Below are positions 1 to 64,000 of a DNA stretch of 64,000 nt, piece after piece. A program made the position numbers and the translations under genes. Positions within the stretch are counted from its first letter, which is position 1. Each line of letters starts with the position of its first letter. The notes under the pieces were generated by a model that did no database searches, was not told where the DNA came from, and worked only from the letters and a program-made list of their open reading frames with translations. Origin of the DNA: an uncultured Lachnospiraceae bacterium. Its GTDB lineage: Bacteria; Bacillota; Clostridia; Christensenellales; UBA1242. The DNA lies in contig CAZQMZ010000001.1 in NCBI GenBank assembly GCA_964594865.1, forward strand, positions 82,982-146,981. Reading direction: 5' to 3'.

Positions 1-1
1 G

Positions 2-388
2 ATCAGCATTTTGACAGACCTTGGGCACACCGATGAAAAAATTTTTAATGCCGTTCAAGGCAGTCAACTTGTCTATATTGAAGCCAATCATGATTTGAGT
101 ATGCTCAGAAACAATGTAAAATATCCGCTCGCCACCAAGATGCGTATTGCGGGAAATAACGGACATCTTTCCAACGATGCGTCTGCACAGTTTATTGAAA
201 AGTTAGTGAGAACGGGCACTCGTCAAATCATCCTTTCACATTTGAGCACAGAGAACAATTCTCCAGAGCTGGCGTTTAATTACATAACAAAAATTCTTGC
301 CGAGCACAATTTGATTGAAGGTGAAACTTTCAAAATTGACGTGGCACTCACAAGACCGACCACATTGTTTAAATTGAAAAAAGATTGA
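2..388 (+). CDS. MBL-fold metallo-hydrolase (YycJ/WalJ-like), C-terminal fragment; 5' end lies outside the window
   Basis: Frame is open from the window edge to TGA 386-388. C-terminal pattern IEANHD...GHLSN...ILSHLSTENNSPELA resembles YycJ-type beta-lactamase-fold proteins. Confidence 0.6.
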   Translation: MSILTDLGHTDEKIFNAVQGSQLVYIEANHDLSMLRNNVKYPLATKMRIAGNNGHLSNDASAQFIEKLVRTGTRQIILSHLSTENNSPELAFNYITKILAEHNLIEGETFKIDVALTRPTTLFKLKKD

Positions 389-472
389 TAAAAACAAAAA
401 AATAAGAAAAAATCTTATTTTTTTTGTTATTTTTAATTAAAAAACTCGTTTTTTTGTTTTTTTATAAGGTGT

Positions 473-1189
473 TTAAAGGATTGTTGGAATGTTGAATTTT
501 CTCACATAGCCTTCTTGATTTTCGCTGTATATTCCATCTATGCCAAGGATGAAATTGTCATAAAATTTACATTCAAAGTTTTTCAAAATCTTTTTTATAT
601 AGTCAACTGCTTCTTTATCAACTTGCGAAGGCTTTGCAGTTCCACCGGGATGATTGTGTGCGATTGCAATGTAGGCGGGGTTATATGAGTTGACGATGTT
701 CAAAATTTCATAAACGGGGATTCCAACTGTGCGAACATAGTCCATTTCATATTTGCGCATATGTGTTAATTGCCAACTGTTGTTTATGCAAAAAATAAAC
801 AAATTTTCTGCGCTTTTGTTTGGAAGGATGTCTTCAAGAAAATCAAGAAATTCTTTATGGTTGTTCAAGTTCACATTTTTTGCCATCTTTTGACAAAAAT
901 AAAGTTCCATATAATCTTTAAAAATTTTGATTTTGTTTGCAGAATGTATGCTCAAACCCGAAACTTGAGCAAGGTCATTGACATCGGCGTCAAGCACATT
1001 TGCAAAATTTCCATATTTATCCAAAAGTTTGTGCGCAAGTGGATTTACATCTTTTCGTGGAATGATGTAAAACAAAAAGCTTTCCATTGCTTGAATTTCG
1101 GTGACGTTCATTGGTCCAACTTTTGAGATGAGTTCTGCCAATCTCACACGGTGACCATCATGTTTGACAACAGATGTGTCCTTTTTCAT
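473..1189 (-). CDS. radC: RadC-family JAB/MPN domain protein
   Basis: JAMM-like motif HNHPGG...PSQVD near the C-terminus and an HhH-like N-terminal half. Start moved from ORF-track 1264 to ATG 1189, which is preceded by AAAGGAGAAAAG and avoids overlap with fba. Confidence 0.8.
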   Translation of the reverse strand: MKKDTSVVKHDGHRVRLAELISKVGPMNVTEIQAMESFLFYIIPRKDVNPLAHKLLDKYGNFANVLDADVNDLAQVSGLSIHSANKIKIFKDYMELYFCQKMAKNVNLNNHKEFLDFLEDILPNKSAENLFIFCINNSWQLTHMRKYEMDYVRTVGIPVYEILNIVNSYNPAYIAIAHNHPGGTAKPSQVDKEAVDYIKKILKNFECKFYDNFILGIDGIYSENQEGYVRKFNIPTIL

Positions 1190-1214
1190 CTTTTCTCCTT
1201 TGTGTTTGTGAAAA

Positions 1215-2135
1215 TTAAATTTTTCCATCATTGTGAAAAACTTCTTTGTTTTTCGTTGCCACATATGATGCGATTTCTTTAATGGCGTTGGAATATGGTT
1301 TTCTTAAATCAAAATTTTCTGGATTTTCGGCGAAATGTTTTCTGAAAATTGCTGTTTGACATAGGCGAAGATCGGTGTCGGTGTTGATTTTGTATATGTG
1401 ATGTTTTGTGCAAGTTTCTGCCAACAATTCTTCTGGAATTCCTTTTGCACCAGAAATTTTTCCGCCATATTGATCAATCATGTCGACATATTTTTCCGGA
1501 ACGCTTGAAGCTCCATGAAGGACAAGCGGCGTTTTTGGAATGGCTTTTTCAATTTCTGCAAGAATGTCAAAGCGTAAGTTTTGTTTTCCTTTGAATTTAT
1601 ATGCGCCATGGCTGGTTCCAATAGCAACGGCAAGAGTGTCGCACTGTGTTCTTTCAACAAATTCTTTGGCTTTTTGTGGATCTGTGAAGATTGTTGAATC
1701 AGCTTTCACTGTGTCTTCGATTCCTGACAAAACGCCAAGTTCGGCTTCCACAAAAACACCTTTTTTGTGCGCATATTCCACCACTTTTTTTGTTAAAAGC
1801 ACATTTTCTTCAAAAGGAAGCGAGCTTCCGTCAATCATAACGCTGTCAAATCCCAAATCCACTGCCGTTTTGCAAACGTCAAAAGATTTGCCGTGATCAA
1901 GATGCAAAAAGATTGGAAGATTATACTCTTTTTTTATTGCATCAAAAAGTGGTTTGACAATGTCTTTTCCAATATATTTCAAGGCACCTTCACTCACCGA
2001 AACAATGGCCGGAGAGTTTGACAATTTGCAACCTTCACAAATTCCACGCAAACTTTCGATGTTGACAAAGTTATATGCGCCAAGAGCGTATCCATTTTTT
2101 GTGCAGTCAGTATAATAAAAATTCAGTTTTTTCAT
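1215..2135 (-). CDS. fba: class II fructose-1,6-bisphosphate aldolase
   Basis: Motifs LHLDHG, VMIDGS, EAELG, AIGTSHGAYKF and LVLHGASS; GAGG Shine-Dalgarno upstream of ATG 2135. Confidence 0.9.
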   Translation of the reverse strand: MKKLNFYYTDCTKNGYALGAYNFVNIESLRGICEGCKLSNSPAIVSVSEGALKYIGKDIVKPLFDAIKKEYNLPIFLHLDHGKSFDVCKTAVDLGFDSVMIDGSSLPFEENVLLTKKVVEYAHKKGVFVEAELGVLSGIEDTVKADSTIFTDPQKAKEFVERTQCDTLAVAIGTSHGAYKFKGKQNLRFDILAEIEKAIPKTPLVLHGASSVPEKYVDMIDQYGGKISGAKGIPEELLAETCTKHHIYKINTDTDLRLCQTAIFRKHFAENPENFDLRKPYSNAIKEIASYVATKNKEVFHNDGKI

Positions 2136-2248
2136 TTTAACCTCTTCAAGATTTTCATTATTCGTTTAAATATTCTATATTTTAACACATTTTGCAAAAA
2201 TTTCAAACATATATTTGAATTGGATAACAAAATTTTGTGAGGTGATAT

Positions 2249-2911
2249 ATGAGAAAAAAAATTATGTTGGGGGCGATGATTGCTGTTTTGGGCATTTCAT
2301 TGTTTGGTTGTTCAAGCACTGTGGACTATGTCAGAGAAAACATGAGTGAGTGGACAAAGGTGTATTATTATGGCGCGGGTGAAACATTTTATGTCACCAT
2401 GTCTTCTGGTGTGCGTGAAAGCACATATCTTGTCAATGGGAAGAGTGAAGAGAGTGTTGATTTTGCGCTTCTTTCAATTGTGTTGAGTGAGAATGACGGA
2501 CAGGTGATCAGGGCAACCGTTTCTGTTGACGGTGAAGAAAGTTCGCAAGAGCTTGAAATCAATGGATTGAATAGTGCATATATGGTCGATCTGGAAATTG
2601 AACTCTCCGGCGATGAAGAGATTGTCGTCACATACAACGGCGAGAGTGTGACTCTCAACAACCTATCAAAAGATTTTGCTGTTGATGATGAACGGGCAAT
2701 TGAAATTGCTTCGATTGAACTTGAAGAAGAAATCACGGCATTGAAGTCGGGAGTTACTTTGAATGCGGAGTGCTATCTTCGAGTGCTTGATAAACAAGCA
2801 AACAACTTTGAAGAAGTTTTTTGGTGTTTCACAGTTGTCAACACCAATGGCGAAAGTAGTTCGGTGATAATTTCCACATCCGACGGTTCAGTGTTGGCAA
2901 AGACGGCATAA
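2249..2911 (+). CDS. hypothetical lipoprotein
   Basis: Signal peptide MRKKIMLGAMIAVLGISLFGC with lipobox LFGC; GAGGTG SD; acidic Ser/Glu-rich mature part with no recognisable domain. Confidence 0.6.
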   Translation: MRKKIMLGAMIAVLGISLFGCSSTVDYVRENMSEWTKVYYYGAGETFYVTMSSGVRESTYLVNGKSEESVDFALLSIVLSENDGQVIRATVSVDGEESSQELEINGLNSAYMVDLEIELSGDEEIVVTYNGESVTLNNLSKDFAVDDERAIEIASIELEEEITALKSGVTLNAECYLRVLDKQANNFEEVFWCFTVVNTNGESSSVIISTSDGSVLAKTA

Positions 2912-2933
2912 ACAAAGCAAATTTGCATAAAAA

Positions 2934-2958
2934 AAGCGAAAAATTTCGCTTTTTTTTT
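2934..2958 (+). terminator. rho-independent terminator after the lipoprotein gene
   Basis: Stem AGCGAAA (2935-2941) pairs with TTTCGCT (2944-2950), followed by T8. Confidence 0.7.
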
Positions 2959-3013
2959 GTGTTTTTCTAGAATTTTTCATTTTTTTAAGATCTTTGTCAA
3001 AATTGAAAATTTG

Positions 3014-3043
3014 TTGATTGTGAGAAAGAATTTGTGATATAAT
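3014..3043 (+). promoter_or_regulatory. SigA-type promoter of hflX (apparently leaderless)
   Basis: TTGATT (3014-3019), 18-nt spacer, TGaTATAAT (-10 at 3038-3043). The ATG at 3050 is 7 nt after the last -10 base and there is no SD. Confidence 0.6.
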
Positions 3044-3049
3044 GTTGCT

Positions 3050-4117
3050 ATGAATGTGCAAGAAGAAATAAAGGAAAGAGCGATTGTCTTTTGTCCAATT
3101 GAGAGAGAAAGTGAAAAGCAATATCAATTTGTTGAAATAAGCAGATTGTGTTTTTCTGCGGGGCTGGAAGTGGTTAAGATTTTTTCTCAAAGCATTGACG
3201 CATTCAACAGACGCACAATCATGGGTAAAGGAAAACTTGAAGAAATCAAACAGTTTTTGCGTGAAAATCCTTGCGATGTGCTTGTTGTAGACTTCAAATT
3301 GTCTGGCTCGCAAATGAGAAACATATCCGACGAATTGGGTGTCAAGGTGCTGGACAGGATTCTTCTTATCATCGACATCTTTGCTTTGAATGCAAAGTCA
3401 AGCGAAGGCAAGATTGAAGTTAAGCTTGCACAAAATCGCTATCTTTTGACAAGACTTTCTTCCATACAGGGCTCGTTTGGACGCTTTGGCGGAACGGGTG
3501 TGGGGATGAGAGGACCCGGTGAAACAAAATTGGAACTTGATCGCCGAAAACTTGAAAAAGAAATTTTGACTCTTTCAAAAGAGATTGAAAAAATCAAAAA
3601 TTCTCGTCGTCAAAACAGAGTTTTGAGAGAAAAGAGTGGTATAAAGAGTGTTGTTTTGGGAGGATATACCAACGCTGGCAAGAGTTCAATTTTCAACATT
3701 TTGACAAGGGAAAATATATATGCTGATGACAAACTTTTTGCCACATTGGACACAACAAGTCGCAGAATGTTTTTGGGGGACGGAAACTTTTGCATAATCA
3801 CCGACACTGTTGGGTTTATCAGCAAACTTCCGCACGAACTTGTGGAAAGTTTTTCTTCAACCTTGGAGGAAGTGAAAAATGCCGATCTTGTGTTGCATGT
3901 TGTGGATGTTGCCGACGATTTTTATAAACAAAACATTGAAATAACAAATGAAATTTTGGACGGTTTGGGAGCGACTGAAAATCGAATTGTCATTTTGAAC
4001 AAATGTGACTTGCTTAAAAAACCTGTTGAAATTGAGAAAAATCAAATACTTTTTTCAGCAAAATCTAAGAAAAATCTTGAAAAATTGAAAGAAATAATAA
4101 AAAAAGCGCTTGAATAA
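3050..4117 (+). CDS. hflX: GTPase HflX
   Basis: G1 GGYTNAGKSSIFN, G3 DTVGFI, NKCD, and the HflX N-terminal domain pattern (GKGKLEEIKQFL). Confidence 0.9.
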   Translation: MNVQEEIKERAIVFCPIERESEKQYQFVEISRLCFSAGLEVVKIFSQSIDAFNRRTIMGKGKLEEIKQFLRENPCDVLVVDFKLSGSQMRNISDELGVKVLDRILLIIDIFALNAKSSEGKIEVKLAQNRYLLTRLSSIQGSFGRFGGTGVGMRGPGETKLELDRRKLEKEILTLSKEIEKIKNSRRQNRVLREKSGIKSVVLGGYTNAGKSSIFNILTRENIYADDKLFATLDTTSRRMFLGDGNFCIITDTVGFISKLPHELVESFSSTLEEVKNADLVLHVVDVADDFYKQNIEITNEILDGLGATENRIVILNKCDLLKKPVEIEKNQILFSAKSKKNLEKLKEIIKKALE

Positions 4118-4167
4118 ACACGCTTTTTTTATTTACATTTTTATGTGCAGGAGATTGTTTTTTTCTT

Positions 4168-4398
4168 TTATTTTTTATTTTCGTTCAGTTTTTTCATTAA
4201 GAAGTCAAGGTCAATGCCATGAACCATCGATGCCTCTTCAATTGTTTCCATTTGGCTTACAGGGCAGGTGACGCAATACATTCCAAAGCCAAGAAAAACT
4301 TCTTCCAAATTTGGATGAGCTTTCAACACTTCTGCAATGGTCATATCTTTTGACAATTCGTCCTTCTTTTTCATATTATTCTCCTTGTTCTTTTTCAA
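4168..4398 (-). CDS. DUF1858 domain protein (hybrid-cluster-associated redox disulfide-like small protein)
   Basis: MTIAEVLKAHPNLEEVFLGFGMYCVTCP...ETIEEA pattern typical of DUF1858; AAGGAG SD. Confidence 0.65.
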   Translation of the reverse strand: MKKNKENNMKKKDELSKDMTIAEVLKAHPNLEEVFLGFGMYCVTCPVSQMETIEEASMVHGIDLDFLMKKLNENKK

Positions 4399-4561
4399 TC
4401 ATTTTTTACGCTAACATTTTAACACACATCAATTTTCTTTTCAAGTAAAAACAAAGATTTTTGTTGAAATTTATCGAAAATTTTGTCAAAAATTGCCTTA
4501 ATTCGTCTTTTTTATGTTCTTGAAGATATTTCACTTGCGTTGAACATATAACAAGATTAAG

Positions 4562-5230
4562 GTGGTGAAAAGCGTGGATAAGATTTCAAATATTGTCTTG
4601 ACAAAAAAAGGAAAACGTGTGGGATATGTCTTGGATGTTGCCATAGATTTTGATGACATGCAAATGCAAGGTTTTTATGTTGTCGATGAAGAAAGTGAAG
4701 GAGAGTTTTTGCTTAAATGTGAAGACGTGGTTTCTCAATCGTCTAATTTCATTTTGATTGAAGATGTTGCCGTTTTGGATTTTGTGACAGAAAGAAAAAC
4801 TTGTGTTGGAAAGGAAGTTATGGATGAAAATTGTCAAAGTTATGGAACTTTGAAAGATGTTGTTTTCAAAAAGAAAAAATGCGAAAAGTTCATAACGGAC
4901 AAATGTGAAATTATGGCAAAGTATGTCAAAAACGTCGGTGAAGATTTCATTCTTGTCAACTTCAAAAATGGAAGGACAAAAAAGTCTTTTTCAAAAACTT
5001 TTCCAAAAAGCGACATATTGACGACTGTTGAAATTCAAAAACTTCCAGCTGTGCCAGAGACAATTCTATTGTCGCCAAGTTTCTACTTGGGGAAAATTTC
5101 AAGCGAGGACATCATGGGATATAACAATGAAAAGATAATTCAAAAAGGCGAGGTTGTGACAAGGTTGACAGTTGAGAAAGCAAAGATACACAACAAACTC
5201 AACCAATTGTTTTTTGCTGTCAAGAGATAA
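4562..5230 (+). CDS. PRC-barrel-like domain protein (two YlmC/YmxH-like repeats), hypothetical
   Basis: Two segments resemble PRC-barrel/YlmC repeats (KGKRVGYVLDVAIDFDD.., VGKEVMDENCQSYGTLKDVVF). Start is ambiguous: GTG 4562, or GTG 4574 behind AAGGTGG. Confidence 0.4.
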   Translation: MVKSVDKISNIVLTKKGKRVGYVLDVAIDFDDMQMQGFYVVDEESEGEFLLKCEDVVSQSSNFILIEDVAVLDFVTERKTCVGKEVMDENCQSYGTLKDVVFKKKKCEKFITDKCEIMAKYVKNVGEDFILVNFKNGRTKKSFSKTFPKSDILTTVEIQKLPAVPETILLSPSFYLGKISSEDIMGYNNEKIIQKGEVVTRLTVEKAKIHNKLNQLFFAVKR

Positions 5231-5511
5231 ATTTAAAAAATAAGAAAAAAAATACCAAAAAAATCAATTTTTTTATATTTTTTTAATAAAAAAATGAATT
5301 TTAATTAAAAAAAAGACATTTTTTCAAATATTTTATGTCACATTTTTTACGTGGCGTAATATTTTTTTTAATTTTTAATTTATTTTTGTGCTGTTTAATT
5401 TATTTATTATTTTATTAAAAATGATATTCCATATTTTTTTCGTCAAATTATTTGTATTTTTGATGCGATTTGTAGTAGAATAATTTAAACAAAGAAAGTT
5501 GAGAGGAAAAT

Positions 5512-8211
5512 ATGGTCAGGGTTATTCCAAGAAGAACAAAAGTTAAATCAGAATTCATCAGGGGCGTCACGGGTTTGGACGTTGTTTTGGCAGTCATTTT
5601 CATTGCAATTGCCATCATTCTTTTTCTTGCCAATTTTGAATTTCACATTTGGATTGGGATTGCATGGTGCATCATTGCCGTTTCCATGTTTTTCAAATTT
5701 GCAGACGAAACACGTTTCTACAACACGTTGATCTTTTTGTTGAGATATTCTGCACAGAAAAAGAGATTTTCCAAAGGGGATGGAAAAAAGAAGAAAAATG
5801 ACATCAAGGAAATGATCGCTTATGATGGTATATATCAAGATCGATTTATCAACTTTGGGCTCTATTATGCTCAGGTTATTGAAATTGAACCTATGTTTTT
5901 CACATTGCTGACGGAATATTATCAAGACAATGTCATTGAAAGTTTCGCCAACGCACTGCGTCGTTTGAATGGAGATCAAACTTGTTCAATTGTCAAGATT
6001 TCAAAGCCAATGATTTTGGATAGATACATACACAACGAAAATGAAAAATATGATGTGCTGTATGATATGCAATATGACGGACAAATTTCTCAAGAAGAAA
6101 TTGACGCTCGTTCGCCAATCTTTGAAGAGAGAGTTTCGCTCTATGAATTCATGAACCGTCAAGCAAAAATTTTCAAAGAACATTTCTATTTGGTTGTATA
6201 TGACAAAGATCGCGAAATTTTGGAAAACACCACTTCCGGTATGATTTCTGCCATGGCAGCTTCTTTAAACCCAATTTCTTCTCACTTGGTTACGGGCAAC
6301 GAGCTTGTTGTCTTTTTGAGATCCAACCTTGGCAAAGACTTTGATGAGCGCGACTTGGAAATTACACCGATTTCTGAACATATCAATTGGGCAACCCCAG
6401 ACAAAATTCGCTTCAACATTGCAAGATATTTTATCGATGACAATTGTTATCGTTGCTTCAACTTGGTAGATTATCCACTTCAAGTGGGAAATGCTTGGGG
6501 CGCGCAATTCTTCCTTTTGGATCGAACAAAAGTTGTCATGAAGTTCAATCCAATTGCAAAAACGGATTCTGAACGACAAATCGACAGGGCTATCATGGAA
6601 ATGGAAACCAAACTTTATAAGGCGGGCAGAAGCTCCACTCAAATTGAATTGCAAACACACGTGCAAACTCTTCGAGATCTTCTTCAAAGTTTGAAAAACA
6701 ACAACCAACAACTTTTCAATGTCAACACTTTCTTGGTTGCCGAAGATGCTGTCAAAAAGGATGTCAGAGCTATGCTCAAACAGCAAGGGTTCAAATATTC
6801 CGAACTGTTTTCAAGACAAATTGACGGATTTGTTTCTTCCAACATTTCAAGAAAAGATTCAGTCAAGAGCAGTTTGAGAGGTATTCCAACCAGCACTTTG
6901 GCAGCAACATTTCCGTTCATTTCCAATTCTTTGCAAGATAAAAATGGCATCTATTTGGGAGATAATGAATATCCTGTTTTCGTTGACTTTTTCAAACGTG
7001 ATCGCGAAAGGGTCAACTCCAATATGATGGTCATTGGTAAGTCTGGTTCGGGAAAGAGTTACGCCACCAAGACACTTTTGACAAATCTTGCTGCCGACAA
7101 CTGCAAAATTTTCATTCTTGACCCAGAAAACGAATATCAAGATCTGACAAGAAACTTGGGCGGCAAGTTCATTGACGTTGGTTCTTCCATCCACGGAATT
7201 ATCAATCCATTTCACGTCATCTCTTCTTTGGAGGCATCGGAAGATGAAGAACAGGAGGAAGAGGAAGAAGAATTTGATGATTTTGGACGTCCGATTCAAA
7301 AGAAAAAGATTGTGCAAACATCAATTGATGACTCTTTTTCACAGCATTTGCAATTTTTGGAACAGTTTTTCAGAGTTATCTTGGAAGGCATCAATGCAGA
7401 CGCTTTCGAAGTGCTCAACTCACTGATTATTGATGTCTATAAAGAAAAGAAAATTGACTATCGCACCAATCTTGCACAGTTGAAACCGGAAGACTATCCA
7501 ACATTTGACTCACTCTATGATTTGATTTTACGCAGAATCAAGGAAGCAAAAGATGAGTTTTCTCTCAGAAATTTGATGACCGTGGAAACATATATCAAAA
7601 AATTTGCTACAGGCGGAAGAAACAGTGCACTTTGGAATGGTCCAACCAGCATTGAAACAAACGAAAATTTTGTTACATTCAACTTTCAATCACTTGTTGC
7701 GGGAAACAATGCTCAACTGACCAACGCGCAAATGCTTTTGGTGTTCAGATATTTGAACAACGAAATCATAAACAACAAAGATTTCAACAAGAAATATCGC
7801 AAAAACAGAAAAATTATTGTTGCGGTGGATGAAGCACACATTTTCATCAATCCAAAATATCCAATCGCATTGGATTTCATGGCTCAAATGGCAAAACGTA
7901 TCAGAAAATATGGCGGAATGCAAATCATCATCACGCAAAACATTTCTGACTTTGTGGGTTCTGAAGACATCAAACGTCAATCCACGGCGGTTATTAATGC
8001 TTGTCAATATTCTCTGATCTTCTCACTTTCACCAAGCGATATCAACGACTTGGTTGAACTATATTCCAAGTCGGGTGGAATCAATGAAGAAGAACAGAAC
8101 TCTATTGTCACAGCGGGTGTTGGTCAAGCCTTTTTGATCACCGGTCCAACATCGAGAACCACCGTGCAAATCATCGCGCAAGATTATGTGAAACAACTTT
8201 TTGGAGGTTGA
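5512..8211 (+). CDS. VirB4-family (TrsE/PrgJ/TcpF-like) secretion ATPase with an N-terminal PrgI/VirB3-like two-helix membrane module
   Basis: Walker A MVIGKSGSGKSYATKTLL, then ILDPENEYQDL...GG.FI...INPF, Walker B IIVAVDEAHIF, and RKYGGMQIIITQNISDF. N-terminus has two hydrophobic helices (GLDVVLAVIFIAIAIILFLANF; IWIGIAWCIIAVSMFF). GAGAGG SD before ATG 5512. Confidence 0.8.
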   Translation: MVRVIPRRTKVKSEFIRGVTGLDVVLAVIFIAIAIILFLANFEFHIWIGIAWCIIAVSMFFKFADETRFYNTLIFLLRYSAQKKRFSKGDGKKKKNDIKEMIAYDGIYQDRFINFGLYYAQVIEIEPMFFTLLTEYYQDNVIESFANALRRLNGDQTCSIVKISKPMILDRYIHNENEKYDVLYDMQYDGQISQEEIDARSPIFEERVSLYEFMNRQAKIFKEHFYLVVYDKDREILENTTSGMISAMAASLNPISSHLVTGNELVVFLRSNLGKDFDERDLEITPISEHINWATPDKIRFNIARYFIDDNCYRCFNLVDYPLQVGNAWGAQFFLLDRTKVVMKFNPIAKTDSERQIDRAIMEMETKLYKAGRSSTQIELQTHVQTLRDLLQSLKNNNQQLFNVNTFLVAEDAVKKDVRAMLKQQGFKYSELFSRQIDGFVSSNISRKDSVKSSLRGIPTSTLAATFPFISNSLQDKNGIYLGDNEYPVFVDFFKRDRERVNSNMMVIGKSGSGKSYATKTLLTNLAADNCKIFILDPENEYQDLTRNLGGKFIDVGSSIHGIINPFHVISSLEASEDEEQEEEEEEFDDFGRPIQKKKIVQTSIDDSFSQHLQFLEQFFRVILEGINADAFEVLNSLIIDVYKEKKIDYRTNLAQLKPEDYPTFDSLYDLILRRIKEAKDEFSLRNLMTVETYIKKFATGGRNSALWNGPTSIETNENFVTFNFQSLVAGNNAQLTNAQMLLVFRYLNNEIINNKDFNKKYRKNRKIIVAVDEAHIFINPKYPIALDFMAQMAKRIRKYGGMQIIITQNISDFVGSEDIKRQSTAVINACQYSLIFSLSPSDINDLVELYSKSGGINEEEQNSIVTAGVGQAFLITGPTSRTTVQIIAQDYVKQLFGG

Positions 8212-8246
8212 TTCGAAACATTTAAATCAAACAAAAAAGGAAGCTT

Positions 8247-11200
8247 ATGACAAAAGTTTTAAAGAACATTTTAATAAGTTTGCTGGGTGCATTCATGTTT
8301 ATGTTTGCAGGTATCTTTTTTGTTGGATGCGGAAGTGTGGATTATTCAAAAATCAAGATTGTTTCCAATGTCGAAGGCAGTGTGGTGTTGGGAGTTGGTG
8401 AAAGCGTGACAATCACTTTCACAATTGAAGGATATCAAAGCGGGTTCAATAATCAAGTTTCGTTGAGTGGACAAGATGAAGTGTTTACATATTCCGAGCC
8501 AAACTATTCATCCTCTGATTCTTCTCAATTCACTGTGACTGTCACGGGTGTTGCTGGTGGAACGGGAACACTTTTGGTCACTTCGGTTGAAGGCCAAAAA
8601 CAATGTGAAGTTGACATTTCTGTTGAACAGTCAACCACTTCAATTTCTTCAAACAATGAAATTCTTTATGTTACAAACGGAACAGATTTTGTTCCGAATT
8701 ACAGCATGTTCACTTTCGATCCAAACACAACAGACAGAGATTTGTCATATTATTTTGTCGTGCTGAGTGAAATAAGTGACACTGATTATGCCTCATTCTT
8801 CTTGAAATACAATCTTGTTGGCATTGATGCTGAAAATGGCATTGGATATTTCAACGATGACTCTTCAAGTGATCCAATTGAACGCCCGATATATCAGTTT
8901 GAAAGTGTGACTTTGGACGAAAATGGAAATTTGTTTTTGATTTATGATGGACAATCGACGTCAATTGACTTGCAAAGCGAGTTTGAATTTATGGCGGTTT
9001 ATGACAGTTCGGTTGGCTCTGAAAATATCTTGTTTGCTCATGCCACAGTCTATGTTCTTCCAAGTTTGTCCGCAACAGTGACGGGAGGATATTTGCAAAC
9101 TGACGGAACTGTTGAATTTGAAAGTGTTTTGGATGAAATTGTCATTGTTCCTGAAAGCTCATATCTTTCAAAATATTTAATTCGTGTGGAAATGAACAAC
9201 ATTGACAGCGATTTTGACATCATTTTCACACCGACAATTTCAAATGACAATGTGTCAATCACTCGATATTATTATAATGACGACGATTCGGACACAAACA
9301 TTCTCTATTTTCTTATATCTCAAAATGTTATAGTCAGCTCTTCGACAGATTTTTCTTTAAATATCTATTACAGTGTTGCGCAAGACATTGCAGATGAAAA
9401 TGTAAATTTTAATGTTGATTTCAGTATTTCAACTCAAATTGCACCGACAAAAATCACAATCAATGAAACCTTGGTGCAGAATGAGATGGCATTGACTTTA
9501 TATCACAACGCTCTTGAAGGTTATGGTTGGGAAGAAATTCGCGTTGACATCCTTTCCGATTGTGGAACAGAACCAAACTATGATGGAATATATCTGGTCT
9601 TTGACGAAAATTTGGTTGAAGTGCTCTATAACAACGTCAACATTTCAAGTGGAGAAATCATAGATGACATTTCAGTGTCAATTTATGTTCGTGGAAAGGG
9701 TTCTCAAGCCACAGAAACAAGTATAAGGGTCTATGTTTCAAGTTCAATCACAAACAGTACAGATTGGGCGCAAGAGTGGGATGAAGAACGAGAAGATGGT
9801 TATATTGAAATTCCTTGCTCAATTATAAGTGCTCCAACAACAATTCTTGTTGACGCAACCTATAACATAGGCGAGTTGTATGTCAGCTACACCGGCGGGA
9901 CTGTAAGTTTTGATGAACAATTATACACCGAAGCTATGTTCAAATCAGCCACCATCACTTTTTCAAGCGGCACCGATGTTGTGAACATTTCAACAAATTC
10001 TTCCACACCTTACGTATATGCCGATGGAAGATATTATCTCAATCTTACGGTCACTCCAAAGGCGGTTGGAATGGGAAGATATATCGTCACTCTCGACACA
10101 GGAGCAACACTTGTGATCACTTTCCAAAGTGTGCAGGTGCTTGAAAGTGAAAGTATAAGTGTGGCGCTGACAAACGAAGATAATGACAATGTTCGTGCAT
10201 ATTCACTAAGTCGAACATCGGGCTCAGAGTTTGATAATGTCATAAATCTTGAGATTCAAAACACATATTCAAATGGTTCAATTTCTTATGGAAGCACGGC
10301 AAGTTTTGTCATTTCTGGAAATTACACCAGTCTCATTTCTTCCGGTGTTAGTGGAGTGGTGAGAGTTTTGCAAAGCGATTCAACTTTCAGATTGACAACA
10401 ATAACGGACGGTGACACATATTTTTTGATTGAAATTTCAGGATATAGCATCCATGATTTTGGTTACACAATGGTTTCCTATTTTGTTTATGTGTATGTGA
10501 GTTCTTATTCTCTTGTTAACGAATATAGCTTGCGAAGTGAAGGGGAAACGGTTTTGAGCACCACTCTTTATTATGGCACAGACACATATTCTTCGGTGCA
10601 ATATTCTGCGTATGTCGACAACACAGATGCAAAAAATTTCCTTCAGTTGACGTTCACGACAAGTGGATTGCGAGAAATCTTTGGAAGCAATGACGAAACA
10701 TTTCTCATCACAAAAGCAAAGGAGTATGACAACTATTACACTCAAGAGTTGGTGTATCAAACATATGACAGCAAATATGTCTATTTCTATGTTCTTGACA
10801 GTGAAGGAAATGCTTTGACAAGAACAACCACAACTGTGAGTTTTTATATCAATAATGTATTGCAAAAGACTGTCACTTTGAGTTTTGATAATGGACTTAT
10901 GTTCTATTCCGATGTAATGAGTTTTGAATATCAAATTGAAGATCAAACATACACAGTCACAGCACAATTTTCAAATGTGTTCAGTTTGGTGGGTGGCTAC
11001 GGCACTTTTGACGTCACAACTTTCACATACACCAACACCTATTCCTCTGCTTATACCTTTGTTTTGAGGTCGCTTTTGAGCCAGAGAAATCTCACAAAGA
11101 GATATGATGTTCGCATTTCAGTCAGCAGATTCCAATCCGTTGAAAACATCTCTCTTCTTTCAAGTGAAACAGAAATAAATTTCACAAATGAAACTTTGAC

Positions 11201-14200
11201 AGCGTCATTCATTGTCACACTCTATCCAACCACTGCAACCAACATCAACGTTGCTCCAAGAGTGGACTTCATTAGCTCGAACGGAAATCCTTACAGCAAC
11301 ATGGTGACATCCACAGTCACTTCTTTGGGAAATGGACAATTTTTGATAACACTCTCTTGCGAGTCTTTCTATCAAGCAAATATGTCAGACATAACAAACA
11401 TTGACGACGACACACCTCTTTCCGGAACGATTTATATTTATCCTTCCGAGTGGGGAGATTCCATTTCTTCAATCGACTCTGGACTCAGTCCAATTATCCT
11501 TTCGGTGCGATATCGAAATGGTTCGGCGGCAAACCCATATCTTTTGGAAAGTGCGGAAGATGTGCTTGCCATAAACTCCAACGAAACCACACTTCAAAGT
11601 CACTATGAAATCAGTTCAGTGATTGATATGTCAAGTGTGACAAGTGCAACTCCAATCGGCATCATTGTGAACGGAAGTCAATATTCAATCGTGGGGTTTA
11701 GTGGTTCCATTGTGGGCTCAACTTCTCAGGCGGCAATCACCAACATCAATATAACAGACTCCAATTTCACTTCAAGTGGATATTCTGGACTTTTTGCCAT
11801 AATAAATGAAGGCGCAAGCATTGAAAATGTTTCCATAACAGGCACAATCAACTTTTCAAATGCAATCGCTTCGGGGGCGTACATCGGACTTTTGACGGCA
11901 ATAAACTATGGAACACTTGAGAATGTTGGGGTTACGATAAACAGCAGTTCAAGCGAATATAACTTGTCTGTTTCAAGCGGCGGACAGCTCTATTTTGGTG
12001 GACTTGTTGGCATAAACATCGGCTCAATCATACAAGATTTCAGTTTGTTTGAAAGCTCTGGCTTGACATCCAAAAATTTGGCTTATTTCAACGATTATCT
12101 CAACATTTCTGTCAGTGGTTCGGCACTCATCTATGTCGGCGGAGTGGCAGGGGCTTCTTTGGGAGTTATTGAAAGAATTTCGCCGTCTTCATCTTATAAA
12201 CTATATGGTTACACCGGATATTCGGCATATACGCTCATAAATGTTGTGGGCTCAACTTCGGGCACAATCAATGTCGGTGGAATTGTTGGATATGCGACAT
12301 ATAATCTTTTCAATAGTGGAATTACAAGTGGAAACACACTTTCCAACCTTCTTGTTGGTGGTGAGATTTCCACTATGGGTGTTTCATTATCTTCTTCGGG
12401 TTCGGACAGAGTTGGTGGAATTGCAGGACTTGTGGACACATTGAACTCGTCAACCATAAACATTGAAGATAACACTTCTCGCGTTTTCCTTCGTGGAAAT
12501 GCTTATGTTGGTGGAATTGTTGGCTATGACACATATCCATCTGCCCAAGGTGGCTATGATCAGCAAAATTTGACCACTTTTGGCGAAGGAAACATCATTC
12601 AGGCGGTGGACGATGCCAGAGGTGCGTTCTATTCGGCGAGCATAATCAGAACATCCTTGATTTCTTCAACTGTGGAAACGGAAAGCAGGGACGAAAGTTT
12701 TTATCAATTTTATTACGCAATCGGAAACTACAAAACTTCGGAAAATGAACGCACATACACTGACACATCTTTCTCCGCTTATTCATATTTGACGCGTGAT
12801 CCAATAAATTATTCCGAAGGTGGCAGCTTGGATTTTACAAGCACTGACAAATATTATGGTGACTATCTCGTTGTCGACGCGGAAGATTTTGAAATTGTTT
12901 ATGCATATTTCTTTGATGAAGATGAAGATTATGCCGGAGTTGTGGTTGGCAACAGTGGATTCAGTTTGACAGGGGAAGATTCATCAATCTATGCTTATTT
13001 GCTCTTCTATTTCCAAGTGACTGACGATTTGTCGGGTTCTTTGGGTTCGGCGGCACAAGAAAACATTGTTGGATTGAATTATTTCACACCAAACTCTCAA
13101 TTCTATCCATTTGTGTTGGACAGCCAAGATGTCAGCATTTCAGCTTCAACTTCTTCGATTTTGTCCATTGATTCAAACGGAAACATGACGGTCAGTGGAA
13201 CGGGATATGCCGAAATTTCTCTTTCAAGCATACTCAATGTCAACGATTCACAAAAGATATATATTTATGTGGTAAATTATTTTGACAACACCGTCCAAAC
13301 TTCAATTTTCTATGATTCGCCATCTCACAGCGGTTCAAATATAACAGGCGGAAAGAGAATTATTTATGGCAATTCTTCTTCCAGCGTTTATGTTGTGCCA
13401 ACATACACTTTGAGTGGCGGACAAGATTCTGACGGCGTGTCCTTCACAATAACCGAAGCCGGCATTTTGCAATATAAGGGCGTGAGCTATTTCCTTGCTA
13501 AAAACACGCAAATCACTGCCAATGTTGAGAATGTGTCATATTTGCAATATTCCACTGATTATTTTGTCAAATATGCAGATTTGACTGATGAAGGTGGGAT
13601 AAGATACATCAATAGTGTTGAGGTCACAGAGGGTGAAAGTGGCTATGCTGTGGATGAAGATGGAAATTATTACGTCTATGTCGGTGGAGAATACATCAAA
13701 GTTGACATTGATGGATATAAATTGGATGAAAACGGCAACAAAGTTTTGATCAATTTCTCGAGTGTTCAAGTGAGCAAACAAACAATCTCGTTCTATAAAA
13801 CAAGCTCATCAACCAATGCGGGAGACACAGACATATACACTCTTGTGCCGGTGCTTCAAGTTGTCATCAATGGACAAACTTTCACTTATGTTTTGTCTGG
13901 CTCTGCAATCACTTTGACGTTGGAATATCAAGAAACGGCAACGGAAATCAACAGCAAACACACAACAAATTCACTGCAAACAAACACTTCTTTTGAAGAA
14001 ACAATTTCCATCACTTCTTCAAATCAACAAGACTATTTGTTCTATTACATCACTGGTCCAAGTCGTGAATATATTCAAAGCAGAATGCCGAGTGTGGTTG
14101 GAATTTATTATGACAATTTTGGAGAACAGACTGATTATGAAACCTACATGAACTCATATTCTTCGGCCGATTTGTTTATAATCAAAATCACAAGACAAGA

Positions 14201-17200
14201 AGGCACAAATGTTTTTGATTTGAAATGTTCAATAAACACTGACAGCACACTATATAAAAACCGATTCAGCGAAAATATTTATGGCGAATATATTTTCACA
14301 TTCTATGCAAGTGAACTTGAAGACGGTGTTGAATGTTATTTCAGAGTCTTTTTGGATGAGGCAACTTTGGAATATGTGAGTGTGAACAACTATTCCAACA
14401 TAAACGATGCTTCACAAACTGATGAGGTGATTGTTCCTTCTCAACGTGGACTTTTGGAAATCATTCTTGACCCAACTGAAGCCTCATTCAACAGTTTGAC
14501 AATTTCAAACAACAGCATAAACAGTCTTGACGGAGCAGGAATTGCCACATTCACTTTTGTATATTCCACAGAATCAGACTATGTTTTGGCAACGAATGTT
14601 GGAACTTATTCCGACGGAGCTTTGACCTTGACATATGAAGAAATCATAAGTTTCTATGAATATTTAAATGAGCAGAATTCTGAAATTTCATATTCATACA
14701 ACGGTCGAATTTACGTTGCATATTATCTCGCTTCAAACGGCGTGGATGACAATGTTGACATCAAATTTGATGTGACGATTGACTATGGCTCAAATGGCGA
14801 TGTTTATCAAACATCTTTGGCTTTGGTGACAAAGTTGACGAATTATATCAGTGTTGAATTTGAAGGCAAAGATCTCATCAACAACAAATATTATGTTGCG
14901 CGTGGACTTTCATACAACCTGACTCTAAATTCTTTTGGCTTCACCACCGAGCAGTTGAACAACATAACCTATGAAATCTCCGATGACAGCCTTGTCTCTT
15001 TGCAATCTAATGGAGTGAGTGGTTATGTGCTCACTATCACAAGCGACAGAATCACATATTCCAGCAGTGAGGAAGGGCGCGAGGTGACAATCCATTTCAC
15101 CGCAGAAAAGACGGTTGACGACGAAACGGTGACTTGTGAATATACTTTGACGTTCTATATCATGGAATATGTTCTCAATTATCAATATGTTGAAGGTGTC
15201 TTTGAAGATGTTGTCTATGGAATGAGTGACGGAGTGATCAGTGTTGCCATTGGAAATCCATACACTCTTCAATTCGACATAACTGATTTCATGGAATACA
15301 ACTCTTCTGACTCGGAAATTGTGGCAGAAGTGAACACTTTCCTGGACAGTATGACTCAAAACATAACCTGGAAAGTGTATGAAGGAGGGCAGGAATATAC
15401 TCTTGAACAAAACAGGTCTATAAGTTCGGATTATTATCAAATCTCGTCCTTCACAGTCACTCCAATTCAACTTTATGACCCAACAAGTGAGATATATTAT
15501 TTCTCTGCCGAAGCGTATTACACCATGAGTGGTGGAATATATTCATATACCGAACTTTTGAACAATCGAATTTACACAGAATTTTCTTTCAGTGTGCACA
15601 ATCAAAGCACACAAGAAAGTCCAATTCCAATCAGGACATATGAAGAATTTATTGCAATGGAAGAAGATTCTTGGTATATCCTTTTGGATGACATAACCTT
15701 GCCAAATTCCACTGAAACCGAACAATTCACACCAATATCCACTGCAATTGCCGGACTTGATGGAAATGGGTATTCTATCTATTTCAGCGGAACATATAAT
15801 TTCGACACCGCGAGCGTTGGTGTGTTCAGCACGGTGAGCTCTGACACGATTTTGCAAAATGTTACTGTTGAACTTCTTTCCAACACCACTTTCAACATGA
15901 GTGTTTCCACCTTTGAAGTCGGGCTTTTGGCAGCGATAAACAACGGGATAATCACAAACTGTGAAGTGGGCTCGATTGGAACAGCAAGTTTGTCTGTTTT
16001 ATATTCAATCAGTGTTTCTTCTTCATATGTTGCAGGTTTGGTTGCCGAAAACAATGGATATATCACAAATTCACGTTCAACAGTCAGCACCATTTACACT
16101 CAGGTCAACATTGCAGGCTTTGTTGCTGAAAATTATGGACACATTGCAAGCTCTTATTTCCGCGGAGGCAGTCTTGTCAGTGTGACACAAGGCACAGCAA
16201 ACATTGCTGGATTTGTGTTGACCAACTCAGGTGAAATTTACACTTCCTATGTGAGCGGTGAAAGTTCAAACAATGCAAACTCAATGTATTACACCGGCAC
16301 GGACAACGGGATTCGTTCCAGCAGTGCTATTGCCGGATTTGTCTTCTCCAACAGTGGCGCTGTTTATGATTGTTATTCCAACATTCTCTTGACCAACACC
16401 GGTTACAACGCTTCCGGTTTTGTTGATGAAAACACGGGCCGTATTGAACGGTGCTTCTCAATCAGTGTGCTTGGAGATGATGACTCTTCAAACTATGGCT
16501 TTGTGAGAATCAATGACATTGATGATGAAGAAGACGGAATTGTTGATTGCTATTATCTCTCCGATTCTGAGTTGATGGTCAACCAAAATGTCACCAACAA
16601 CTATAGTGAAGTCGAAGTGTTGACAGAGGAAGATTTCGCCAATATCGACGAATATTTCTCAAACTATGTCGTTGCCGATGGACGTGACATCAACTCTGTT
16701 TGGTTCTTCAACGACAATGCTTCTGACACATCCAATTTCAATGGCAAAGAATTCAATATTGGACGAATTGAACTTGTTTCAGCCAACGTTGTGGCATATT
16801 CAAGAAGAGTATATGATCATGCCGAAACAGTGACGGTGACTGACACATCAACAGGGACGTCAGTGACATATGTGGAATATGTATACACCTATGCAAGCGA
16901 CGGCTATGCTCTTGGTTCGACATATAATCCAATTTTAATAAGCAGTGCAGAAGAGTTTGAAACATACATCGCACAAGAGTGCAATTCGGCGGGATATAAC
17001 TATTCTTATTACAGATTCATCAGCGACATTGATTATTCTGACTATCTGTATAACAGTTCTCTCTATACCACCAAATTTGTTGGATATTTGGAAGGTAACT
17101 TCATGACTTTGAGCAACATTACGTTGATTTCAAGCAGTTCGTCTTTGACCTATGCGGGACTCTTTGCCGAAATTGGCAATTCTTCCAATGTCAGCGCCAT

Positions 17201-18569
17201 TGGCACGGTGATGAATTTCACATACATTCCAGCAGAAGTCAACTTTGCGTCAGCAAATGTTGTCGGGGCGCTTGCTGGAAGATTGAATGGGGGCACGATC
17301 TATAACATCTATATCGAAGACGGCGAAGGCAACACCATCACCGGAAACAACATTGTCGGTGGTGTGGTTGGTTTGACAACAGGTGAGTTTAGCATAAAAA
17401 ATGTCTATTCCACATACAACACAATTGCAAGAAACAGTTTGGTATCTCAAAGTAATGATTTTATCACCGGCACGACATCATATTCCAACTATTCTTTCGC
17501 CGGAGTAATTGTCGGTGTGCTCAGCGGAACAGGAACGATTTATAACACCAAAATTGACACTGTTGTTTCCTCAATTGCTGACAAAGCCGGTTTGATGTTT
17601 GGGCTTATTGACACCAACGCAACTGTCTATAACGCAGAATTGGAAGTGCAAAGTGACATGTTGTTGAATGGATATTCATATGCCGGTTTGGTGGCTGGTG
17701 AAAGCCGAGGAACTGTCATAAATGTTTCCATCACTGGAAGTGGCACGTTCACGAATTTCAGGACTTCACCATATGTTGCAACGGCGGTTGGAGGCTTTGC
17801 TGGACTTGTCAGCGGTGGAACTTTGACGAACATCAAAATGGAAGAGAACATTTCAATAAGCACAGAAAGCACCGAGAGTGCCATTGAAAATTTGGGTGGA
17901 ATTGCCGGCATGATCACTGCTTCTGTCACAATGGAAAACATCGAAGTGAATGCCGACATCACAGGCTTTTCTGCCGTGGGCGGAGTTGTTGGATATATCA
18001 ACAATCAAAGTGGCGGTTATGTGACATTCAGAAATGTTTCTGTGGAAGGAACTTTCAGTGCAATCGGCATCAAACAAACTGTTGTGGCTGTTGGTGGACT
18101 TGCTGGACGTGTGGCCACGAGCACACAAATATATTTGACTTCCACATATGTCGAAGAGGCCTACAACACAAACACCTTTGACATTGATGTATTGGCTGGA
18201 ACATATAACTATGGCACCACTACGTCAATCGGAGTTGGCGGTCTGATTGGACTGAACGAAAGCACATATTCACACATTGTTGAATATGCAATTGTTTCAT
18301 TGACCGGAGAAGCATATATGTATGATTTGTCCTATTCAAACGCATCTGAAACAACTGAAACAATTTCAACAAATGGAGGCGTTTTAACTTCGACATCATT
18401 GCGTGAAGGTGAGATTATTGGCATTGTGACAAACAATTACAGTGCCACAGGCTCCACATATGACTGCAATTTGTCATATTCTTTCACCTATGTGGAAGGT
18501 GAAAATGACATAAGTACGGCTGTTTGTCAAATTTTGGTGAATTTCTTTGGAGCTATTGCAACCGCATAA
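8247..18569 (+). CDS. giant (3,440 aa) surface lipoprotein with an N-terminal Ig-like region and three GLUG-motif/beta-helix-like modules
   Basis: Uninterrupted 10.3-kb ORF 35 nt after the ATPase gene. Signal and lipobox MTKVLKNILISLLGAFMFMFAGIFFVGC. First domain is Big_2-like (VGESVTITF...GTGTLLVTS). Repeated xVGGIVGY / IAGFVxxNxGxI motifs lie at about nt 11520-12700, 15610-16600 and 16920-18300. No LPXTG motif and no C-terminal TM helix. Confidence 0.85.
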   Translation: MTKVLKNILISLLGAFMFMFAGIFFVGCGSVDYSKIKIVSNVEGSVVLGVGESVTITFTIEGYQSGFNNQVSLSGQDEVFTYSEPNYSSSDSSQFTVTVTGVAGGTGTLLVTSVEGQKQCEVDISVEQSTTSISSNNEILYVTNGTDFVPNYSMFTFDPNTTDRDLSYYFVVLSEISDTDYASFFLKYNLVGIDAENGIGYFNDDSSSDPIERPIYQFESVTLDENGNLFLIYDGQSTSIDLQSEFEFMAVYDSSVGSENILFAHATVYVLPSLSATVTGGYLQTDGTVEFESVLDEIVIVPESSYLSKYLIRVEMNNIDSDFDIIFTPTISNDNVSITRYYYNDDDSDTNILYFLISQNVIVSSSTDFSLNIYYSVAQDIADENVNFNVDFSISTQIAPTKITINETLVQNEMALTLYHNALEGYGWEEIRVDILSDCGTEPNYDGIYLVFDENLVEVLYNNVNISSGEIIDDISVSIYVRGKGSQATETSIRVYVSSSITNSTDWAQEWDEEREDGYIEIPCSIISAPTTILVDATYNIGELYVSYTGGTVSFDEQLYTEAMFKSATITFSSGTDVVNISTNSSTPYVYADGRYYLNLTVTPKAVGMGRYIVTLDTGATLVITFQSVQVLESESISVALTNEDNDNVRAYSLSRTSGSEFDNVINLEIQNTYSNGSISYGSTASFVISGNYTSLISSGVSGVVRVLQSDSTFRLTTITDGDTYFLIEISGYSIHDFGYTMVSYFVYVYVSSYSLVNEYSLRSEGETVLSTTLYYGTDTYSSVQYSAYVDNTDAKNFLQLTFTTSGLREIFGSNDETFLITKAKEYDNYYTQELVYQTYDSKYVYFYVLDSEGNALTRTTTTVSFYINNVLQKTVTLSFDNGLMFYSDVMSFEYQIEDQTYTVTAQFSNVFSLVGGYGTFDVTTFTYTNTYSSAYTFVLRSLLSQRNLTKRYDVRISVSRFQSVENISLLSSETEINFTNETLTASFIVTLYPTTATNINVAPRVDFISSNGNPYSNMVTSTVTSLGNGQFLITLSCESFYQANMSDITNIDDDTPLSGTIYIYPSEWGDSISSIDSGLSPIILSVRYRNGSAANPYLLESAEDVLAINSNETTLQSHYEISSVIDMSSVTSATPIGIIVNGSQYSIVGFSGSIVGSTSQAAITNINITDSNFTSSGYSGLFAIINEGASIENVSITGTINFSNAIASGAYIGLLTAINYGTLENVGVTINSSSSEYNLSVSSGGQLYFGGLVGINIGSIIQDFSLFESSGLTSKNLAYFNDYLNISVSGSALIYVGGVAGASLGVIERISPSSSYKLYGYTGYSAYTLINVVGSTSGTINVGGIVGYATYNLFNSGITSGNTLSNLLVGGEISTMGVSLSSSGSDRVGGIAGLVDTLNSSTINIEDNTSRVFLRGNAYVGGIVGYDTYPSAQGGYDQQNLTTFGEGNIIQAVDDARGAFYSASIIRTSLISSTVETESRDESFYQFYYAIGNYKTSENERTYTDTSFSAYSYLTRDPINYSEGGSLDFTSTDKYYGDYLVVDAEDFEIVYAYFFDEDEDYAGVVVGNSGFSLTGEDSSIYAYLLFYFQVTDDLSGSLGSAAQENIVGLNYFTPNSQFYPFVLDSQDVSISASTSSILSIDSNGNMTVSGTGYAEISLSSILNVNDSQKIYIYVVNYFDNTVQTSIFYDSPSHSGSNITGGKRIIYGNSSSSVYVVPTYTLSGGQDSDGVSFTITEAGILQYKGVSYFLAKNTQITANVENVSYLQYSTDYFVKYADLTDEGGIRYINSVEVTEGESGYAVDEDGNYYVYVGGEYIKVDIDGYKLDENGNKVLINFSSVQVSKQTISFYKTSSSTNAGDTDIYTLVPVLQVVINGQTFTYVLSGSAITLTLEYQETATEINSKHTTNSLQTNTSFEETISITSSNQQDYLFYYITGPSREYIQSRMPSVVGIYYDNFGEQTDYETYMNSYSSADLFIIKITRQEGTNVFDLKCSINTDSTLYKNRFSENIYGEYIFTFYASELEDGVECYFRVFLDEATLEYVSVNNYSNINDASQTDEVIVPSQRGLLEIILDPTEASFNSLTISNNSINSLDGAGIATFTFVYSTESDYVLATNVGTYSDGALTLTYEEIISFYEYLNEQNSEISYSYNGRIYVAYYLASNGVDDNVDIKFDVTIDYGSNGDVYQTSLALVTKLTNYISVEFEGKDLINNKYYVARGLSYNLTLNSFGFTTEQLNNITYEISDDSLVSLQSNGVSGYVLTITSDRITYSSSEEGREVTIHFTAEKTVDDETVTCEYTLTFYIMEYVLNYQYVEGVFEDVVYGMSDGVISVAIGNPYTLQFDITDFMEYNSSDSEIVAEVNTFLDSMTQNITWKVYEGGQEYTLEQNRSISSDYYQISSFTVTPIQLYDPTSEIYYFSAEAYYTMSGGIYSYTELLNNRIYTEFSFSVHNQSTQESPIPIRTYEEFIAMEEDSWYILLDDITLPNSTETEQFTPISTAIAGLDGNGYSIYFSGTYNFDTASVGVFSTVSSDTILQNVTVELLSNTTFNMSVSTFEVGLLAAINNGIITNCEVGSIGTASLSVLYSISVSSSYVAGLVAENNGYITNSRSTVSTIYTQVNIAGFVAENYGHIASSYFRGGSLVSVTQGTANIAGFVLTNSGEIYTSYVSGESSNNANSMYYTGTDNGIRSSSAIAGFVFSNSGAVYDCYSNILLTNTGYNASGFVDENTGRIERCFSISVLGDDDSSNYGFVRINDIDDEEDGIVDCYYLSDSELMVNQNVTNNYSEVEVLTEEDFANIDEYFSNYVVADGRDINSVWFFNDNASDTSNFNGKEFNIGRIELVSANVVAYSRRVYDHAETVTVTDTSTGTSVTYVEYVYTYASDGYALGSTYNPILISSAEEFETYIAQECNSAGYNYSYYRFISDIDYSDYLYNSSLYTTKFVGYLEGNFMTLSNITLISSSSSLTYAGLFAEIGNSSNVSAIGTVMNFTYIPAEVNFASANVVGALAGRLNGGTIYNIYIEDGEGNTITGNNIVGGVVGLTTGEFSIKNVYSTYNTIARNSLVSQSNDFITGTTSYSNYSFAGVIVGVLSGTGTIYNTKIDTVVSSIADKAGLMFGLIDTNATVYNAELEVQSDMLLNGYSYAGLVAGESRGTVINVSITGSGTFTNFRTSPYVATAVGGFAGLVSGGTLTNIKMEENISISTESTESAIENLGGIAGMITASVTMENIEVNADITGFSAVGGVVGYINNQSGGYVTFRNVSVEGTFSAIGIKQTVVAVGGLAGRVATSTQIYLTSTYVEEAYNTNTFDIDVLAGTYNYGTTTSIGVGGLIGLNESTYSHIVEYAIVSLTGEAYMYDLSYSNASETTETISTNGGVLTSTSLREGEIIGIVTNNYSATGSTYDCNLSYSFTYVEGENDISTAVCQILVNFFGAIATA

Positions 18570-18603
18570 TTTTCAAATTCTTTTTGAAAATACGTCAAAT
18601 TTG

Positions 18604-18633
18604 TTGACTTTTTCAAAAAAGATTGGATATAAT
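18604..18633 (+). promoter_or_regulatory. candidate SigA-type promoter P1 upstream of rpoB
   Basis: TTGACT (18604-18609), 18-nt spacer, TATAAT (18628-18633). Confidence 0.5.
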
Positions 18634-18683
18634 TACTCTTAGTAATAAAAATTTGAAATTTTGAAATATTTTTCAAAAAAGTG

Positions 18684-18712
18684 TTGACATTTTGACGTAT
18701 ATTTGTTATAAT
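18684..18712 (+). promoter_or_regulatory. candidate SigA-type promoter P2 upstream of rpoB
   Basis: Consensus TTGACA (18684-18689), 17-nt spacer, TGtTATAAT (-10 at 18707-18712). Confidence 0.7.
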
Positions 18713-18770
18713 ACCTTGGTTAATTAGCGCTATGTCAATGATTTTTATGCTGTTTTAATTTAAAAATTAA

Positions 18771-18807
18771 GGGAACCCGAGGGATTTTCCTCGATGTTTC
18801 CTTTTTT
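18771..18807 (+). terminator. intrinsic-terminator-like hairpin within the rpoB leader (possible attenuator)
   Basis: GGGAAC (18771-76) pairs with GTTTCC (18796-801) and CGAGG (18778-82) with CCTCG (18889-93 read as 18789-18793), followed by TTTTTT (18802-07). It lies downstream of P1/P2 and 20 nt before the rpoB ATG. Confidence 0.55.
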
Positions 18808-18827
18808 GCGCGTAAGGAGAGGGGAAT

Positions 18828-21800
18828 ATGTCTAATATTATGAAAAAACAAAAATTTGGAAAGACGGAGAGATATACTTTTTCGCAGTTGAAAGATTTTA
18901 TTGATATTCCGCCTTTGCTTGAAATTCAAAGGAATTCTTTTGCAGATTTCATTCAAAATGGCATAAAAGAAGTTCTTGATGAGTTTTCTCCTGTTGTCGA
19001 TTATTCCGGTAAGGCGAAACTATATTTTCTTGACGTGATCATGGATAAGGAACCAAAATATTCGAAAGAAGAGTGCAAAAGACGCAGTGCAACTTATTCT
19101 GTTCCGTTGAATGTCAAAACTCGATTTGTTGTTGAAGAAACAGGTCAAGCTGTGGAAGATGTTGTTTTCTTGGGTGACATTCCTTTCATGACGGAAGACT
19201 GCTCTTTCATTTTCAATGGCGTTGAAAGAGTTGTTGTCAACCAAATCATCAAATCTCCAAATTATTATCTTTTGAAGGACAAAGCAAGAGATAACACCAC
19301 TTTGCATGGACAAATCATTCCAAAAAGAGGAATGTATATTGAATTTGAACAAGGCGCAAACGAAGTCTTGAAGGTTGTTCTTGACCGCAAACATAAGGTG
19401 ACACTTGGGCTTTTTCTCAAATGTTTTGGATATTCCGCTGATGAAATCTCCAAATTGTTTGGCGATCACAGATTGGTCAAAAATGTTCTTGAAAAAGAAA
19501 CTGTGACAACTCAAGAAGAAGCGCTTATGGAATTTGCTCGCAAAACTCGTCCTGCAGATGTTCCTTCTGCTGAAACAACAAGAAGTTATTTGAATTTGTG
19601 GTTCTTCTCAGAACAATGGTATAACCTTTCACGTGTTGGAAGATATAATCTCAACAAGAAATTCTCTATTGCAAAGAGAATTGAAGGTCACATTTTGGCA
19701 GAAGATGTTGTTTCTCCAGACGGCGAACTTTTGGCAAAAGCAGGACAGGTTGCTGACCGACCACTTGCTGAAAAAATCAAAGCAAGCGGTGTGAACGAAG
19801 TTTGGATTCAACTTTCAGATCACAAATATCTTATGCGTGGCAACAACAGAGTTAAACTTTCAGACTTTTTCCCATGTGACGAAAAGAGTTTGGGAGTTTT
19901 GGAAGAAGTTTATTATCCTGTTTTGGCACAAATTTTGAAAGATAACAAGACCAAAGAAAAACGTCTTCAAGCAATCAAAGATCATGCCAAAGATTTGATG
20001 ATAACCACACTCACAATGGACGACATCTTGGCTGGAATAAGCATGTATTTGGATGTTTTGGAAGGCGTGGCAGATGTTGACAAAATTGAACACCTTTCAA
20101 ACAAAAGAGTGGCAACTGTGGGAGAACTCTTCCATGACCATTTCCGCTCTGGTGTGACAAAACTCGTCTCAAATGTGAGAGAAACATTGCAAGGAAAGGA
20201 ATTGTCGGAAGTTACTCCAAGACAAATTGTCAATCCGAAGGCAATCAATCGTTCTTTGAGAGAATTTGTTGCTTCTTCTCAACTTTCTCAACTTATGGAT
20301 CAAGTTAATCCACTTTCTGGAATAACTCAAAAGCGTCGTGTTTCTGCTGTTGGACCGGGAGGAATCAAGAAAGAACGTGCTGAAGCAGATGTGCGTGACA
20401 TTCATTACACAAACTATGGACGTATTTGTCCAATTGAAACTCCAGAAGGACAAGCCATTGGTTTGGTTAACACATTGACAAGTTATGCAAAAATAAATGA
20501 ATATGGCTTCATTGAAACTCCATACAGACGCGTGGACAAAGAAACGGGAAAGGTTTCTGACAAGTGCGAATATTATATGGCAGACATTGAAGACGCAGCA
20601 TATATTGCTCAAGCCACAGAACCACTCGACGAAGAAGGACGTTTCATCAACAAGCGTATCGTTTGTCGTCACAAAGACTATGCCATCGAAGTTCCAGCAA
20701 GACAAGTGGATTTTGTGGACGCATCTCCACGACAATTCATCTCTGTGGCAACTTCGCTTATTCCGTTTGTCAATTCAAACGAAGCAAACCGTGCGCTTAT
20801 GGGCGCAAACATGCAACGTCAAGCAGTTCCTCTTTTGAGATCGGAAGCTCCGATTGTTGGAACGGGAATGGAAGCGGTTGTTGCCCATGATTGTGGCTAC
20901 ACTCAACTTGCACGCGAAGATGGTGAAGTTGTTTATGTCAGCGCAGATGAAGTTAGAGTGAAAAATGTCAAGGGCAATGTTGACATATACAATTTGACAA
21001 AATTCGACAAAACAAATGATGAAACCTGCTTCAATCAAAAACCTTGCGTTGTCAAAGGTGAAAAAGTTAAGAAGGGCGAAGTTATCATTGATGGATATTC
21101 AACTGAAAATGGTGAATTGGCACTTGGTAAAAACGTTCTTGTTGGCTATATGAATTGGGAAGGATATAACTATGAAGACGCCATTCTCATCAATGAAAGA
21201 TTGGTTAAAGAAGATGTCTTCACTTCCATTTGTCTCAAAGTGGAAGAACTTAAATGTCGAACAACAAAACTTGGTGATGAACAAATCACACGCGACATTC
21301 CAAATTTGGGTGAAGACGCACTCAAAAATTTGGATGAAAACGGAATCATTCGCATCGGCGCAGAAGTTAGATCGGGCGACATCCTTGTCGGCAAAGTGAC
21401 GCCAAAGGGTGAAACTGAACTTTCACCAGAAGAAAGACTTCTTCGTGCCATCTTCGGCGAAAAAGCAAGAGAGGTTCGTGACACTTCACTTCGTGTGCAA
21501 CACGGCAAGGGCGGCGTTGTTGTGGATGTTCAAGTGTTCAGTCGTGAAAATAAGGATGAACTTGAACCGGGTGTCAACCAACTTGTCAAGGTGTTTATTG
21601 CACAAAAGAGAAAACTCTCTGTCGGCGACAAGATGGCGGGACGATATGGAAACAAAGGTTGTATTTCAATCATTATGCCAGAAGCAGACATGCCTTTCAT
21701 GGCAAATGGACGTCCACTTGACATCGTTTTGAACCCTCTTGGTGTTCCTTCTCGTATGAATTTGGGTCAGGTTTTGGAAGTGCATTTGGGTCTTGTTGCA

Positions 21801-22535
21801 GGCTCTCTTGGTTGGAAAGTGGCAACACCAGACTTTGATGGTGCTGATGCTGAAAAAATCCAACAACTTTTGAAGGAAAATAATTTCCCAGAAGACGGCA
21901 AGGTTCAACTTTATGACGGTCGAACAGGCGAACCTTTTGAAAACAAGACAACAATCGGTATGAAATATATGCTCAAGCTCAACCATATGGTTGACAGCAA
22001 GATTCATGCTCGTTCAATTGGACCATACTCACTCATAACTCAACAACCACTCGGTGGAAAAGCATTGTTTGGTGGTCAGAGATTTGGTGAAATGGAAGTT
22101 TGGGCTTTGGAAGCATATGGTGCAAGCCATGTTCTTCAAGAAATGTTGACTGTCAAATCGGATGACGTTGTTGGAAGAGTTAAAACTTTTGAGTCGATTG
22201 TCAAAGGACTTCCAATTGCTGAACCGGGGATTCCAGAATCTTTCAAGGTTTTGGTTAAAGAATTGCAAGCTCTTGCACTTGATGTCAAGATTTTGACCGA
22301 AAATGACGAAGAAATTGATTTGCCAGAACTTTCACAAGATGAACAAGATAAGATCAGCCTTGACAACGATGTTGAAAAGGATTTGAAGAACATCACTCTT
22401 GATATTGACGATATGATTATGGATTCTGACGACGAAAAGACGGAAATTCAAAAAGAAATCGAAGAAGAAAGTGAAATGCCTGCTGGTTTTGAAGAATCAA
22501 GCTTGTTTGATGATTTTGGAGATTTCGACGAGTGA
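18828..22535 (+). CDS. rpoB: DNA-directed RNA polymerase subunit beta
   Basis: 1,235 aa with canonical blocks (GDKMAGRYGNKG, RFGEMEVWALEAYGA); AAGGAG SD; about 80-aa acidic C-terminal tail. Confidence 0.97.
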   Translation: MSNIMKKQKFGKTERYTFSQLKDFIDIPPLLEIQRNSFADFIQNGIKEVLDEFSPVVDYSGKAKLYFLDVIMDKEPKYSKEECKRRSATYSVPLNVKTRFVVEETGQAVEDVVFLGDIPFMTEDCSFIFNGVERVVVNQIIKSPNYYLLKDKARDNTTLHGQIIPKRGMYIEFEQGANEVLKVVLDRKHKVTLGLFLKCFGYSADEISKLFGDHRLVKNVLEKETVTTQEEALMEFARKTRPADVPSAETTRSYLNLWFFSEQWYNLSRVGRYNLNKKFSIAKRIEGHILAEDVVSPDGELLAKAGQVADRPLAEKIKASGVNEVWIQLSDHKYLMRGNNRVKLSDFFPCDEKSLGVLEEVYYPVLAQILKDNKTKEKRLQAIKDHAKDLMITTLTMDDILAGISMYLDVLEGVADVDKIEHLSNKRVATVGELFHDHFRSGVTKLVSNVRETLQGKELSEVTPRQIVNPKAINRSLREFVASSQLSQLMDQVNPLSGITQKRRVSAVGPGGIKKERAEADVRDIHYTNYGRICPIETPEGQAIGLVNTLTSYAKINEYGFIETPYRRVDKETGKVSDKCEYYMADIEDAAYIAQATEPLDEEGRFINKRIVCRHKDYAIEVPARQVDFVDASPRQFISVATSLIPFVNSNEANRALMGANMQRQAVPLLRSEAPIVGTGMEAVVAHDCGYTQLAREDGEVVYVSADEVRVKNVKGNVDIYNLTKFDKTNDETCFNQKPCVVKGEKVKKGEVIIDGYSTENGELALGKNVLVGYMNWEGYNYEDAILINERLVKEDVFTSICLKVEELKCRTTKLGDEQITRDIPNLGEDALKNLDENGIIRIGAEVRSGDILVGKVTPKGETELSPEERLLRAIFGEKAREVRDTSLRVQHGKGGVVVDVQVFSRENKDELEPGVNQLVKVFIAQKRKLSVGDKMAGRYGNKGCISIIMPEADMPFMANGRPLDIVLNPLGVPSRMNLGQVLEVHLGLVAGSLGWKVATPDFDGADAEKIQQLLKENNFPEDGKVQLYDGRTGEPFENKTTIGMKYMLKLNHMVDSKIHARSIGPYSLITQQPLGGKALFGGQRFGEMEVWALEAYGASHVLQEMLTVKSDDVVGRVKTFESIVKGLPIAEPGIPESFKVLVKELQALALDVKILTENDEEIDLPELSQDEQDKISLDNDVEKDLKNITLDIDDMIMDSDDEKTEIQKEIEEESEMPAGFEESSLFDDFGDFDE

Positions 22536-22811
22536 CAAAAATTGCACTGAAACTCGACTTGCTTTTTGCAAGCGCTCGGCGGATGCTTGTTTTGTCACAC
22601 TTCGCCGCCAAATGATAATCGCACTTTGTTGGTGATTTTGCGGCGATTTTGAAAGTGATTGAAAAAAAGTCTATCAGCGACCAAACGCAAATTGCGCAAG
22701 GTTGACGAGTTGGTCGCTACTCTGACGTGTATTAAAGAAAATTAAGAATATGGTTGAGGATTTTGAAAATAGCAGTATTTTTAAGATAAAATAAATTTTA
22801 GGGGAAGAGAT

Positions 22812-25800
22812 ATGTTTGAACTTAACAACTTTGAAAAAATCAAGATTGGAATTGCAAGTCCAGAAAAAATTAGGGAGTGGTCGCATGGTGAAGTCACAAA
22901 ACCAGAAACCATAAACTATCGCACGCAAAAACCAGAAAAAGATGGACTTTTCTGCGAAAAGATTTTTGGACCAAAAAAAGATTGGGAGTGTCATTGCGGA
23001 AAGTATAAACGCATTCGCTATCGTGGCGTTGTTTGCGACAAGTGTGGCGTTGAAGTCACAAGAAGCAAGGTTCGTCGTGAAAGAATGGGGCATATTGAAC
23101 TTGCTGCACCTGTCACACATCTTTGGTATTTTCGTTCTGTTCCATCACGTATTGGAACTCTTCTTGATTTGACTCCAAAAACTTTGGAACAAATTGTTTA
23201 TTACATCAACTATATTGTCACAGACCCTAAAAAGACCGATTTGGAATATAAACAAATTTTGACTGATAAAGAATATCGTGAAGCGATTGAAAAGTATGGC
23301 TATGGTGCCTTCAATGCTGGAATGGGCGCTGAAGCAATCAAAACTTTGCTTGCTGATGTTGATTTGGACAAGGAAAGTGCTTCACTTAAAGAGGAAATCA
23401 ACAATTCAAAAGGACAAAGAAAAATCAAGGCTGCAAAGAAACTTGACGTTGTTGAGAGTTTCAGAAAGAGTGGAAACAAGCCAACTTGGATGGTGCTCGA
23501 TTGCATTCCTGTTCTTCCACCAGATCTTCGTCCAATGGTTCCGTTGGATGGTGGTCGCTATGCAACCAGCGATTTGAACGATTTGTATCGTCGCGTCATC
23601 AACCGAAATAACCGTTTGAAAAAACTTATGGAACTTGGTGCGCCAGATGTCATCATAAGAAATGAAAAGAGAATGTTGCAAGAAGCTGTCGACAACCTTA
23701 TCGACAATGGTAAGCGTGGCAGAGCTGTTCAAGGCTCAAAACAAAGAGATTTGAAATCTTTGACTGCCATGCTTAGCGGTAAACAAGGGCGTTTCAGACA
23801 AAATCTTCTTGGAAAACGTGTGGACTATTCTGGTCGTTCAGTTATCGTTGTTGGTCCAGAACTTAAAATGTATCAATGCGGTCTTCCAAAAGAAATGGCT
23901 TTGGAACTCTTTAAGCCTTTCATCATAAACAGATTGATTGAAATGAATCAATCAAACAACATCAAAACTGCAAAACGTATGATTGAGCGCGAAAAACCTA
24001 TCGTTTGGGACGTGCTTGCGGATGTCATCAAAGATCATCCTGTGCTTTTGAACCGTGCTCCAACTCTTCACCGTTTGTCCGTTCAAGCATTTGAACCTGT
24101 GCTTGTGGAAGGAAAGGCAATCAGACTTCATCCTTCTGTCTGCGCGGCATTCAATGCGGACTTCGACGGTGACCAAATGCCTGTTCACATCCCACTTTCA
24201 ATTGATGCAAGAACTGAAGCAAGAACGCTTATGCTTGCTTCCAACAACATCTTGAAACTTTCTGATGGCGAACCAATCGTAACTCCTGCACAGGACATTG
24301 TGCTTGGGTGCTATTATTTGACTTTGATTAAGCCAGGTGCAAAGGGTGAGGGCTCAATCTTCGCTTCGAAAAATGAAGTTATCTATGCATATCAAACAAA
24401 GAATTTGGACTTGCAAGCAGAAATCACTGTTCGTTTGACAAAAGAAGTTGACGGCAAAACATATTCCAAGCGAATCACAACGTCTGTTGGAAGAATTTTA
24501 TTCAACAACATCATTCCACAAGATTTGGGATATGTTGACAGAACCGATCCAGAACATGTTTGTGATTTGGAAATCAACAAGGCAGTCATCAAGAAAGATT
24601 TAAAGAAAATTGTTGCTGATTGTTATGACAAGCACGGCACAACTGCGTGCGCTGAGCTTGTGGACAAATTGAAAGAAATGGGATATAAATATTCCACACT
24701 TGCTTCCGTCTCAGTGAATATCTATGACATCAATGCACCAAAAGAAAAGGATGTCATCATGAAACAAGCCGAAGAAAAAGCTCTTGAAAATGAAAAATTG
24801 TTGCACCGTGGACTTATCACGCTTGATGAAAAAATCAACGAAAATATTGCCATCTGGAATGAAGCGGTCATTGAAGTTCAAAATGCCGTTGTTAATTCTT
24901 TGGATGCTTTCAATCCATTCAGTTTGATGGTTTTCTCTGGAGCGCGTGGAGATAAGACTCAGTTGAACCAAGACTGTGGTATGATTGGAATTAAGACAAC
25001 CGCTTCTGGTGTTAAGAATGACACACCAATCAAGTCTTCTTTCAGACAAGGCTTGTCACCAATCGAATTCTTCATCAATTCTCGTGGTTCACGTAAAGGT
25101 TTGTCAGATACGGCGCTCAAGACTGCTGACTCTGGTTATTTGACTCGTCGTCTTGTGGACATCGCACAAGATGTTGTCATCACAACCGAAGACTGTTTTG
25201 CTGATAATGGCGAAAAAGTTAAGGGTGTGACTGTCAGTGAACTTGTTTCTGACGGGTTTGTTATGGAAACTCTTGAAGAACGCATCTATGGTCGTGTTGC
25301 TGTTGAAGATGTTGTTGATCCAAAGTCAAAAGAGATTATTGTTCCAGCAAATACCATGATTTCCAAAGAACAAGCATCAAAAATTGCCAAGGCTGGAATC
25401 AAAGAAGTGCAGATTCGTTCGCTTATGACTTGCCGTTGCAAGCATGGCGTTTGTGCAAAGTGCTATGGCAGAAATTTGGCTGGCAAAGATATGGTCACTC
25501 TTGGAGAAGCAGTTGGAATCATCGCTGCACAGTCAATTGGTGAACCGGGCACACAGCTCACTCTTCGAACTTTCCACTCTGGTGGTGCTGCCGTCGCTGC
25601 CGACATCACACAAGGTCTTCCAAGAGTTGAAGAAATTTTTGAAGCAAGACGACCAAAAGGTGAATGTTTGCTTTCAGAAGTTGCCGGAAAGGTTAGAATC
25701 AAGGAAGATGCCAAAAATTATAACATTACCATTGTCACAGGAGAAGGTGACATCGACTATGAAGTTCGCAAACCAGCTGTTTTGAAAGTTAAGAATGGCG

Positions 25801-26345
25801 AAACTGTTGAACCAGGCACACAACTCACTGCCGGTGCTATCAACCCTTCTGAACTTCTTGTCACAAAAGGGCTTAAAGGTTTGCAACAATATTTGCTTTC
25901 CGAAGTCATCTCTGTATATCGCGGTCAGGATGTTAAGGTGAATGACAAACACATTGAAATTATCATCCGACAAATGTTGAAGAAAGTTAAGATTGAAGAT
26001 AGTGGCGACACCAATCTTCTCACCGGCGACGTTGTTGACATCAGCCGTTGCGAAGAAGAAAATGAAAGAGTGCTTCGTGCTGGCGGACGCCCAGCGATTG
26101 CAAGAAGAATTTTGCTTGGCATAACAAAAGCATCACTTTCCACTGAATCTTTCCTTTCTGCTTCATCCTTCCAAGAAACTTCAAGAGTTTTGACAGATGC
26201 TGCGCTTAAAGGCAAGGTTGACAATCTTATTGGAATCAAGGAAAATGTCATCATCGGCAAACTTATTCCAGCCGGAACCGGTCTTAAAAAATATCGCACA
26301 GTTGTTCCTGTCAAAGTTGACAAAAATGAAGAATATGTTGGATAA
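22812..26345 (+). CDS. rpoC: DNA-directed RNA polymerase subunit beta'
   Basis: 1,177 aa; catalytic [12 protein letters not shown]; Zn-finger [20 protein letters not shown]; GGGGAAGAG SD. Confidence 0.97.
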
Positions 26346-26349
26346 AAAA

Positions 26350-26373
26350 ATCGGCAAAAATGCCGATTTTTTT
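26350..26373. terminator. bidirectional rho-independent terminator after rpoC
   Basis: ATCGGCA (26350-56) pairs with TGCCGAT (26361-67), flanked by A7 upstream and T7 downstream. Confidence 0.8.
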
Positions 26374-26767
26374 AAAGCTCTTCAAAGGTGATGTTTGGAG
26401 ATTGAGTTGTTGTGTCTTTTGTAGGTTTCATTATTTTTGACATAGCTTCAGTCATCATTGAATTTTTTTGTTCTCCAAAAAGACTGCTTGCAAGCATGGT
26501 TGAAAGCATATCACTGTTGTTTCCTTTGAGAAGATTCAACAAATTTTCCACGTTTTTCATGTTGAATATATTTTGCTTTGAGGAAGTATTGCTTTGTTGA
26601 GGTTGATTCAAAAATTCTTGTCCAAAATCATTTGGATAGGTTGATTTTTGATAAATTTGTCCATTGTTTTGGTCGTCATCCATATTCAAGTTGAGAGGCT
26701 CTGGATAATATGCGTTTGCAGGATTTTGACAGTTCGACTCATATTTGAGATTGAAAAAATTATTCAT
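26372..26767 (-). CDS. hypothetical Gln/Asn/Pro-rich protein
   Basis: ORF-track frame 26372-26872. Start tentatively moved to the MNNFFNLKYE Met (26767), because the upstream part looks like AT-rich promoter DNA. No recognisable domain. Confidence 0.35.
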   Translation of the reverse strand: MNNFFNLKYESNCQNPANAYYPEPLNLNMDDDQNNGQIYQKSTYPNDFGQEFLNQPQQSNTSSKQNIFNMKNVENLLNLLKGNNSDMLSTMLASSLFGEQKNSMMTEAMSKIMKPTKDTTTQSPNITFEEL

Positions 26768-26833
26768 AATATTATATATGCATAGAAATGTTAATTTAGT
26801 GTTCAAAAATTTATTCATGGCATATATTGAAAT

Positions 26834-27106
26834 ATGAAATTGAGCGAAATGAAAAAAAATGAAACCAATCATTCTTCAAATAAAGTTACTGCGACCGAGA
26901 ACAAAAACATCAAAGAAACCTATGAAGAACTCAAAGATTTTTCTTCTGATAAGTTGATGAGTAGGTTGGTGAAGGAAGTTCAGGCACAAAAGAACAGTGG
27001 GGTTTTTGACTATGATGCATTGCGTGCGTCGATTGAAAAAATCAAAATCTATCTGCCCACTGAAACTTATGAAAATATGATAAGGATTATTGAAAGTTTG
27101 AAATGA
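26834..27106 (+). CDS. hypothetical 90-aa protein, translationally coupled to the S8 peptidase gene
   Basis: ORF ends in an ATGA overlap with the next gene (27103). No recognisable motif. Confidence 0.4.
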   Translation: MKLSEMKKNETNHSSNKVTATENKNIKETYEELKDFSSDKLMSRLVKEVQAQKNSGVFDYDALRASIEKIKIYLPTETYENMIRIIESLK

Positions 27107-28245
27107 ATGTAAATAAAATTGATGCCCGACTTCTAAACGAGATTTCTATCTTAAATAAAGAAAAAGTTTTTCCATTTTTTGTTTTTTCAAGAAGATTTGA
27201 AGAAACCAGAAAAATTTTGCGAGCAAAAAAAATACATATTATAAATGAATATTTATTCATAAATTCTTTCTATTGCAAGGCATCACAAAGGGAGATTTTT
27301 TCACTGTCAAATCTGGATGTTGTTGATCATATCTATTCTCTTTCGGTTGCAAGTGCAATGATGTTTGTTTCCAAACAAATTTTGTCCACAAATTCAATCT
27401 CTCTCTATGGCGAAGGTGTTGGTGTGGCATTTATTGACACGGGAATTGCTCCGCATTGTGATTTCATGATTGGCAAACAAAGAGTACTGTTTTTCAAAGA
27501 TTTTGTTTCTGGAAAAACGGAGATGTATGATGATAATGGACATGGAACTTTTGTGTGTGGGGTTTGTTCTGGGAATGGTGTGCTTTCTGGATTTCGCTAT
27601 GCCGGTGTTGCTCCACGTTCAAACATATTCACTTTGAAAGCGCTTGACGGCAATGGGGAGGCAACGGCAAACAAAATTTTGGATGCGATGGAATGGGTCT
27701 TTGACAACCATAAAAAACTTGGCATTCAAGTTGTATGTATGAGTTTTGGGAGTGAACCTTTGGGACATAATGATCCAATCATGCTTGGCGCTGATGCTCT
27801 TTGGAATGATGGAGTGGTTGTGGTGGCTGCAGCTGGGAACAGTGGTCCAGAATATCAGACAATCAAATCGCCGGGCATCAGCAGTCAAATCATTACAGTT
27901 GGTGGAATTGATGACAATCGATATGACAATTTTTCTTATAACAAAAAATATTTTGAAATTGCTGATTTTTCATCGCGAGGACCGGCGTTTCGAAGTGTAA
28001 AACCTGATGTGGTTGCACCTAGTGTGGACATAACTTCTTGTGGAATAAAAAACCCTTACACAATGTTGAGTGGAACATCAGTTGCAACTCCAATGATTGC
28101 AGGGATTGTTTGCTTGCTTATTGAAAAATATCCAGAGGCAACACCAAAACAAATAAAAAACATCCTTTTAAAAATTTGTCAACCACTAGGTTTTGAGATA
28201 TATCAAGAAGGATATGGGCTTCCAAATTTGGATAAATTGCAATAA
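27103..28245 (+). CDS. S8 family (subtilisin-like) serine peptidase, no signal peptide evident
   Basis: Catalytic triad contexts VAFIDTGI (Asp), HGTFVCG (His) and SGTSVATPMIAG (Ser). Confidence 0.85.
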   Translation: MNVNKIDARLLNEISILNKEKVFPFFVFSRRFEETRKILRAKKIHIINEYLFINSFYCKASQREIFSLSNLDVVDHIYSLSVASAMMFVSKQILSTNSISLYGEGVGVAFIDTGIAPHCDFMIGKQRVLFFKDFVSGKTEMYDDNGHGTFVCGVCSGNGVLSGFRYAGVAPRSNIFTLKALDGNGEATANKILDAMEWVFDNHKKLGIQVVCMSFGSEPLGHNDPIMLGADALWNDGVVVVAAAGNSGPEYQTIKSPGISSQIITVGGIDDNRYDNFSYNKKYFEIADFSSRGPAFRSVKPDVVAPSVDITSCGIKNPYTMLSGTSVATPMIAGIVCLLIEKYPEATPKQIKNILLKICQPLGFEIYQEGYGLPNLDKLQ

Positions 28246-28248
28246 TTT

Positions 28249-29292
28249 TTATCTTTTTTTATTTGTTGAGATTTTTTCAATTAGAGCAAAAATTTCATTA
28301 GATGCATTGTTTTTTATACTTTTTTTCATATTTTTTTTGATTTTTTGAGTATTTTTTTGCAATTTTTCTAAATTTTCTATTAAATTATTTAAACTACAAT
28401 CTTTTTCTTCCAACATTTCACAATAGCCCATTTTTTTGAAAAGTTTGGCATTTTCAATTTGGTCGCCACGAGAACAATCTTTGGAAAGAGGAATCAGAAG
28501 CATTGGTTTTTCAAGAGCCAACAGTTCGTTTATCACTCCACTTCCGGCACGTGAAATCACCATATCAGCGGTTGCATAATAGTCTTCAATTTTTTCAGTA
28601 AAAGGTGTGAGGTGATAATTTTTGTGCGTAAGGTTTTTGAAATTTTTCTTTCCGCATATATGGAGAATGTTAAATTTTTGTGTAAGTTCATCCAGATTTT
28701 CAAAAATAAGTTGATTTAAAAATTTTGCACCCAAACTTCCACCAAGCACAAGAACGGTTGGCAAGTTTGGATCAAAATTTAATGACAGTCTTTTGCCTTC
28801 AAAAATTTGTCTACGAATTGGCTGTCCGGTGTGAACACACTTGTTGTTCTTTTCACCTGTTTGCGAGAAAGAGGTGCACATTATGTTGCAATAGTGAAGG
28901 ATGATTTTGTTTGCCAGACCAAAAGATAAATCGCTTTCATGACTGATGATTGGTATGTGAAGTTTTTTTCCAGCAATCACAACAGGCACAGAAACAAATC
29001 CACCTTTCGAAAAAATGATGTTTGGCTGAACTTTTGAAAGTTCATTTTTTGTCTTTCTTATTGCCTTGAAAAGTTTGATTGGAATAAGAAAATTTTTGAG
29101 TGTCAATTTTCTCTCAAATTTCACGGTTGGGATTTCGTGGTATTTGATGTTGGGATGCTGTTTCAAAATTTCTTTTTCCATCCCATTTCCGCCAAAATAG
29201 TGAATTTCGTATGCTGAAAGTTTTTCCGCGACTGCCAAAGCGGGATACACATGTCCTGCTGTTCCACCACCACAAAGGACGATCTTTTTCAT
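28249..29292 (-). CDS. murG: undecaprenyldiphospho-muramoylpentapeptide beta-N-acetylglucosaminyltransferase
   Basis: N-terminal GGGTAGHVYPALAVA and a GT28 C-terminal domain pattern. Start moved to ATG 29292 (MKKIVLCGGG), preceded by GAGAAGAGG. Confidence 0.85.
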   Translation of the reverse strand: MKKIVLCGGGTAGHVYPALAVAEKLSAYEIHYFGGNGMEKEILKQHPNIKYHEIPTVKFERKLTLKNFLIPIKLFKAIRKTKNELSKVQPNIIFSKGGFVSVPVVIAGKKLHIPIISHESDLSFGLANKIILHYCNIMCTSFSQTGEKNNKCVHTGQPIRRQIFEGKRLSLNFDPNLPTVLVLGGSLGAKFLNQLIFENLDELTQKFNILHICGKKNFKNLTHKNYHLTPFTEKIEDYYATADMVISRAGSGVINELLALEKPMLLIPLSKDCSRGDQIENAKLFKKMGYCEMLEEKDCSLNNLIENLEKLQKNTQKIKKNMKKSIKNNASNEIFALIEKISTNKKR

Positions 29293-29577
29293 ATTACCTC
29301 TTCTCTCTATTATACTTTTATATGAAAGAGAATATACATTTTGATTATGACTAGATAAAATAAAATAAATAAAAATGCTTATATATGTATAATTATGCAA
29401 ACAAAAAGCAGGCGTTTGGATATAATGAAATTTTTGTTATGATGTTGGGTTGAGTTATTTTTGAAGATTGATTGACTTTTTTTCGACTTTTTGTTAATCT
29501 AATATTGATTTAAATTGGTTGAAAAAATGATATAAACCTTTAAAACAAGTTGAAATTTTTTTGGTAAGGGCAATTCT

Positions 29578-30618
29578 ATGAGCGAAAAATTTAATTTAGA
29601 GGTTATCGACAAAACTTTCAAATCCTATCGCAAAGGGCAAACATTTGATGGGGTGGTGATTTTGCGTCGTGACGATGGCTGCATTTTCAATATCGGCGGA
29701 AAGAATGATGCTTTCATTCCGGCATCTGATTTTGAAGATTATTCAAAAATAAAAATCGGTGACAGATTTTCTGTTGTCATCACAAAACAAAAAAATGAGG
29801 ATGGTTTGATTGAAGCATCAAAGTCGTTGGCGGATGCACTCAAAATTGCCAACCAAAACGCAAGCATGCTTAGACTTGGAAGCAAGTTTTCTTTTGTTGT
29901 GACCGGCATTGGAAATGGATTGATTTCAAAAATGGGTGATTTTTCCATTATTATTCCATTTGAACAGGTTAGTGAAAGACCAATTGCACACATGAGTTCT
30001 CTTGTTGGCAAGCAATTTGAAGCGGTTGTGACAGAGATTGACAAAGACAATAAGCAGATTGTTGGAAGCATTAAACTTCTTCAAGAGCAAACTCGAGTTG
30101 CCATTGAAACAAATTTTTGGAACAGCATATTCATCAATAAAATTGTGACGGGCAAGGTGGAGCGAATTATTCCATATGGTGCTTTTGTCACTGTGGACGG
30201 AGTTGATTGCTTTGTGCATATTTCACAGATTTCATATGCACGTCTTGACAAAGTGGAAGACGGATTGAATGTTGGAGATGTCAGACAATTTAGGGTCATC
30301 AAGGTTGATCGCGACAACAAGAAAGTGGAACTCTCACTTAAAGCTCTTTTGGAAGATCCCAAAATCACAAAAGTGAAAGAACTCGTTGTGGGAGAAGTAT
30401 ATGACGGAGAAGTTGTCAAACTGTTGCAATTTGGAGCAATCATCAAAGTTGAGAACGGTGCGACAGGGCTTTTGCATATTTCAAACGCCACTGAAAACAA
30501 AACCAAGAAGATTTATGAAATTGTCAAAGTTGGCAATCATGTGCAAGTTGAAGTCATCTCAAAGGACGAAGAAGAAGCCAGGGTTTCATTCAAATTGAAA
30601 GAGAAAAGTGAAGAATAG
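29578..30618 (+). CDS. rpsA: S1 RNA-binding domain protein (ribosomal protein S1-like, four S1 repeats)
   Basis: Four S1-type OB repeats (e.g. GKVERIIPYGAFVTV, YDGEVVKLLQFGAIIKV..GLLHIS); length 346 aa fits Firmicute short S1. Confidence 0.65.
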   Translation: MSEKFNLEVIDKTFKSYRKGQTFDGVVILRRDDGCIFNIGGKNDAFIPASDFEDYSKIKIGDRFSVVITKQKNEDGLIEASKSLADALKIANQNASMLRLGSKFSFVVTGIGNGLISKMGDFSIIIPFEQVSERPIAHMSSLVGKQFEAVVTEIDKDNKQIVGSIKLLQEQTRVAIETNFWNSIFINKIVTGKVERIIPYGAFVTVDGVDCFVHISQISYARLDKVEDGLNVGDVRQFRVIKVDRDNKKVELSLKALLEDPKITKVKELVVGEVYDGEVVKLLQFGAIIKVENGATGLLHISNATENKTKKIYEIVKVGNHVQVEVISKDEEEARVSFKLKEKSEE

Positions 30619-30677
30619 TGAAAAATTTAGACTTTTAATTTAATTTCGTAAAGAAGGAAAAATAATTTAAAAAATGC

Positions 30678-30706
30678 TTTACACCAACAAAAAAATATAC
30701 TATAAT
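30678..30706 (+). promoter_or_regulatory. promoter of tRNA-Thr
   Basis: TTTACA (30678-83), 17-nt spacer, TATAAT (30701-06). Confidence 0.6.
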
Positions 30707-30746
30707 TAAAGTGCTTTCAAAGTCAATGGTGTTTTTTGCACCTTGT

Positions 30747-30822
30747 GCTAACGTGGCTCAGTTGGTAGAGCAGATGATTCGTAATCGTCAGGTCGCGGGT
30801 TCGAGTCCCGCCGTTAGCTCCA
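30747..30822 (+). tRNA. tRNA-Thr (anticodon CGT)
   Basis: Hand-folded cloverleaf. Acceptor GCTAACG/CGTTAGC, D arm GCTC..GAGC, anticodon loop TTCGTAA, T arm GCGGG-TTCGAGT-CCCGC, encoded CCA; 76 nt. Confidence 0.9.
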
Positions 30823-30847
30823 AAATGAAAAGAGTTTTGAAAAAAAC

Positions 30848-30870
30848 GACCATGAATGGTCAGTTTTTTT
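30848..30870 (+). terminator. rho-independent terminator after tRNA-Thr
   Basis: GACCA (30848-52) pairs with TGGTC (30857-61), followed by AG and T7. Confidence 0.6.
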
Positions 30871-30910
30871 GTCTTTGCATGTTTTATTGAAAATACATTT
30901 GTAAAAAGAT

Positions 30911-30939
30911 TTGACATAAAGAAAAAATTGTGATAAAAT
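30911..30939 (+). promoter_or_regulatory. promoter of tRNA-Trp
   Basis: TTGACA (30911-16), 17-nt spacer, TGaTAAAAT (-10 at 30934-39). Confidence 0.65.
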
Positions 30940-30956
30940 GCTTATGTTTTTGCTGA

Positions 30957-31030
30957 AGGGGTGTAGTTCATCGGTAGAACAAGAGTCTCCAAAACTCCAG
31001 AGGAGGGTTCGATTCCTTCCACCCCTGCCA
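30957..31030 (+). tRNA. tRNA-Trp (anticodon CCA)
   Basis: Hand-folded cloverleaf. Acceptor AGGGGTG/CACCCCT, D arm GTTC..GAAC, anticodon loop CTCCAAA, T arm GAGGG-TTCGATT-CCTTC, encoded CCA; 74 nt. Confidence 0.9.
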
Positions 31031-31035
31031 TAGAA

Positions 31036-31092
31036 AAAATATACAATATGTAGTATGTTAAAGCGTTTAAAATACTATATATTGTATATTTT
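31036..31092. repeat. 57-bp near-perfect palindrome (long AT-rich hairpin) immediately 3' of tRNA-Trp
   Basis: Arm 31036-31056 (aaaatatacaatatgtagtat) pairs with 31072-31092 (atactatatattgtatatttt): 21 bp with one G.T. An inner TTAAA/TTTAA stem has a GCG loop. Followed by cTTTTTT. Confidence 0.8.
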
Positions 31093-31127
31093 CTTTTTTA
31101 GGAACATTTTAGGAACGAAAAGTCTAA

Positions 31128-31658
31128 AAATTTTGCAGTTTTTCAATCAATCGTATTGGAAATATTGCTTCTGGAGTTTTGGGTTTAGGAATAAATATAG
31201 CAACAGGAAATTTAGGTGCAGCGGTTTCAAGTGGTGTTGGTGCAGTCAGCGGAATTGTAACAAGTATAATTAGTGATAATTTAACAATTGATAACATGAA
31301 AAATGCACCATCATCTATTCAGAATGCAAAAGGGAACGCACTATTAAACGTTATGTCTACCGAAATGGGGTTAATAGTTGAAGAATATTCAATTCTTCCG
31401 AACGAAAAAGAAATTATCAATGATTATATGTGTCAAAACGGTTTCACATACAATAGGTATGACAACATTAAAAATTGCTATAACATACGGAAGTATTACA
31501 ACTATATTGAAGCAGAGTTGGATGCAGTTAGCGGGGTGTCAATGAGTAATGTTGCAAGAACTGACATGAAACAAAGATTCCAAAATGGAATTAGGTTTTG
31601 GAATAGTGATGAAATACAATATAGCTTAGAGAACTACGAAAAATGGCTTGAAGACTAA
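31128..31658 (+). pseudogene. 5'-truncated phage-like structural (tail/minor structural) protein gene remnant
   Basis: Frame is open from a TAA at 31125-27 with no credible start or SD. It has a Gly/Ala/Ser-rich segment, then ...NRYDNIKNCYNIRKYYNYIEAE...FQNGIRFWNSDEI, which resembles C-terminal parts of small-podovirus tail/structural proteins (from memory, unverified). Lies in an AT-rich islet next to a tRNA. Confidence 0.35.
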
Positions 31659-32158
31659 ACAAAATATTGAATCCTATAGTAACTTGTGTTTATTAAATAA
31701 TGACTTCCTGAAGTGTTAATTAGTTCAAATTTATTATCATCTAAAATTTTAACATATAAATAGTTTTTAGTAATTTCAGTTATTGTGGCGATATAATAAC
31801 TGTCAGAATCTTCATATTTATACTGGTAACCAACTGAGTAACCTATAGTTCCATCTAAACTTATATAACCAGTAGTAGTTGTTAAAAAATATACAGTATA
31901 AATATTAGATGCGTTTGAAGAGTTAAAAACTTCTTCTGTAACTTCTTCAGTTTCATATGATATTGTGTATTCTGAGTAAAGAGTTGTGGTGTTTGAATTG
32001 TTTATAGTATAGGTAATACTATAAATAGCGGTAAAGCCTTGTTCTTCATATTCATTTAGTGTTGATGAACTGTTACATCCAACAAACAACAAAGGGCAAA
32101 GCAGAAGCATTCCACAAAGAAAAACCAAGCCTATTCTTTTTAAAACAGCAGTTTTCAT
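31655..32158 (-). CDS. hypothetical lipoprotein (islet-encoded)
   Basis: Signal and lipobox MKTAVLKRIGLVFLCGMLLLCPLLFVGC; Tyr/Thr/Asn-rich mature part; GGAG SD. Confidence 0.6.
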   Translation of the reverse strand: MKTAVLKRIGLVFLCGMLLLCPLLFVGCNSSSTLNEYEEQGFTAIYSITYTINNSNTTTLYSEYTISYETEEVTEEVFNSSNASNIYTVYFLTTTTGYISLDGTIGYSVGYQYKYEDSDSYYIATITEITKNYLYVKILDDNKFELINTSGSHYLINTSYYRIQYFV

Positions 32159-32380
32159 AATTTATCTCCTAACTAATTATAAACCAAATAAAAAAAATTG
32201 TCTATAAAAATAGAGAATTAGATTGAAAATTTTACAAAAATAGCAGTAATTTTCTATATAGAATATATTATACAATATATCAGTTTTCAATTTTTTGTAA
32301 AAAAGTCATTGTTTTTTAACATAAAAAACTTGACAAATGAAGATAAATATAATATGATTTTAGTGGGAGAAAAGATATTT

Positions 32381-32902
32381 ATGAATAAAGAGAAAGGATA
32401 TATTAATGCTATAGATTTAGCAAAGTATATAAATAAAAAATATAAAGAAAAGTTCAAAAGTGATATATCAAGTATAAAACTGCAAAAATCTCTTTATTTT
32501 TTATTTGCATATTGGGGAGGATTTGTTAAAGAACTTCAAACAAAGAAAGGTGAAGGTTTGATTGAAACGGAAGATGCAAATTATAAACAATATCTTTTTG
32601 ATAATAGAATTGAAGCATGGATTTATGGACCTGTTATTACTGATGTTTACCATAAATTTGACTCTGTAAGAAAATACGATAAAGAAGCAGAAAAAAAGAT
32701 TAATGAGTTACCTATAGAAGTCAAATCTTTCATAGATGATTTACTTGATGATATATTTAAAGTAAGTGATTTTAAGTTAGTAGATTTAAGTCATAATGAT
32801 AATTGTTGGAAGAAGAATTTTATAGAAGATGACAAGAAACATAATCGAGAAATTTTAAAAGAAGATATAATAGATGAATATTCTAAACGGAAATTTATTT
32901 AA
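32381..32902 (+). CDS. Panacea/DUF4065 (SocA/GepA-like) domain protein, putative PanA-type antitoxin
   Basis: Motifs ISSIKLQKSLYFLFAYWGGF and RIEAWIYGPVITDVYHKF match the DUF4065 pattern (..KLQKLLY.....G...F...I.AW..GPV....Y..). Start set at ATG 32381 behind GGGAGAAAAG. Confidence 0.7.
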   Translation: MNKEKGYINAIDLAKYINKKYKEKFKSDISSIKLQKSLYFLFAYWGGFVKELQTKKGEGLIETEDANYKQYLFDNRIEAWIYGPVITDVYHKFDSVRKYDKEAEKKINELPIEVKSFIDDLLDDIFKVSDFKLVDLSHNDNCWKKNFIEDDKKHNREILKEDIIDEYSKRKFI

Positions 32903-33446
32903 TAAAGCAACTACAAGCTTTTCTGCTAGGGCAAAAGGGTATGATAAATTAATAAAGGATTTTAATGGTGTGTTAATCGTGCATTATAATTCTAAGGATT
33001 TACCAGAAGAATATTTCACAAATTTTTTATCTGAAACTGGCAATCAAAAGGAAAAAGATTTTTTAAATAAGTTAAGATTGCTTATTAACTCAGATAATAA
33101 TATTTTAGATAAAGGATTTGAAATTGATGAACTTCAGAACTACAAGCCTAAAGCAACGAAAAGATTATTAAATATTATTAATAGTTATGATGATACAAAT
33201 ATAACAAGTATAACTGGGATAATTAAATGTAAGTATAAAAAAGAGACTGGTTGTCAAATATATTTATCATATAATAGTAATGATAATATTTACGAAATTA
33301 TACTTATAGACTTGTTTCATTTAGGCTTACCAGCACCATTTAAAGTTAGAAATACTATGTTACCTGTCAATGAAAGAAAAAACTATGAGAAACATAAAAA
33401 AAATAGATATGATATGTCAAATATATTAAATCCACAACAAAATTAA
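32874..33446 (+). CDS. hypothetical 190-aa protein, candidate cognate toxin/effector of the Panacea-domain gene
   Basis: ATG 32874 overlaps the 3' end of the upstream gene by 29 nt and is followed by a strong terminator. No TM segment and no motif I can assign. Confidence 0.5.
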   Translation: MNILNGNLFNKATTSFSARAKGYDKLIKDFNGVLIVHYNSKDLPEEYFTNFLSETGNQKEKDFLNKLRLLINSDNNILDKGFEIDELQNYKPKATKRLLNIINSYDDTNITSITGIIKCKYKKETGCQIYLSYNSNDNIYEIILIDLFHLGLPAPFKVRNTMLPVNERKNYEKHKKNRYDMSNILNPQQN

Positions 33447-33470
33447 TACCTACAAATGTAGGTATTTTTT
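33446..33470 (+). terminator. rho-independent terminator ending the Panacea-domain gene pair
   Basis: ATACCTAC (33446-53) pairs with GTAGGTAT (33458-65), followed by a T-run to 33470. Confidence 0.8.
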
Positions 33471-33571
33471 ATTAAAAGGAGAAAAGATTAATTTAGAACA
33501 TATAATTACATATTTCACAGTAGCATGATGTTAGCCTAAGTATCAATTTTGTTTAAAAAGGTTTAAATTCC

Positions 33572-33600
33572 TTGACATTTATTTTTAAAAAGAATACAAT
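33572..33600 (+). promoter_or_regulatory. promoter of the MBL-fold hydrolase gene
   Basis: TTGACA (33572-77), 17-nt spacer, TACAAT (33595-600); GAGGTG SD follows. Confidence 0.65.
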
Positions 33601-33619
33601 CGTGACTAGAGGTGAATGA

Positions 33620-34237
33620 ATGCGTTTTGTAAGCAAATTTTATGACAGCAATGTTTTTGTTTTGGAAAAAGGTGAGCAGGTGCTTATTGTTGACACCGCT
33701 GTTGAACCTGATGAAATGGAAAAATATGTTGAAGGCAAGAAAGTCGTTGGAGTGCTTTTGACACACGGGCATTTTGACCATGCTTTATATGTTGATGAGT
33801 ATGCCAAAAAATTTAACACAAAAGTTTTTGCAAGTGAGTTTGCAAAAGAATATCTTTCTGACCACAAGAAAAACTATTCCACAGATTTTGAAGGACTGTT
33901 TTTGGAAATTAAAGATTTTCAAAACTTTGTCTTTCTTTCTGGGGAAGGTGAGTGCAAAATTGGAAACTTTTTGGTGAAGTTCAAACAACTTGGTGGGCAC
34001 AGCAAGAGTGATATGCTTTATGAAATTGACAACGAAATTTTTGTTGGAGACATTTTGCTTGGGCGAGATATGGGCAGAATTGATTTGTATGGTGGAAATA
34101 AAAATGAAATGAAAAAGAGTTTGGAAGTGCTCTTAAATCAAAAATACTCCATAATGCACTCTGGTCATGGCGAAGATAACGACAAACAAACGCAAGACAA
34201 GGTGGCCAAAATTTGGATGAAATTTTTGAGTAGATGA
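33620..34237 (+). CDS. MBL-fold metallo-hydrolase
   Basis: LLTHGHFDHA (HxHxDH) metal-binding motif and later HSGHG; 205 aa. Confidence 0.8.
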   Translation: MRFVSKFYDSNVFVLEKGEQVLIVDTAVEPDEMEKYVEGKKVVGVLLTHGHFDHALYVDEYAKKFNTKVFASEFAKEYLSDHKKNYSTDFEGLFLEIKDFQNFVFLSGEGECKIGNFLVKFKQLGGHSKSDMLYEIDNEIFVGDILLGRDMGRIDLYGGNKNEMKKSLEVLLNQKYSIMHSGHGEDNDKQTQDKVAKIWMKFLSR

Positions 34238-34498
34238 AAAGTGATATTTAATCCATAAAAATTTATAAAAATATTAAAAAATATAAGATTTAAAAAAATA
34301 ATAAAAGGTTAAACCATTTTGAAACTAGCATAATAAAAAAGGAACTACTAACATAAAGTAAGTTCCTTTTTATATTAATTTCAAAAATAATAGACTAAAG
34401 TTGCTTTTTTATTATTTTTTTGTTTTGAATGTAAATTTGTCAAATTTCAATCGTTTTGACGTGTTTTTGTTGATTTTTTTATATTTTTTTGTGAAATT

Positions 34499-35374
34499 TT
34501 ATTGTTTTTTGATTCTTTTGTCTTCTCCGTCCAAATATATCGTGATTGAAGTTTCTCGATCGGCAATACGAGAATATATGCGTTCGTCATAGCGGTCGCG
34601 AAGATCTCCCATGTCCAAATTGCTTGTGATTATGGTTGGAATTTTCTTTGTTTTGCGTTCGTTTATGAGAAGATAGAAAAATTCTCTTGTCACGTTGCGA
34701 TATTGTGGTTCAGCACCAAGGTCATCAATAAAAAGAGCTTCGACATCTGTGTATTTTTTCAAAAGGTCATCATCAAATGTTTTGCTGAAATCTTTGAAGT
34801 CTTGATTGATTTGATATGCGGTTGAGATTTTCACCATCATTCCGCGCTCAATCAAGGCGTTTGCCATACAACGAATGAGATGCGTCTTTCCAACTCCTGT
34901 TGGACCGGCGATATACAGCAAATTTTTCTTAAAATCGCTTGCACACCACTTTTGCATGAGACGATAAACAGGCGCAATATCTCCAGAAGTTTGAAGAGAT
35001 TTTTCAAAACTTTCCAATTTTTCAAAACCGCTTTCCTTCAGAAGAATATTTGAAACTTCTTTCTTTAAACATATGCACATTTCACCATTTATGAATCCCT
35101 CATCTTCACAAATTGAGCAAGAATGCTTTGCTTTTATGTTGTGTTTGAGTTCGTCCAATTTGGCTTTGAGTTGCAACTCTTCTTTTCTGTCCACCTTTTC
35201 GCCATAACTTTCTTTTCTTGCATTTTCAATCATCAGGCGTTTATATTTTTTTTCTGTTTCGGCAAATTGTTCGTTGAAATATAATGGAGCAATCTTTTCT
35301 TCATATTCTTGTTCTGCTTTGCGTTTTCGCTCCATGATGACATTCAATGCTTTTCTTACAGTGTCCTGTTTCAT
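34499..35374 (-). CDS. dnaI: helicase-loader ATPase (DnaI/DnaC-like, IstB-type AAA+)
   Basis: Walker A GPTGVGKTHL, Walker B FIDDLG, Cys-rich N-terminal part (CSICEDEGFINGEMCIC); directly downstream of a DnaD-domain gene, as in the Firmicute dnaB-dnaI arrangement. Confidence 0.7.
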   Translation of the reverse strand: MKQDTVRKALNVIMERKRKAEQEYEEKIAPLYFNEQFAETEKKYKRLMIENARKESYGEKVDRKEELQLKAKLDELKHNIKAKHSCSICEDEGFINGEMCICLKKEVSNILLKESGFEKLESFEKSLQTSGDIAPVYRLMQKWCASDFKKNLLYIAGPTGVGKTHLIRCMANALIERGMMVKISTAYQINQDFKDFSKTFDDDLLKKYTDVEALFIDDLGAEPQYRNVTREFFYLLINERKTKKIPTIITSNLDMGDLRDRYDERIYSRIADRETSITIYLDGEDKRIKKQ

Positions 35375-35400
35375 TTTTACACCTGCTTTTAATTTGATTT

Positions 35401-36849
35401 TTAAACTTCAATTTCGTCGATAGATTGAAAAAGTGCATTCATTTCTTCTTTTGTATAACTTCTGCCTGTGGAAAAATCTGATTTTCTTGACTTTTGACTG
35501 ACAATGTCAAAAGAATTTTTTGCTTCTTCCACCGTTTTGATGTTTTTGTCATGGAAAGATGACAAAATTCCGCCCAAATATTGCATTGGTTGGTCTTTTC
35601 CTAGGGCTAGGGTGCAGGCATATTCAATCACATCGTCCGGCATTGCCCATGTTTCTTTCCAAATTTTATATTTGTCGCGGTCGAATTGGTTGACATTACG
35701 TGACAGCCCAATATTTTCCAAAATTTCTTTAATTTTTTTGTCCACCGAAAGAACTTCGGAAAAATATTCGTCCAAACTTTGCTCGGTCAATATGCCGAGT
35801 TTGTGGAATTTTGAAAGGACTTTGTTCATCCCCTCAAGTGTGCGGACATTTGTCTTGAAGCAATATGTGGAAATTTTGCTCAACATATCTTCTGAAAAGC
35901 CATAATTGAGCCAAGAAAAGATATAGTTGTCCACAACAGGTTCAATGTTTTCATAATATAAACCCAAATTTTTTGTCAGTGTGCGGGCAATTTGATTCAA
36001 TTTTTCTCTGTTTTCATCAAAATTTTTGATTTCTTCAAGAGTGAAAAGCTTTTTGGAGTATAATCTGTCCAATTCTTTGTCAATTGCTTCAAAAACAAAA
36101 TTTTTTGATTTTTTCTTCATCTTTTTTGCAACATAGATGACAACTTCTTCGTCAAAACCTTCTTTGACAACCCATTTTTTATATAATTCATATTCATCCA
36201 TCGAAAAGTTTCGTTTTATGCCCAAAATATTGATGAGTTCACCGATGTTTGAACTGAGTGTGTCCATTTCCAAAATTTTGTCTTTCACTTGTTTTTCTGT
36301 TGTCAAACCTTGACTTATCCAATTTTTTGCAACTGTGATTATGTATGGATAGCCAACATTTTCACCTTTGGTTTTCACACAATAATCAATCGTCAGGAGC
36401 AAAGCTTCCTTTTCCATATGAAGTCTTTCGATGATTTCATAATATTCTCGATATTCATTCGGTGTGATCATGCGACCATGCAAAATTTCTTGTGCCTGAG
36501 CGTTGAAATTGGAATATCTTTTTTCGTTATATTTTTTTGTGTTGGAAAGGACGTCGCTGATTGGCAGATATCTCACTTCAAAAGGGATGACATTCAAGAT
36601 TTGCACCAAACCCTGTTCTTGCCAATATTGAAAATGTTTTTCAATCTTTTCCGTGCTCAAATGAAGCTCTTTGGAAAAATGCTCCAAAGTGTTGTCGGTT
36701 GAGTTGGAATCTTGGCATTTGTATAAACCATAAAGATAAACTTTCACCGCCTCGGCGTCGGCATATGGAAGATAGTTGTTGATGAATATATTGTCCACCG
36801 AAGTGGTGTTGTTTGCAATCATATCGATTGAAAATTTACAAAAAGCCAT
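35401..36849 (-). CDS. DnaD-domain replication initiation/membrane attachment protein (B. subtilis DnaB-like)
   Basis: Repeated DnaB_2/DnaD-type modules (..YPYIITVAKNWISQGLTT.., ..MQYLGGILSSFHDKNIKTVEEA). Start moved to ATG 36849 behind AAGGAG. Confidence 0.65.
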   Translation of the reverse strand: MAFCKFSIDMIANNTTSVDNIFINNYLPYADAEAVKVYLYGLYKCQDSNSTDNTLEHFSKELHLSTEKIEKHFQYWQEQGLVQILNVIPFEVRYLPISDVLSNTKKYNEKRYSNFNAQAQEILHGRMITPNEYREYYEIIERLHMEKEALLLTIDYCVKTKGENVGYPYIITVAKNWISQGLTTEKQVKDKILEMDTLSSNIGELINILGIKRNFSMDEYELYKKWVVKEGFDEEVVIYVAKKMKKKSKNFVFEAIDKELDRLYSKKLFTLEEIKNFDENREKLNQIARTLTKNLGLYYENIEPVVDNYIFSWLNYGFSEDMLSKISTYCFKTNVRTLEGMNKVLSKFHKLGILTEQSLDEYFSEVLSVDKKIKEILENIGLSRNVNQFDRDKYKIWKETWAMPDDVIEYACTLALGKDQPMQYLGGILSSFHDKNIKTVEEAKNSFDIVSQKSRKSDFSTGRSYTKEEMNALFQSIDEIEV

Positions 36850-36991
36850 GTGAACTCCTTTATCTCGAAAATATATTATCACAAATTTCAAATTTTGACA
36901 ACTTTTTTGGCGCGAATGTTTTGATTATGGTGCGAATAGAATATTTTGTCATAAATTTAAAACAGAAACAGATTTTTAAAAGGTTTGAAAT

Positions 36992-38461
36992 ATGAAGAAA
37001 AGTAAAATAATATTATGTTTGTTTTCAATGATTGTCTTTGCCATTCCGTTTTTTCTTTTTGGTTGTTCAACTGACGAAAGCGAAATTTTGAATGAATATG
37101 TCATCACGGCGACATATGACAGTGAAAACCAAAGTTTACAATGCATTCAAGAAGTTTTATATGCCAACAACAGTGACAACACAATCAGTGAAGTTTGCTT
37201 TTTCTTATATCCAAATGCGTTTGCAGAGGGGCAAAAGCCGGTTGCAACTTTTTATAACTCCAAAGTATATCCAAATGGAGAAAGTTTTGGCAATATTGAA
37301 TTTTTTAGCATTCGAATTGACGGTGTTGATGTGGAATATGAAATTGACGAAGATGACGGAAGTATTTTGACTGTTGTGTTGCCAAGTACATTATATCCAA
37401 ATGAAACTGTGACAATTTCAATGGAATATGCTGTGAACTTGGCAAACATTCGACACCGTTTGGGATATGGTGATGACACAGTCAATTTTGGAAATTATTT
37501 CCCTATAGCTTGCGTGTATGAAAACGGTTTTGTTAAAAATCAATTCACTTCAAGCGGAGATCCTTTTTATAGCGATGTTGCAAATTTTGAAGTGACAATT
37601 TCATATCCAAACACTTTCACACTTGCTTCAACGGGGCAACAAAGCACGATGGATGATGGAAGCACAAAAGTGACAGTTTGCACAGCAGAAAATGTCAGAG
37701 ATTTTTGCTTTGTTTTGAGCGAAAAATTTGAAGTGATCACGGCAACTGTTGGAGATGTGGAGATAAGATATTTCTATTATGACGATGAGAACGCGCAAGC
37801 GCATCTTGAAACAGCAGTGAAAGCGTTGGAAACTTTTGGTGAACTTTTTGGAGAATATCCATACACTCAACTCTCTGTGGTCAAAAACGATTTTTGTTTT
37901 GGCGGAATGGAATATCCAAATCTTGTTATGATTGCCGATGATTTGGCAGACGACGGCACGATTGACTATGTGATTGTGCACGAAATTGCTCATCAGTGGT
38001 GGTATGGGATTGTTGGAAACAATGAATATGCTGACGCTTGGATTGATGAGGGTTTGACGGAATATTCTTGTGCACTTTTTTATGAGGCCAATCCAGAATA
38101 TGGATTGGATTATGACACAATCATGCAAAATGCCATGACGTCATATCAAAATTTTGTTAGAATTTTCAAGGGTATATATGGGCAGTTGGACGAAAGCATG
38201 GACAGAAATTTGAGTGAATATGCCACAGAGCCAGAATATGTCAACATCACATACACAAAAGGGATGTTGCTGTTCGACAGTTTGCGAAGCATGATGAGCG
38301 ACAAGAAGTTTTTTGCTTGCCTGAAAAATTATTTCGAAGAATATACATTCAAAAATTCGTCAGCGGAAAAATTGATTGAAAGTTTTTCAAAGACGGCATC
38401 AATAAATTTGGAAACCCTTTTTAAGTCTTGGATTGACGGAAGTGTTTTGATTGGTGCTTGA
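36992..38461 (+). CDS. M1-family zinc metallopeptidase, lipoprotein
   Basis: HEIAHQWWYG...WIDEGLTEY (HEXXH-18-E gluzincin); signal and lipobox FAIPFFLFGC. Confidence 0.85.
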   Translation: MKKSKIILCLFSMIVFAIPFFLFGCSTDESEILNEYVITATYDSENQSLQCIQEVLYANNSDNTISEVCFFLYPNAFAEGQKPVATFYNSKVYPNGESFGNIEFFSIRIDGVDVEYEIDEDDGSILTVVLPSTLYPNETVTISMEYAVNLANIRHRLGYGDDTVNFGNYFPIACVYENGFVKNQFTSSGDPFYSDVANFEVTISYPNTFTLASTGQQSTMDDGSTKVTVCTAENVRDFCFVLSEKFEVITATVGDVEIRYFYYDDENAQAHLETAVKALETFGELFGEYPYTQLSVVKNDFCFGGMEYPNLVMIADDLADDGTIDYVIVHEIAHQWWYGIVGNNEYADAWIDEGLTEYSCALFYEANPEYGLDYDTIMQNAMTSYQNFVRIFKGIYGQLDESMDRNLSEYATEPEYVNITYTKGMLLFDSLRSMMSDKKFFACLKNYFEEYTFKNSSAEKLIESFSKTASINLETLFKSWIDGSVLIGA

Positions 38462-38471
38462 TTGCTTGGAC

Positions 38472-38500
38472 TTGACAAAATTGTTTTGGTGTGATATAAT
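38472..38500 (+). promoter_or_regulatory. consensus SigA-type promoter of a small-protein gene
   Basis: TTGACA (38472-77), 17-nt spacer, TGaTATAAT (-10 at 38495-500). Confidence 0.7.
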
Positions 38501-38522
38501 GAAAAAAGGTACGGAGGAAACT

Positions 38523-38669
38523 ATGGAAAAGACGAATGAAAAACTTTCGCAAGAAAACAGCAAAATTTCAAGAACAACATGCTATAAGGTTTATGAAGAA
38601 CATAGAAAAGAACAATCAAAGAATGAAGAATTTTTGAAAGTTCGCAAAGATTTTTGCAGAGAAAAATAA
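38523..38669 (+). CDS. hypothetical 48-aa Lys/Glu-rich small protein
   Basis: ATG 38523 behind GGAGG, with its own consensus promoter and terminator. The ORF-track start at 38451 would overlap the peptidase gene and precede the promoter. Confidence 0.45.
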   Translation: MEKTNEKLSQENSKISRTTCYKVYEEHRKEQSKNEEFLKVRKDFCREK

Positions 38670-38697
38670 AACGCATAAATGCGTTTTATTTTTTTTT
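38668..38697. terminator. bidirectional rho-independent terminator
   Basis: AAACGCAT (38668-76) pairs with ATGCGTTT (38679-86), then a T-rich run; also serves the convergent glycosyltransferase gene. Confidence 0.8.
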
Positions 38698-38701
38698 GAT
38701 T

Positions 38702-39889
38702 TTATTCATAATTGTTGATTATTTTTGTCTTTTGAGCATTTTTTGATTTGCCGTCATAGGTGTTGCTCCAATCTTTGATTGCATCTTCAAACATGTTTAT
38801 GTAAAAATCCATACTTCTTTCCAACTTAAACTTCTCTGCATGTTTTGCAATGATTTTTCGTTGTGCTTTCAAATCGTCAGGATGCTCAATCCACCAATCA
38901 ATCTTCTTTGCCAAATCATGATAATCTCCATGATGAAAAATGCTTTGTTTGTGAGTTGTGAATTGCGGGGTGGCACTTTTTGCACTGTCTGACACAATTG
39001 GCACACATCCACACGCGATTGCTTCCAGACAGCTCATTCCTTCCACTTCAATATCAGCAGGGTGGATGTATAGATCGGCATAATTGAACAGTGAGCAAAG
39101 TTGTTCTTTTGTGAAAAAGCCAAAAACCGGATAGTTTGGCAGACGCTTTGACATCTTCATAATTTGTTTTTTGATTGGACCCTTTCCGCCAAAAACAAGC
39201 TGGATGCGGTCACGATATTTGCTTACATTGACAGCTTTGACAATCAAATCATGGCGTTTTTCTCTGGAAAATCTTCCAACAAATGTGATGACAATCTTAT
39301 TTTCAAAAATTTTTGGTTTTTCTTCTTCTTTCACTTTGAAAAAATCGTTATATCCATTTGATATAACATGCAAATTGGAATGAAATTTGTGCTTTTCAAG
39401 TTGTTTTGCCACCATAACTGATGGGCAGTGAATGTGTTGAATATATCTGTATGTGGAATTGTAAAAACGTTTCCACAAAGCGTTGTTGAGCGTGCGAAAA
39501 TCTTCCATATACAATGTGAAGGTTATGTTTTCAGGTACGAGATGAAATCCGGCAGTGCAAGGAACATTCATTTGTTGGCAAATTTCAATTGTTTTATATC
39601 CAAGCTTGAACGGCATATACACATGCACAATGTCTGCACCTTCAATTGCTTTTTTGATTATTTCAGGGTTTGGTTTTGCAAATTGAAAACCTTGCGAATT
39701 GATGATCTTGTTGATTGGTTTGCCAAAGTATCTTTCTTTCAAGGCGTAGATGGTGTTGTTTTCGTTGTCAATCGACAACACTCTCACAACGTGACCACGT
39801 TTGATGAGTCCATCATAAAATCGTTGAGCAGAAACAGATGTTCCGTGATTGTTTTGATAAAATTGGTCTGTGACCAGAGTTATTACCAT
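38702..39889 (-). CDS. glycosyltransferase family 4 protein
   Basis: GT4/GT-B pattern with EGMSCLEAIACGCVPIV (EX7E region). Start set at ATG 39889 (MVITLVTDQF) behind GGAGGAG. Confidence 0.75.
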   Translation of the reverse strand: MVITLVTDQFYQNNHGTSVSAQRFYDGLIKRGHVVRVLSIDNENNTIYALKERYFGKPINKIINSQGFQFAKPNPEIIKKAIEGADIVHVYMPFKLGYKTIEICQQMNVPCTAGFHLVPENITFTLYMEDFRTLNNALWKRFYNSTYRYIQHIHCPSVMVAKQLEKHKFHSNLHVISNGYNDFFKVKEEEKPKIFENKIVITFVGRFSREKRHDLIVKAVNVSKYRDRIQLVFGGKGPIKKQIMKMSKRLPNYPVFGFFTKEQLCSLFNYADLYIHPADIEVEGMSCLEAIACGCVPIVSDSAKSATPQFTTHKQSIFHHGDYHDLAKKIDWWIEHPDDLKAQRKIIAKHAEKFKLERSMDFYINMFEDAIKDWSNTYDGKSKNAQKTKIINNYE

Positions 39890-40037
39890 AATTCTCCTCC
39901 GCATATTATGACAAAAGTCAGTCGTCTATCTCATTCTAACATATATATTTAAGAATTTCCAAACATTTTTTTATAAATTCAATAATATTTAAAAATTTTT
40001 AAGTATTTTTGCACATAATATGTTCAAGGAGATGCGT

Positions 40038-40841
40038 ATGGCGAAAATAAAGACGGCAATTCAATTTGGTTTGGTTTACATTCCGGTCACTCTTCATTCT
40101 TGCACAAAAAACACCGACATTGGTTTCAATTTGATTTACAAAAAGACTGGGCAGAGAATCAAATATCAAAAAACTTGCGAAGACTGTCCTGTGAAGATTG
40201 AGCAGGAAGACATTGTCAAGGGGTATGAATATGAAAGAGATAAATATGTCATTTTGACGAGTGAAGATTTTGCAAAATTGAAAAGCAAGAAAGATGAGAA
40301 CATCGAAATTTTGCAATTTTCGAAATTGGATGAAATCGACCCAATTTTCTATGAAGATTCTTATTATGTTGAGCCAACTGGTGCAAAAAATGCCTATTCT
40401 CTTCTTGTCAAGGCACTTTCAAATGAAAAGAAAGTTGGCGTTGCCAAGGCTGTTTTGGGCACGAGCGAGTGTTTGCTTGCCGTAAGAGTGATTGATGGCA
40501 GGTTGGTGGCATCCAAACTGCATTTTGCTGACGAGGTTCAAGAGAACCCTGTTGAAAAACCAAAAGAGAATGTCAAAAAAGAAGAGTTGGACCTTGCGGT
40601 CAAACTCATTGCAAACATGACAAGAAAATTTGATATAAAAGATTATAAGAACGAATATAAAGAGCGTGTCAGAAAAGCGATTGACGATAAGATTGCTGGA
40701 CAAGAAATCAAAGTTGTCAAAAATCAAAAGCCAAAGACAATCGCCAACCTTATGGAAGCTCTACGAAAATCTGTGGCTGAGAGTGAAGAAGATGAAAAAA
40801 TTGTGCCGATAAGAAAACGCGAAACTCGAAAGAGAGTGTGA
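40038..40841 (+). CDS. ku: Ku protein (non-homologous end joining DNA-end-binding protein)
   Basis: MAKIKTAIQFGLVYIPVTLHS..., YEYERDKYVILT and YYVEPTG, with a basic C-terminal tail. Start at ATG 40038 behind AAGGAG. Confidence 0.85.
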   Translation: MAKIKTAIQFGLVYIPVTLHSCTKNTDIGFNLIYKKTGQRIKYQKTCEDCPVKIEQEDIVKGYEYERDKYVILTSEDFAKLKSKKDENIEILQFSKLDEIDPIFYEDSYYVEPTGAKNAYSLLVKALSNEKKVGVAKAVLGTSECLLAVRVIDGRLVASKLHFADEVQENPVEKPKENVKKEELDLAVKLIANMTRKFDIKDYKNEYKERVRKAIDDKIAGQEIKVVKNQKPKTIANLMEALRKSVAESEEDEKIVPIRKRETRKRV

Positions 40842-40845
40842 GATT

Positions 40846-41505
40846 TCAGTGCCAATCGATTGGTGTTTTGCCATGCTCTTCAAGAAATTTGTTTGCTTTG
40901 GAAAAATGTTGACAGCCGAAAAACCCGCGATAGGCAGAAAGTGGGCTTGGGTGAGGGGCTTTGAGCACAAAATGTTGACTGCCGATTTTTGGAATGAATA
41001 CTTGCGCATTTGAACCCCAAAGCATGAAAACCATGGGGTCTTCGCGTTTTGAAAGAAGTTCGATGATGTGCTCTGTGAAAATCTCCCAACCTTTACCGCG
41101 ATGAGAATTGGCTTGTCCGCGTCGCACGGTGAGAGATGTGTTGAGAAGAAGCACTCCCTGTCTTGCCCAACGAGATAGATTTCCGGTCTTCTGGCAATCT
41201 ATGCCAAGATCAGATTTTATCTCTTTGTATATGTTTTCAAGTGAAGGTGGCAAAGAAATTCCGTCTTGCACCGAAAACGCCAAACCATGCGCTTGATTTG
41301 GTTCATGATATGGATCTTGTCCAATAATCACCACCTTGACATCTTCAAACTTTATGGCATTGAGAGCGGAGAAGATGTTCTCCATAGGCGGATATATGGT
41401 GTGCGAAGAATATTCCTCTTCCAAAAATGTTTGAAGCTGTTTGAAATATGGCTTTTGAAATTCATCTTGAAGTAAGTTTGCCCAACTTTTTGTTATCTTT
41501 ATCAT
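40846..41505 (-). CDS. ung: uracil-DNA glycosylase (family 1)
   Basis: VVIIGQDPYH and HPSPLSA motifs; 219 aa. Confidence 0.92.
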   Translation of the reverse strand: MIKITKSWANLLQDEFQKPYFKQLQTFLEEEYSSHTIYPPMENIFSALNAIKFEDVKVVIIGQDPYHEPNQAHGLAFSVQDGISLPPSLENIYKEIKSDLGIDCQKTGNLSRWARQGVLLLNTSLTVRRGQANSHRGKGWEIFTEHIIELLSKREDPMVFMLWGSNAQVFIPKIGSQHFVLKAPHPSPLSAYRGFFGCQHFSKANKFLEEHGKTPIDWH

Positions 41506-41511
41506 ACATAT

Positions 41512-41540
41512 ATTGTATCATATAAAAGAATTTTAATCAA
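41512..41540 (-). promoter_or_regulatory. promoter of ung (apparently leaderless)
   Basis: On the minus strand: TTGATT (41540-35), 17-nt spacer, TGaTACAAT (-10 at 41517-12), then atatgt and ATG (41505). Confidence 0.6.
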
Positions 41541-41541
41541 C

Positions 41542-41566
41542 AAAAAAACACATCGTGAAGATGTGT
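41542..41566 (-). terminator. rho-independent terminator after rpsT
   Basis: On the minus strand: ACACATC/GATGTGT stem (41548-54 with 41560-66) followed by T7 (41542-48). Confidence 0.75.
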
Positions 41567-41586
41567 CAATTTGTTTTGAAAATTGA

Positions 41587-41853
41587 TTATTTTTTCTTCG
41601 CGTCGTCTAACAATTTTGCAAAGTGTGCTTTCTTGCGATTTGCAGAGTTTTGATGGATGACATTTTCTCTTGCAGCTGCATCAAGTTTGGAAGCGACAAT
41701 TTTGTATGACTCTTCTGCTTTTGCAACGTCTTGTGCAAGGTCAGCCTTAAATTTTTTGATGTAGGTTTTGATTTCAGACTTAATGGAATTGTTTCTTACC
41801 TTTCTTTCTTTTTCAATCAACACTCTTTTCTTTGCAGATTTGATGTTTGCCAT
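41587..41853 (-). CDS. rpsT: 30S ribosomal protein S20
   Basis: MANIKSAKKRV... basic 88-aa protein; AAGGAG SD. Confidence 0.92.
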   Translation of the reverse strand: MANIKSAKKRVLIEKERKVRNNSIKSEIKTYIKKFKADLAQDVAKAEESYKIVASKLDAAARENVIHQNSANRKKAHFAKLLDDAKKK

Positions 41854-41953
41854 GTGTTTTCTCCTTGTGATAATCTCTAACTCGCATATTATAACACAAA
41901 AATTTTAAAAAATCAACTTATTTTTCAATATTTTTTTGGCAATATTTTGAAAT

Positions 41954-42697
41954 ATGAGCGATTTGATTGATGAAAGCGGCGAAGATTTGTCGGCATATGG
42001 ATATGAGACGGTGAATTTGGGGAAGTTTGACATCACGGTAAGCAAACTTTTTGTCAACGATTGCAAAAAAGACAAATTTGACAAGGGACATTATTTCATA
42101 ATAAACGCACCGCGACTTTCACTTTTGATGGAAGAGCATAAAGAGATTTTGCAGGCTGAAATGATTTATCGACTCAAATTTCTTTTCAAAGAAAACAGGA
42201 TAAAGAAAAAAGACAGAATTCTTTTTGTGGGGATTGGAAATCCGGAGATTATGGCGGATAGTTTTGGCGTGAAAACTGTAGAAAAAATCACAATCATGCC
42301 GTTCAAGAAAAACAATCGAATTTTCAAAATTATGCCAAATGTTTTTGCCAACACCGGACTGAATTCTTGCGATATCATTCGGCTTATTGTCGAGGCGTTT
42401 GACATTTCGGCGGTGTTTTTGTTTGATAGTCTTGCGTCAAACAATCTGTCAAGGCTGGGGAATTCCATTCAATTCAACGACGCTGGCTTGACGCCGGGAA
42501 GTGCAATAAACAATTTTGGTATGCCAATCAATCAAAATACGCTGAATGTGCCATGCTTCGCCTTGGGTGTGCCAATGATGATTTCTTCCACAGCGTTTGG
42601 TGAGAAAAGGGAAATCATTTTGACGGAAAAGGATGTTGAAGAGAAGATTGAATTTTTGTCCGGCATTGTTGCAGAGGTGATTGATGAATTGTTGTGA
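41954..42697 (+). CDS. gpr: GPR-family spore (germination) endopeptidase, short form
   Basis: ILFVGIGNPEIMADSFG and FDSLASNNLSRLGNSIQFNDAGLTPGS..LGVP parallel the GPR blocks VGLGN...PDALGP and IDALA.R...R.n.TIQ..DtGi.PGSG. At 247 aa it is shorter than the roughly 370-aa Bacillus GPR. Confidence 0.6.
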   Translation: MSDLIDESGEDLSAYGYETVNLGKFDITVSKLFVNDCKKDKFDKGHYFIINAPRLSLLMEEHKEILQAEMIYRLKFLFKENRIKKKDRILFVGIGNPEIMADSFGVKTVEKITIMPFKKNNRIFKIMPNVFANTGLNSCDIIRLIVEAFDISAVFLFDSLASNNLSRLGNSIQFNDAGLTPGSAINNFGMPINQNTLNVPCFALGVPMMISSTAFGEKREIILTEKDVEEKIEFLSGIVAEVIDELL

Positions 42698-42760
42698 AAT
42701 CTTTAAGAATTTTTAAGACTTTTATGTCAAGATGAGAGTTGTCGGGCATATAAATGAAGT

Positions 42761-43498
42761 ATGAAAAATGTGCTTTTGATTGACAGCGGAAGCGGTGGAA
42801 TAAATATTCTCAAAGAGTGTGTCAAAATAACGAGCGGTTGCAATTTTTTGATGTTTTGCGACCAAATAAATCTTCCATACGGCAACAAAAGTTTGGAAGA
42901 ATTGCAACAAATCACACTTGAGAATTTACATAAGATTCGCTCATTTTTTCCGTTTGAAATTGTCGTTCTTGCGTGCAACACGCTCACTTGTTCCTGCTTG
43001 CAGGTTTGTCGAGAAAAATTTCCTGATGTTGTCTTCATCGGAACAGTCCCGGCGGTCAAGCCTGCACTTGAAAAATATGATGCAAAGGATGTTTTGGTTT
43101 TGGCGACGGACGTGACAATAAAACACAACACTCTCATCAACAAAACACCAAATCTTTTGTTGAAAGCGATGCCAAAACTTGCAAGCGAGATTGATTTAAA
43201 TTTGGATGCGTTGGACAATTTGAGGACACATATTTTGCAAGAGTTGAGTGAATTTCAAAAAAAGGCACCCAAAGCTGTGGTGCTTGGGTGCACTCATTAT
43301 CTGGCTGTCAAGAATATTTTGCAGAATGTGCTTGGAAGAGACGTTGAATTTTTTGACAGTGCAAACGGCGTTGCAAGACGGTTAAAACATTTTGTTGGAG
43401 AAAGCGAGCCGTCTTTTCAAGTGCAGTTTATGGTGACGGGAAAGGAAAACACATTGCCACTTTTTTGGCACTATTTTTCAAGTTCATCCTTCAAATAA
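42761..43498 (+). CDS. murI: glutamate racemase
   Basis: IDSGSGGI, LACNTLT and LGCTHY catalytic-Cys contexts. Confidence 0.88.
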   Translation: MKNVLLIDSGSGGINILKECVKITSGCNFLMFCDQINLPYGNKSLEELQQITLENLHKIRSFFPFEIVVLACNTLTCSCLQVCREKFPDVVFIGTVPAVKPALEKYDAKDVLVLATDVTIKHNTLINKTPNLLLKAMPKLASEIDLNLDALDNLRTHILQELSEFQKKAPKAVVLGCTHYLAVKNILQNVLGRDVEFFDSANGVARRLKHFVGESEPSFQVQFMVTGKENTLPLFWHYFSSSSFK

Positions 43499-45007
43499 CT
43501 TTGAGTTCAAGAAGACTGGTTCGCAAGTGATATTTATGCCAAGTTTTTTGAGAGTTTTTTCTTCTGTGCTTGACAGGATGTAGGTGCAGTGTGCGTCACA
43601 GCCATGCAACTTTTCAAGTTCCGCCATGGCACGTTTTGCTTTTTCATTTTTGCTTGTGCAAATTGAAAGTGCCACCAAGACATCGTCAATGGAAAGCACA
43701 CTGTTGTTTTCTTTGAGAATTTTTGTGCGATATTCAATGATTGGGAAGAGTATATCGTCTGTGATGACGTCAAAATCATCGCCAAGTCCAGCAAGCGTTC
43801 GGAGAGCATTCAGCACGACGGCAGCGGAGGCGGAAACAATTTTCTTTGTCTTCCCTGTCACAATTTCACCATTTGGAAGTTCCAACGCAACGCAAGGATA
43901 TCCACTTGTTTTGGAAGTTTCTTTTGAAGTTGAAACAACTTTTTCCAAACTGTTTTCTGCGTCCGCTTCTGCGACGAGAGATCTGTTGCGTTCCAAAGTT
44001 TCATAGGTGCAATGTCCACGTTTATAGTCACATTCGGCACGATAATATCTTCGCAAAATTTCTTTCTTTGCCGATTGTTGTGCCACCTTGTCGTCAATGA
44101 TTGCCGATGCCACCATGTTTACACCCATGTCGGTTGGAGATTTATACACTTCCTTTCCGGTGATTTTTGTCAAGATGTTTTGCAGAACAGGGAAGACGGC
44201 GATGTCACGATTGAAGTTGACAGCAAGTTTTCCATATGCGTTGAAGTGATATTGGTCAATTTGGTTGACATCATACAGATCGGCAGTGGCAGCTTCATAG
44301 GCGATGTTGACAGGATGTTTGAGTGGCAAGTTCCAAACAGGGAAGGTTTCAAATTTTGCATAGCCAGCCTTCACACCGCGCTTATGTTCGTGATATAGTT
44401 GACACAAACATGTGGCAAGTTTTCCGCTTGACGCACCAGGTGCAGTGACAACAACAAGCGGGCGAGTGGTTTCAATGAAAAGGTTGGCGCCATAGCCTTC
44501 GTCAGAAACGATTGTTTCAACATCATTTGGATAACCTTTGGTATAGCGGTGAAAATAGACATGTTCGCCACGTTGTTCCAATTTTTGACCAAATTTTGTG
44601 GCACTTTGCTGTCCTTTATAGAGCGTGATGACAAAGGCGGAAACATAGAGCCCCAAACTTCTTAAATTGTCAACAAGGCGCAAAACTTCGTTGTCATATG
44701 AAAGTCCAAGGTCGGCACGAATTTTGTTCTTTTCAATGTCGTTGGCACTTATACAAAAGATGATTTCTGTCTTGTCTTTAAGTTTTTGCAGGAGTTTGAT
44801 TTTGATGTTTGGATCGAAGCCTGGAAGAACACGGCTGGCGTGAAGGTCATCAAAAATCTTTCCGCCAAATTCGAGATATAGTTTGTTGTGGAATTTTTTT
44901 ATTCGTTTTGCAATATTTTCACTTTGAAGTTTGAGATAAAGTTCGTTGTCAAAACAAATTTTTGAAGTTTTGTTTGAAGTTTTTTTTCTTTTTTCGTTTG
45001 TTTTCAT
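43484..45007 (-). CDS. DUF1846 (UPF0371) family protein
   Basis: About 500 aa; N-terminal FDNELYLKLQSENI..R and DLHASRVLPGFDPN pattern as remembered for UPF0371; AAGGAG SD. Confidence 0.65.
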   Translation of the reverse strand: MKTNEKRKKTSNKTSKICFDNELYLKLQSENIAKRIKKFHNKLYLEFGGKIFDDLHASRVLPGFDPNIKIKLLQKLKDKTEIIFCISANDIEKNKIRADLGLSYDNEVLRLVDNLRSLGLYVSAFVITLYKGQQSATKFGQKLEQRGEHVYFHRYTKGYPNDVETIVSDEGYGANLFIETTRPLVVVTAPGASSGKLATCLCQLYHEHKRGVKAGYAKFETFPVWNLPLKHPVNIAYEAATADLYDVNQIDQYHFNAYGKLAVNFNRDIAVFPVLQNILTKITGKEVYKSPTDMGVNMVASAIIDDKVAQQSAKKEILRRYYRAECDYKRGHCTYETLERNRSLVAEADAENSLEKVVSTSKETSKTSGYPCVALELPNGEIVTGKTKKIVSASAAVVLNALRTLAGLGDDFDVITDDILFPIIEYRTKILKENNSVLSIDDVLVALSICTSKNEKAKRAMAELEKLHGCDAHCTYILSSTEEKTLKKLGINITCEPVFLNSKLFEG

Positions 45008-45111
45008 TTTAATCTCCTTGTGTTAAATTTAAACGAAAGATTTGCAAGCATCCATATCAAGTTTATTTTAACCTAATTTGAGATTATTTCATAATAATTT
45101 TCCAAAATAAT

Positions 45112-45140
45112 TTGAAAAAAAGTGAATTTGATGATATAAT
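45112..45140 (+). promoter_or_regulatory. promoter of the MGDG-synthase-like glycosyltransferase gene (apparently leaderless)
   Basis: TTGAAA (45112-17), 17-nt spacer, TGaTATAAT (-10 at 45135-40), then tgacac and ATG 45147. Confidence 0.65.
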
Positions 45141-45146
45141 TGACAC

Positions 45147-46361
45147 ATGAAAAAGGTTTTGATTTTGACTGTCACAGCTGGAAATGGGCATAATTCGGCG
45201 GCATACTCCATGAAAGATGCTCTTGAAAAGGCTGGCAATGAAGTTAAAGTGGTGGACATATTCAAAGATTCTGGTCAAAAGTTTGTTGCTTGGGAGCAGA
45301 ATGAAGGATATTTGATTTCAATAAGATATTTGCGCGGGACATATAATTTTTTCTACAACAAATATAAGAGAAACGATTATAGAAACAAACCAAACTGCTT
45401 TTGTCAAAAGCTCGTGAAAAAAATTCATGGTTTTCTGTTGAAGACGATCTATCAGTTTCAACCTGATGTCATCTATGCAACTCACTATGCTTGCGGAACG
45501 GCACTTGCAAACTTGCGATTGGTGTATAAATTGCCAAGTGTCAACATCGCTTGCATGCTTGATTATGTTGTTTCACCTTTTTGGGAAACAACGGCTGGCG
45601 GGCTTGATTTTTTGACAATAACAAATGAAGAGTTTAGGTCGGAATTGATTGAAGAGGGGTTTGAAAATAAAAAATTGATTTGCACAGGGCTTCCGGTTTC
45701 TGAAAAGTTTTTGACAGAGATTGACAAAGAAGTGGCAAGAGAGAAATTGGGTTTAAAACAAAATGTTTTCACCATTTTGATCATGTTCGGGGGAGGTATA
45801 GGTGGTTCGTATAAAGTTTTGAAATGGCTTTTGAAGAGAATTAAAAAGGATGTTCAAATTGTTGTTGTCAATGGAAAAAATGAAAAAATAAAAAAGAAAA
45901 TTGACAGGGAAATGGCGAAATATCCCAAAAACTTTTTCATCAAAAACATCGGCTTTTCAAAAGAAGTGGATCTGATCATGAGTGCATGCGATTGTATGAT
46001 TGGAAAAGGTGGTGGACTTTCCACAACGGAAAGCATAAACAAATGTTTGCCACTTGTCACAACGAAAAAACTTCCAAGTCAGGAGATCTATAATATCAAA
46101 TTTTTGGAAGATAAGCGACTCTGTTTGAGTTTCAAAAATCGAAAAGATTTAGCAAGAAAGATAAACTTTCTCATGGACAATCCTGAAGAGCGAAACAAAA
46201 TCAAAAGTGGACTTAAAAAACTTAGAACAAATGCTTTTGCACAAATCTTTGACTTGATTTCTTCTCAACCTTATGCAGATTATTTTGATATAAACATCCA
46301 CTTAAATTATGCCAATGTTAATAAGGTTGTTAAGCATGCTTTGAAAGAAAAGAAAAATTGA
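45147..46361 (+). CDS. MGDG-synthase-family (UgtP-like) diacylglycerol glycosyltransferase
   Basis: N-terminal VLILTVTAGNGHNSAA (MGDG_synth pattern) and a GT-B C-terminal half (GKGGGLSTTES). Confidence 0.75.
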   Translation: MKKVLILTVTAGNGHNSAAYSMKDALEKAGNEVKVVDIFKDSGQKFVAWEQNEGYLISIRYLRGTYNFFYNKYKRNDYRNKPNCFCQKLVKKIHGFLLKTIYQFQPDVIYATHYACGTALANLRLVYKLPSVNIACMLDYVVSPFWETTAGGLDFLTITNEEFRSELIEEGFENKKLICTGLPVSEKFLTEIDKEVAREKLGLKQNVFTILIMFGGGIGGSYKVLKWLLKRIKKDVQIVVVNGKNEKIKKKIDREMAKYPKNFFIKNIGFSKEVDLIMSACDCMIGKGGGLSTTESINKCLPLVTTKKLPSQEIYNIKFLEDKRLCLSFKNRKDLARKINFLMDNPEERNKIKSGLKKLRTNAFAQIFDLISSQPYADYFDINIHLNYANVNKVVKHALKEKKN

Positions 46362-46414
46362 AAACAATACGGCTTGGTCCGTATTTTTTTGTGCTTTTTA
46401 AACAAGATATTTTC

Positions 46415-46981
46415 ATGAATTGGATGATTTCACTTTATTACATAATTCCTGCAGTGTTCATCATACTGCTTGTTTTTCCAATTTTTGTTGAAGTGAGAAT
46501 TTCTTTCAACCCAATGTTCAATCGGGGAGTGATTGCAATTTTCATCTTTAAAATCAATATAATTTATTTCATCGTTTCGCTTCACGGAAAGTATATTGAA
46601 CTTCAAAACAAGAAAGAAACAAAAATGCAGGCATTGGAATTTTCCAGTCCGCAGTTTGCTTTGATTGAAGAATTTGGTAAACAAATCAAAGACAAAATTA
46701 GGATGAAAAAATGCTATATTTTCTATAACATCGGTACGGGTGACGCTTTTCAAAGTGCCATAATTTGTGGACTTTTGAACCAAATGCTGACCTATCTTTT
46801 TCTGTGTGTGAAAAGCAAAAAGCCAACTGCATCTTTTTGCATCTATGACACTGTTTCATACAATAAACCACAAAGCGAGATTGCAGGCAGAGTGGCACTT
46901 TCAATTTCTTTTTTTGATGTTGTATATTCTTTCATTCTTTCGCTCATATTAACAAAGATAAGCAAAAATAATGCACAATGA
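46415..46981 (+). CDS. DUF2953 (YtfI-like) sporulation-associated membrane protein
   Basis: N-terminal TM helix followed by FPIFVEVRISF..., with position just upstream of a ytfJ-like gene as in B. subtilis ytfI-ytfJ. Start is uncertain (ATG 46415 versus TTG 46358). Confidence 0.45.
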   Translation: MNWMISLYYIIPAVFIILLVFPIFVEVRISFNPMFNRGVIAIFIFKINIIYFIVSLHGKYIELQNKKETKMQALEFSSPQFALIEEFGKQIKDKIRMKKCYIFYNIGTGDAFQSAIICGLLNQMLTYLFLCVKSKKPTASFCIYDTVSYNKPQSEIAGRVALSISFFDVVYSFILSLILTKISKNNAQ

Positions 46982-47052
46982 GTGGTGTATTATGTCACAT
47001 ACTACACCATATATTGTGGTGTTATGCAAGATTTAAAAGGAGATGTTGTAAT

Positions 47053-47466
47053 ATGAAAGTTTACACAAATTCAACTTCCATCAACGATTTGATTGTCAAT
47101 GCCATGGAGAAAATCAAGACGATTGTCGATTCCAGCACCATTGTTGGAGAAAGCATTCAAACGCCAGATGGCACAACAATCATTCCAATTTCAAAAGTGA
47201 CTGTCGGCTTTGTTGTTGGAGGTGGAGAATATGCCGACCTCTCTTCAAGAAGAGTTGCAAATCATTTTCCAATGAGTGGTGGAAGTTCAGGCGGGATGAG
47301 TGTTTCGCCGGTTGGCTTTCTCATTTTGAATACGGATGGTGATGTGGACTTTGTCAATGTTGAAAACAAGTCGCTTTATCAAACCGTTTTGAATATGTTT
47401 AATTCTCTACTTCAAAAAATGGAAAAAAATCAAAAACAAAAAGAAGAAAATGAAAAAATGGATTGA
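47053..47466 (+). CDS. ytfJ: sporulation protein YtfJ/GerW family
   Basis: GESIQTPDGTTIIPISKVTVGFVVGGGEY and GGSSGGMSVSPVGFL patterns. Start at ATG 47053 behind AAAGGAG. Confidence 0.75.
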   Translation: MKVYTNSTSINDLIVNAMEKIKTIVDSSTIVGESIQTPDGTTIIPISKVTVGFVVGGGEYADLSSRRVANHFPMSGGSSGGMSVSPVGFLILNTDGDVDFVNVENKSLYQTVLNMFNSLLQKMEKNQKQKEENEKMD

Positions 47467-47477
47467 AGGTGGCAAAA

Positions 47478-48692
47478 ATGAAATTTGAAAAAATTGATAT
47501 TCCAACAAAAATTAGTTTGTCAAGAAAAAATGTCTTTGTCACACTTTTGATTTTCTTTCTCTGTTTTGCTTTTTTGTTTTTTGGTTTGACAAATACATAT
47601 CATTTGACTGCAAGTGCAATTGATTTTTACACTTCGGCAAAAGGTTGTGCTGTGATTGAAACGTCCACCAAAAGAAAACTCTATGCTGTCAATGAAAACA
47701 CCAAACTGCCTATGGCAAGCACGACAAAAATCATGACTGCGATCACGGCACTTGAAAATTGTGATGATCTTGACGAAAAATTTGAAATCTCTCCAAAGGC
47801 GGTGGGGATTCCGGGGACATCGCTTTATCTTCATCAAGGAGATGTTTATTCCACACGTGATCTTTTGTATGCCTTGATGTTGATTTCTGGAAATGATGCC
47901 TCTGTGGCAATTGCAGAGCATGTGGCAGGTTCCACAAGTGAATTTGTCACCATGATGAATGATTTGGCAAGAAAGATTGGAGCGGAAAATTCTCATTTTG
48001 CCAACACTCATGGTCTTGATGCCGACGGACATTACACCACTGCATACGACTTGGCTCTCATCACTGCCTATGCACTCGAAAATGACACTTTTCGAGAGAT
48101 TGTCAGCACCAAAAACATTAAAATCACAAACGGTGACGGTGAGAATAGATATTTAAAAAATAAGAATAAACTTCTCTCCACACTTGATGGGTGTATTGGT
48201 GTGAAAACGGGTTTTACCGATGATGCTGGACGCTGTCTGGTTTCCGCGATTGAAAAGGACGGCATGAGAGTTGTTTGTGTGGTGCTTAATTGTGGGCCTA
48301 TGTTTCCAGAAAGTGCCACAATGCTTCAAAAGTGTGTTGACAATTTCAAACTCTATGATTTGACAGAACTTTATGATTATGACCAAACGGTCGGTGTGGT
48401 TGATGGACGTGTGGAAAGTGCTCAAATTGGCACAAAAGAAAAATATGTCTATCCGCTCACTGAAGCCGAACTTGATAAAATCAAAATTGAATACACATAT
48501 CCAGAAAGTGTGGAGGCGCCACTTAAAAAAGACACAGAAATTGGAAAAGTGGAAACATTTTTGGACAATGACTTGCTATTTTCCGAAAAAATTTATATAA
48601 TGGAAGAGATAAAACCAAAGTCAATTTGGCAAAGAATGGGAGATTTTTTCGGAAATTGGGCTGTTGAAGCGATTTACGAATGCGAAAATTAA
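47478..48692 (+). CDS. D-alanyl-D-alanine carboxypeptidase (S11, DacB/DacF-like)
   Basis: SxxK ASTTKIMTA, SxN SGNDASVA and KTG KTGFTDDAG; N-terminal TM/signal. Start at ATG 47478 behind GAAGGTGG. Confidence 0.85.
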   Translation: MKFEKIDIPTKISLSRKNVFVTLLIFFLCFAFLFFGLTNTYHLTASAIDFYTSAKGCAVIETSTKRKLYAVNENTKLPMASTTKIMTAITALENCDDLDEKFEISPKAVGIPGTSLYLHQGDVYSTRDLLYALMLISGNDASVAIAEHVAGSTSEFVTMMNDLARKIGAENSHFANTHGLDADGHYTTAYDLALITAYALENDTFREIVSTKNIKITNGDGENRYLKNKNKLLSTLDGCIGVKTGFTDDAGRCLVSAIEKDGMRVVCVVLNCGPMFPESATMLQKCVDNFKLYDLTELYDYDQTVGVVDGRVESAQIGTKEKYVYPLTEAELDKIKIEYTYPESVEAPLKKDTEIGKVETFLDNDLLFSEKIYIMEEIKPKSIWQRMGDFFGNWAVEAIYECEN

Positions 48693-48765
48693 AAAACACA
48701 ACTTTTTGATTTCAAAATCTTTTTTGCTGATTGACTTTTGATAAATTTGCAAAAAGGATTTTTTT

Positions 48766-49467
48766 ATGAGATTAAACAAATTTCTGGCACTTTGCGGAGT
48801 GGCTTCAAGAAGAAAATGTGACGAAATCATATCTTCTGGACGCGTTATGGTCAATGGAAAAATTGTCAACGAACTTGGCACGACCATAAACGAGAAAAAA
48901 GATGTTGTCAAAGTGGACGGACAAAATGTGGTCATGCCAAAAGAATTCGTCTATCTGAAATTAAACAAACCAAAGGGCTATGCTTGCACCAGAAAGGACG
49001 AAAAGGGTAGAAAAACCATCTTTGATTTGGTGGATTGTGACGAAAGACTTGTGCATGTGGGCAGGCTGGATTATAACACCGAAGGATTGATTTTTTTGAC
49101 CAATGACGGCGAGTTTGCCAATCTTGTGACGCATCCAAAATTTCACTTTGAAAAGGAATATCAAGTCACAGTTGAAGGTGAAATGAAGGAAAGCGAACTT
49201 GCTGTTCTTCGAAACGGCGTTGTGGAAAATGGCGTGAGAATGCCAAAAGCGAAAGTTAAGTTTTTGAGTTTTGACGGACGGAACACCAAACTTTCTGTTT
49301 GTATTGACGAAGGGCAAAATCACCAAGTGCGCAGAATGTTTGATTGCATAGGGCGAACGATTGTTCTTTTGAAGAGAGTGCGCATTGGGAATGTTCGTCT
49401 TGGCGGACTTTCGCGCGGAAAGACCAAGCCAATGAGTCAAGAAGAGATTGAAAGTTTCAGGAATTAA
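48766..49467 (+). CDS. rluB: pseudouridine synthase, RsuA/RluB family
   Basis: S4 domain MRLNKFLALCGVASRRKCDEII and catalytic GRLDYNTEGLIFLTNDGE. Confidence 0.8.
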   Translation: MRLNKFLALCGVASRRKCDEIISSGRVMVNGKIVNELGTTINEKKDVVKVDGQNVVMPKEFVYLKLNKPKGYACTRKDEKGRKTIFDLVDCDERLVHVGRLDYNTEGLIFLTNDGEFANLVTHPKFHFEKEYQVTVEGEMKESELAVLRNGVVENGVRMPKAKVKFLSFDGRNTKLSVCIDEGQNHQVRRMFDCIGRTIVLLKRVRIGNVRLGGLSRGKTKPMSQEEIESFRN

Positions 49468-49481
49468 GGAGGGAAGATAAG

Positions 49482-50048
49482 ATGATTTTATATCACGGAA
49501 CGCAAGACGAAAATTTGAAAGAACTGCGCACAGACTTCAAAATTACAAGAAGCGGGGATTCGGTGCCAATTTATCTCACTGACAGTTATGAAATCGCTTT
49601 TCTTTATGCTGGTTGCACAGTCAGGACTTATAGTTATGATAAAGACAAAGATGTTTTATGGTTTATTGAACGAGCTCCAGATGCTTTTAAGAAAATGTAT
49701 AAGGGACACGGATGTTATATATATAAGATAGAAATCGACAATCCTAAATTGGTTGAAAATCATACACTTTCGGGGCATGTTTATTCTCATGACAAGAACA
49801 TTAAACTTGACAAGAAAAATTGTGAACACATTGTTGATTGCTATGAAAAACTTTTACAACTTGAAAGTGCAGGAAGAGTTAAACTTTACAGGTGGGAAGA
49901 CAGAAGCGAAGAAGAGAAAAAAGAGAGTAAGGAAAAATTTATCAAACAATTCAAGCCGCTCATGGATAAAGAGAAATATCCGCAAGATTATAAGATTTTG
50001 ACTGCTTTTTATCCAGAACTTGCTGTTGATGATGAGAGCATTGAATAA
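49482..50048 (+). CDS. hypothetical protein with LYHGT...IYLTD N-terminal pattern
   Basis: 188-aa ORF with AAGGAGGG SD. Only weak resemblance to DUF3990/ART-fold N-termini (see findings). Confidence 0.5.
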   Translation: MILYHGTQDENLKELRTDFKITRSGDSVPIYLTDSYEIAFLYAGCTVRTYSYDKDKDVLWFIERAPDAFKKMYKGHGCYIYKIEIDNPKLVENHTLSGHVYSHDKNIKLDKKNCEHIVDCYEKLLQLESAGRVKLYRWEDRSEEEKKESKEKFIKQFKPLMDKEKYPQDYKILTAFYPELAVDDESIE

Positions 50049-50063
50049 AGGAAGAGAGAAAAA

Positions 50064-51260
50064 ATGAAAGTTGCAGTTGTTGGTGGTGGTGCAAGCGGAC
50101 TTATGGTGGCTGGGCTTTTGACGAAGAGAGGTTATGATGTCACTGTGCTTGACCATAATGAAAAGGCTGGAAAGAAACTTTACATAACAGGCAAGGGGAG
50201 ATGCAATCTCACAAATTTGTGTCCGCCGGATGAGTTTTTGCAATCTGTTGTGTGTGGCGAAAAATTTGTGCGCTCGGCAATTTATAATTTCACAAGTCAA
50301 GATACGGTCAACTTCTTTGAAGAATTGGGGCTGAGAACAAAGTTGGAGCGTGGAAATCGTGTTTTTCCCGAGAGCGACAAGTCGAGTGATGTCATCAAAG
50401 TTTTGAAAGAACACTGCCGTGATGTTAAATTTTGTTTTAAGCAAAATGTGAAAAAGATTGAGAAATTGGGCGCCAAATTTCTCTTGACAACCGATGAACA
50501 TAAGTTTGAGTTTGATAAGGTTGTTGTTGCAACGGGCGGGAAGAGTTATTCGTCGACAGGAAGTGACGGAAGCGGTTATAAATTTGCTCAGAATTTTGGG
50601 CATAAGATTGTGCCAATCGTGCCGGCGCTTTGTCCAATCAAGCTTAAAGATGATGTTTCTTCTCTTCAAGGAGTGTCGCTTAAAAATGTTTCGCTGAAAG
50701 TGAATTTTGACGGCAAAAAGAAAGAATTTTTTGGCGAGATGATGTTCACTGATTGTGGAATTACAGGTCCGATTGTGTTGACAGCATCAAGTTTTGTCAA
50801 TCGTGCACAAGAAGTGGAACTGTCGATTGATTTCAAACCTGCACTTTCAACAAAGCAGTTGGACAGTCGGCTTTTGAGAGATTTTGAAGAGGCGAAGAAC
50901 AAGGAATTGAAATCGGTTATGCGCGGACTTCTTCCAAAGGCGGTGGCAGAAGTTTTTGTCAAAGAGATTGGAATTGATGAGTTAAAAAAGATCAATTCGG
51001 TGACAAAAGAAGAGAGAGAAAAAATTGTGTTTAATCTCAAAAATTTTCCACTTCATTTTGGAGGGCTTTATGATTTGGATGCCGGCATTGTGACGAGTGG
51101 CGGAGTGGAGCTTTCACAAATCAATCCAAAAACTTTTGAAAGTAAACTTGTCAGCGGGCTATATTTCTTGGGAGAAGTCTTGGATGTTGACGCGTTGACG
51201 GGAGGTTTTAATTTGCAAATCTGTTGGTCGGAAGCTTTCTTATGTGCAAAAAATTTTTGA
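50064..51260 (+). CDS. NAD(P)/FAD-dependent oxidoreductase, HI0933/BaiN family
   Basis: VAVVGGGASGLMVAG dinucleotide fold, GKGRCNLTN and C-terminal GEVLDVDALTGGFNLQ. Confidence 0.85.
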   Translation: MKVAVVGGGASGLMVAGLLTKRGYDVTVLDHNEKAGKKLYITGKGRCNLTNLCPPDEFLQSVVCGEKFVRSAIYNFTSQDTVNFFEELGLRTKLERGNRVFPESDKSSDVIKVLKEHCRDVKFCFKQNVKKIEKLGAKFLLTTDEHKFEFDKVVVATGGKSYSSTGSDGSGYKFAQNFGHKIVPIVPALCPIKLKDDVSSLQGVSLKNVSLKVNFDGKKKEFFGEMMFTDCGITGPIVLTASSFVNRAQEVELSIDFKPALSTKQLDSRLLRDFEEAKNKELKSVMRGLLPKAVAEVFVKEIGIDELKKINSVTKEEREKIVFNLKNFPLHFGGLYDLDAGIVTSGGVELSQINPKTFESKLVSGLYFLGEVLDVDALTGGFNLQICWSEAFLCAKNF

Positions 51261-51407
51261 TTTTTTTGTTGTAAAATCATAAAAAAACGCAAAAAAATTC
51301 AATTTTTCTTAATTTTATGCTGATTTTATGCATTTCAATTGATTTTTTTGTGTAAGTTTAATATAATTAGATATCACAAAATTTGAATTTTTTTAATGGA
51401 GAGAAAA

Positions 51408-51998
51408 ATGTTTTATAGAATTGTTAAGGCATTACTTTGGATTCCACTTTCAATTTTGCATCCAACAAAAATTTATGGCAAGAAAAATTTGCCAAAAGGC
51501 AAAGCAATTTTGTCGTCAAATCATCGTTCAAATTGGGATATTGTGCTCTATCTTTTGCATACACGCAAAAAGGTGAAAATTTTGGCAAAAAAGGAGCTGT
51601 TCAAAAACAAATTTTTTGGCAAGATTTTGAGCAAATTGGGTGCCATTGAAATTGATCGTGAAGCCAATGACGTCAACGCCATTAAACAATGCATTAAAGC
51701 ATTGAAGGAAGACAAACAACTTTTCATTTTTCCAGAAGGCACAAGACTGAAGGATGAAAGCGAAGTGTTGGGAGAGATAAAAAGCGGGCTTGCTCTGATT
51801 GCAATAAAAACCAAAACGCCAATTGTGCCAATTTGGATTGAAAGAAAACCTAAACTTTTTCGCAAAAGCATCTATCACATTGGACAGCCGTTTGAACTTT
51901 CAGAGTTTTATGGAGCCAAACTTGATGAAGAAACTTTGGAACGTGCAAACCAAATTGTTCGAGAAAAAATACTTGAATTGCGAAATGTGAAAAAATAA
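51408..51998 (+). CDS. plsC: 1-acyl-sn-glycerol-3-phosphate acyltransferase
   Basis: HX4D block SNHRSNWD and FPEGTR. Start at ATG 51408 behind GGAGAG. Confidence 0.8.
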   Translation: MFYRIVKALLWIPLSILHPTKIYGKKNLPKGKAILSSNHRSNWDIVLYLLHTRKKVKILAKKELFKNKFFGKILSKLGAIEIDREANDVNAIKQCIKALKEDKQLFIFPEGTRLKDESEVLGEIKSGLALIAIKTKTPIVPIWIERKPKLFRKSIYHIGQPFELSEFYGAKLDEETLERANQIVREKILELRNVKK

Positions 51999-52003
51999 AA
52001 AAC

Positions 52004-52028
52004 ACAGTTCTTTTTGAACTGTTTTTTT
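52004..52028 (+). terminator. rho-independent terminator after plsC
   Basis: ACAGTTC (52004-10) pairs with GAACTGT (52016-22), followed by T7. Confidence 0.8.
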
Positions 52029-52143
52029 ATTCTTTTTGTTTCATACTAAAAATGGATAAAAATTGTAAAAATGTGCATTTTTATTTTTTTTAAATTTATT
52101 TTTGTGCTAAAATATAATGGAAAATCTAATTTTGGAGCGAATA

Positions 52144-54096
52144 ATGGCAGAAAAAGATTATAAATCAAAAGACATCGTTGTTTTGGATGGTTTGGATGCA
52201 GTCAGGTTGCGTCCGGGAATGTATATCGGCACCACAAGTGCACGTGGTTTCCATCACATTTTGTGGGAAATTGTTGACAACGCCATCGATGAAATTTCAA
52301 ATGGGCATGGCGACACAATTCACATAACCCTAAATCAAGACGGCAGTGCAACCGTGGAAGATAATGGGCGCGGAATTCCGGTGGATATGCATCCAACTCT
52401 TCACAAAAGTGGCGTGGAAGTTGTGTATACAACACTTCATGCTGGCGGAAAATTTAATACGGAAAATTACAAATTTTCAGGCGGTTTGCATGGTGTGGGA
52501 GCTTCGGTGACGAATGCGCTTTCAAGGTGGTGTAATGTCACAGTGTGCAAGGATGGAAAGAAATATTTTATCGAGTTTCATTCTTTTGAAGATGAAAATG
52601 GCAAAATTCACAGTGGAATTGCCAAAGCTCCTTTGAGAGAAATTGGCACAAGCACATCAAGCGGCACAAGGGTGACTTTTTTGCCTGACGACCGTGTTTT
52701 TGGAATGCAATCTTTCAATTTTGAAGTGATTGCAAGGCGGTCGCGTGAACTTGCTTTTTTGAATAAGGGCTTGAGAATCGTCGTTGAGGATTCAAGAACT
52801 GGCGAGAATGAAGAATATCACTATGAAGGCGGAACGGTTGATTTTGTTTCTTATCTTGTTGAAGGGAAAAATTCGCTTTTCAAAACTCCTGTCTTTTTCC
52901 ATACGCAAAGCAAGGTTGTTGATTTGGAAGTGGCATTCATTTCCACAGACAGCTACACAGAAAACACATTTTCATATGTCAACAACATTCCAACCACTGA
53001 GGGTGGTATGCATGAAGTTGGTTTCAAGAGTGCTTTCACAAAGGTGTTTAATGACTATGCTCGTGCCAACAACTTTTTGAAAGAGAAAGAATTGAATTTG
53101 CTTGGCGAAGATTATCGAGAAGGACTTGTGACAGTCATCAATTTGAAGATGAATAATGTTCAATTTGAAGGACAGACCAAAACAAAGCTTGGAAATCCAG
53201 AAGCCAGAACAGAGGTTGAGGCACTCACTCTTCAAGAACTTGGAAAAATTCTTGCAGATAAGAAAAACGCAACAATTGCAGAAGTGATTATCGACAAAGC
53301 AAAACAGGCGGCAAAGGTTAGGTTGGCAGCAAAAAAAGCCAAAGAGTTGACGCGTGCAAAAAACAATGCAGAAAATTTCAATTTGGTTGGAAAACTCGCG
53401 TCTTCCACTTCGCGAGATAAAACTAAGAGTGAATTGTTTATTGTGGAAGGTGATTCGGCGGGCGGAAGTGCAAAGCAAGGCAGAGACAGAAGATATCAAG
53501 CAATCTTGCCTCTTCGCGGAAAACCGCTCAATGTTGAAAAGAAGAGAATGGACCAAGTGCTTGCCAATGAAGAGATAAGAACGATCATTTCGGCGCTTGA
53601 CACAGGTTTTGGAGAAGATTTTGACCTTTCGACGTTGAGATATAACAAGGTCATCATTCTTTCCGATGCCGACCAAGACGGAGCACACATTCGAGCAATC
53701 TTGTTGACGTTCTTCTATCGATACATGAAACCTCTCATCACAGATGGACATGTTTTCATTGGACTTCCACCTTTGTATAAAGTTTATAAGAAAGATTATG
53801 AAAAATATGTTTATTCAGATGCCGAACTTGCAGATGCTGTTGCAAGCGCAGGAAAAGGATATATGATTCAAAGATATAAAGGACTTGGTGAAATGAATCC
53901 AGAACAACTTTGGGAAACAACCATGGATCCAGAAAACAGGACGCTTATTCAAGTGACAATTGAAGATGCAACAGAAGCGGAAAAGATGATAACCACACTC
54001 ATGGGTGATGCGATTGAAGAAAGAAAAGTTTATATTTCAGAACATGCCAACTTTGACCGCGAAGATTTGTTTATGAAAGAATATAAAAAGATATAA
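52144..54096 (+). CDS. gyrB: type IIA topoisomerase subunit B (DNA gyrase B; ParE paralogy not excluded)
   Basis: GLDAVRLRPGMYIG, GHKL ATPase blocks, Toprim EGDSAGGSAKQGRDR and ILSDADQDGAHI. Start at ATG 52144 behind GGAG. Confidence 0.8.
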   Translation: MAEKDYKSKDIVVLDGLDAVRLRPGMYIGTTSARGFHHILWEIVDNAIDEISNGHGDTIHITLNQDGSATVEDNGRGIPVDMHPTLHKSGVEVVYTTLHAGGKFNTENYKFSGGLHGVGASVTNALSRWCNVTVCKDGKKYFIEFHSFEDENGKIHSGIAKAPLREIGTSTSSGTRVTFLPDDRVFGMQSFNFEVIARRSRELAFLNKGLRIVVEDSRTGENEEYHYEGGTVDFVSYLVEGKNSLFKTPVFFHTQSKVVDLEVAFISTDSYTENTFSYVNNIPTTEGGMHEVGFKSAFTKVFNDYARANNFLKEKELNLLGEDYREGLVTVINLKMNNVQFEGQTKTKLGNPEARTEVEALTLQELGKILADKKNATIAEVIIDKAKQAAKVRLAAKKAKELTRAKNNAENFNLVGKLASSTSRDKTKSELFIVEGDSAGGSAKQGRDRRYQAILPLRGKPLNVEKKRMDQVLANEEIRTIISALDTGFGEDFDLSTLRYNKVIILSDADQDGAHIRAILLTFFYRYMKPLITDGHVFIGLPPLYKVYKKDYEKYVYSDAELADAVASAGKGYMIQRYKGLGEMNPEQLWETTMDPENRTLIQVTIEDATEAEKMITTLMGDAIEERKVYISEHANFDREDLFMKEYKKI

Positions 54097-54147
54097 AAAA
54101 TTAAATTGACATAAAAAAGAGATGTAAAAAAGTCGAGGGTACTTTAA

Positions 54148-57100
54148 ATGAAAGATGATGAAGAATTGAAAGAGCAAGAACCAATTGAACCAATTCCGGG
54201 GCAGATTTGTTATGACGAACTTTTGCTTCCACAAAACGAAGAGGAAGGAGTGGAAGAAGATCACAGCATTGCAGACGGACAGTTGGATTTTTGGAGTATG
54301 GAAAAACAAAAAAATATTGAAAATACATCTCAAAAAATAGAAAATAATGTCAATTTAATTCAAAAAAAACCAAAAATAAATGAAAAAAAATTCGAAAAAA
54401 TCAAAGAAAATGAAGAAAATATTGAAAAAAAACAAGAAAAATATGAAGAAATAACTGAAATTCGAGCAGAAAATGAAGAATTTGAAGAAGAGATAATTGA
54501 AAGCCAAGAAAAAATTGAAGAGAGTTTGGAAAAAATTGCAGAAAATCAACAAGAGAACATAGAAAATGAAAAAATAAATGAAAAATATGAAGAAAAGATA
54601 GAAAAAAATCAAGAAAAAATTGAAATTTTTGAAGAAAATCAGGGAGTGAATGATTCCAACAGTTTGATTGAAAACAATGAGAAAATTCAAGAGGAAAAGA
54701 TGAAAGAAGATATGAAAGATCAAAAATTTGAAGAGGTTGAAATGGATTTCTCCAATTTTGAAGGAGAAAATTCAGAAGGAAAAATTGAGCACGATGAAAC
54801 CATCAGTGGTGGTGGTAATTCTGTGGGCGGATATTATGGTGGCAGTAATGGAATTTTGTATAAACCGCTTGAAGAAGTTTTGCATGACTCGATGATTCCT
54901 TACACCGAACACGTGGTGCTTGACAGAGCTTTACCTCGTGTTGAAGACGGTTTGAAACCTGTTCAAAGAAGAATTCTTTATTCAATGCTGGAACTTGGAT
55001 TGACACCAGACAAGCCATATCGTAAATCGGCGAGAATCGTCGGCGATTGTATGGGTAAATATCATCCACATGGCGACTCTTCTGTCTATGATGCCATGGT
55101 GAGAATGTCGCAAGATTTTGTTTTGCGTGCACCACTTGTGGATGGACATGGAAACTTTGGCTCGGTGGATGGTGACAGTGCGGCGGCGATGAGATATACC
55201 GAAGCGCGCATGACTCCACTTGCCATGGAGCTTCTTCGCGACCTTGAAAAAGACACTGTGCGCTGGGGTCTCAATTTCGACGATACTTTGAAAGAGCCAG
55301 ATGTGTTGCCGGGACGTTTTCCAAATCTTCTTGTCAACGGCACATCGGGAATTGCCGTGGGCGTTGCAACAAACATTCCTCCACACAACCTTGGCGAAGT
55401 TATTGACGGCGTTGTGGCATACATCGAAAATCCGCATATCTCTCTTGGACAGATGATGAAGATAATCAAAGGCCCAGATTTTCCAACAGGTGGCGAATTG
55501 ATTTTTGGTGACGGCTTACGCTCGGCATATGAAACAGGAAAAGGAAAAATCACAGTTCGCGCAAAAGTTGGAATTGAACAAAATGGTGATAAGCAAAGTT
55601 TGGTCATCACAGAACTTCCTTATCAAGTGAACAAAGCTCTTCTTTTGCAAAAAATTGCCGAACTTAAAGAAAAAAACAAGGACAAACTTTCTGTCATAAG
55701 TGAAATTCGTGATGAAAGTGACAGAAACGGAATGCGTGCTGTCATTCGTCTTAAAAAAGAAGCTAATGCACAAAAAATTTTGGCATTCTTGTTTCAGTCA
55801 ACAAGCTTGCAGGTGTCTTATTCCATAAATATGGTTGCCATTGCTGGCGGAAAACCAAAACTTTTGAATTTGATGGACATCATCTCATATTACACAGCAT
55901 TTCAGCGCGATGTTGTGGTGCGTCGAACAAGATTTGATCTCAATATTGCAAGAGAAAGAGCACACATTGTTGAAGGTCTTTTGATTGCCATAAAAAATAT
56001 TGATGCGGTGATCAAGATCATCAAAACTTCTGCAAACGTTTCAGAAGCAAGGCAAAGACTTCGTGAAAAATTTGGACTTTCCGAAAAACAAGCTCAGGCG
56101 ATTTTGGACATGAGATTGGCGCGTCTTGTCAATTTGGAAGTGACAAAACTTCAAGAAGAACTTGCTCAACTCAAAGTTCGCATAAGCGAATTGGAAGCAA
56201 TTCTAAATTCCAAGAGAATGCAACTTGATGTTGTCAAAAAAGAAATTTTGGAAATTAAACGAAAATTCAATTCCTCACGTCGATCAAAAGAAATCATGAC
56301 CAACGAAATCAAACTCGCAAAAATTGAAGAAGTGGAAGAATCAAAAGATTATGTCATCGCTCTTTCTGCTGGAAAGACAATCAAGAAAGTGAATTTGAAA
56401 AATTATAACAAATCTCAAAAAATATTGACAGACAATTCCACACTGTTTGACATTCACACAAAAATTTTGTTTGTCAAACCAACCGACACAGTTCTCATTT
56501 TCACTGATCGTGGAAATTGTGTGAAAATGGTGGTGGCAAAACTTCCAGAATGCAAATGGCGTGAAAAAGGTCTGACATTGAAAAACATCGACAAGTCAAT
56601 TGACATCATGGAAGTTCCGATTGCTGTGATGAAAGTTGAAGGTGATGGAGAAATTGCTTTCTTCACACAAAATGGAATGGTTAAGCGTTCGGTTGAAAAA
56701 GATATCGTGATTTCCAAGACTTATTATCAAGTCATCAAACTTGCAGATGACGACAAACTCATCAATGTCGAGCACGAAATCAAGGGTAAGACCTTTACCA
56801 TCATGTCTTCAGGTGGCAACTGTATCAACTTTGAAAGGGGAGAAGTTCCAATTCAAGGAAGAGTTGCCGGCGGAGTGAAAGGCATAATTTTGGAAGATAA
56901 AGAAAAAGTTGTTTTTGCAGGTCAAAATCTTGGCGGTGAATTTTTGATTGTCACAAACAACGGATATGTGAAACGTTTGAGTGCTATGCAAATTTCAATC
57001 GGTTCACGAAATCGAAAGGGTGTGAAATATATCAACTTTGAAAATGGCGGGAAAAATGTTGCTTTTGTTGGATATTGTGACAAAATCGCGATTGATCAGG

Positions 57101-57213
57101 GCACAAAGTTCACTCTTCTTGAAAGTAAAAAAATCGCAATTTCCGACCGATTGAGCACAGGAAAAGAAGAAATAAAGAGAAAATTTTTGGGTGTATACAA
57201 CTATGAAGATTGA
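54148..57213 (+). CDS. gyrA: type IIA topoisomerase subunit A (GyrA-like; ParC-type function not excluded) with an N-terminal low-complexity extension of about 230 aa
   Basis: Core from about aa 236: [60 protein letters not shown] (catalytic Tyr). The C-terminal beta-pinwheel shows no obvious QRRGGKG GyrA box. Confidence 0.8.
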
Positions 57214-57339
57214 CTTTTGAGTTAAAAAACAGAAAAATATTCAAGGTTTTTTGCAAAAAAAGGGAATTTGTTTGCAAAAAATATCGTTTAAAAGTCGAAA
57301 ATGTTTGGAAAAAATCGTATTTTGTGTTAGGATAATTAT

Positions 57340-58083
57340 ATGGAAGGAAAACAAAAAAATAGAAAGGGTTTGAAAATTTTTATAAGCATACTTTTTGCTG
57401 TGATTGTGTTTGCAACGTTTGGGTATGTGCTTTTTGAAGGCGATTTGACTTATGAAATATCCAACTTGACTTTCACAAACATTTTGGCTTTTGCATGTGT
57501 GCTTGTTTGTTTCTTGTTTTCGCTGTTTTGCATAGAGAAATCTGCAAAAAAAATCTTGATCACTTTGGCACTTTTGCTCACTGTTGTTTCTGACATCTTT
57601 GTTGTGCTTTTGCCGGGAGTTGTGGAAGACTATGTTTGGATCTCTCTTGGTTTATTGTGTGGAGTTCAATTTGTTTATCTTGTATACACCTTGACATTTT
57701 GCAAGGGTGCGGGAAGAAAAATCATCAATGTTGCTTTTCGTGTGGCATTATGCCTTCTTGCCTATTTCATTTTGCCAGAATTTGTGGAACTTGACACTAT
57801 GCAAATGATTTCACTGATGTGTTTCATCAACACTTTTGTCAATTTGATCATCCTTCTTTTCAATATCAAAACCGAATGGTTGCTTTTGCTTGGCTTGCTC
57901 TTGCTTTTTGCGGTTCAAGCTGTCACTATGTTGTCAAATGGATGGCTGGATATCCTTCAAATCACAAATACAGATTTCATCACTTTTCTTTCTGAATATG
58001 ACCTTGCGTTCTATCTTTACATCCCATCACAATTTGTGATTGCTCTTTCTTCAATTTGGGCAGTCAAGCGAAAAAGGAAATAA
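57340..58083 (+). CDS. integral membrane protein (about 7-8 predicted TM helices), function unknown
   Basis: Hydrophobic helices run throughout the 247 aa. Possibly YhhN-like, but I cannot confirm this. Confidence 0.55.
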   Translation: MEGKQKNRKGLKIFISILFAVIVFATFGYVLFEGDLTYEISNLTFTNILAFACVLVCFLFSLFCIEKSAKKILITLALLLTVVSDIFVVLLPGVVEDYVWISLGLLCGVQFVYLVYTLTFCKGAGRKIINVAFRVALCLLAYFILPEFVELDTMQMISLMCFINTFVNLIILLFNIKTEWLLLLGLLLLFAVQAVTMLSNGWLDILQITNTDFITFLSEYDLAFYLYIPSQFVIALSSIWAVKRKRK

Positions 58084-58101
58084 CAATTTGGAGTTTCAAA
58101 A

Positions 58102-60519
58102 ATGAACTACGATTTCAAAACGATTGAAAAAAAATGGCAACAAAAATGGGTGAAAGAAAAATCTTTTAAGGCAATTGATTTTCATCCAACAAAACCAAAA
58201 TATTATGTTCTTTATGAATTTTATAACATCAGCGGGAATTTGCACATGGGGCACTTGAAAGGAACAATCCCTGCTGATGCTTTGGCAAGATTTAAGCGTT
58301 TTCAGGGATATAATGTTCTTTTTCCAATTGGTGGCGATGCCTTTGGTCTTCCTGCCGAGAATGCTGCAATCAAGACGGGTATAAATCCGCATGATTTTGT
58401 CAAACAAGGAATGAACAAGGTTATTGAGCAGTCAAAAGCACTGGGACTTTCGTTTGATTGGGATCGCACAATCTGCACGAGCGATCCGGAATATTATCAT
58501 TGGACACAATGGATCTTTTTGCAACTTTTCAAAAACGGAAAGGCATATAAGAAAAAGGGTGTTGTCAATTTTTGTCCTCATTGCCAAACGACGCTTTCAA
58601 ACGAAGACAGCCAAGGCGGGAAGTGTGATCGTTGTGGCGGAGATGTCGTTCAAAAGACGCGTGATGTTTGGTTTTTGAAGATGCAAGAATACAGCGAAAA
58701 GTTGCTGAAAAATGTCGACCGAATTGAAATGGCAGAAAATTTGAAAGATGCACAACGCAATTGGATCGGCAAAAGCGAAGGCATGCAAGTTGCCTTTGAT
58801 TTGTTTGATGAACAGGATGAAAAGGTTGGCAAAATCGAAATTTTCACAACCTGTATTGAGACAATCTATGGCATAACTTTTGTTGTGCTTGCGCCAGAGC
58901 ATGAACTTGTGGACAAACTTAAAGGCAAAATCAAGAATTGGCAGGAAGTGGAAGGATATCGCAAGAAAACGGCTCTTCGAAGTGAGTTTGACCGAATTTC
59001 TGACCTTAAAGAAAAAACAGGATGCAAACTTGAAGGGCTCTATGTCGTCAACCCAATGAATGGTGCCAAAGTGCCGGTATATCTGGCTGACTTTGTCATT
59101 GCGAATTATGGCACGGGGGCTGTTATGGCTGTGCCAACACACGACCAACGTGACTATGAGTTTGCCAAAGCGTTCAACATTCCACTCATTCAAGTTATTG
59201 AGGGCGATGTCAGCAAGTGTGCAGTCGAGAAGAAGGAATATCTTGCCAAAAACAGCAAAATGATGAATTCCGCAGAATTTTCTGGGCTTCCTGTCAAAGA
59301 AGCAAAAGTGAAAATTGCCGAAAAGGCGGAAAAAATGGGTGTGGGCAAGCGTGTTGTGAATTATCAAATGCAAGATTGGTCTTTCAATCGTCAAAGATAT
59401 TGGGGAGAGCCATTTCCTGTTGTCTTTTGTGAGCACTGTGGAATTGTTCCGCTTGATGAAAAAAACCTGCCTCTCGTGTTGCCAAAGACGAATGACTATC
59501 TTCCAAATGCCAACGGCGACAGCCCACTTTCAAAAATAGATGATTTTGTCAATTGCAAATGTCCAAAATGCGGACAAAAGGCGAAGAGAGAAACCGACAC
59601 AATGCCAAATTGGGCGGGGTCGAGTTGGTATTGGCTTCGTTATTGCGATCCACATAATGACCATGCACTTGCCGATTTTGAAAAGTTGAAATATTGGGGC
59701 AGTGTGGATTGTTATACGGGTGGCACCGAGCATATCACGCGACATGTTCTTTATGCGTTTTTCTGGCAAAACTTCCTTTATGAAATTGGTGCCGTTCCAA
59801 CACGTGACCCGTTTGTGCGAAAAATGGGCAGTGGGCTTATTTTGGACGATCAAGGAAAGAAGATGAGCAAAAGCTCTGCAAATGGTGTTTCACCACTTGA
59901 AGTGATTGACAAATATGGCACCGATGTGGCAAGATTGCACGTGCATTTCTTGGGCGGATATGAAGACAACACACCGTGGACATATGACGGCATCACGGGC
60001 ATAACTTCGTTTTTGGATCGTGTTTGGGCTCTTCAAGATATGGTTAAGGGGACAGATGTTTCGAAAGAACATATATATGATTTAAACCGCCTTATCAAAA
60101 AGATTGGTGAAAACTTGGAAGATTTGAAACTCAACACTTGCATTTCTGCGTTCATGATTTTCATCAAGAAAATTCGTGACGACGGTTTCATAACCAAAGA
60201 AGAATTGCGTCAATTTTTGATTTTGTTGAATCCGCTTGCACCACACATAACAAGCGAAATTTTTGAACGAGTTTTCAATTCTCAAATTTTGGATGAAACA
60301 TGGCCAAAATATGATGAAAAATTTTTGGTTGAGGACACCATAAACTTGCCGGTGCAAGTGAATGGAAAATTGAAACAAGTCATCAAAATTTCTCTTGGAA
60401 TTTCTCAAGATGAAGTTATGCAAGAAATTTTCAAGAACCATCCTGAAATTTGCTCAAGTTTGAGTGAAGTGAAAAAAGTGGTCTATGTTCCAAACAAAAT
60501 TATAAACATAATAAAATAA
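58102..60519 (+). CDS. leuS: leucine--tRNA ligase
   Basis: HIGH-type LHMGHLKG, GGDAFGLPAENAAIK, KMSKS and a CP1 editing region; 805 aa. Confidence 0.95.
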   Translation: MNYDFKTIEKKWQQKWVKEKSFKAIDFHPTKPKYYVLYEFYNISGNLHMGHLKGTIPADALARFKRFQGYNVLFPIGGDAFGLPAENAAIKTGINPHDFVKQGMNKVIEQSKALGLSFDWDRTICTSDPEYYHWTQWIFLQLFKNGKAYKKKGVVNFCPHCQTTLSNEDSQGGKCDRCGGDVVQKTRDVWFLKMQEYSEKLLKNVDRIEMAENLKDAQRNWIGKSEGMQVAFDLFDEQDEKVGKIEIFTTCIETIYGITFVVLAPEHELVDKLKGKIKNWQEVEGYRKKTALRSEFDRISDLKEKTGCKLEGLYVVNPMNGAKVPVYLADFVIANYGTGAVMAVPTHDQRDYEFAKAFNIPLIQVIEGDVSKCAVEKKEYLAKNSKMMNSAEFSGLPVKEAKVKIAEKAEKMGVGKRVVNYQMQDWSFNRQRYWGEPFPVVFCEHCGIVPLDEKNLPLVLPKTNDYLPNANGDSPLSKIDDFVNCKCPKCGQKAKRETDTMPNWAGSSWYWLRYCDPHNDHALADFEKLKYWGSVDCYTGGTEHITRHVLYAFFWQNFLYEIGAVPTRDPFVRKMGSGLILDDQGKKMSKSSANGVSPLEVIDKYGTDVARLHVHFLGGYEDNTPWTYDGITGITSFLDRVWALQDMVKGTDVSKEHIYDLNRLIKKIGENLEDLKLNTCISAFMIFIKKIRDDGFITKEELRQFLILLNPLAPHITSEIFERVFNSQILDETWPKYDEKFLVEDTINLPVQVNGKLKQVIKISLGISQDEVMQEIFKNHPEICSSLSEVKKVVYVPNKIINIIK

Positions 60520-60557
60520 AATTTTTAAGCGATTTGATGAAAAAAGAATAAAAAAAA

Positions 60558-60583
60558 CACGGTGTTTGACCGTGATTTTTTTT
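60558..60583. terminator. bidirectional rho-independent terminator between leuS and the PIN gene
   Basis: CACGGT (60558-63) pairs with ACCGTG (60569-74), flanked by A8 upstream and T8 downstream. Confidence 0.8.
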
Positions 60584-60587
60584 CGAA

Positions 60588-61370
60588 TTATAATGTTATA
60601 CCACTTTCTATCATTTCCTTCTTTGCCCGTTTTGTTGGAACAAGTTTAACTTCAACAACTTTTTTTGGATTGTAACCGATTTTTGAGAATTTGTCTTGAA
60701 CTTTTGCAGACAAATCATTTAAATTCTCTGGATCTGGAATTTCCCACTCCCTATTATTTTTGTACATTTTCATGAAATCTTGTGGGTTGATCGAATGTGC
60801 GTAGTCTGGATTTGAAGTCTCTGTTGCCAAATGTTTGTTGTTGACGTGCATGATCCTGATTGGCTTGAAATGTTTGTCGTGTGTGATTAGGGTCAAGTTG
60901 AAATATGCCGATTCGGCTGAAATTTTTGCATCGTTCTCTTGGTCGACAAAAACTCCGTTTTGAACATAGTCACTTGCGATGGCTGAGATTTTTTTGTTGA
61001 AATCTTTCTTCTTGGTTGGGTTTATGTCAAGCATAATTGATTCGCTCAAAACATCATACAAAAATTCGTGCAAATTTGGATTATTGTCGGTGACTTCTTC
61101 TTTCACTGTTGGAGTTATGCAAAAACAAATTCTTCCTGCTTTGAACATTGTGTATAAATTGATCAAACATTTTCTATATTCAGGTGTCAAATATTTGTCT
61201 GGTCTTCTCAAAAAGACACTTTCCATATCAATCAAGATGTTGGAATCAAGTGCAACGACAGGAATTTTCTTTTTCTTATTGTTCTTTTTCTTAAATGGAC
61301 AAAAACGTGGATTTCTGTGTAAATTATTTTCTATTGGGCCTTTGTGGTTATTCAAATTTTTCTTACTCAA
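60588..61370 (-). CDS. PIN-domain protein with basic N-terminal tail and a C-terminal extension of about 75 aa
   Basis: PIN acidic contexts VVALDSNILID, TVKEEV, ENDAKISAES and LTLITHDKHF. TTG start at 61370 preceded by AAGGGAGAAG. Confidence 0.6.
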   Translation of the reverse strand: MSKKNLNNHKGPIENNLHRNPRFCPFKKKNNKKKKIPVVALDSNILIDMESVFLRRPDKYLTPEYRKCLINLYTMFKAGRICFCITPTVKEEVTDNNPNLHEFLYDVLSESIMLDINPTKKKDFNKKISAIASDYVQNGVFVDQENDAKISAESAYFNLTLITHDKHFKPIRIMHVNNKHLATETSNPDYAHSINPQDFMKMYKNNREWEIPDPENLNDLSAKVQDKFSKIGYNPKKVVEVKLVPTKRAKKEMIESGITL

Positions 61371-61523
61371 TTTTCTTCTCCCTTTATTTTTTTTCGACAG
61401 CTGTGATTGCTTACATTTTATCGCAACATTGGTAAAAATGCAATACTTTTTTCAAAATTTTTTTATAATTTTTCTTCCAATATTTTGATTTCAAATTTTT
61501 TTTTGATATACTAGTTAAGTATT

Positions 61524-64000
61524 ATGGATATCTCTTACACGCTAGATAAGGAAAAGAAAATGGAAGAACTGCAAACATCTTTGCATGGGCTTTCTTTTGC
61601 TGAAGCAAAAAAGAGATTGGAGCGTGATGGGAAGAATATTTTGACACCAAAGAAAAAGAGATCTGCCATCGTCAAATTTTTACTCCAATTCAAAGATATT
61701 TTGATTTCCGTTTTGATTGTCAGTTGCATAATCAGTGTGGTGATCGGCTTTGTTGAAAATTCGGTAAGCGAATTTGTTGATGCGGCGATCATTTTTGTCG
61801 TTATTTTGTTTAATGCCGTGGTTGGTTACATCCAAGAGAGAAAGAGCGAGCAGGCCATGGAAGCGTTAAAAAACATGACCAAGCCGTTTTGTAAGGTTAT
61901 CAGAAACAAACACACTCTCAAAATAAAAACTGAAGAATTGGTTGTGGGTGACATCGTCATCTTGGAAGCAGGCGACATTGTTCCAGCAGACCTGCGATTG
62001 ATTGAAGCAAACAGTCTCAAAATCGAAGAGAGCGCTTTGACCGGCGAAAGTGTTTCCGTTGAAAAAGATGCGGAAGTGATTTTGGGTGCTGAAACCGCGC
62101 TTGGTGATCGGGTGAACATGGCTTTCATGGGCACGATTGTGACATATGGGCGTGGAGTTGGTGTTGTTGTTTCCACAGGAATGAACACCGAAATGGGGCA
62201 AATTGCTTCTGCACTTTCCGAAATGGAAGAAACCGAAACTCCACTCACAAAGAGAATTAAATCCACCAGTATAATCATTACTGTGGTGGTGATTGTTGTT
62301 AGTGTGCTTATTTTTGTTATGGGCGTTTTGTTGGGTGAAAATTTCATCTCTTCCTTGACCATGGCAATCGCTATTGCGGTTTGTGCAATTCCGGAAGGGC
62401 TTCCTGCCTGCAACACCATCACGCTGTCTATGGGTGTGAAGAGAATGAGCGATCAAAACGCCATAGTCAAAACTTTGCCTGCAGTGGAAACTTTGGGAAG
62501 CACAGAAGTGATTTGTTCGGACAAGACGGGAACTTTGACTCTCAACAAAATGACAGTGCGACAAATCTATTTTGAAGGCGAAAATTGTGAAAGTATCAAT
62601 CAAATGAAGTTTGAAACCAAGGCAAGTGGCAGTGTGGTTGACAGCGTGATATCTTTGGATGAAATAAACGAAAAAAACGATTTTGCCAAAGACAAGAATT
62701 TTGAACAACTGATTCGCTGTATGCTTTTGTGTAATGACACGAAAGTTCGATTTGACGATGAAAAGTTGGAGTCGATTGGCGACCCGACGGAAATTGCTTT
62801 GGTGCATTATGGATATAAGTGCGGGTTCAATAAGGAATATTTGGAAGGTGAGTTTAAACGAATCAACGAAATACCTTTTGACAGCGACCGAAAACTTATG
62901 TCCACCTTTCATAACATAAACGGCAAAATCATTGTCTATACAAAAGGTGCCGTGGACAACATTCTCTCACGTTGCAACAGAATTTTGGATAATGGAAGGA
63001 TTCGAAAAATTACTAACGCGGACAAAGAGAAAATTTTGCAGAAAAATTCTGAATTTGCCTCTCTTGCATTGAGAAATTTGGCTTTTGCTGGAAGAACTGT
63101 TGAAAAAATTGGAAAGCCGACAAGCGAAAACACCGAAGTTGATCTTTGTTTCTTTGGGCTTGTTGGAATGATCGATCCGCCACGAGAAGAAGTCAAAGAG
63201 TCCATTAAGACTTGCAAAGAGGCGGGCATCACCACCATTATGATCACTGGCGACCACAAAGATACGGCATTTGCAATAGCCAAAGAGTTGGGTATTTGCA
63301 CAAATCCTGATGAAGTTATCACCGGAAAAGAACTTAATGATTATTCGGACGAAGAGTTTGTTGGGCTTGTTGAGAATTTCAAGGTGTATGCAAGAGTGAG
63401 TCCAGAACATAAGGTGCGGATTGTCAAGGCTCTCAAAGCGAAAGGAAAAATTGTTGCTATGACGGGCGATGGTGTGAACGACGCACCAAGCATCAAGTGT
63501 GCAGACATTGGCATTGGAATGGGAATCAGCGGAACGGATGTCACAAAAGAAACTGCGGACATCATTTTGACGGACGACAACTTTGCCACAATTGTCGGCG
63601 CAGTGAAAGAAGGACGTCGAATTTATGACACAATCATAAAAATTTTGATGTATCTTCTTGGAACCTCGATTGCTGAGTTGATCATTTTGACTGTCATAAC
63701 ATTGGCATTTCGAGATGAAAACTTTTTCACACCAGCACTTATTCTTTGGATAAATTTTGTTTCTGACACTTTTGTGGGGCTGGCTCTTGGTTTTGAAAAA
63801 GCAGAAAAAGACATAATGAAACGAAAACCGTGCAAAAACACCGGCAACCTGTTCAAGGGCGATGTTGGAGTGAACATTCTCTGTTCGGCGCTCTATGAAA
63901 CGGTTATGATGTTGACGATATATTGCATCACAACCTTTGTTTTGAATTTGTCGAGTCAAGAAGTGACAACAATTTGCTTCTTGCATTTGGTGTTCACCGA
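61524..64000 (+). CDS. P-type (P2, Ca2+-transporting SERCA/PMCA-like) cation ATPase, 3' end outside the window
   Basis: Not in the ORF track because no stop occurs before the window end. My translation from ATG 61524 gives MDISYTLDKEKKMEELQTSLHGLSFAEAKKRLERDG.., LTGES (62037), ICSDKTGTLT (about 62511), MITGDH (about 63241) and TGDGVNDAP (about 63462), all in frame. Confidence 0.9.
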   Translation, partial: MDISYTLDKEKKMEELQTSLHGLSFAEAKKRLERDGKNILTPKKKRSAIVKFLLQFKDILISVLIVSCIISVVIGFVENSVSEFVDAAIIFVVILFNAVVGYIQERKSEQAMEALKNMTKPFCKVIRNKHTLKIKTEELVVGDIVILEAGDIVPADLRLIEANSLKIEESALTGESVSVEKDAEVILGAETALGDRVNMAFMGTIVTYGRGVGVVVSTGMNTEMGQIASALSEMEETETPLTKRIKSTSIIITVVVIVVSVLIFVMGVLLGENFISSLTMAIAIAVCAIPEGLPACNTITLSMGVKRMSDQNAIVKTLPAVETLGSTEVICSDKTGTLTLNKMTVRQIYFEGENCESINQMKFETKASGSVVDSVISLDEINEKNDFAKDKNFEQLIRCMLLCNDTKVRFDDEKLESIGDPTEIALVHYGYKCGFNKEYLEGEFKRINEIPFDSDRKLMSTFHNINGKIIVYTKGAVDNILSRCNRILDNGRIRKITNADKEKILQKNSEFASLALRNLAFAGRTVEKIGKPTSENTEVDLCFFGLVGMIDPPREEVKESIKTCKEAGITTIMITGDHKDTAFAIAKELGICTNPDEVITGKELNDYSDEEFVGLVENFKVYARVSPEHKVRIVKALKAKGKIVAMTGDGVNDAPSIKCADIGIGMGISGTDVTKETADIILTDDNFATIVGAVKEGRRIYDTIIKILMYLLGTSIAELIILTVITLAFRDENFFTPALILWINFVSDTFVGLALGFEKAEKDIMKRKPCKNTGNLFKGDVGVNILCSALYETVMMLTIYCITTFVLNLSSQEVTTICFLHLVFT

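Follow-up and report, generated by a model that had tools for sequence, protein, structure and literature searches.

Why would a bacterium with a genome of about 1 Mb devote about 1% of it to a single gene, and why does this gene lie directly behind a conjugation-type ATPase? The question is raised by a 64-kb stretch of DNA (the window, by which we mean the whole stretch that was analysed) from the Ca. Caccovivens/UBA1242 lineage. Members of UBA1242 are frequent in the guts of humans and livestock. Their genomes measure 0.67–1.6 Mb, they are without standard transporters and most biosynthesis, and they are predicted to be partner-dependent (PMC12306168). For Ca. Caccovivens a genome of 1.1 Mb was described (PMC8035907). 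The gene in question is an open reading frame on the + strand (8247–18569) that encodes an acidic protein of 3,440 aa and about 370 kDa, predicted to be beta-rich overall and ending in ...QILVNFFGAIATA.

The reading frame is one intact gene. The same ORF was found, identical, in an independent Logan assembly, and in all related genomes with enough flanking sequence the ORF runs without interruption over more than 3,200 aa, apart from one that is broken only by a scaffold N-gap. A frameshift artefact is thereby dismissed, and the single giant gene reported in the initial annotation stands. The gene is collinear in about 35 related species-level genomes and in 53 cluster representatives. All relatives are from animal or human gut samples. 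A metagenome search with an alignment of the neighbouring ATPase recovered such loci; an alignment of the first beta-helix module was too divergent for this purpose, and a distant N-terminus gave no matches. Neither tandem nor long direct DNA repeats were detected in or before the giant gene, so that a recent duplication or shuffling of modules was rejected, and a homopolymer-type phase-variation signal is likewise missing there.

The protein starts with the signal peptide MTKVLKNILISLLGAFMFMFAGIFFVGC, which together with the lipobox cysteine covers aa 1–28 (8247–8330, + strand) and shows the charged residues K3 and K6, a hydrophobic core and the lipobox FFVGC with Cys28. This is the arrangement of a lipoprotein, namely a charged n-region, an h-region and a lipobox of the type [LVIF]-x-[GAS]-C in the first 35 or so aa. 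Indeed, the motif [FL]-x-[GAS]-C is present at every orthologue N-terminus, and Cys28 is kept in at least 92% of 53 full-length relatives. The lipoprotein signal seen in the initial annotation is hence confirmed, as is the LFGC lipobox in two other lipoproteins of the window (2249–2911 and 36992–38461). We predict from these features that the protein is exported by Sec and lipid-modified at Cys28, which would place it on the cell surface. Genes for lgt and lspA were not found among the scanned ORFs of the 64-kb window. With a normal Sec/SPII signal, the lipoprotein would need no T4SS for its export.

At the other end, a variable, Ser/Thr-rich tail without a sorting signal (aa 3336–3440 plus stop codon; 18252–18569, + strand) closes the protein. 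The C-termini of the 53 relatives vary in length and sequence and have only a short, clade-specific end motif in common. Hydrophobicity is no more than marginal in the last 19 aa, and no other second hydrophobic segment exists. The motif LP.[TSA]G is absent from the entire protein, and no SLH or choline-binding Pfam matches were obtained, in agreement with the earlier statement that a wall anchor is missing.

What lies between the two ends was difficult to classify. Scans of the whole protein against Pfam and NCBIfam gave zero matches, as did phmmer against the PDB, and signals emerged only with sequence tiles and orthologues. PDB profile searches with close orthologues only gave zero matches as well; a profile that covered both clades was needed for any PDB signal. 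With this approach, the first domain (aa 29–135; 8331–8651, + strand) matched the Ig-like domain of the S-layer protein SbsC over almost its whole length (E 4e-6; E 8e-4 with the full-length family profile). Pfam gave weak and scattered matches to Big_3_5, Big_9, Big_2, Big_1 and Big_12. The domain of the window itself matched only Big_9, and weakly (E 0.06), while Big_2 (PF02368) was found in 2 of 40 orthologue first domains with a best value of 0.0011. These comparisons support an Ig-like beta-sandwich of a generic kind. The Ig-like stalk opening with a Big_2-like domain, as initially described, is therefore retained only for aa 29–135 and not specifically as Big_2, because the following N region (aa 136–1091; 8652–11519, + strand) has no detectable repeats, no family and no confident fold. 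This least conserved part of the protein (median identity to orthologues 34%) gave no Pfam, PDB or internal-repeat signal, and its single-sequence AlphaFold model, mostly beta, is unreliable at a mean pLDDT of 37. The richness in Ser, Thr, Tyr and Asn, previously attributed to about 1,050 aa, is present but amounts to 34–42% throughout the entire protein.

The middle region (aa 1427–2454; 12525–15608, + strand), which has no Pfam and no PDB matches and contains an insertion (about aa 1751–1850) missing from many orthologues, was compared exhaustively with 1.84 billion representative sequences. This search furnished 71 matches, 61 of them with E ≤ 1e-30, and these 61 are nearly all orthologues of 3,300–3,800 aa that match at the same position, the remainder being shorter or fragmentary. 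No recognisably different protein family was among the 71 matches. Together, the N region and the middle region make up about 2,000 residues that match nothing beyond the giant-lipoprotein family, and this sequence, to which no fold could be assigned, may hide an enzymatic or other domain.

The remaining sequence contains three beta-helix modules. Module 1 (aa 1092–1426; 11520–12524, + strand) opens with the entry segment NPYLLESAED and continues with five VGG(I/L/V)(V/A)G coils. Module 2 (aa 2455–2770; 15609–16556, + strand) has the entry segment PIPIRTYEEF...LDGNGY and coils of the type xAGFVxxNxGxI. It is followed by a cap or linker (aa 2771–2889; 16557–16913, + strand) with conserved SVWF...GRxELV residues, of which W2819, R2840, E2842 and L2843 are conserved in a segment of low AlphaFold confidence. 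Module 3 (aa 2890–3335; 16914–18251, + strand) starts with NPILISSAEE and contains VGG/GGxxG coils. The initial annotation had let every module open with an NPY/NPI segment. Such segments are present in module 1 (aa 1096, nt 11532) and module 3 (aa 2894, nt 16926), but module 2 has the equivalent PIPIRTYEEF at about aa 2459. The repeated motifs reported at the same time both exist and are divided between the modules: all nine GG[ILV][VA]G motifs are in modules 1 and 3, while all three IAGFV motifs are in module 2.

Despite these differences, the three modules are homologous to one another as judged by profile comparison. Using hhalign, module 1 was aligned with aa 2890–3249 of module 3 (P 98%, E 3e-14) and with module 2 (P 97.7%, E 1e-12), and module 2 was aligned with module 3 (P 90%). 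The same profile-profile comparison revealed no internal repeats outside the three modules. AlphaFold models modules 2 and 3 as right-handed beta-helices, with pLDDT values mostly of 70–90 and a short-strand beta-helix pattern for module 2, and mostly of 70–88 over aa 2890–3280 for module 3. The best solved Foldseek matches are the beta-helices of IgA1 proteases (6xja, 7uvk, 7uvl, 7jgj; prob 1.0), and the family profile found the PDB entry 3n6z, a 'putative IgA1 protease', with E 4e-7 within module 3. Module 1 is connected to this beta-helix set by its hhalign match (P 98%). Membership in GLUG (PF07581) does not reach the Pfam threshold from the window sequence alone: tiles gave 17.8 bits for module 1, 18.5 bits for module 3 and no match for module 2, at a gathering threshold of 20.5 bits. 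The similarity is significant only via orthologues, where 7 of 90 tiles match (best E 1.5e-6), the family profile or structure. From the modelled fold in combination with these profile and structural matches, we assign the modules as GLUG-type right-handed beta-helices. The initially proposed three GLUG/beta-helix modules are thus upheld. The picture of heads on a stalk is abandoned, since the modules are spread along the chain and aa 1427–2454 separate modules 1 and 2.

Which residues does evolution preserve in this protein? At least 92% of the relatives share 207 positions, among them 76 Gly, 24 Tyr, 24 Asn and 19 Phe. His and Lys do not occur at these positions, an acidic cluster is not found among them either, and Cys28 and C2768 are the only cysteines. 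Asp, Glu and Arg are conserved at only a few positions, which belong to entry or cap motifs (DGNG, EGN, GRxELV). Hence, nearly all conserved residues are fold-forming (Gly, Asn, Tyr, Phe, Pro), while the surfaces are variable, which argues that binding is likelier than catalysis. Of the adhesive or enzymatic function considered in the initial annotation, the former therefore gains in likelihood, while an enzymatic role found no support in a catalytic cluster or an HExxH motif. Two other potential peculiarities were considered and rejected. The Lys content of 1.4% is not a special feature, because it varies between 1.1 and 6.4% among orthologues and is low in other lipoproteins of the window too. 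A 'hyper-fast evolution' was rejected as well, because the giant gene diverges like other non-core neighbours (for comparison, the 220-aa lipoprotein 53%, the PRC-like protein 48%). Its divergence alone does not argue for an arms-race interface.

The second part of the question concerns the gene directly upstream, which encodes a VirB3/VirB4-type ATPase of 899 aa (5512–8211, + strand). According to hydrophobic windows, it has N-terminal membrane helices at about aa 18–62, and it contains the Walker A motif GKSGSGKS. The mycoplasma ICE VirB4 family NF045975 is its closest family; residues 5–897, and thus the full length, match it with E 1e-173, at a score of 579 bits that lies just under the equivalog cut-off of 590. 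Additionally, the solved C-terminal domain of VirB4 (PDB 4ag5) was matched with E 2e-46, together with the Pfam families P-loop_TraG and DUF87. By sequence comparison the ATPase is a VirB4. The alternative identities FtsK/SpoIIIE and T7SS EssC were rejected, with 28 and 11.5 bits versus 579 for VirB4. The ATPase is 69–92% identical across the lineage, and its median identity of 85% is higher than that of HflX (81%) and of the aldolase (67%).

More importantly, the giant gene begins 16–260 nt downstream of the ATPase in every sampled relative. The order ATPase and then giant gene is kept in about 35 species-level genomes and also in a distant clade, in which the ATPase is 69% and the giant protein only about 25–39% identical. 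In the window, the gap between the ATPase stop codon and the ATG of the giant gene has 35 nt, contains the Shine-Dalgarno-like sequence AAGGAAG 3 nt before the ATG (8237–8243, + strand) and shows no promoter-like or terminator-like site, suggesting that both genes are co-transcribed. In all related loci, the ATPase gene is preceded by a conserved neighbour that encodes a 222-aa PRC-barrel/YlmC-like protein (4562–5230, + strand; Pfam PRC E 1e-6; NCBIfam YlmC/YmxH E 2e-5, below the cut-off). With a promoter-like site (11/12) before it at 4350–4379, it is possibly the first gene of the putative transcription unit. The next gene after the giant gene is rpoB, which has its own strong promoter. Other genes around the pair are less constant: several loci lack FBA and RadC, and others contain additional ORFs. 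As a general observation, neighbouring genes may remain together in small genomes with few rearrangements even if they are not functionally linked. Further T4SS parts (VirD4, VirB6/PrgH, VirB8-like, cell-wall hydrolase, relaxase) were detected neither among about 30 ORFs scanned in the 64-kb window nor in the 10-kb flanks of the pair in its relatives, and within this range a complete MPF-FATA T4SS or conjugation system is not encoded.

What could such a pair do? The giant lipoprotein is probably the cell-contact fibre of the lineage. It would be anchored at the outside of the membrane by the lipid at Cys28, and its chain would run from the Ig-like domain through about 950 family-specific aa, a GLUG-type right-handed beta-helix and about 1,030 further family-specific aa to two beta-helices and the variable tail. 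Such a long fibre could span the wall and pass beyond it, with the beta-helix modules as binding surfaces. Because of the invariable pairing with a highly conserved VirB3/VirB4 ATPase in a lineage of about 1 Mb genomes that is predicted to be partner-dependent, we propose that the pair is a remnant of a Gram-positive conjugation-type (MPF-FATA) apparatus that is re-used for cell-to-cell contact. The lipoprotein would serve as adhesin, as PrgB or the lipoprotein CDS14 of mycoplasma ICEs does in mating-pair formation, and the energy for assembly or transfer at the site of contact would come from the ATPase. Precedents exist for the separate elements of this proposal. In mycoplasma ICEs, the lipoprotein CDS14 promotes the contact between donor and recipient alongside the VirB4 homologue CDS17 (PMC6030558). 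Gram-positive T4SS rely on surface adhesins rather than pili, and in Patescibacteria a chromosomal, relaxase-less MPF-FATA T4SS is essential for the epibiotic growth of Ca. Southlakia epibionticum (bioRxiv 10.1101/2025.01.22.634366). The functional coupling of the lipoprotein to the ATPase is putative, as are the binding function and the target of the giant protein, and we hold the assignment as adhesin arm of a co-opted contact apparatus tentatively, as a reading that is quite possible and somewhat short of probable.

The most serious competitor is a stand-alone adhesin directed against the animal host or the digesta (mucus, IgA, glycans), for which the adjacency to VirB4 would be nothing but inherited gene order. 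It draws on the same evidence of anchor, fold and conservation. The best-known GLUG beta-helices are those of streptococcal surface proteins that act on the host (PMC7695701), the relatives are all of gut origin, and other T4SS genes are missing nearby. However, the two genes have remained neighbours in both deep clades, in contrast to other genes around them, the gap is short and without promoter-like sites, and a lone, super-conserved VirB4 needs some partner. We therefore regard this explanation as rather unlikely, though a real contender.

A structural surface coat, that is an S-layer-like protein or envelope scaffold of a wall-bearing minimal cell without any binding device, is suggested by the similarity of the first domain to the Ig-like domain of SbsC (E 4e-6), and an acidic, Cys- and Lys-poor protein present in all sampled relatives at large coding cost would fit. 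This sole Ig-like match spans only about 3% of the protein, however, no SLH or CWB2 anchor was found, and the surfaces are variable. Moreover, 3,440 aa is far above the size of typical S-layer subunits, which are far smaller, so that such a coat appears quite improbable.

Slightly weaker still, and in our view very unlikely, is a surface-displayed enzyme, in which one or more beta-helix modules or a region without assignable fold would act as polysaccharide lyase, hydrolase or protease and feed the cell. An organism without biosynthesis must scavenge, PL6 lyases, tailspike depolymerases and polygalacturonases are among the Foldseek matches, and a weak similarity to Peptidase_M26_N exists (12.3 bits at a cut-off of 27.7). 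Yet these Foldseek matches have a prob of 0.04–0.38 versus 1.0 for the IgA1 protease beta-helix, which is a gate and not the catalytic domain (PMC7695701). Neither HExxH nor the M26 catalytic domains of an IgA1-specific metalloprotease are present; the protein has 11 His, none of them conserved, and its conserved Asp, Glu and Arg belong to the entry and cap motifs. A polymorphic toxin of the contact-dependent type, with a variable toxin domain at its C-terminus, is hardly credible: the C-terminal 100 or so aa are indeed the most variable and differ in length among the relatives, but this tail is a short, Ser/Thr-rich stretch with a conserved clade-specific motif at its end, it matches no toxin family, and the giant gene is followed by rpoB with its own strong promoter and not by an immunity gene, so that no toxin or contact-dependent inhibition system is recognisable.

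For the contact apparatus that we tentatively favour, the giant gene and the VirB4 motor, the most conserved gene of the neighbourhood, provide a concrete candidate for the attachment or exchange device of UBA1242. If true, this would extend to the Firmicutes the idea, developed for Patescibacteria, that conjugation machinery is re-used for obligate partner dependence. Additionally, an unnamed family of giant lipoproteins with at least 53 clusters now has its recognisable parts mapped, of which the Ig-like domain and the GLUG-type modules would be the known ones, next to about 2,000 aa that by homology search match nothing outside the family. One may speculate further that the two-part conjugation remnant, a membrane VirB3/VirB4 motor and a 3,400-aa lipid-anchored fibre, is the core contact and possibly uptake organelle of UBA1242, that the lineage converged on the lifestyle of the Patescibacteria, and that the roughly 2,000 fibre residues represent undescribed folds or functions; in this full form the idea is unlikely.

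How does the pair compare with known systems? The Geobacillus S-layer protein SbsC (PDB 4UID/4UIC) resembles the giant lipoprotein over the whole first domain, but this is a single-domain match, without the S-layer anchoring or lattice-forming architecture. The closest structural relatives of the modules are the M26 IgA1 proteases (S. pneumoniae ZmpA/IgA1P, 6XJA/6XJB; G. haemolysans, 7UVK) and 3N6Z, with which they share the right-handed beta-helix, the G-G-x-x-G and N-x-G-x-I coils and the entry segment 'NP(Y/I)xIxxxE(D/E)'; the M26 enzymes are large Firmicute surface proteins as well. In contrast to these proteases, the giant lipoprotein has no M26 catalytic domain, contains three modules instead of one, uses a lipid anchor in place of LPXTG or an N-terminal TM segment, and about 60% of its chain is without counterpart. 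With conjugation adhesins (PrgB/aggregation substance, pCF10) and other giant bacterial adhesins such as Ebh, SiiE and LapA it has in common that all are very large, repetitive or beta-rich contact fibres. These, however, are held by LPXTG/sortase, T1SS retention modules or TM anchors and consist mostly of tandem Ig-like repeats, whereas our protein is lipid-anchored and free of tandem DNA or protein repeats outside the three modules.

The Patescibacteria (CPR) share a monoderm-type VirB4 that is chromosomally fixed in a reduced-genome, partner-dependent lineage and apparently co-opted from conjugation, and a VirB4 from Saccharibacteria is a distant match of the window ATPase (24% identity). 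In their clusters, virB4 usually has VirB3, VirB6 and TrsD-like genes close by, and neither VirB3-VirB4 fusions nor adhesins are seen, while the ATPase described here has its own N-terminal membrane segment and the giant lipoprotein as the only conserved partner seen. In mycoplasma ICEA/ICEB, the VirB4 homologue CDS17/TraE and the lipoprotein CDS14 are accompanied by other ICE genes; here, neither a recombinase nor VirD4 nor other ICE genes lie near the pair, which is fixed chromosomally among housekeeping genes in every sampled relative. CDS14 is a small lipoprotein, far exceeded in size by the giant one, and the two are likened by role and not by sequence. Both systems combine a VirB4 with a surface protein that is anchored by a lipid.

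We found that the giant gene (8247-18569, + strand; 10.3 kb) is a genuine single ORF of 3,440 codons. A contig of an independent Logan assembly (run SRR7039256) encodes the predicted lipoprotein without a single residue changed; in the protein collection, this lipoprotein represents a cluster of its own. Scanning species-representative genomes with the upstream ATPase as query recovered 36 close loci, and all those with enough downstream sequence showed an uninterrupted ORF of >3,200 codons that starts 16-260 nt past the ATPase gene and opens with a lipoprotein signal; in the one seeming exception, a stretch of 10 N is all that interrupts the ORF. Giant low-complexity proteins can escape word-indexed protein searches; the orthologues were recovered by searching 1.84 billion representatives exhaustively with HMMER. 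Here, aa 1430-2450 matched 71 proteins, 61 of them at E <= 1e-30, and in nearly all of the latter, which are 3,300-3,800 aa long, the matched segment occupies an equivalent place along the chain. They form two clades (38-47% and 27-34% identical). Because the ORF is intact in the independent assembly, the related loci and the exhaustive search, the frameshift or assembly error proposed with the initial annotation as a possible refutation can be dismissed. On two short MAG or metagenome contigs a distant homologue appears as two adjacent or overlapping ORFs (L003, 1-9616: 2,165+1,033 aa; L004, 2-6962: 1,422+899 aa), probably through frameshift or assembly errors; downstream of it, L003 carries QueH and other genes in place of rpoB. 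The family is undescribed and is built from known kinds of parts.

The N-terminus MTKVLKNILISLLGAFMFMFAGIFFVGC carries two Lys, a hydrophobic core of 18-20 residues and a lipobox ending in Cys28, which belongs to a set of 207 positions with at least 92% conservation across 53 full-length relatives, bearing out the lipoprotein signal seen initially. The reported absence of a wall anchor holds as well: a whole-protein motif search gave no LPXTG-like motif, SLH and choline-binding domains had no match, and the signal peptide is the one clearly hydrophobic segment; the final 19 residues average only 1.65 (Kyte-Doolittle). Behind the anchor, a Big_2-like domain and an Ig-like stalk had been proposed. 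The profile of aa 29-135 (40 relatives) matches an Ig-like domain of the S-layer protein SbsC (E 4e-6) and, weakly, several bacterial Ig families, Big_2 not specifically; the first name is therefore right at fold level only. The N region (aa 136-1091) and the middle region (aa 1427-2454), ~2,000 aa in total, produced no signal in Pfam, NCBIfam or PDB searches, and neither region showed internal repeats. The sole clear homologues of the middle region among the representatives are the giant orthologues themselves, and an AlphaFold model built from the N-region sequence alone could not be used (pLDDT 37). Hence, an Ig-like stalk is unproven beyond aa 135. A D/E/G/Y-rich insertion (…YAVDEDGNYYVYVGGEYIKVDIDGYKLDENGNK…) at ~13497-13796 (aa 1751-1850) is missing in most orthologues (occupancy 0.33-0.49), and some relatives carry other lineage-specific insertions; in the relative P0150, for example, a long EEE/K-rich block resembling a coiled coil lies close to the C-terminus.

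The GLUG-type repeat motifs noted initially are present and restricted to three modules (aa 1092-1426, 2455-2770 and 2890-3335), which are strung along the chain, not gathered at its tip. Profile-profile comparison of orthologue alignments related module 1 to module 3 (aa 1092-1426 to 2890-3249, P 98%, E 3e-14), module 1 to module 2 (aa 1058-1308 to 2427-2633, P 97.7%, E 1e-12) and module 2 to module 3 (P ~90%); the rest of the protein showed no internal repeat. The window sequence alone stays below the Pfam GLUG threshold (17.8 and 18.5 bits against 20.5; module 2 nothing), whereas orthologue tiles reach E 1.5e-6 and a profile built on 24 full-length relatives, drawn from the two clades, matches PDB 3n6z, a "putative immunoglobulin A1 protease", within module 3 (E 4e-7). 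An AlphaFold2 model of aa 2241-3440 with four partial homologues as input (mean pLDDT 54 overall) attains pLDDT 70-90 at aa 2460-2770 and 2890-3280, where strands of three to five residues recur regularly, as in a beta-helix. In Foldseek, the beta-helices of the S. pneumoniae and G. haemolysans IgA1 proteases rank first in the PDB (prob 1.0), and other right-handed beta-helices (PL6 lyases, Ag43, phage tailspikes) follow at much lower probability; the matches in a viral library agreed, a phage "putative IgA1 protease" among them. The initial annotation was thus largely correct in its observations, and its interpretation, which leaves room for refinement, stands for the anchor and the beta-helix modules, not for the stalk.

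Directly upstream lies the gene of the 899-aa ATPase (5512-8211, +), whose end is separated by 35 nt from the giant ATG. An AAGGAAG site is read 3 nt upstream of this ATG, and no promoter- or terminator-like site was found between the two genes; promoter matches of consensus grade occur at 4350-4379, before the PRC-like gene, and at 18684-18712, before rpoB. The ATPase, with a Walker A site and two membrane helices at its N-terminus, matches over its full length NCBIfam NF045975, "Mbov_0397 family ICE element conjugal transfer ATPase" (E 1e-173; 579 bits, slightly below the 590-bit equivalog cut-off), as well as the solved VirB4 C-terminal domain 4ag5 (E 2e-46). Its identity is 74-92% in close relatives and falls to 69% in the distant clade; there, too, its gene directly precedes the giant gene. 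Other T4SS genes were found neither in the window nor in the flanks of relatives. An acidic run EDEEQEEEEEEFDD occupies aa 577-590 of the ATPase, and a PRC-barrel/YlmC-YmxH-like gene of a sporulation-associated family (4562-5230, +) invariably lies ahead of the VirB4 gene.

Across 27-29 loci, the ATPase has a median identity of 85% to the window sequence, above HflX (81%; distant clade 54%) and the aldolase (67%; distant clade 55-60%), and thus the ATPase is under unusually strong constraint. Exceeding a housekeeping GTPase such as HflX is unusual for a "conjugation" gene. The giant protein (N region 34%, module 1 44%, middle region 40%, modules 2 and 3 51%) drifts like other non-core or surface proteins, among them a 220-aa lipoprotein (53%) and the PRC-like protein (48%).

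The window is ordinary core genome (RadC, aldolase, HflX, rpoB, rpoC, MurG, gyrB/A, LeuRS etc.). Ca. Caccovivens is GTDB genus UBA11517 of family UBA1242, Christensenellales (type genome 1.1 Mb, 34% GC; PMC8035907). UBA1242 genomes of 0.67-1.6 Mb are described as devoid of amino-acid, nucleotide and lipid biosynthesis and of standard transporters, and the bacteria as proposed obligate symbionts or parasites of other cells; that study mentions neither the giant gene nor the ATPase (PMC12306168). In a genome of this size the giant gene takes up ~1%. Exported proteins of this organism are Lys-poor and acidic (giant protein 1.4% K, pI 4.05; lipoproteins 2249-2911 and 36992-38461 3.6-3.9% K, pI 4.1; cytoplasmic proteins ~10% K), with 1.1 to 6.4% K across giant orthologues. 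A Peptidase_M1 domain (E 6e-25) marks the lipoprotein at 36992-38461 as a surface aminopeptidase, and the organism is said to be without peptide transporters. Although strongly reduced, this genome encodes a homologue of Ku (40020-40841; E 7e-46) and a protein with a SocA/Panacea antitoxin domain (32309-32902); GC is only 26% at 32-34 kb. The GyrA ORF (54148-57213; 1,021 aa) reaches its topoisomerase domain only at residue 260; either the protein has a long, acidic extension at its N-terminus or the ORF was called too long.

At the level of sequence, these features fit a lipid-anchored contact fibre, whose gene is paired with that of a chromosomal VirB3/4 motor, and we tentatively favour the giant protein as the adhesin arm of a co-opted conjugation-type apparatus. 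We infer its surface exposure, its target, its co-transcription with the ATPase gene and its coupling to the ATPase. The relatives, labelled uncultured Clostridia, Christensenella or Ca. Caccovivens, always come from animal or human gut. The nearest rival reading, an independent host-directed adhesin, is less likely. A structural coat is improbable. A surface enzyme rates slightly lower still: the beta-helix of IgA1 protease gates the substrate and is not itself catalytic (PMC7695701), and the giant protein gives no sign of catalysis. The 207 conserved positions (76 Gly, 24 Tyr, 24 Asn, 19 Phe, 11 Pro) include no His or Lys, and no Cys apart from the lipobox Cys28 and C2768; conserved Asp, Glu and Arg are few and fall in entry or cap motifs (DGNG, EGN, GRxELV), and HExxH was not found. 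Although C-termini differ in length and sequence among relatives, sharing only a short clade-specific end motif, a polymorphic toxin can practically be set aside.

The giant gene is of interest because it keeps its VirB4 pairing within a minimal, partner-dependent gut lineage. Two parallels for this obligatory pairing lead us to prefer the adhesin-arm reading. In mycoplasma ICEs, the surface lipoprotein CDS14 initiates donor-recipient contact beside the VirB4 homologue CDS17 (PMC6030558), much as the giant lipoprotein would act beside its chromosomal motor. Gram-positive T4SS generally rely on adhesins in place of pili, and Patescibacteria possess a chromosomal, relaxase-less T4SS of monoderm type that is essential for epibiotic growth (bioRxiv 10.1101/2025.01.22.634366), to which the VirB3/4 motor and giant gene of this partner-dependent lineage may be likened.
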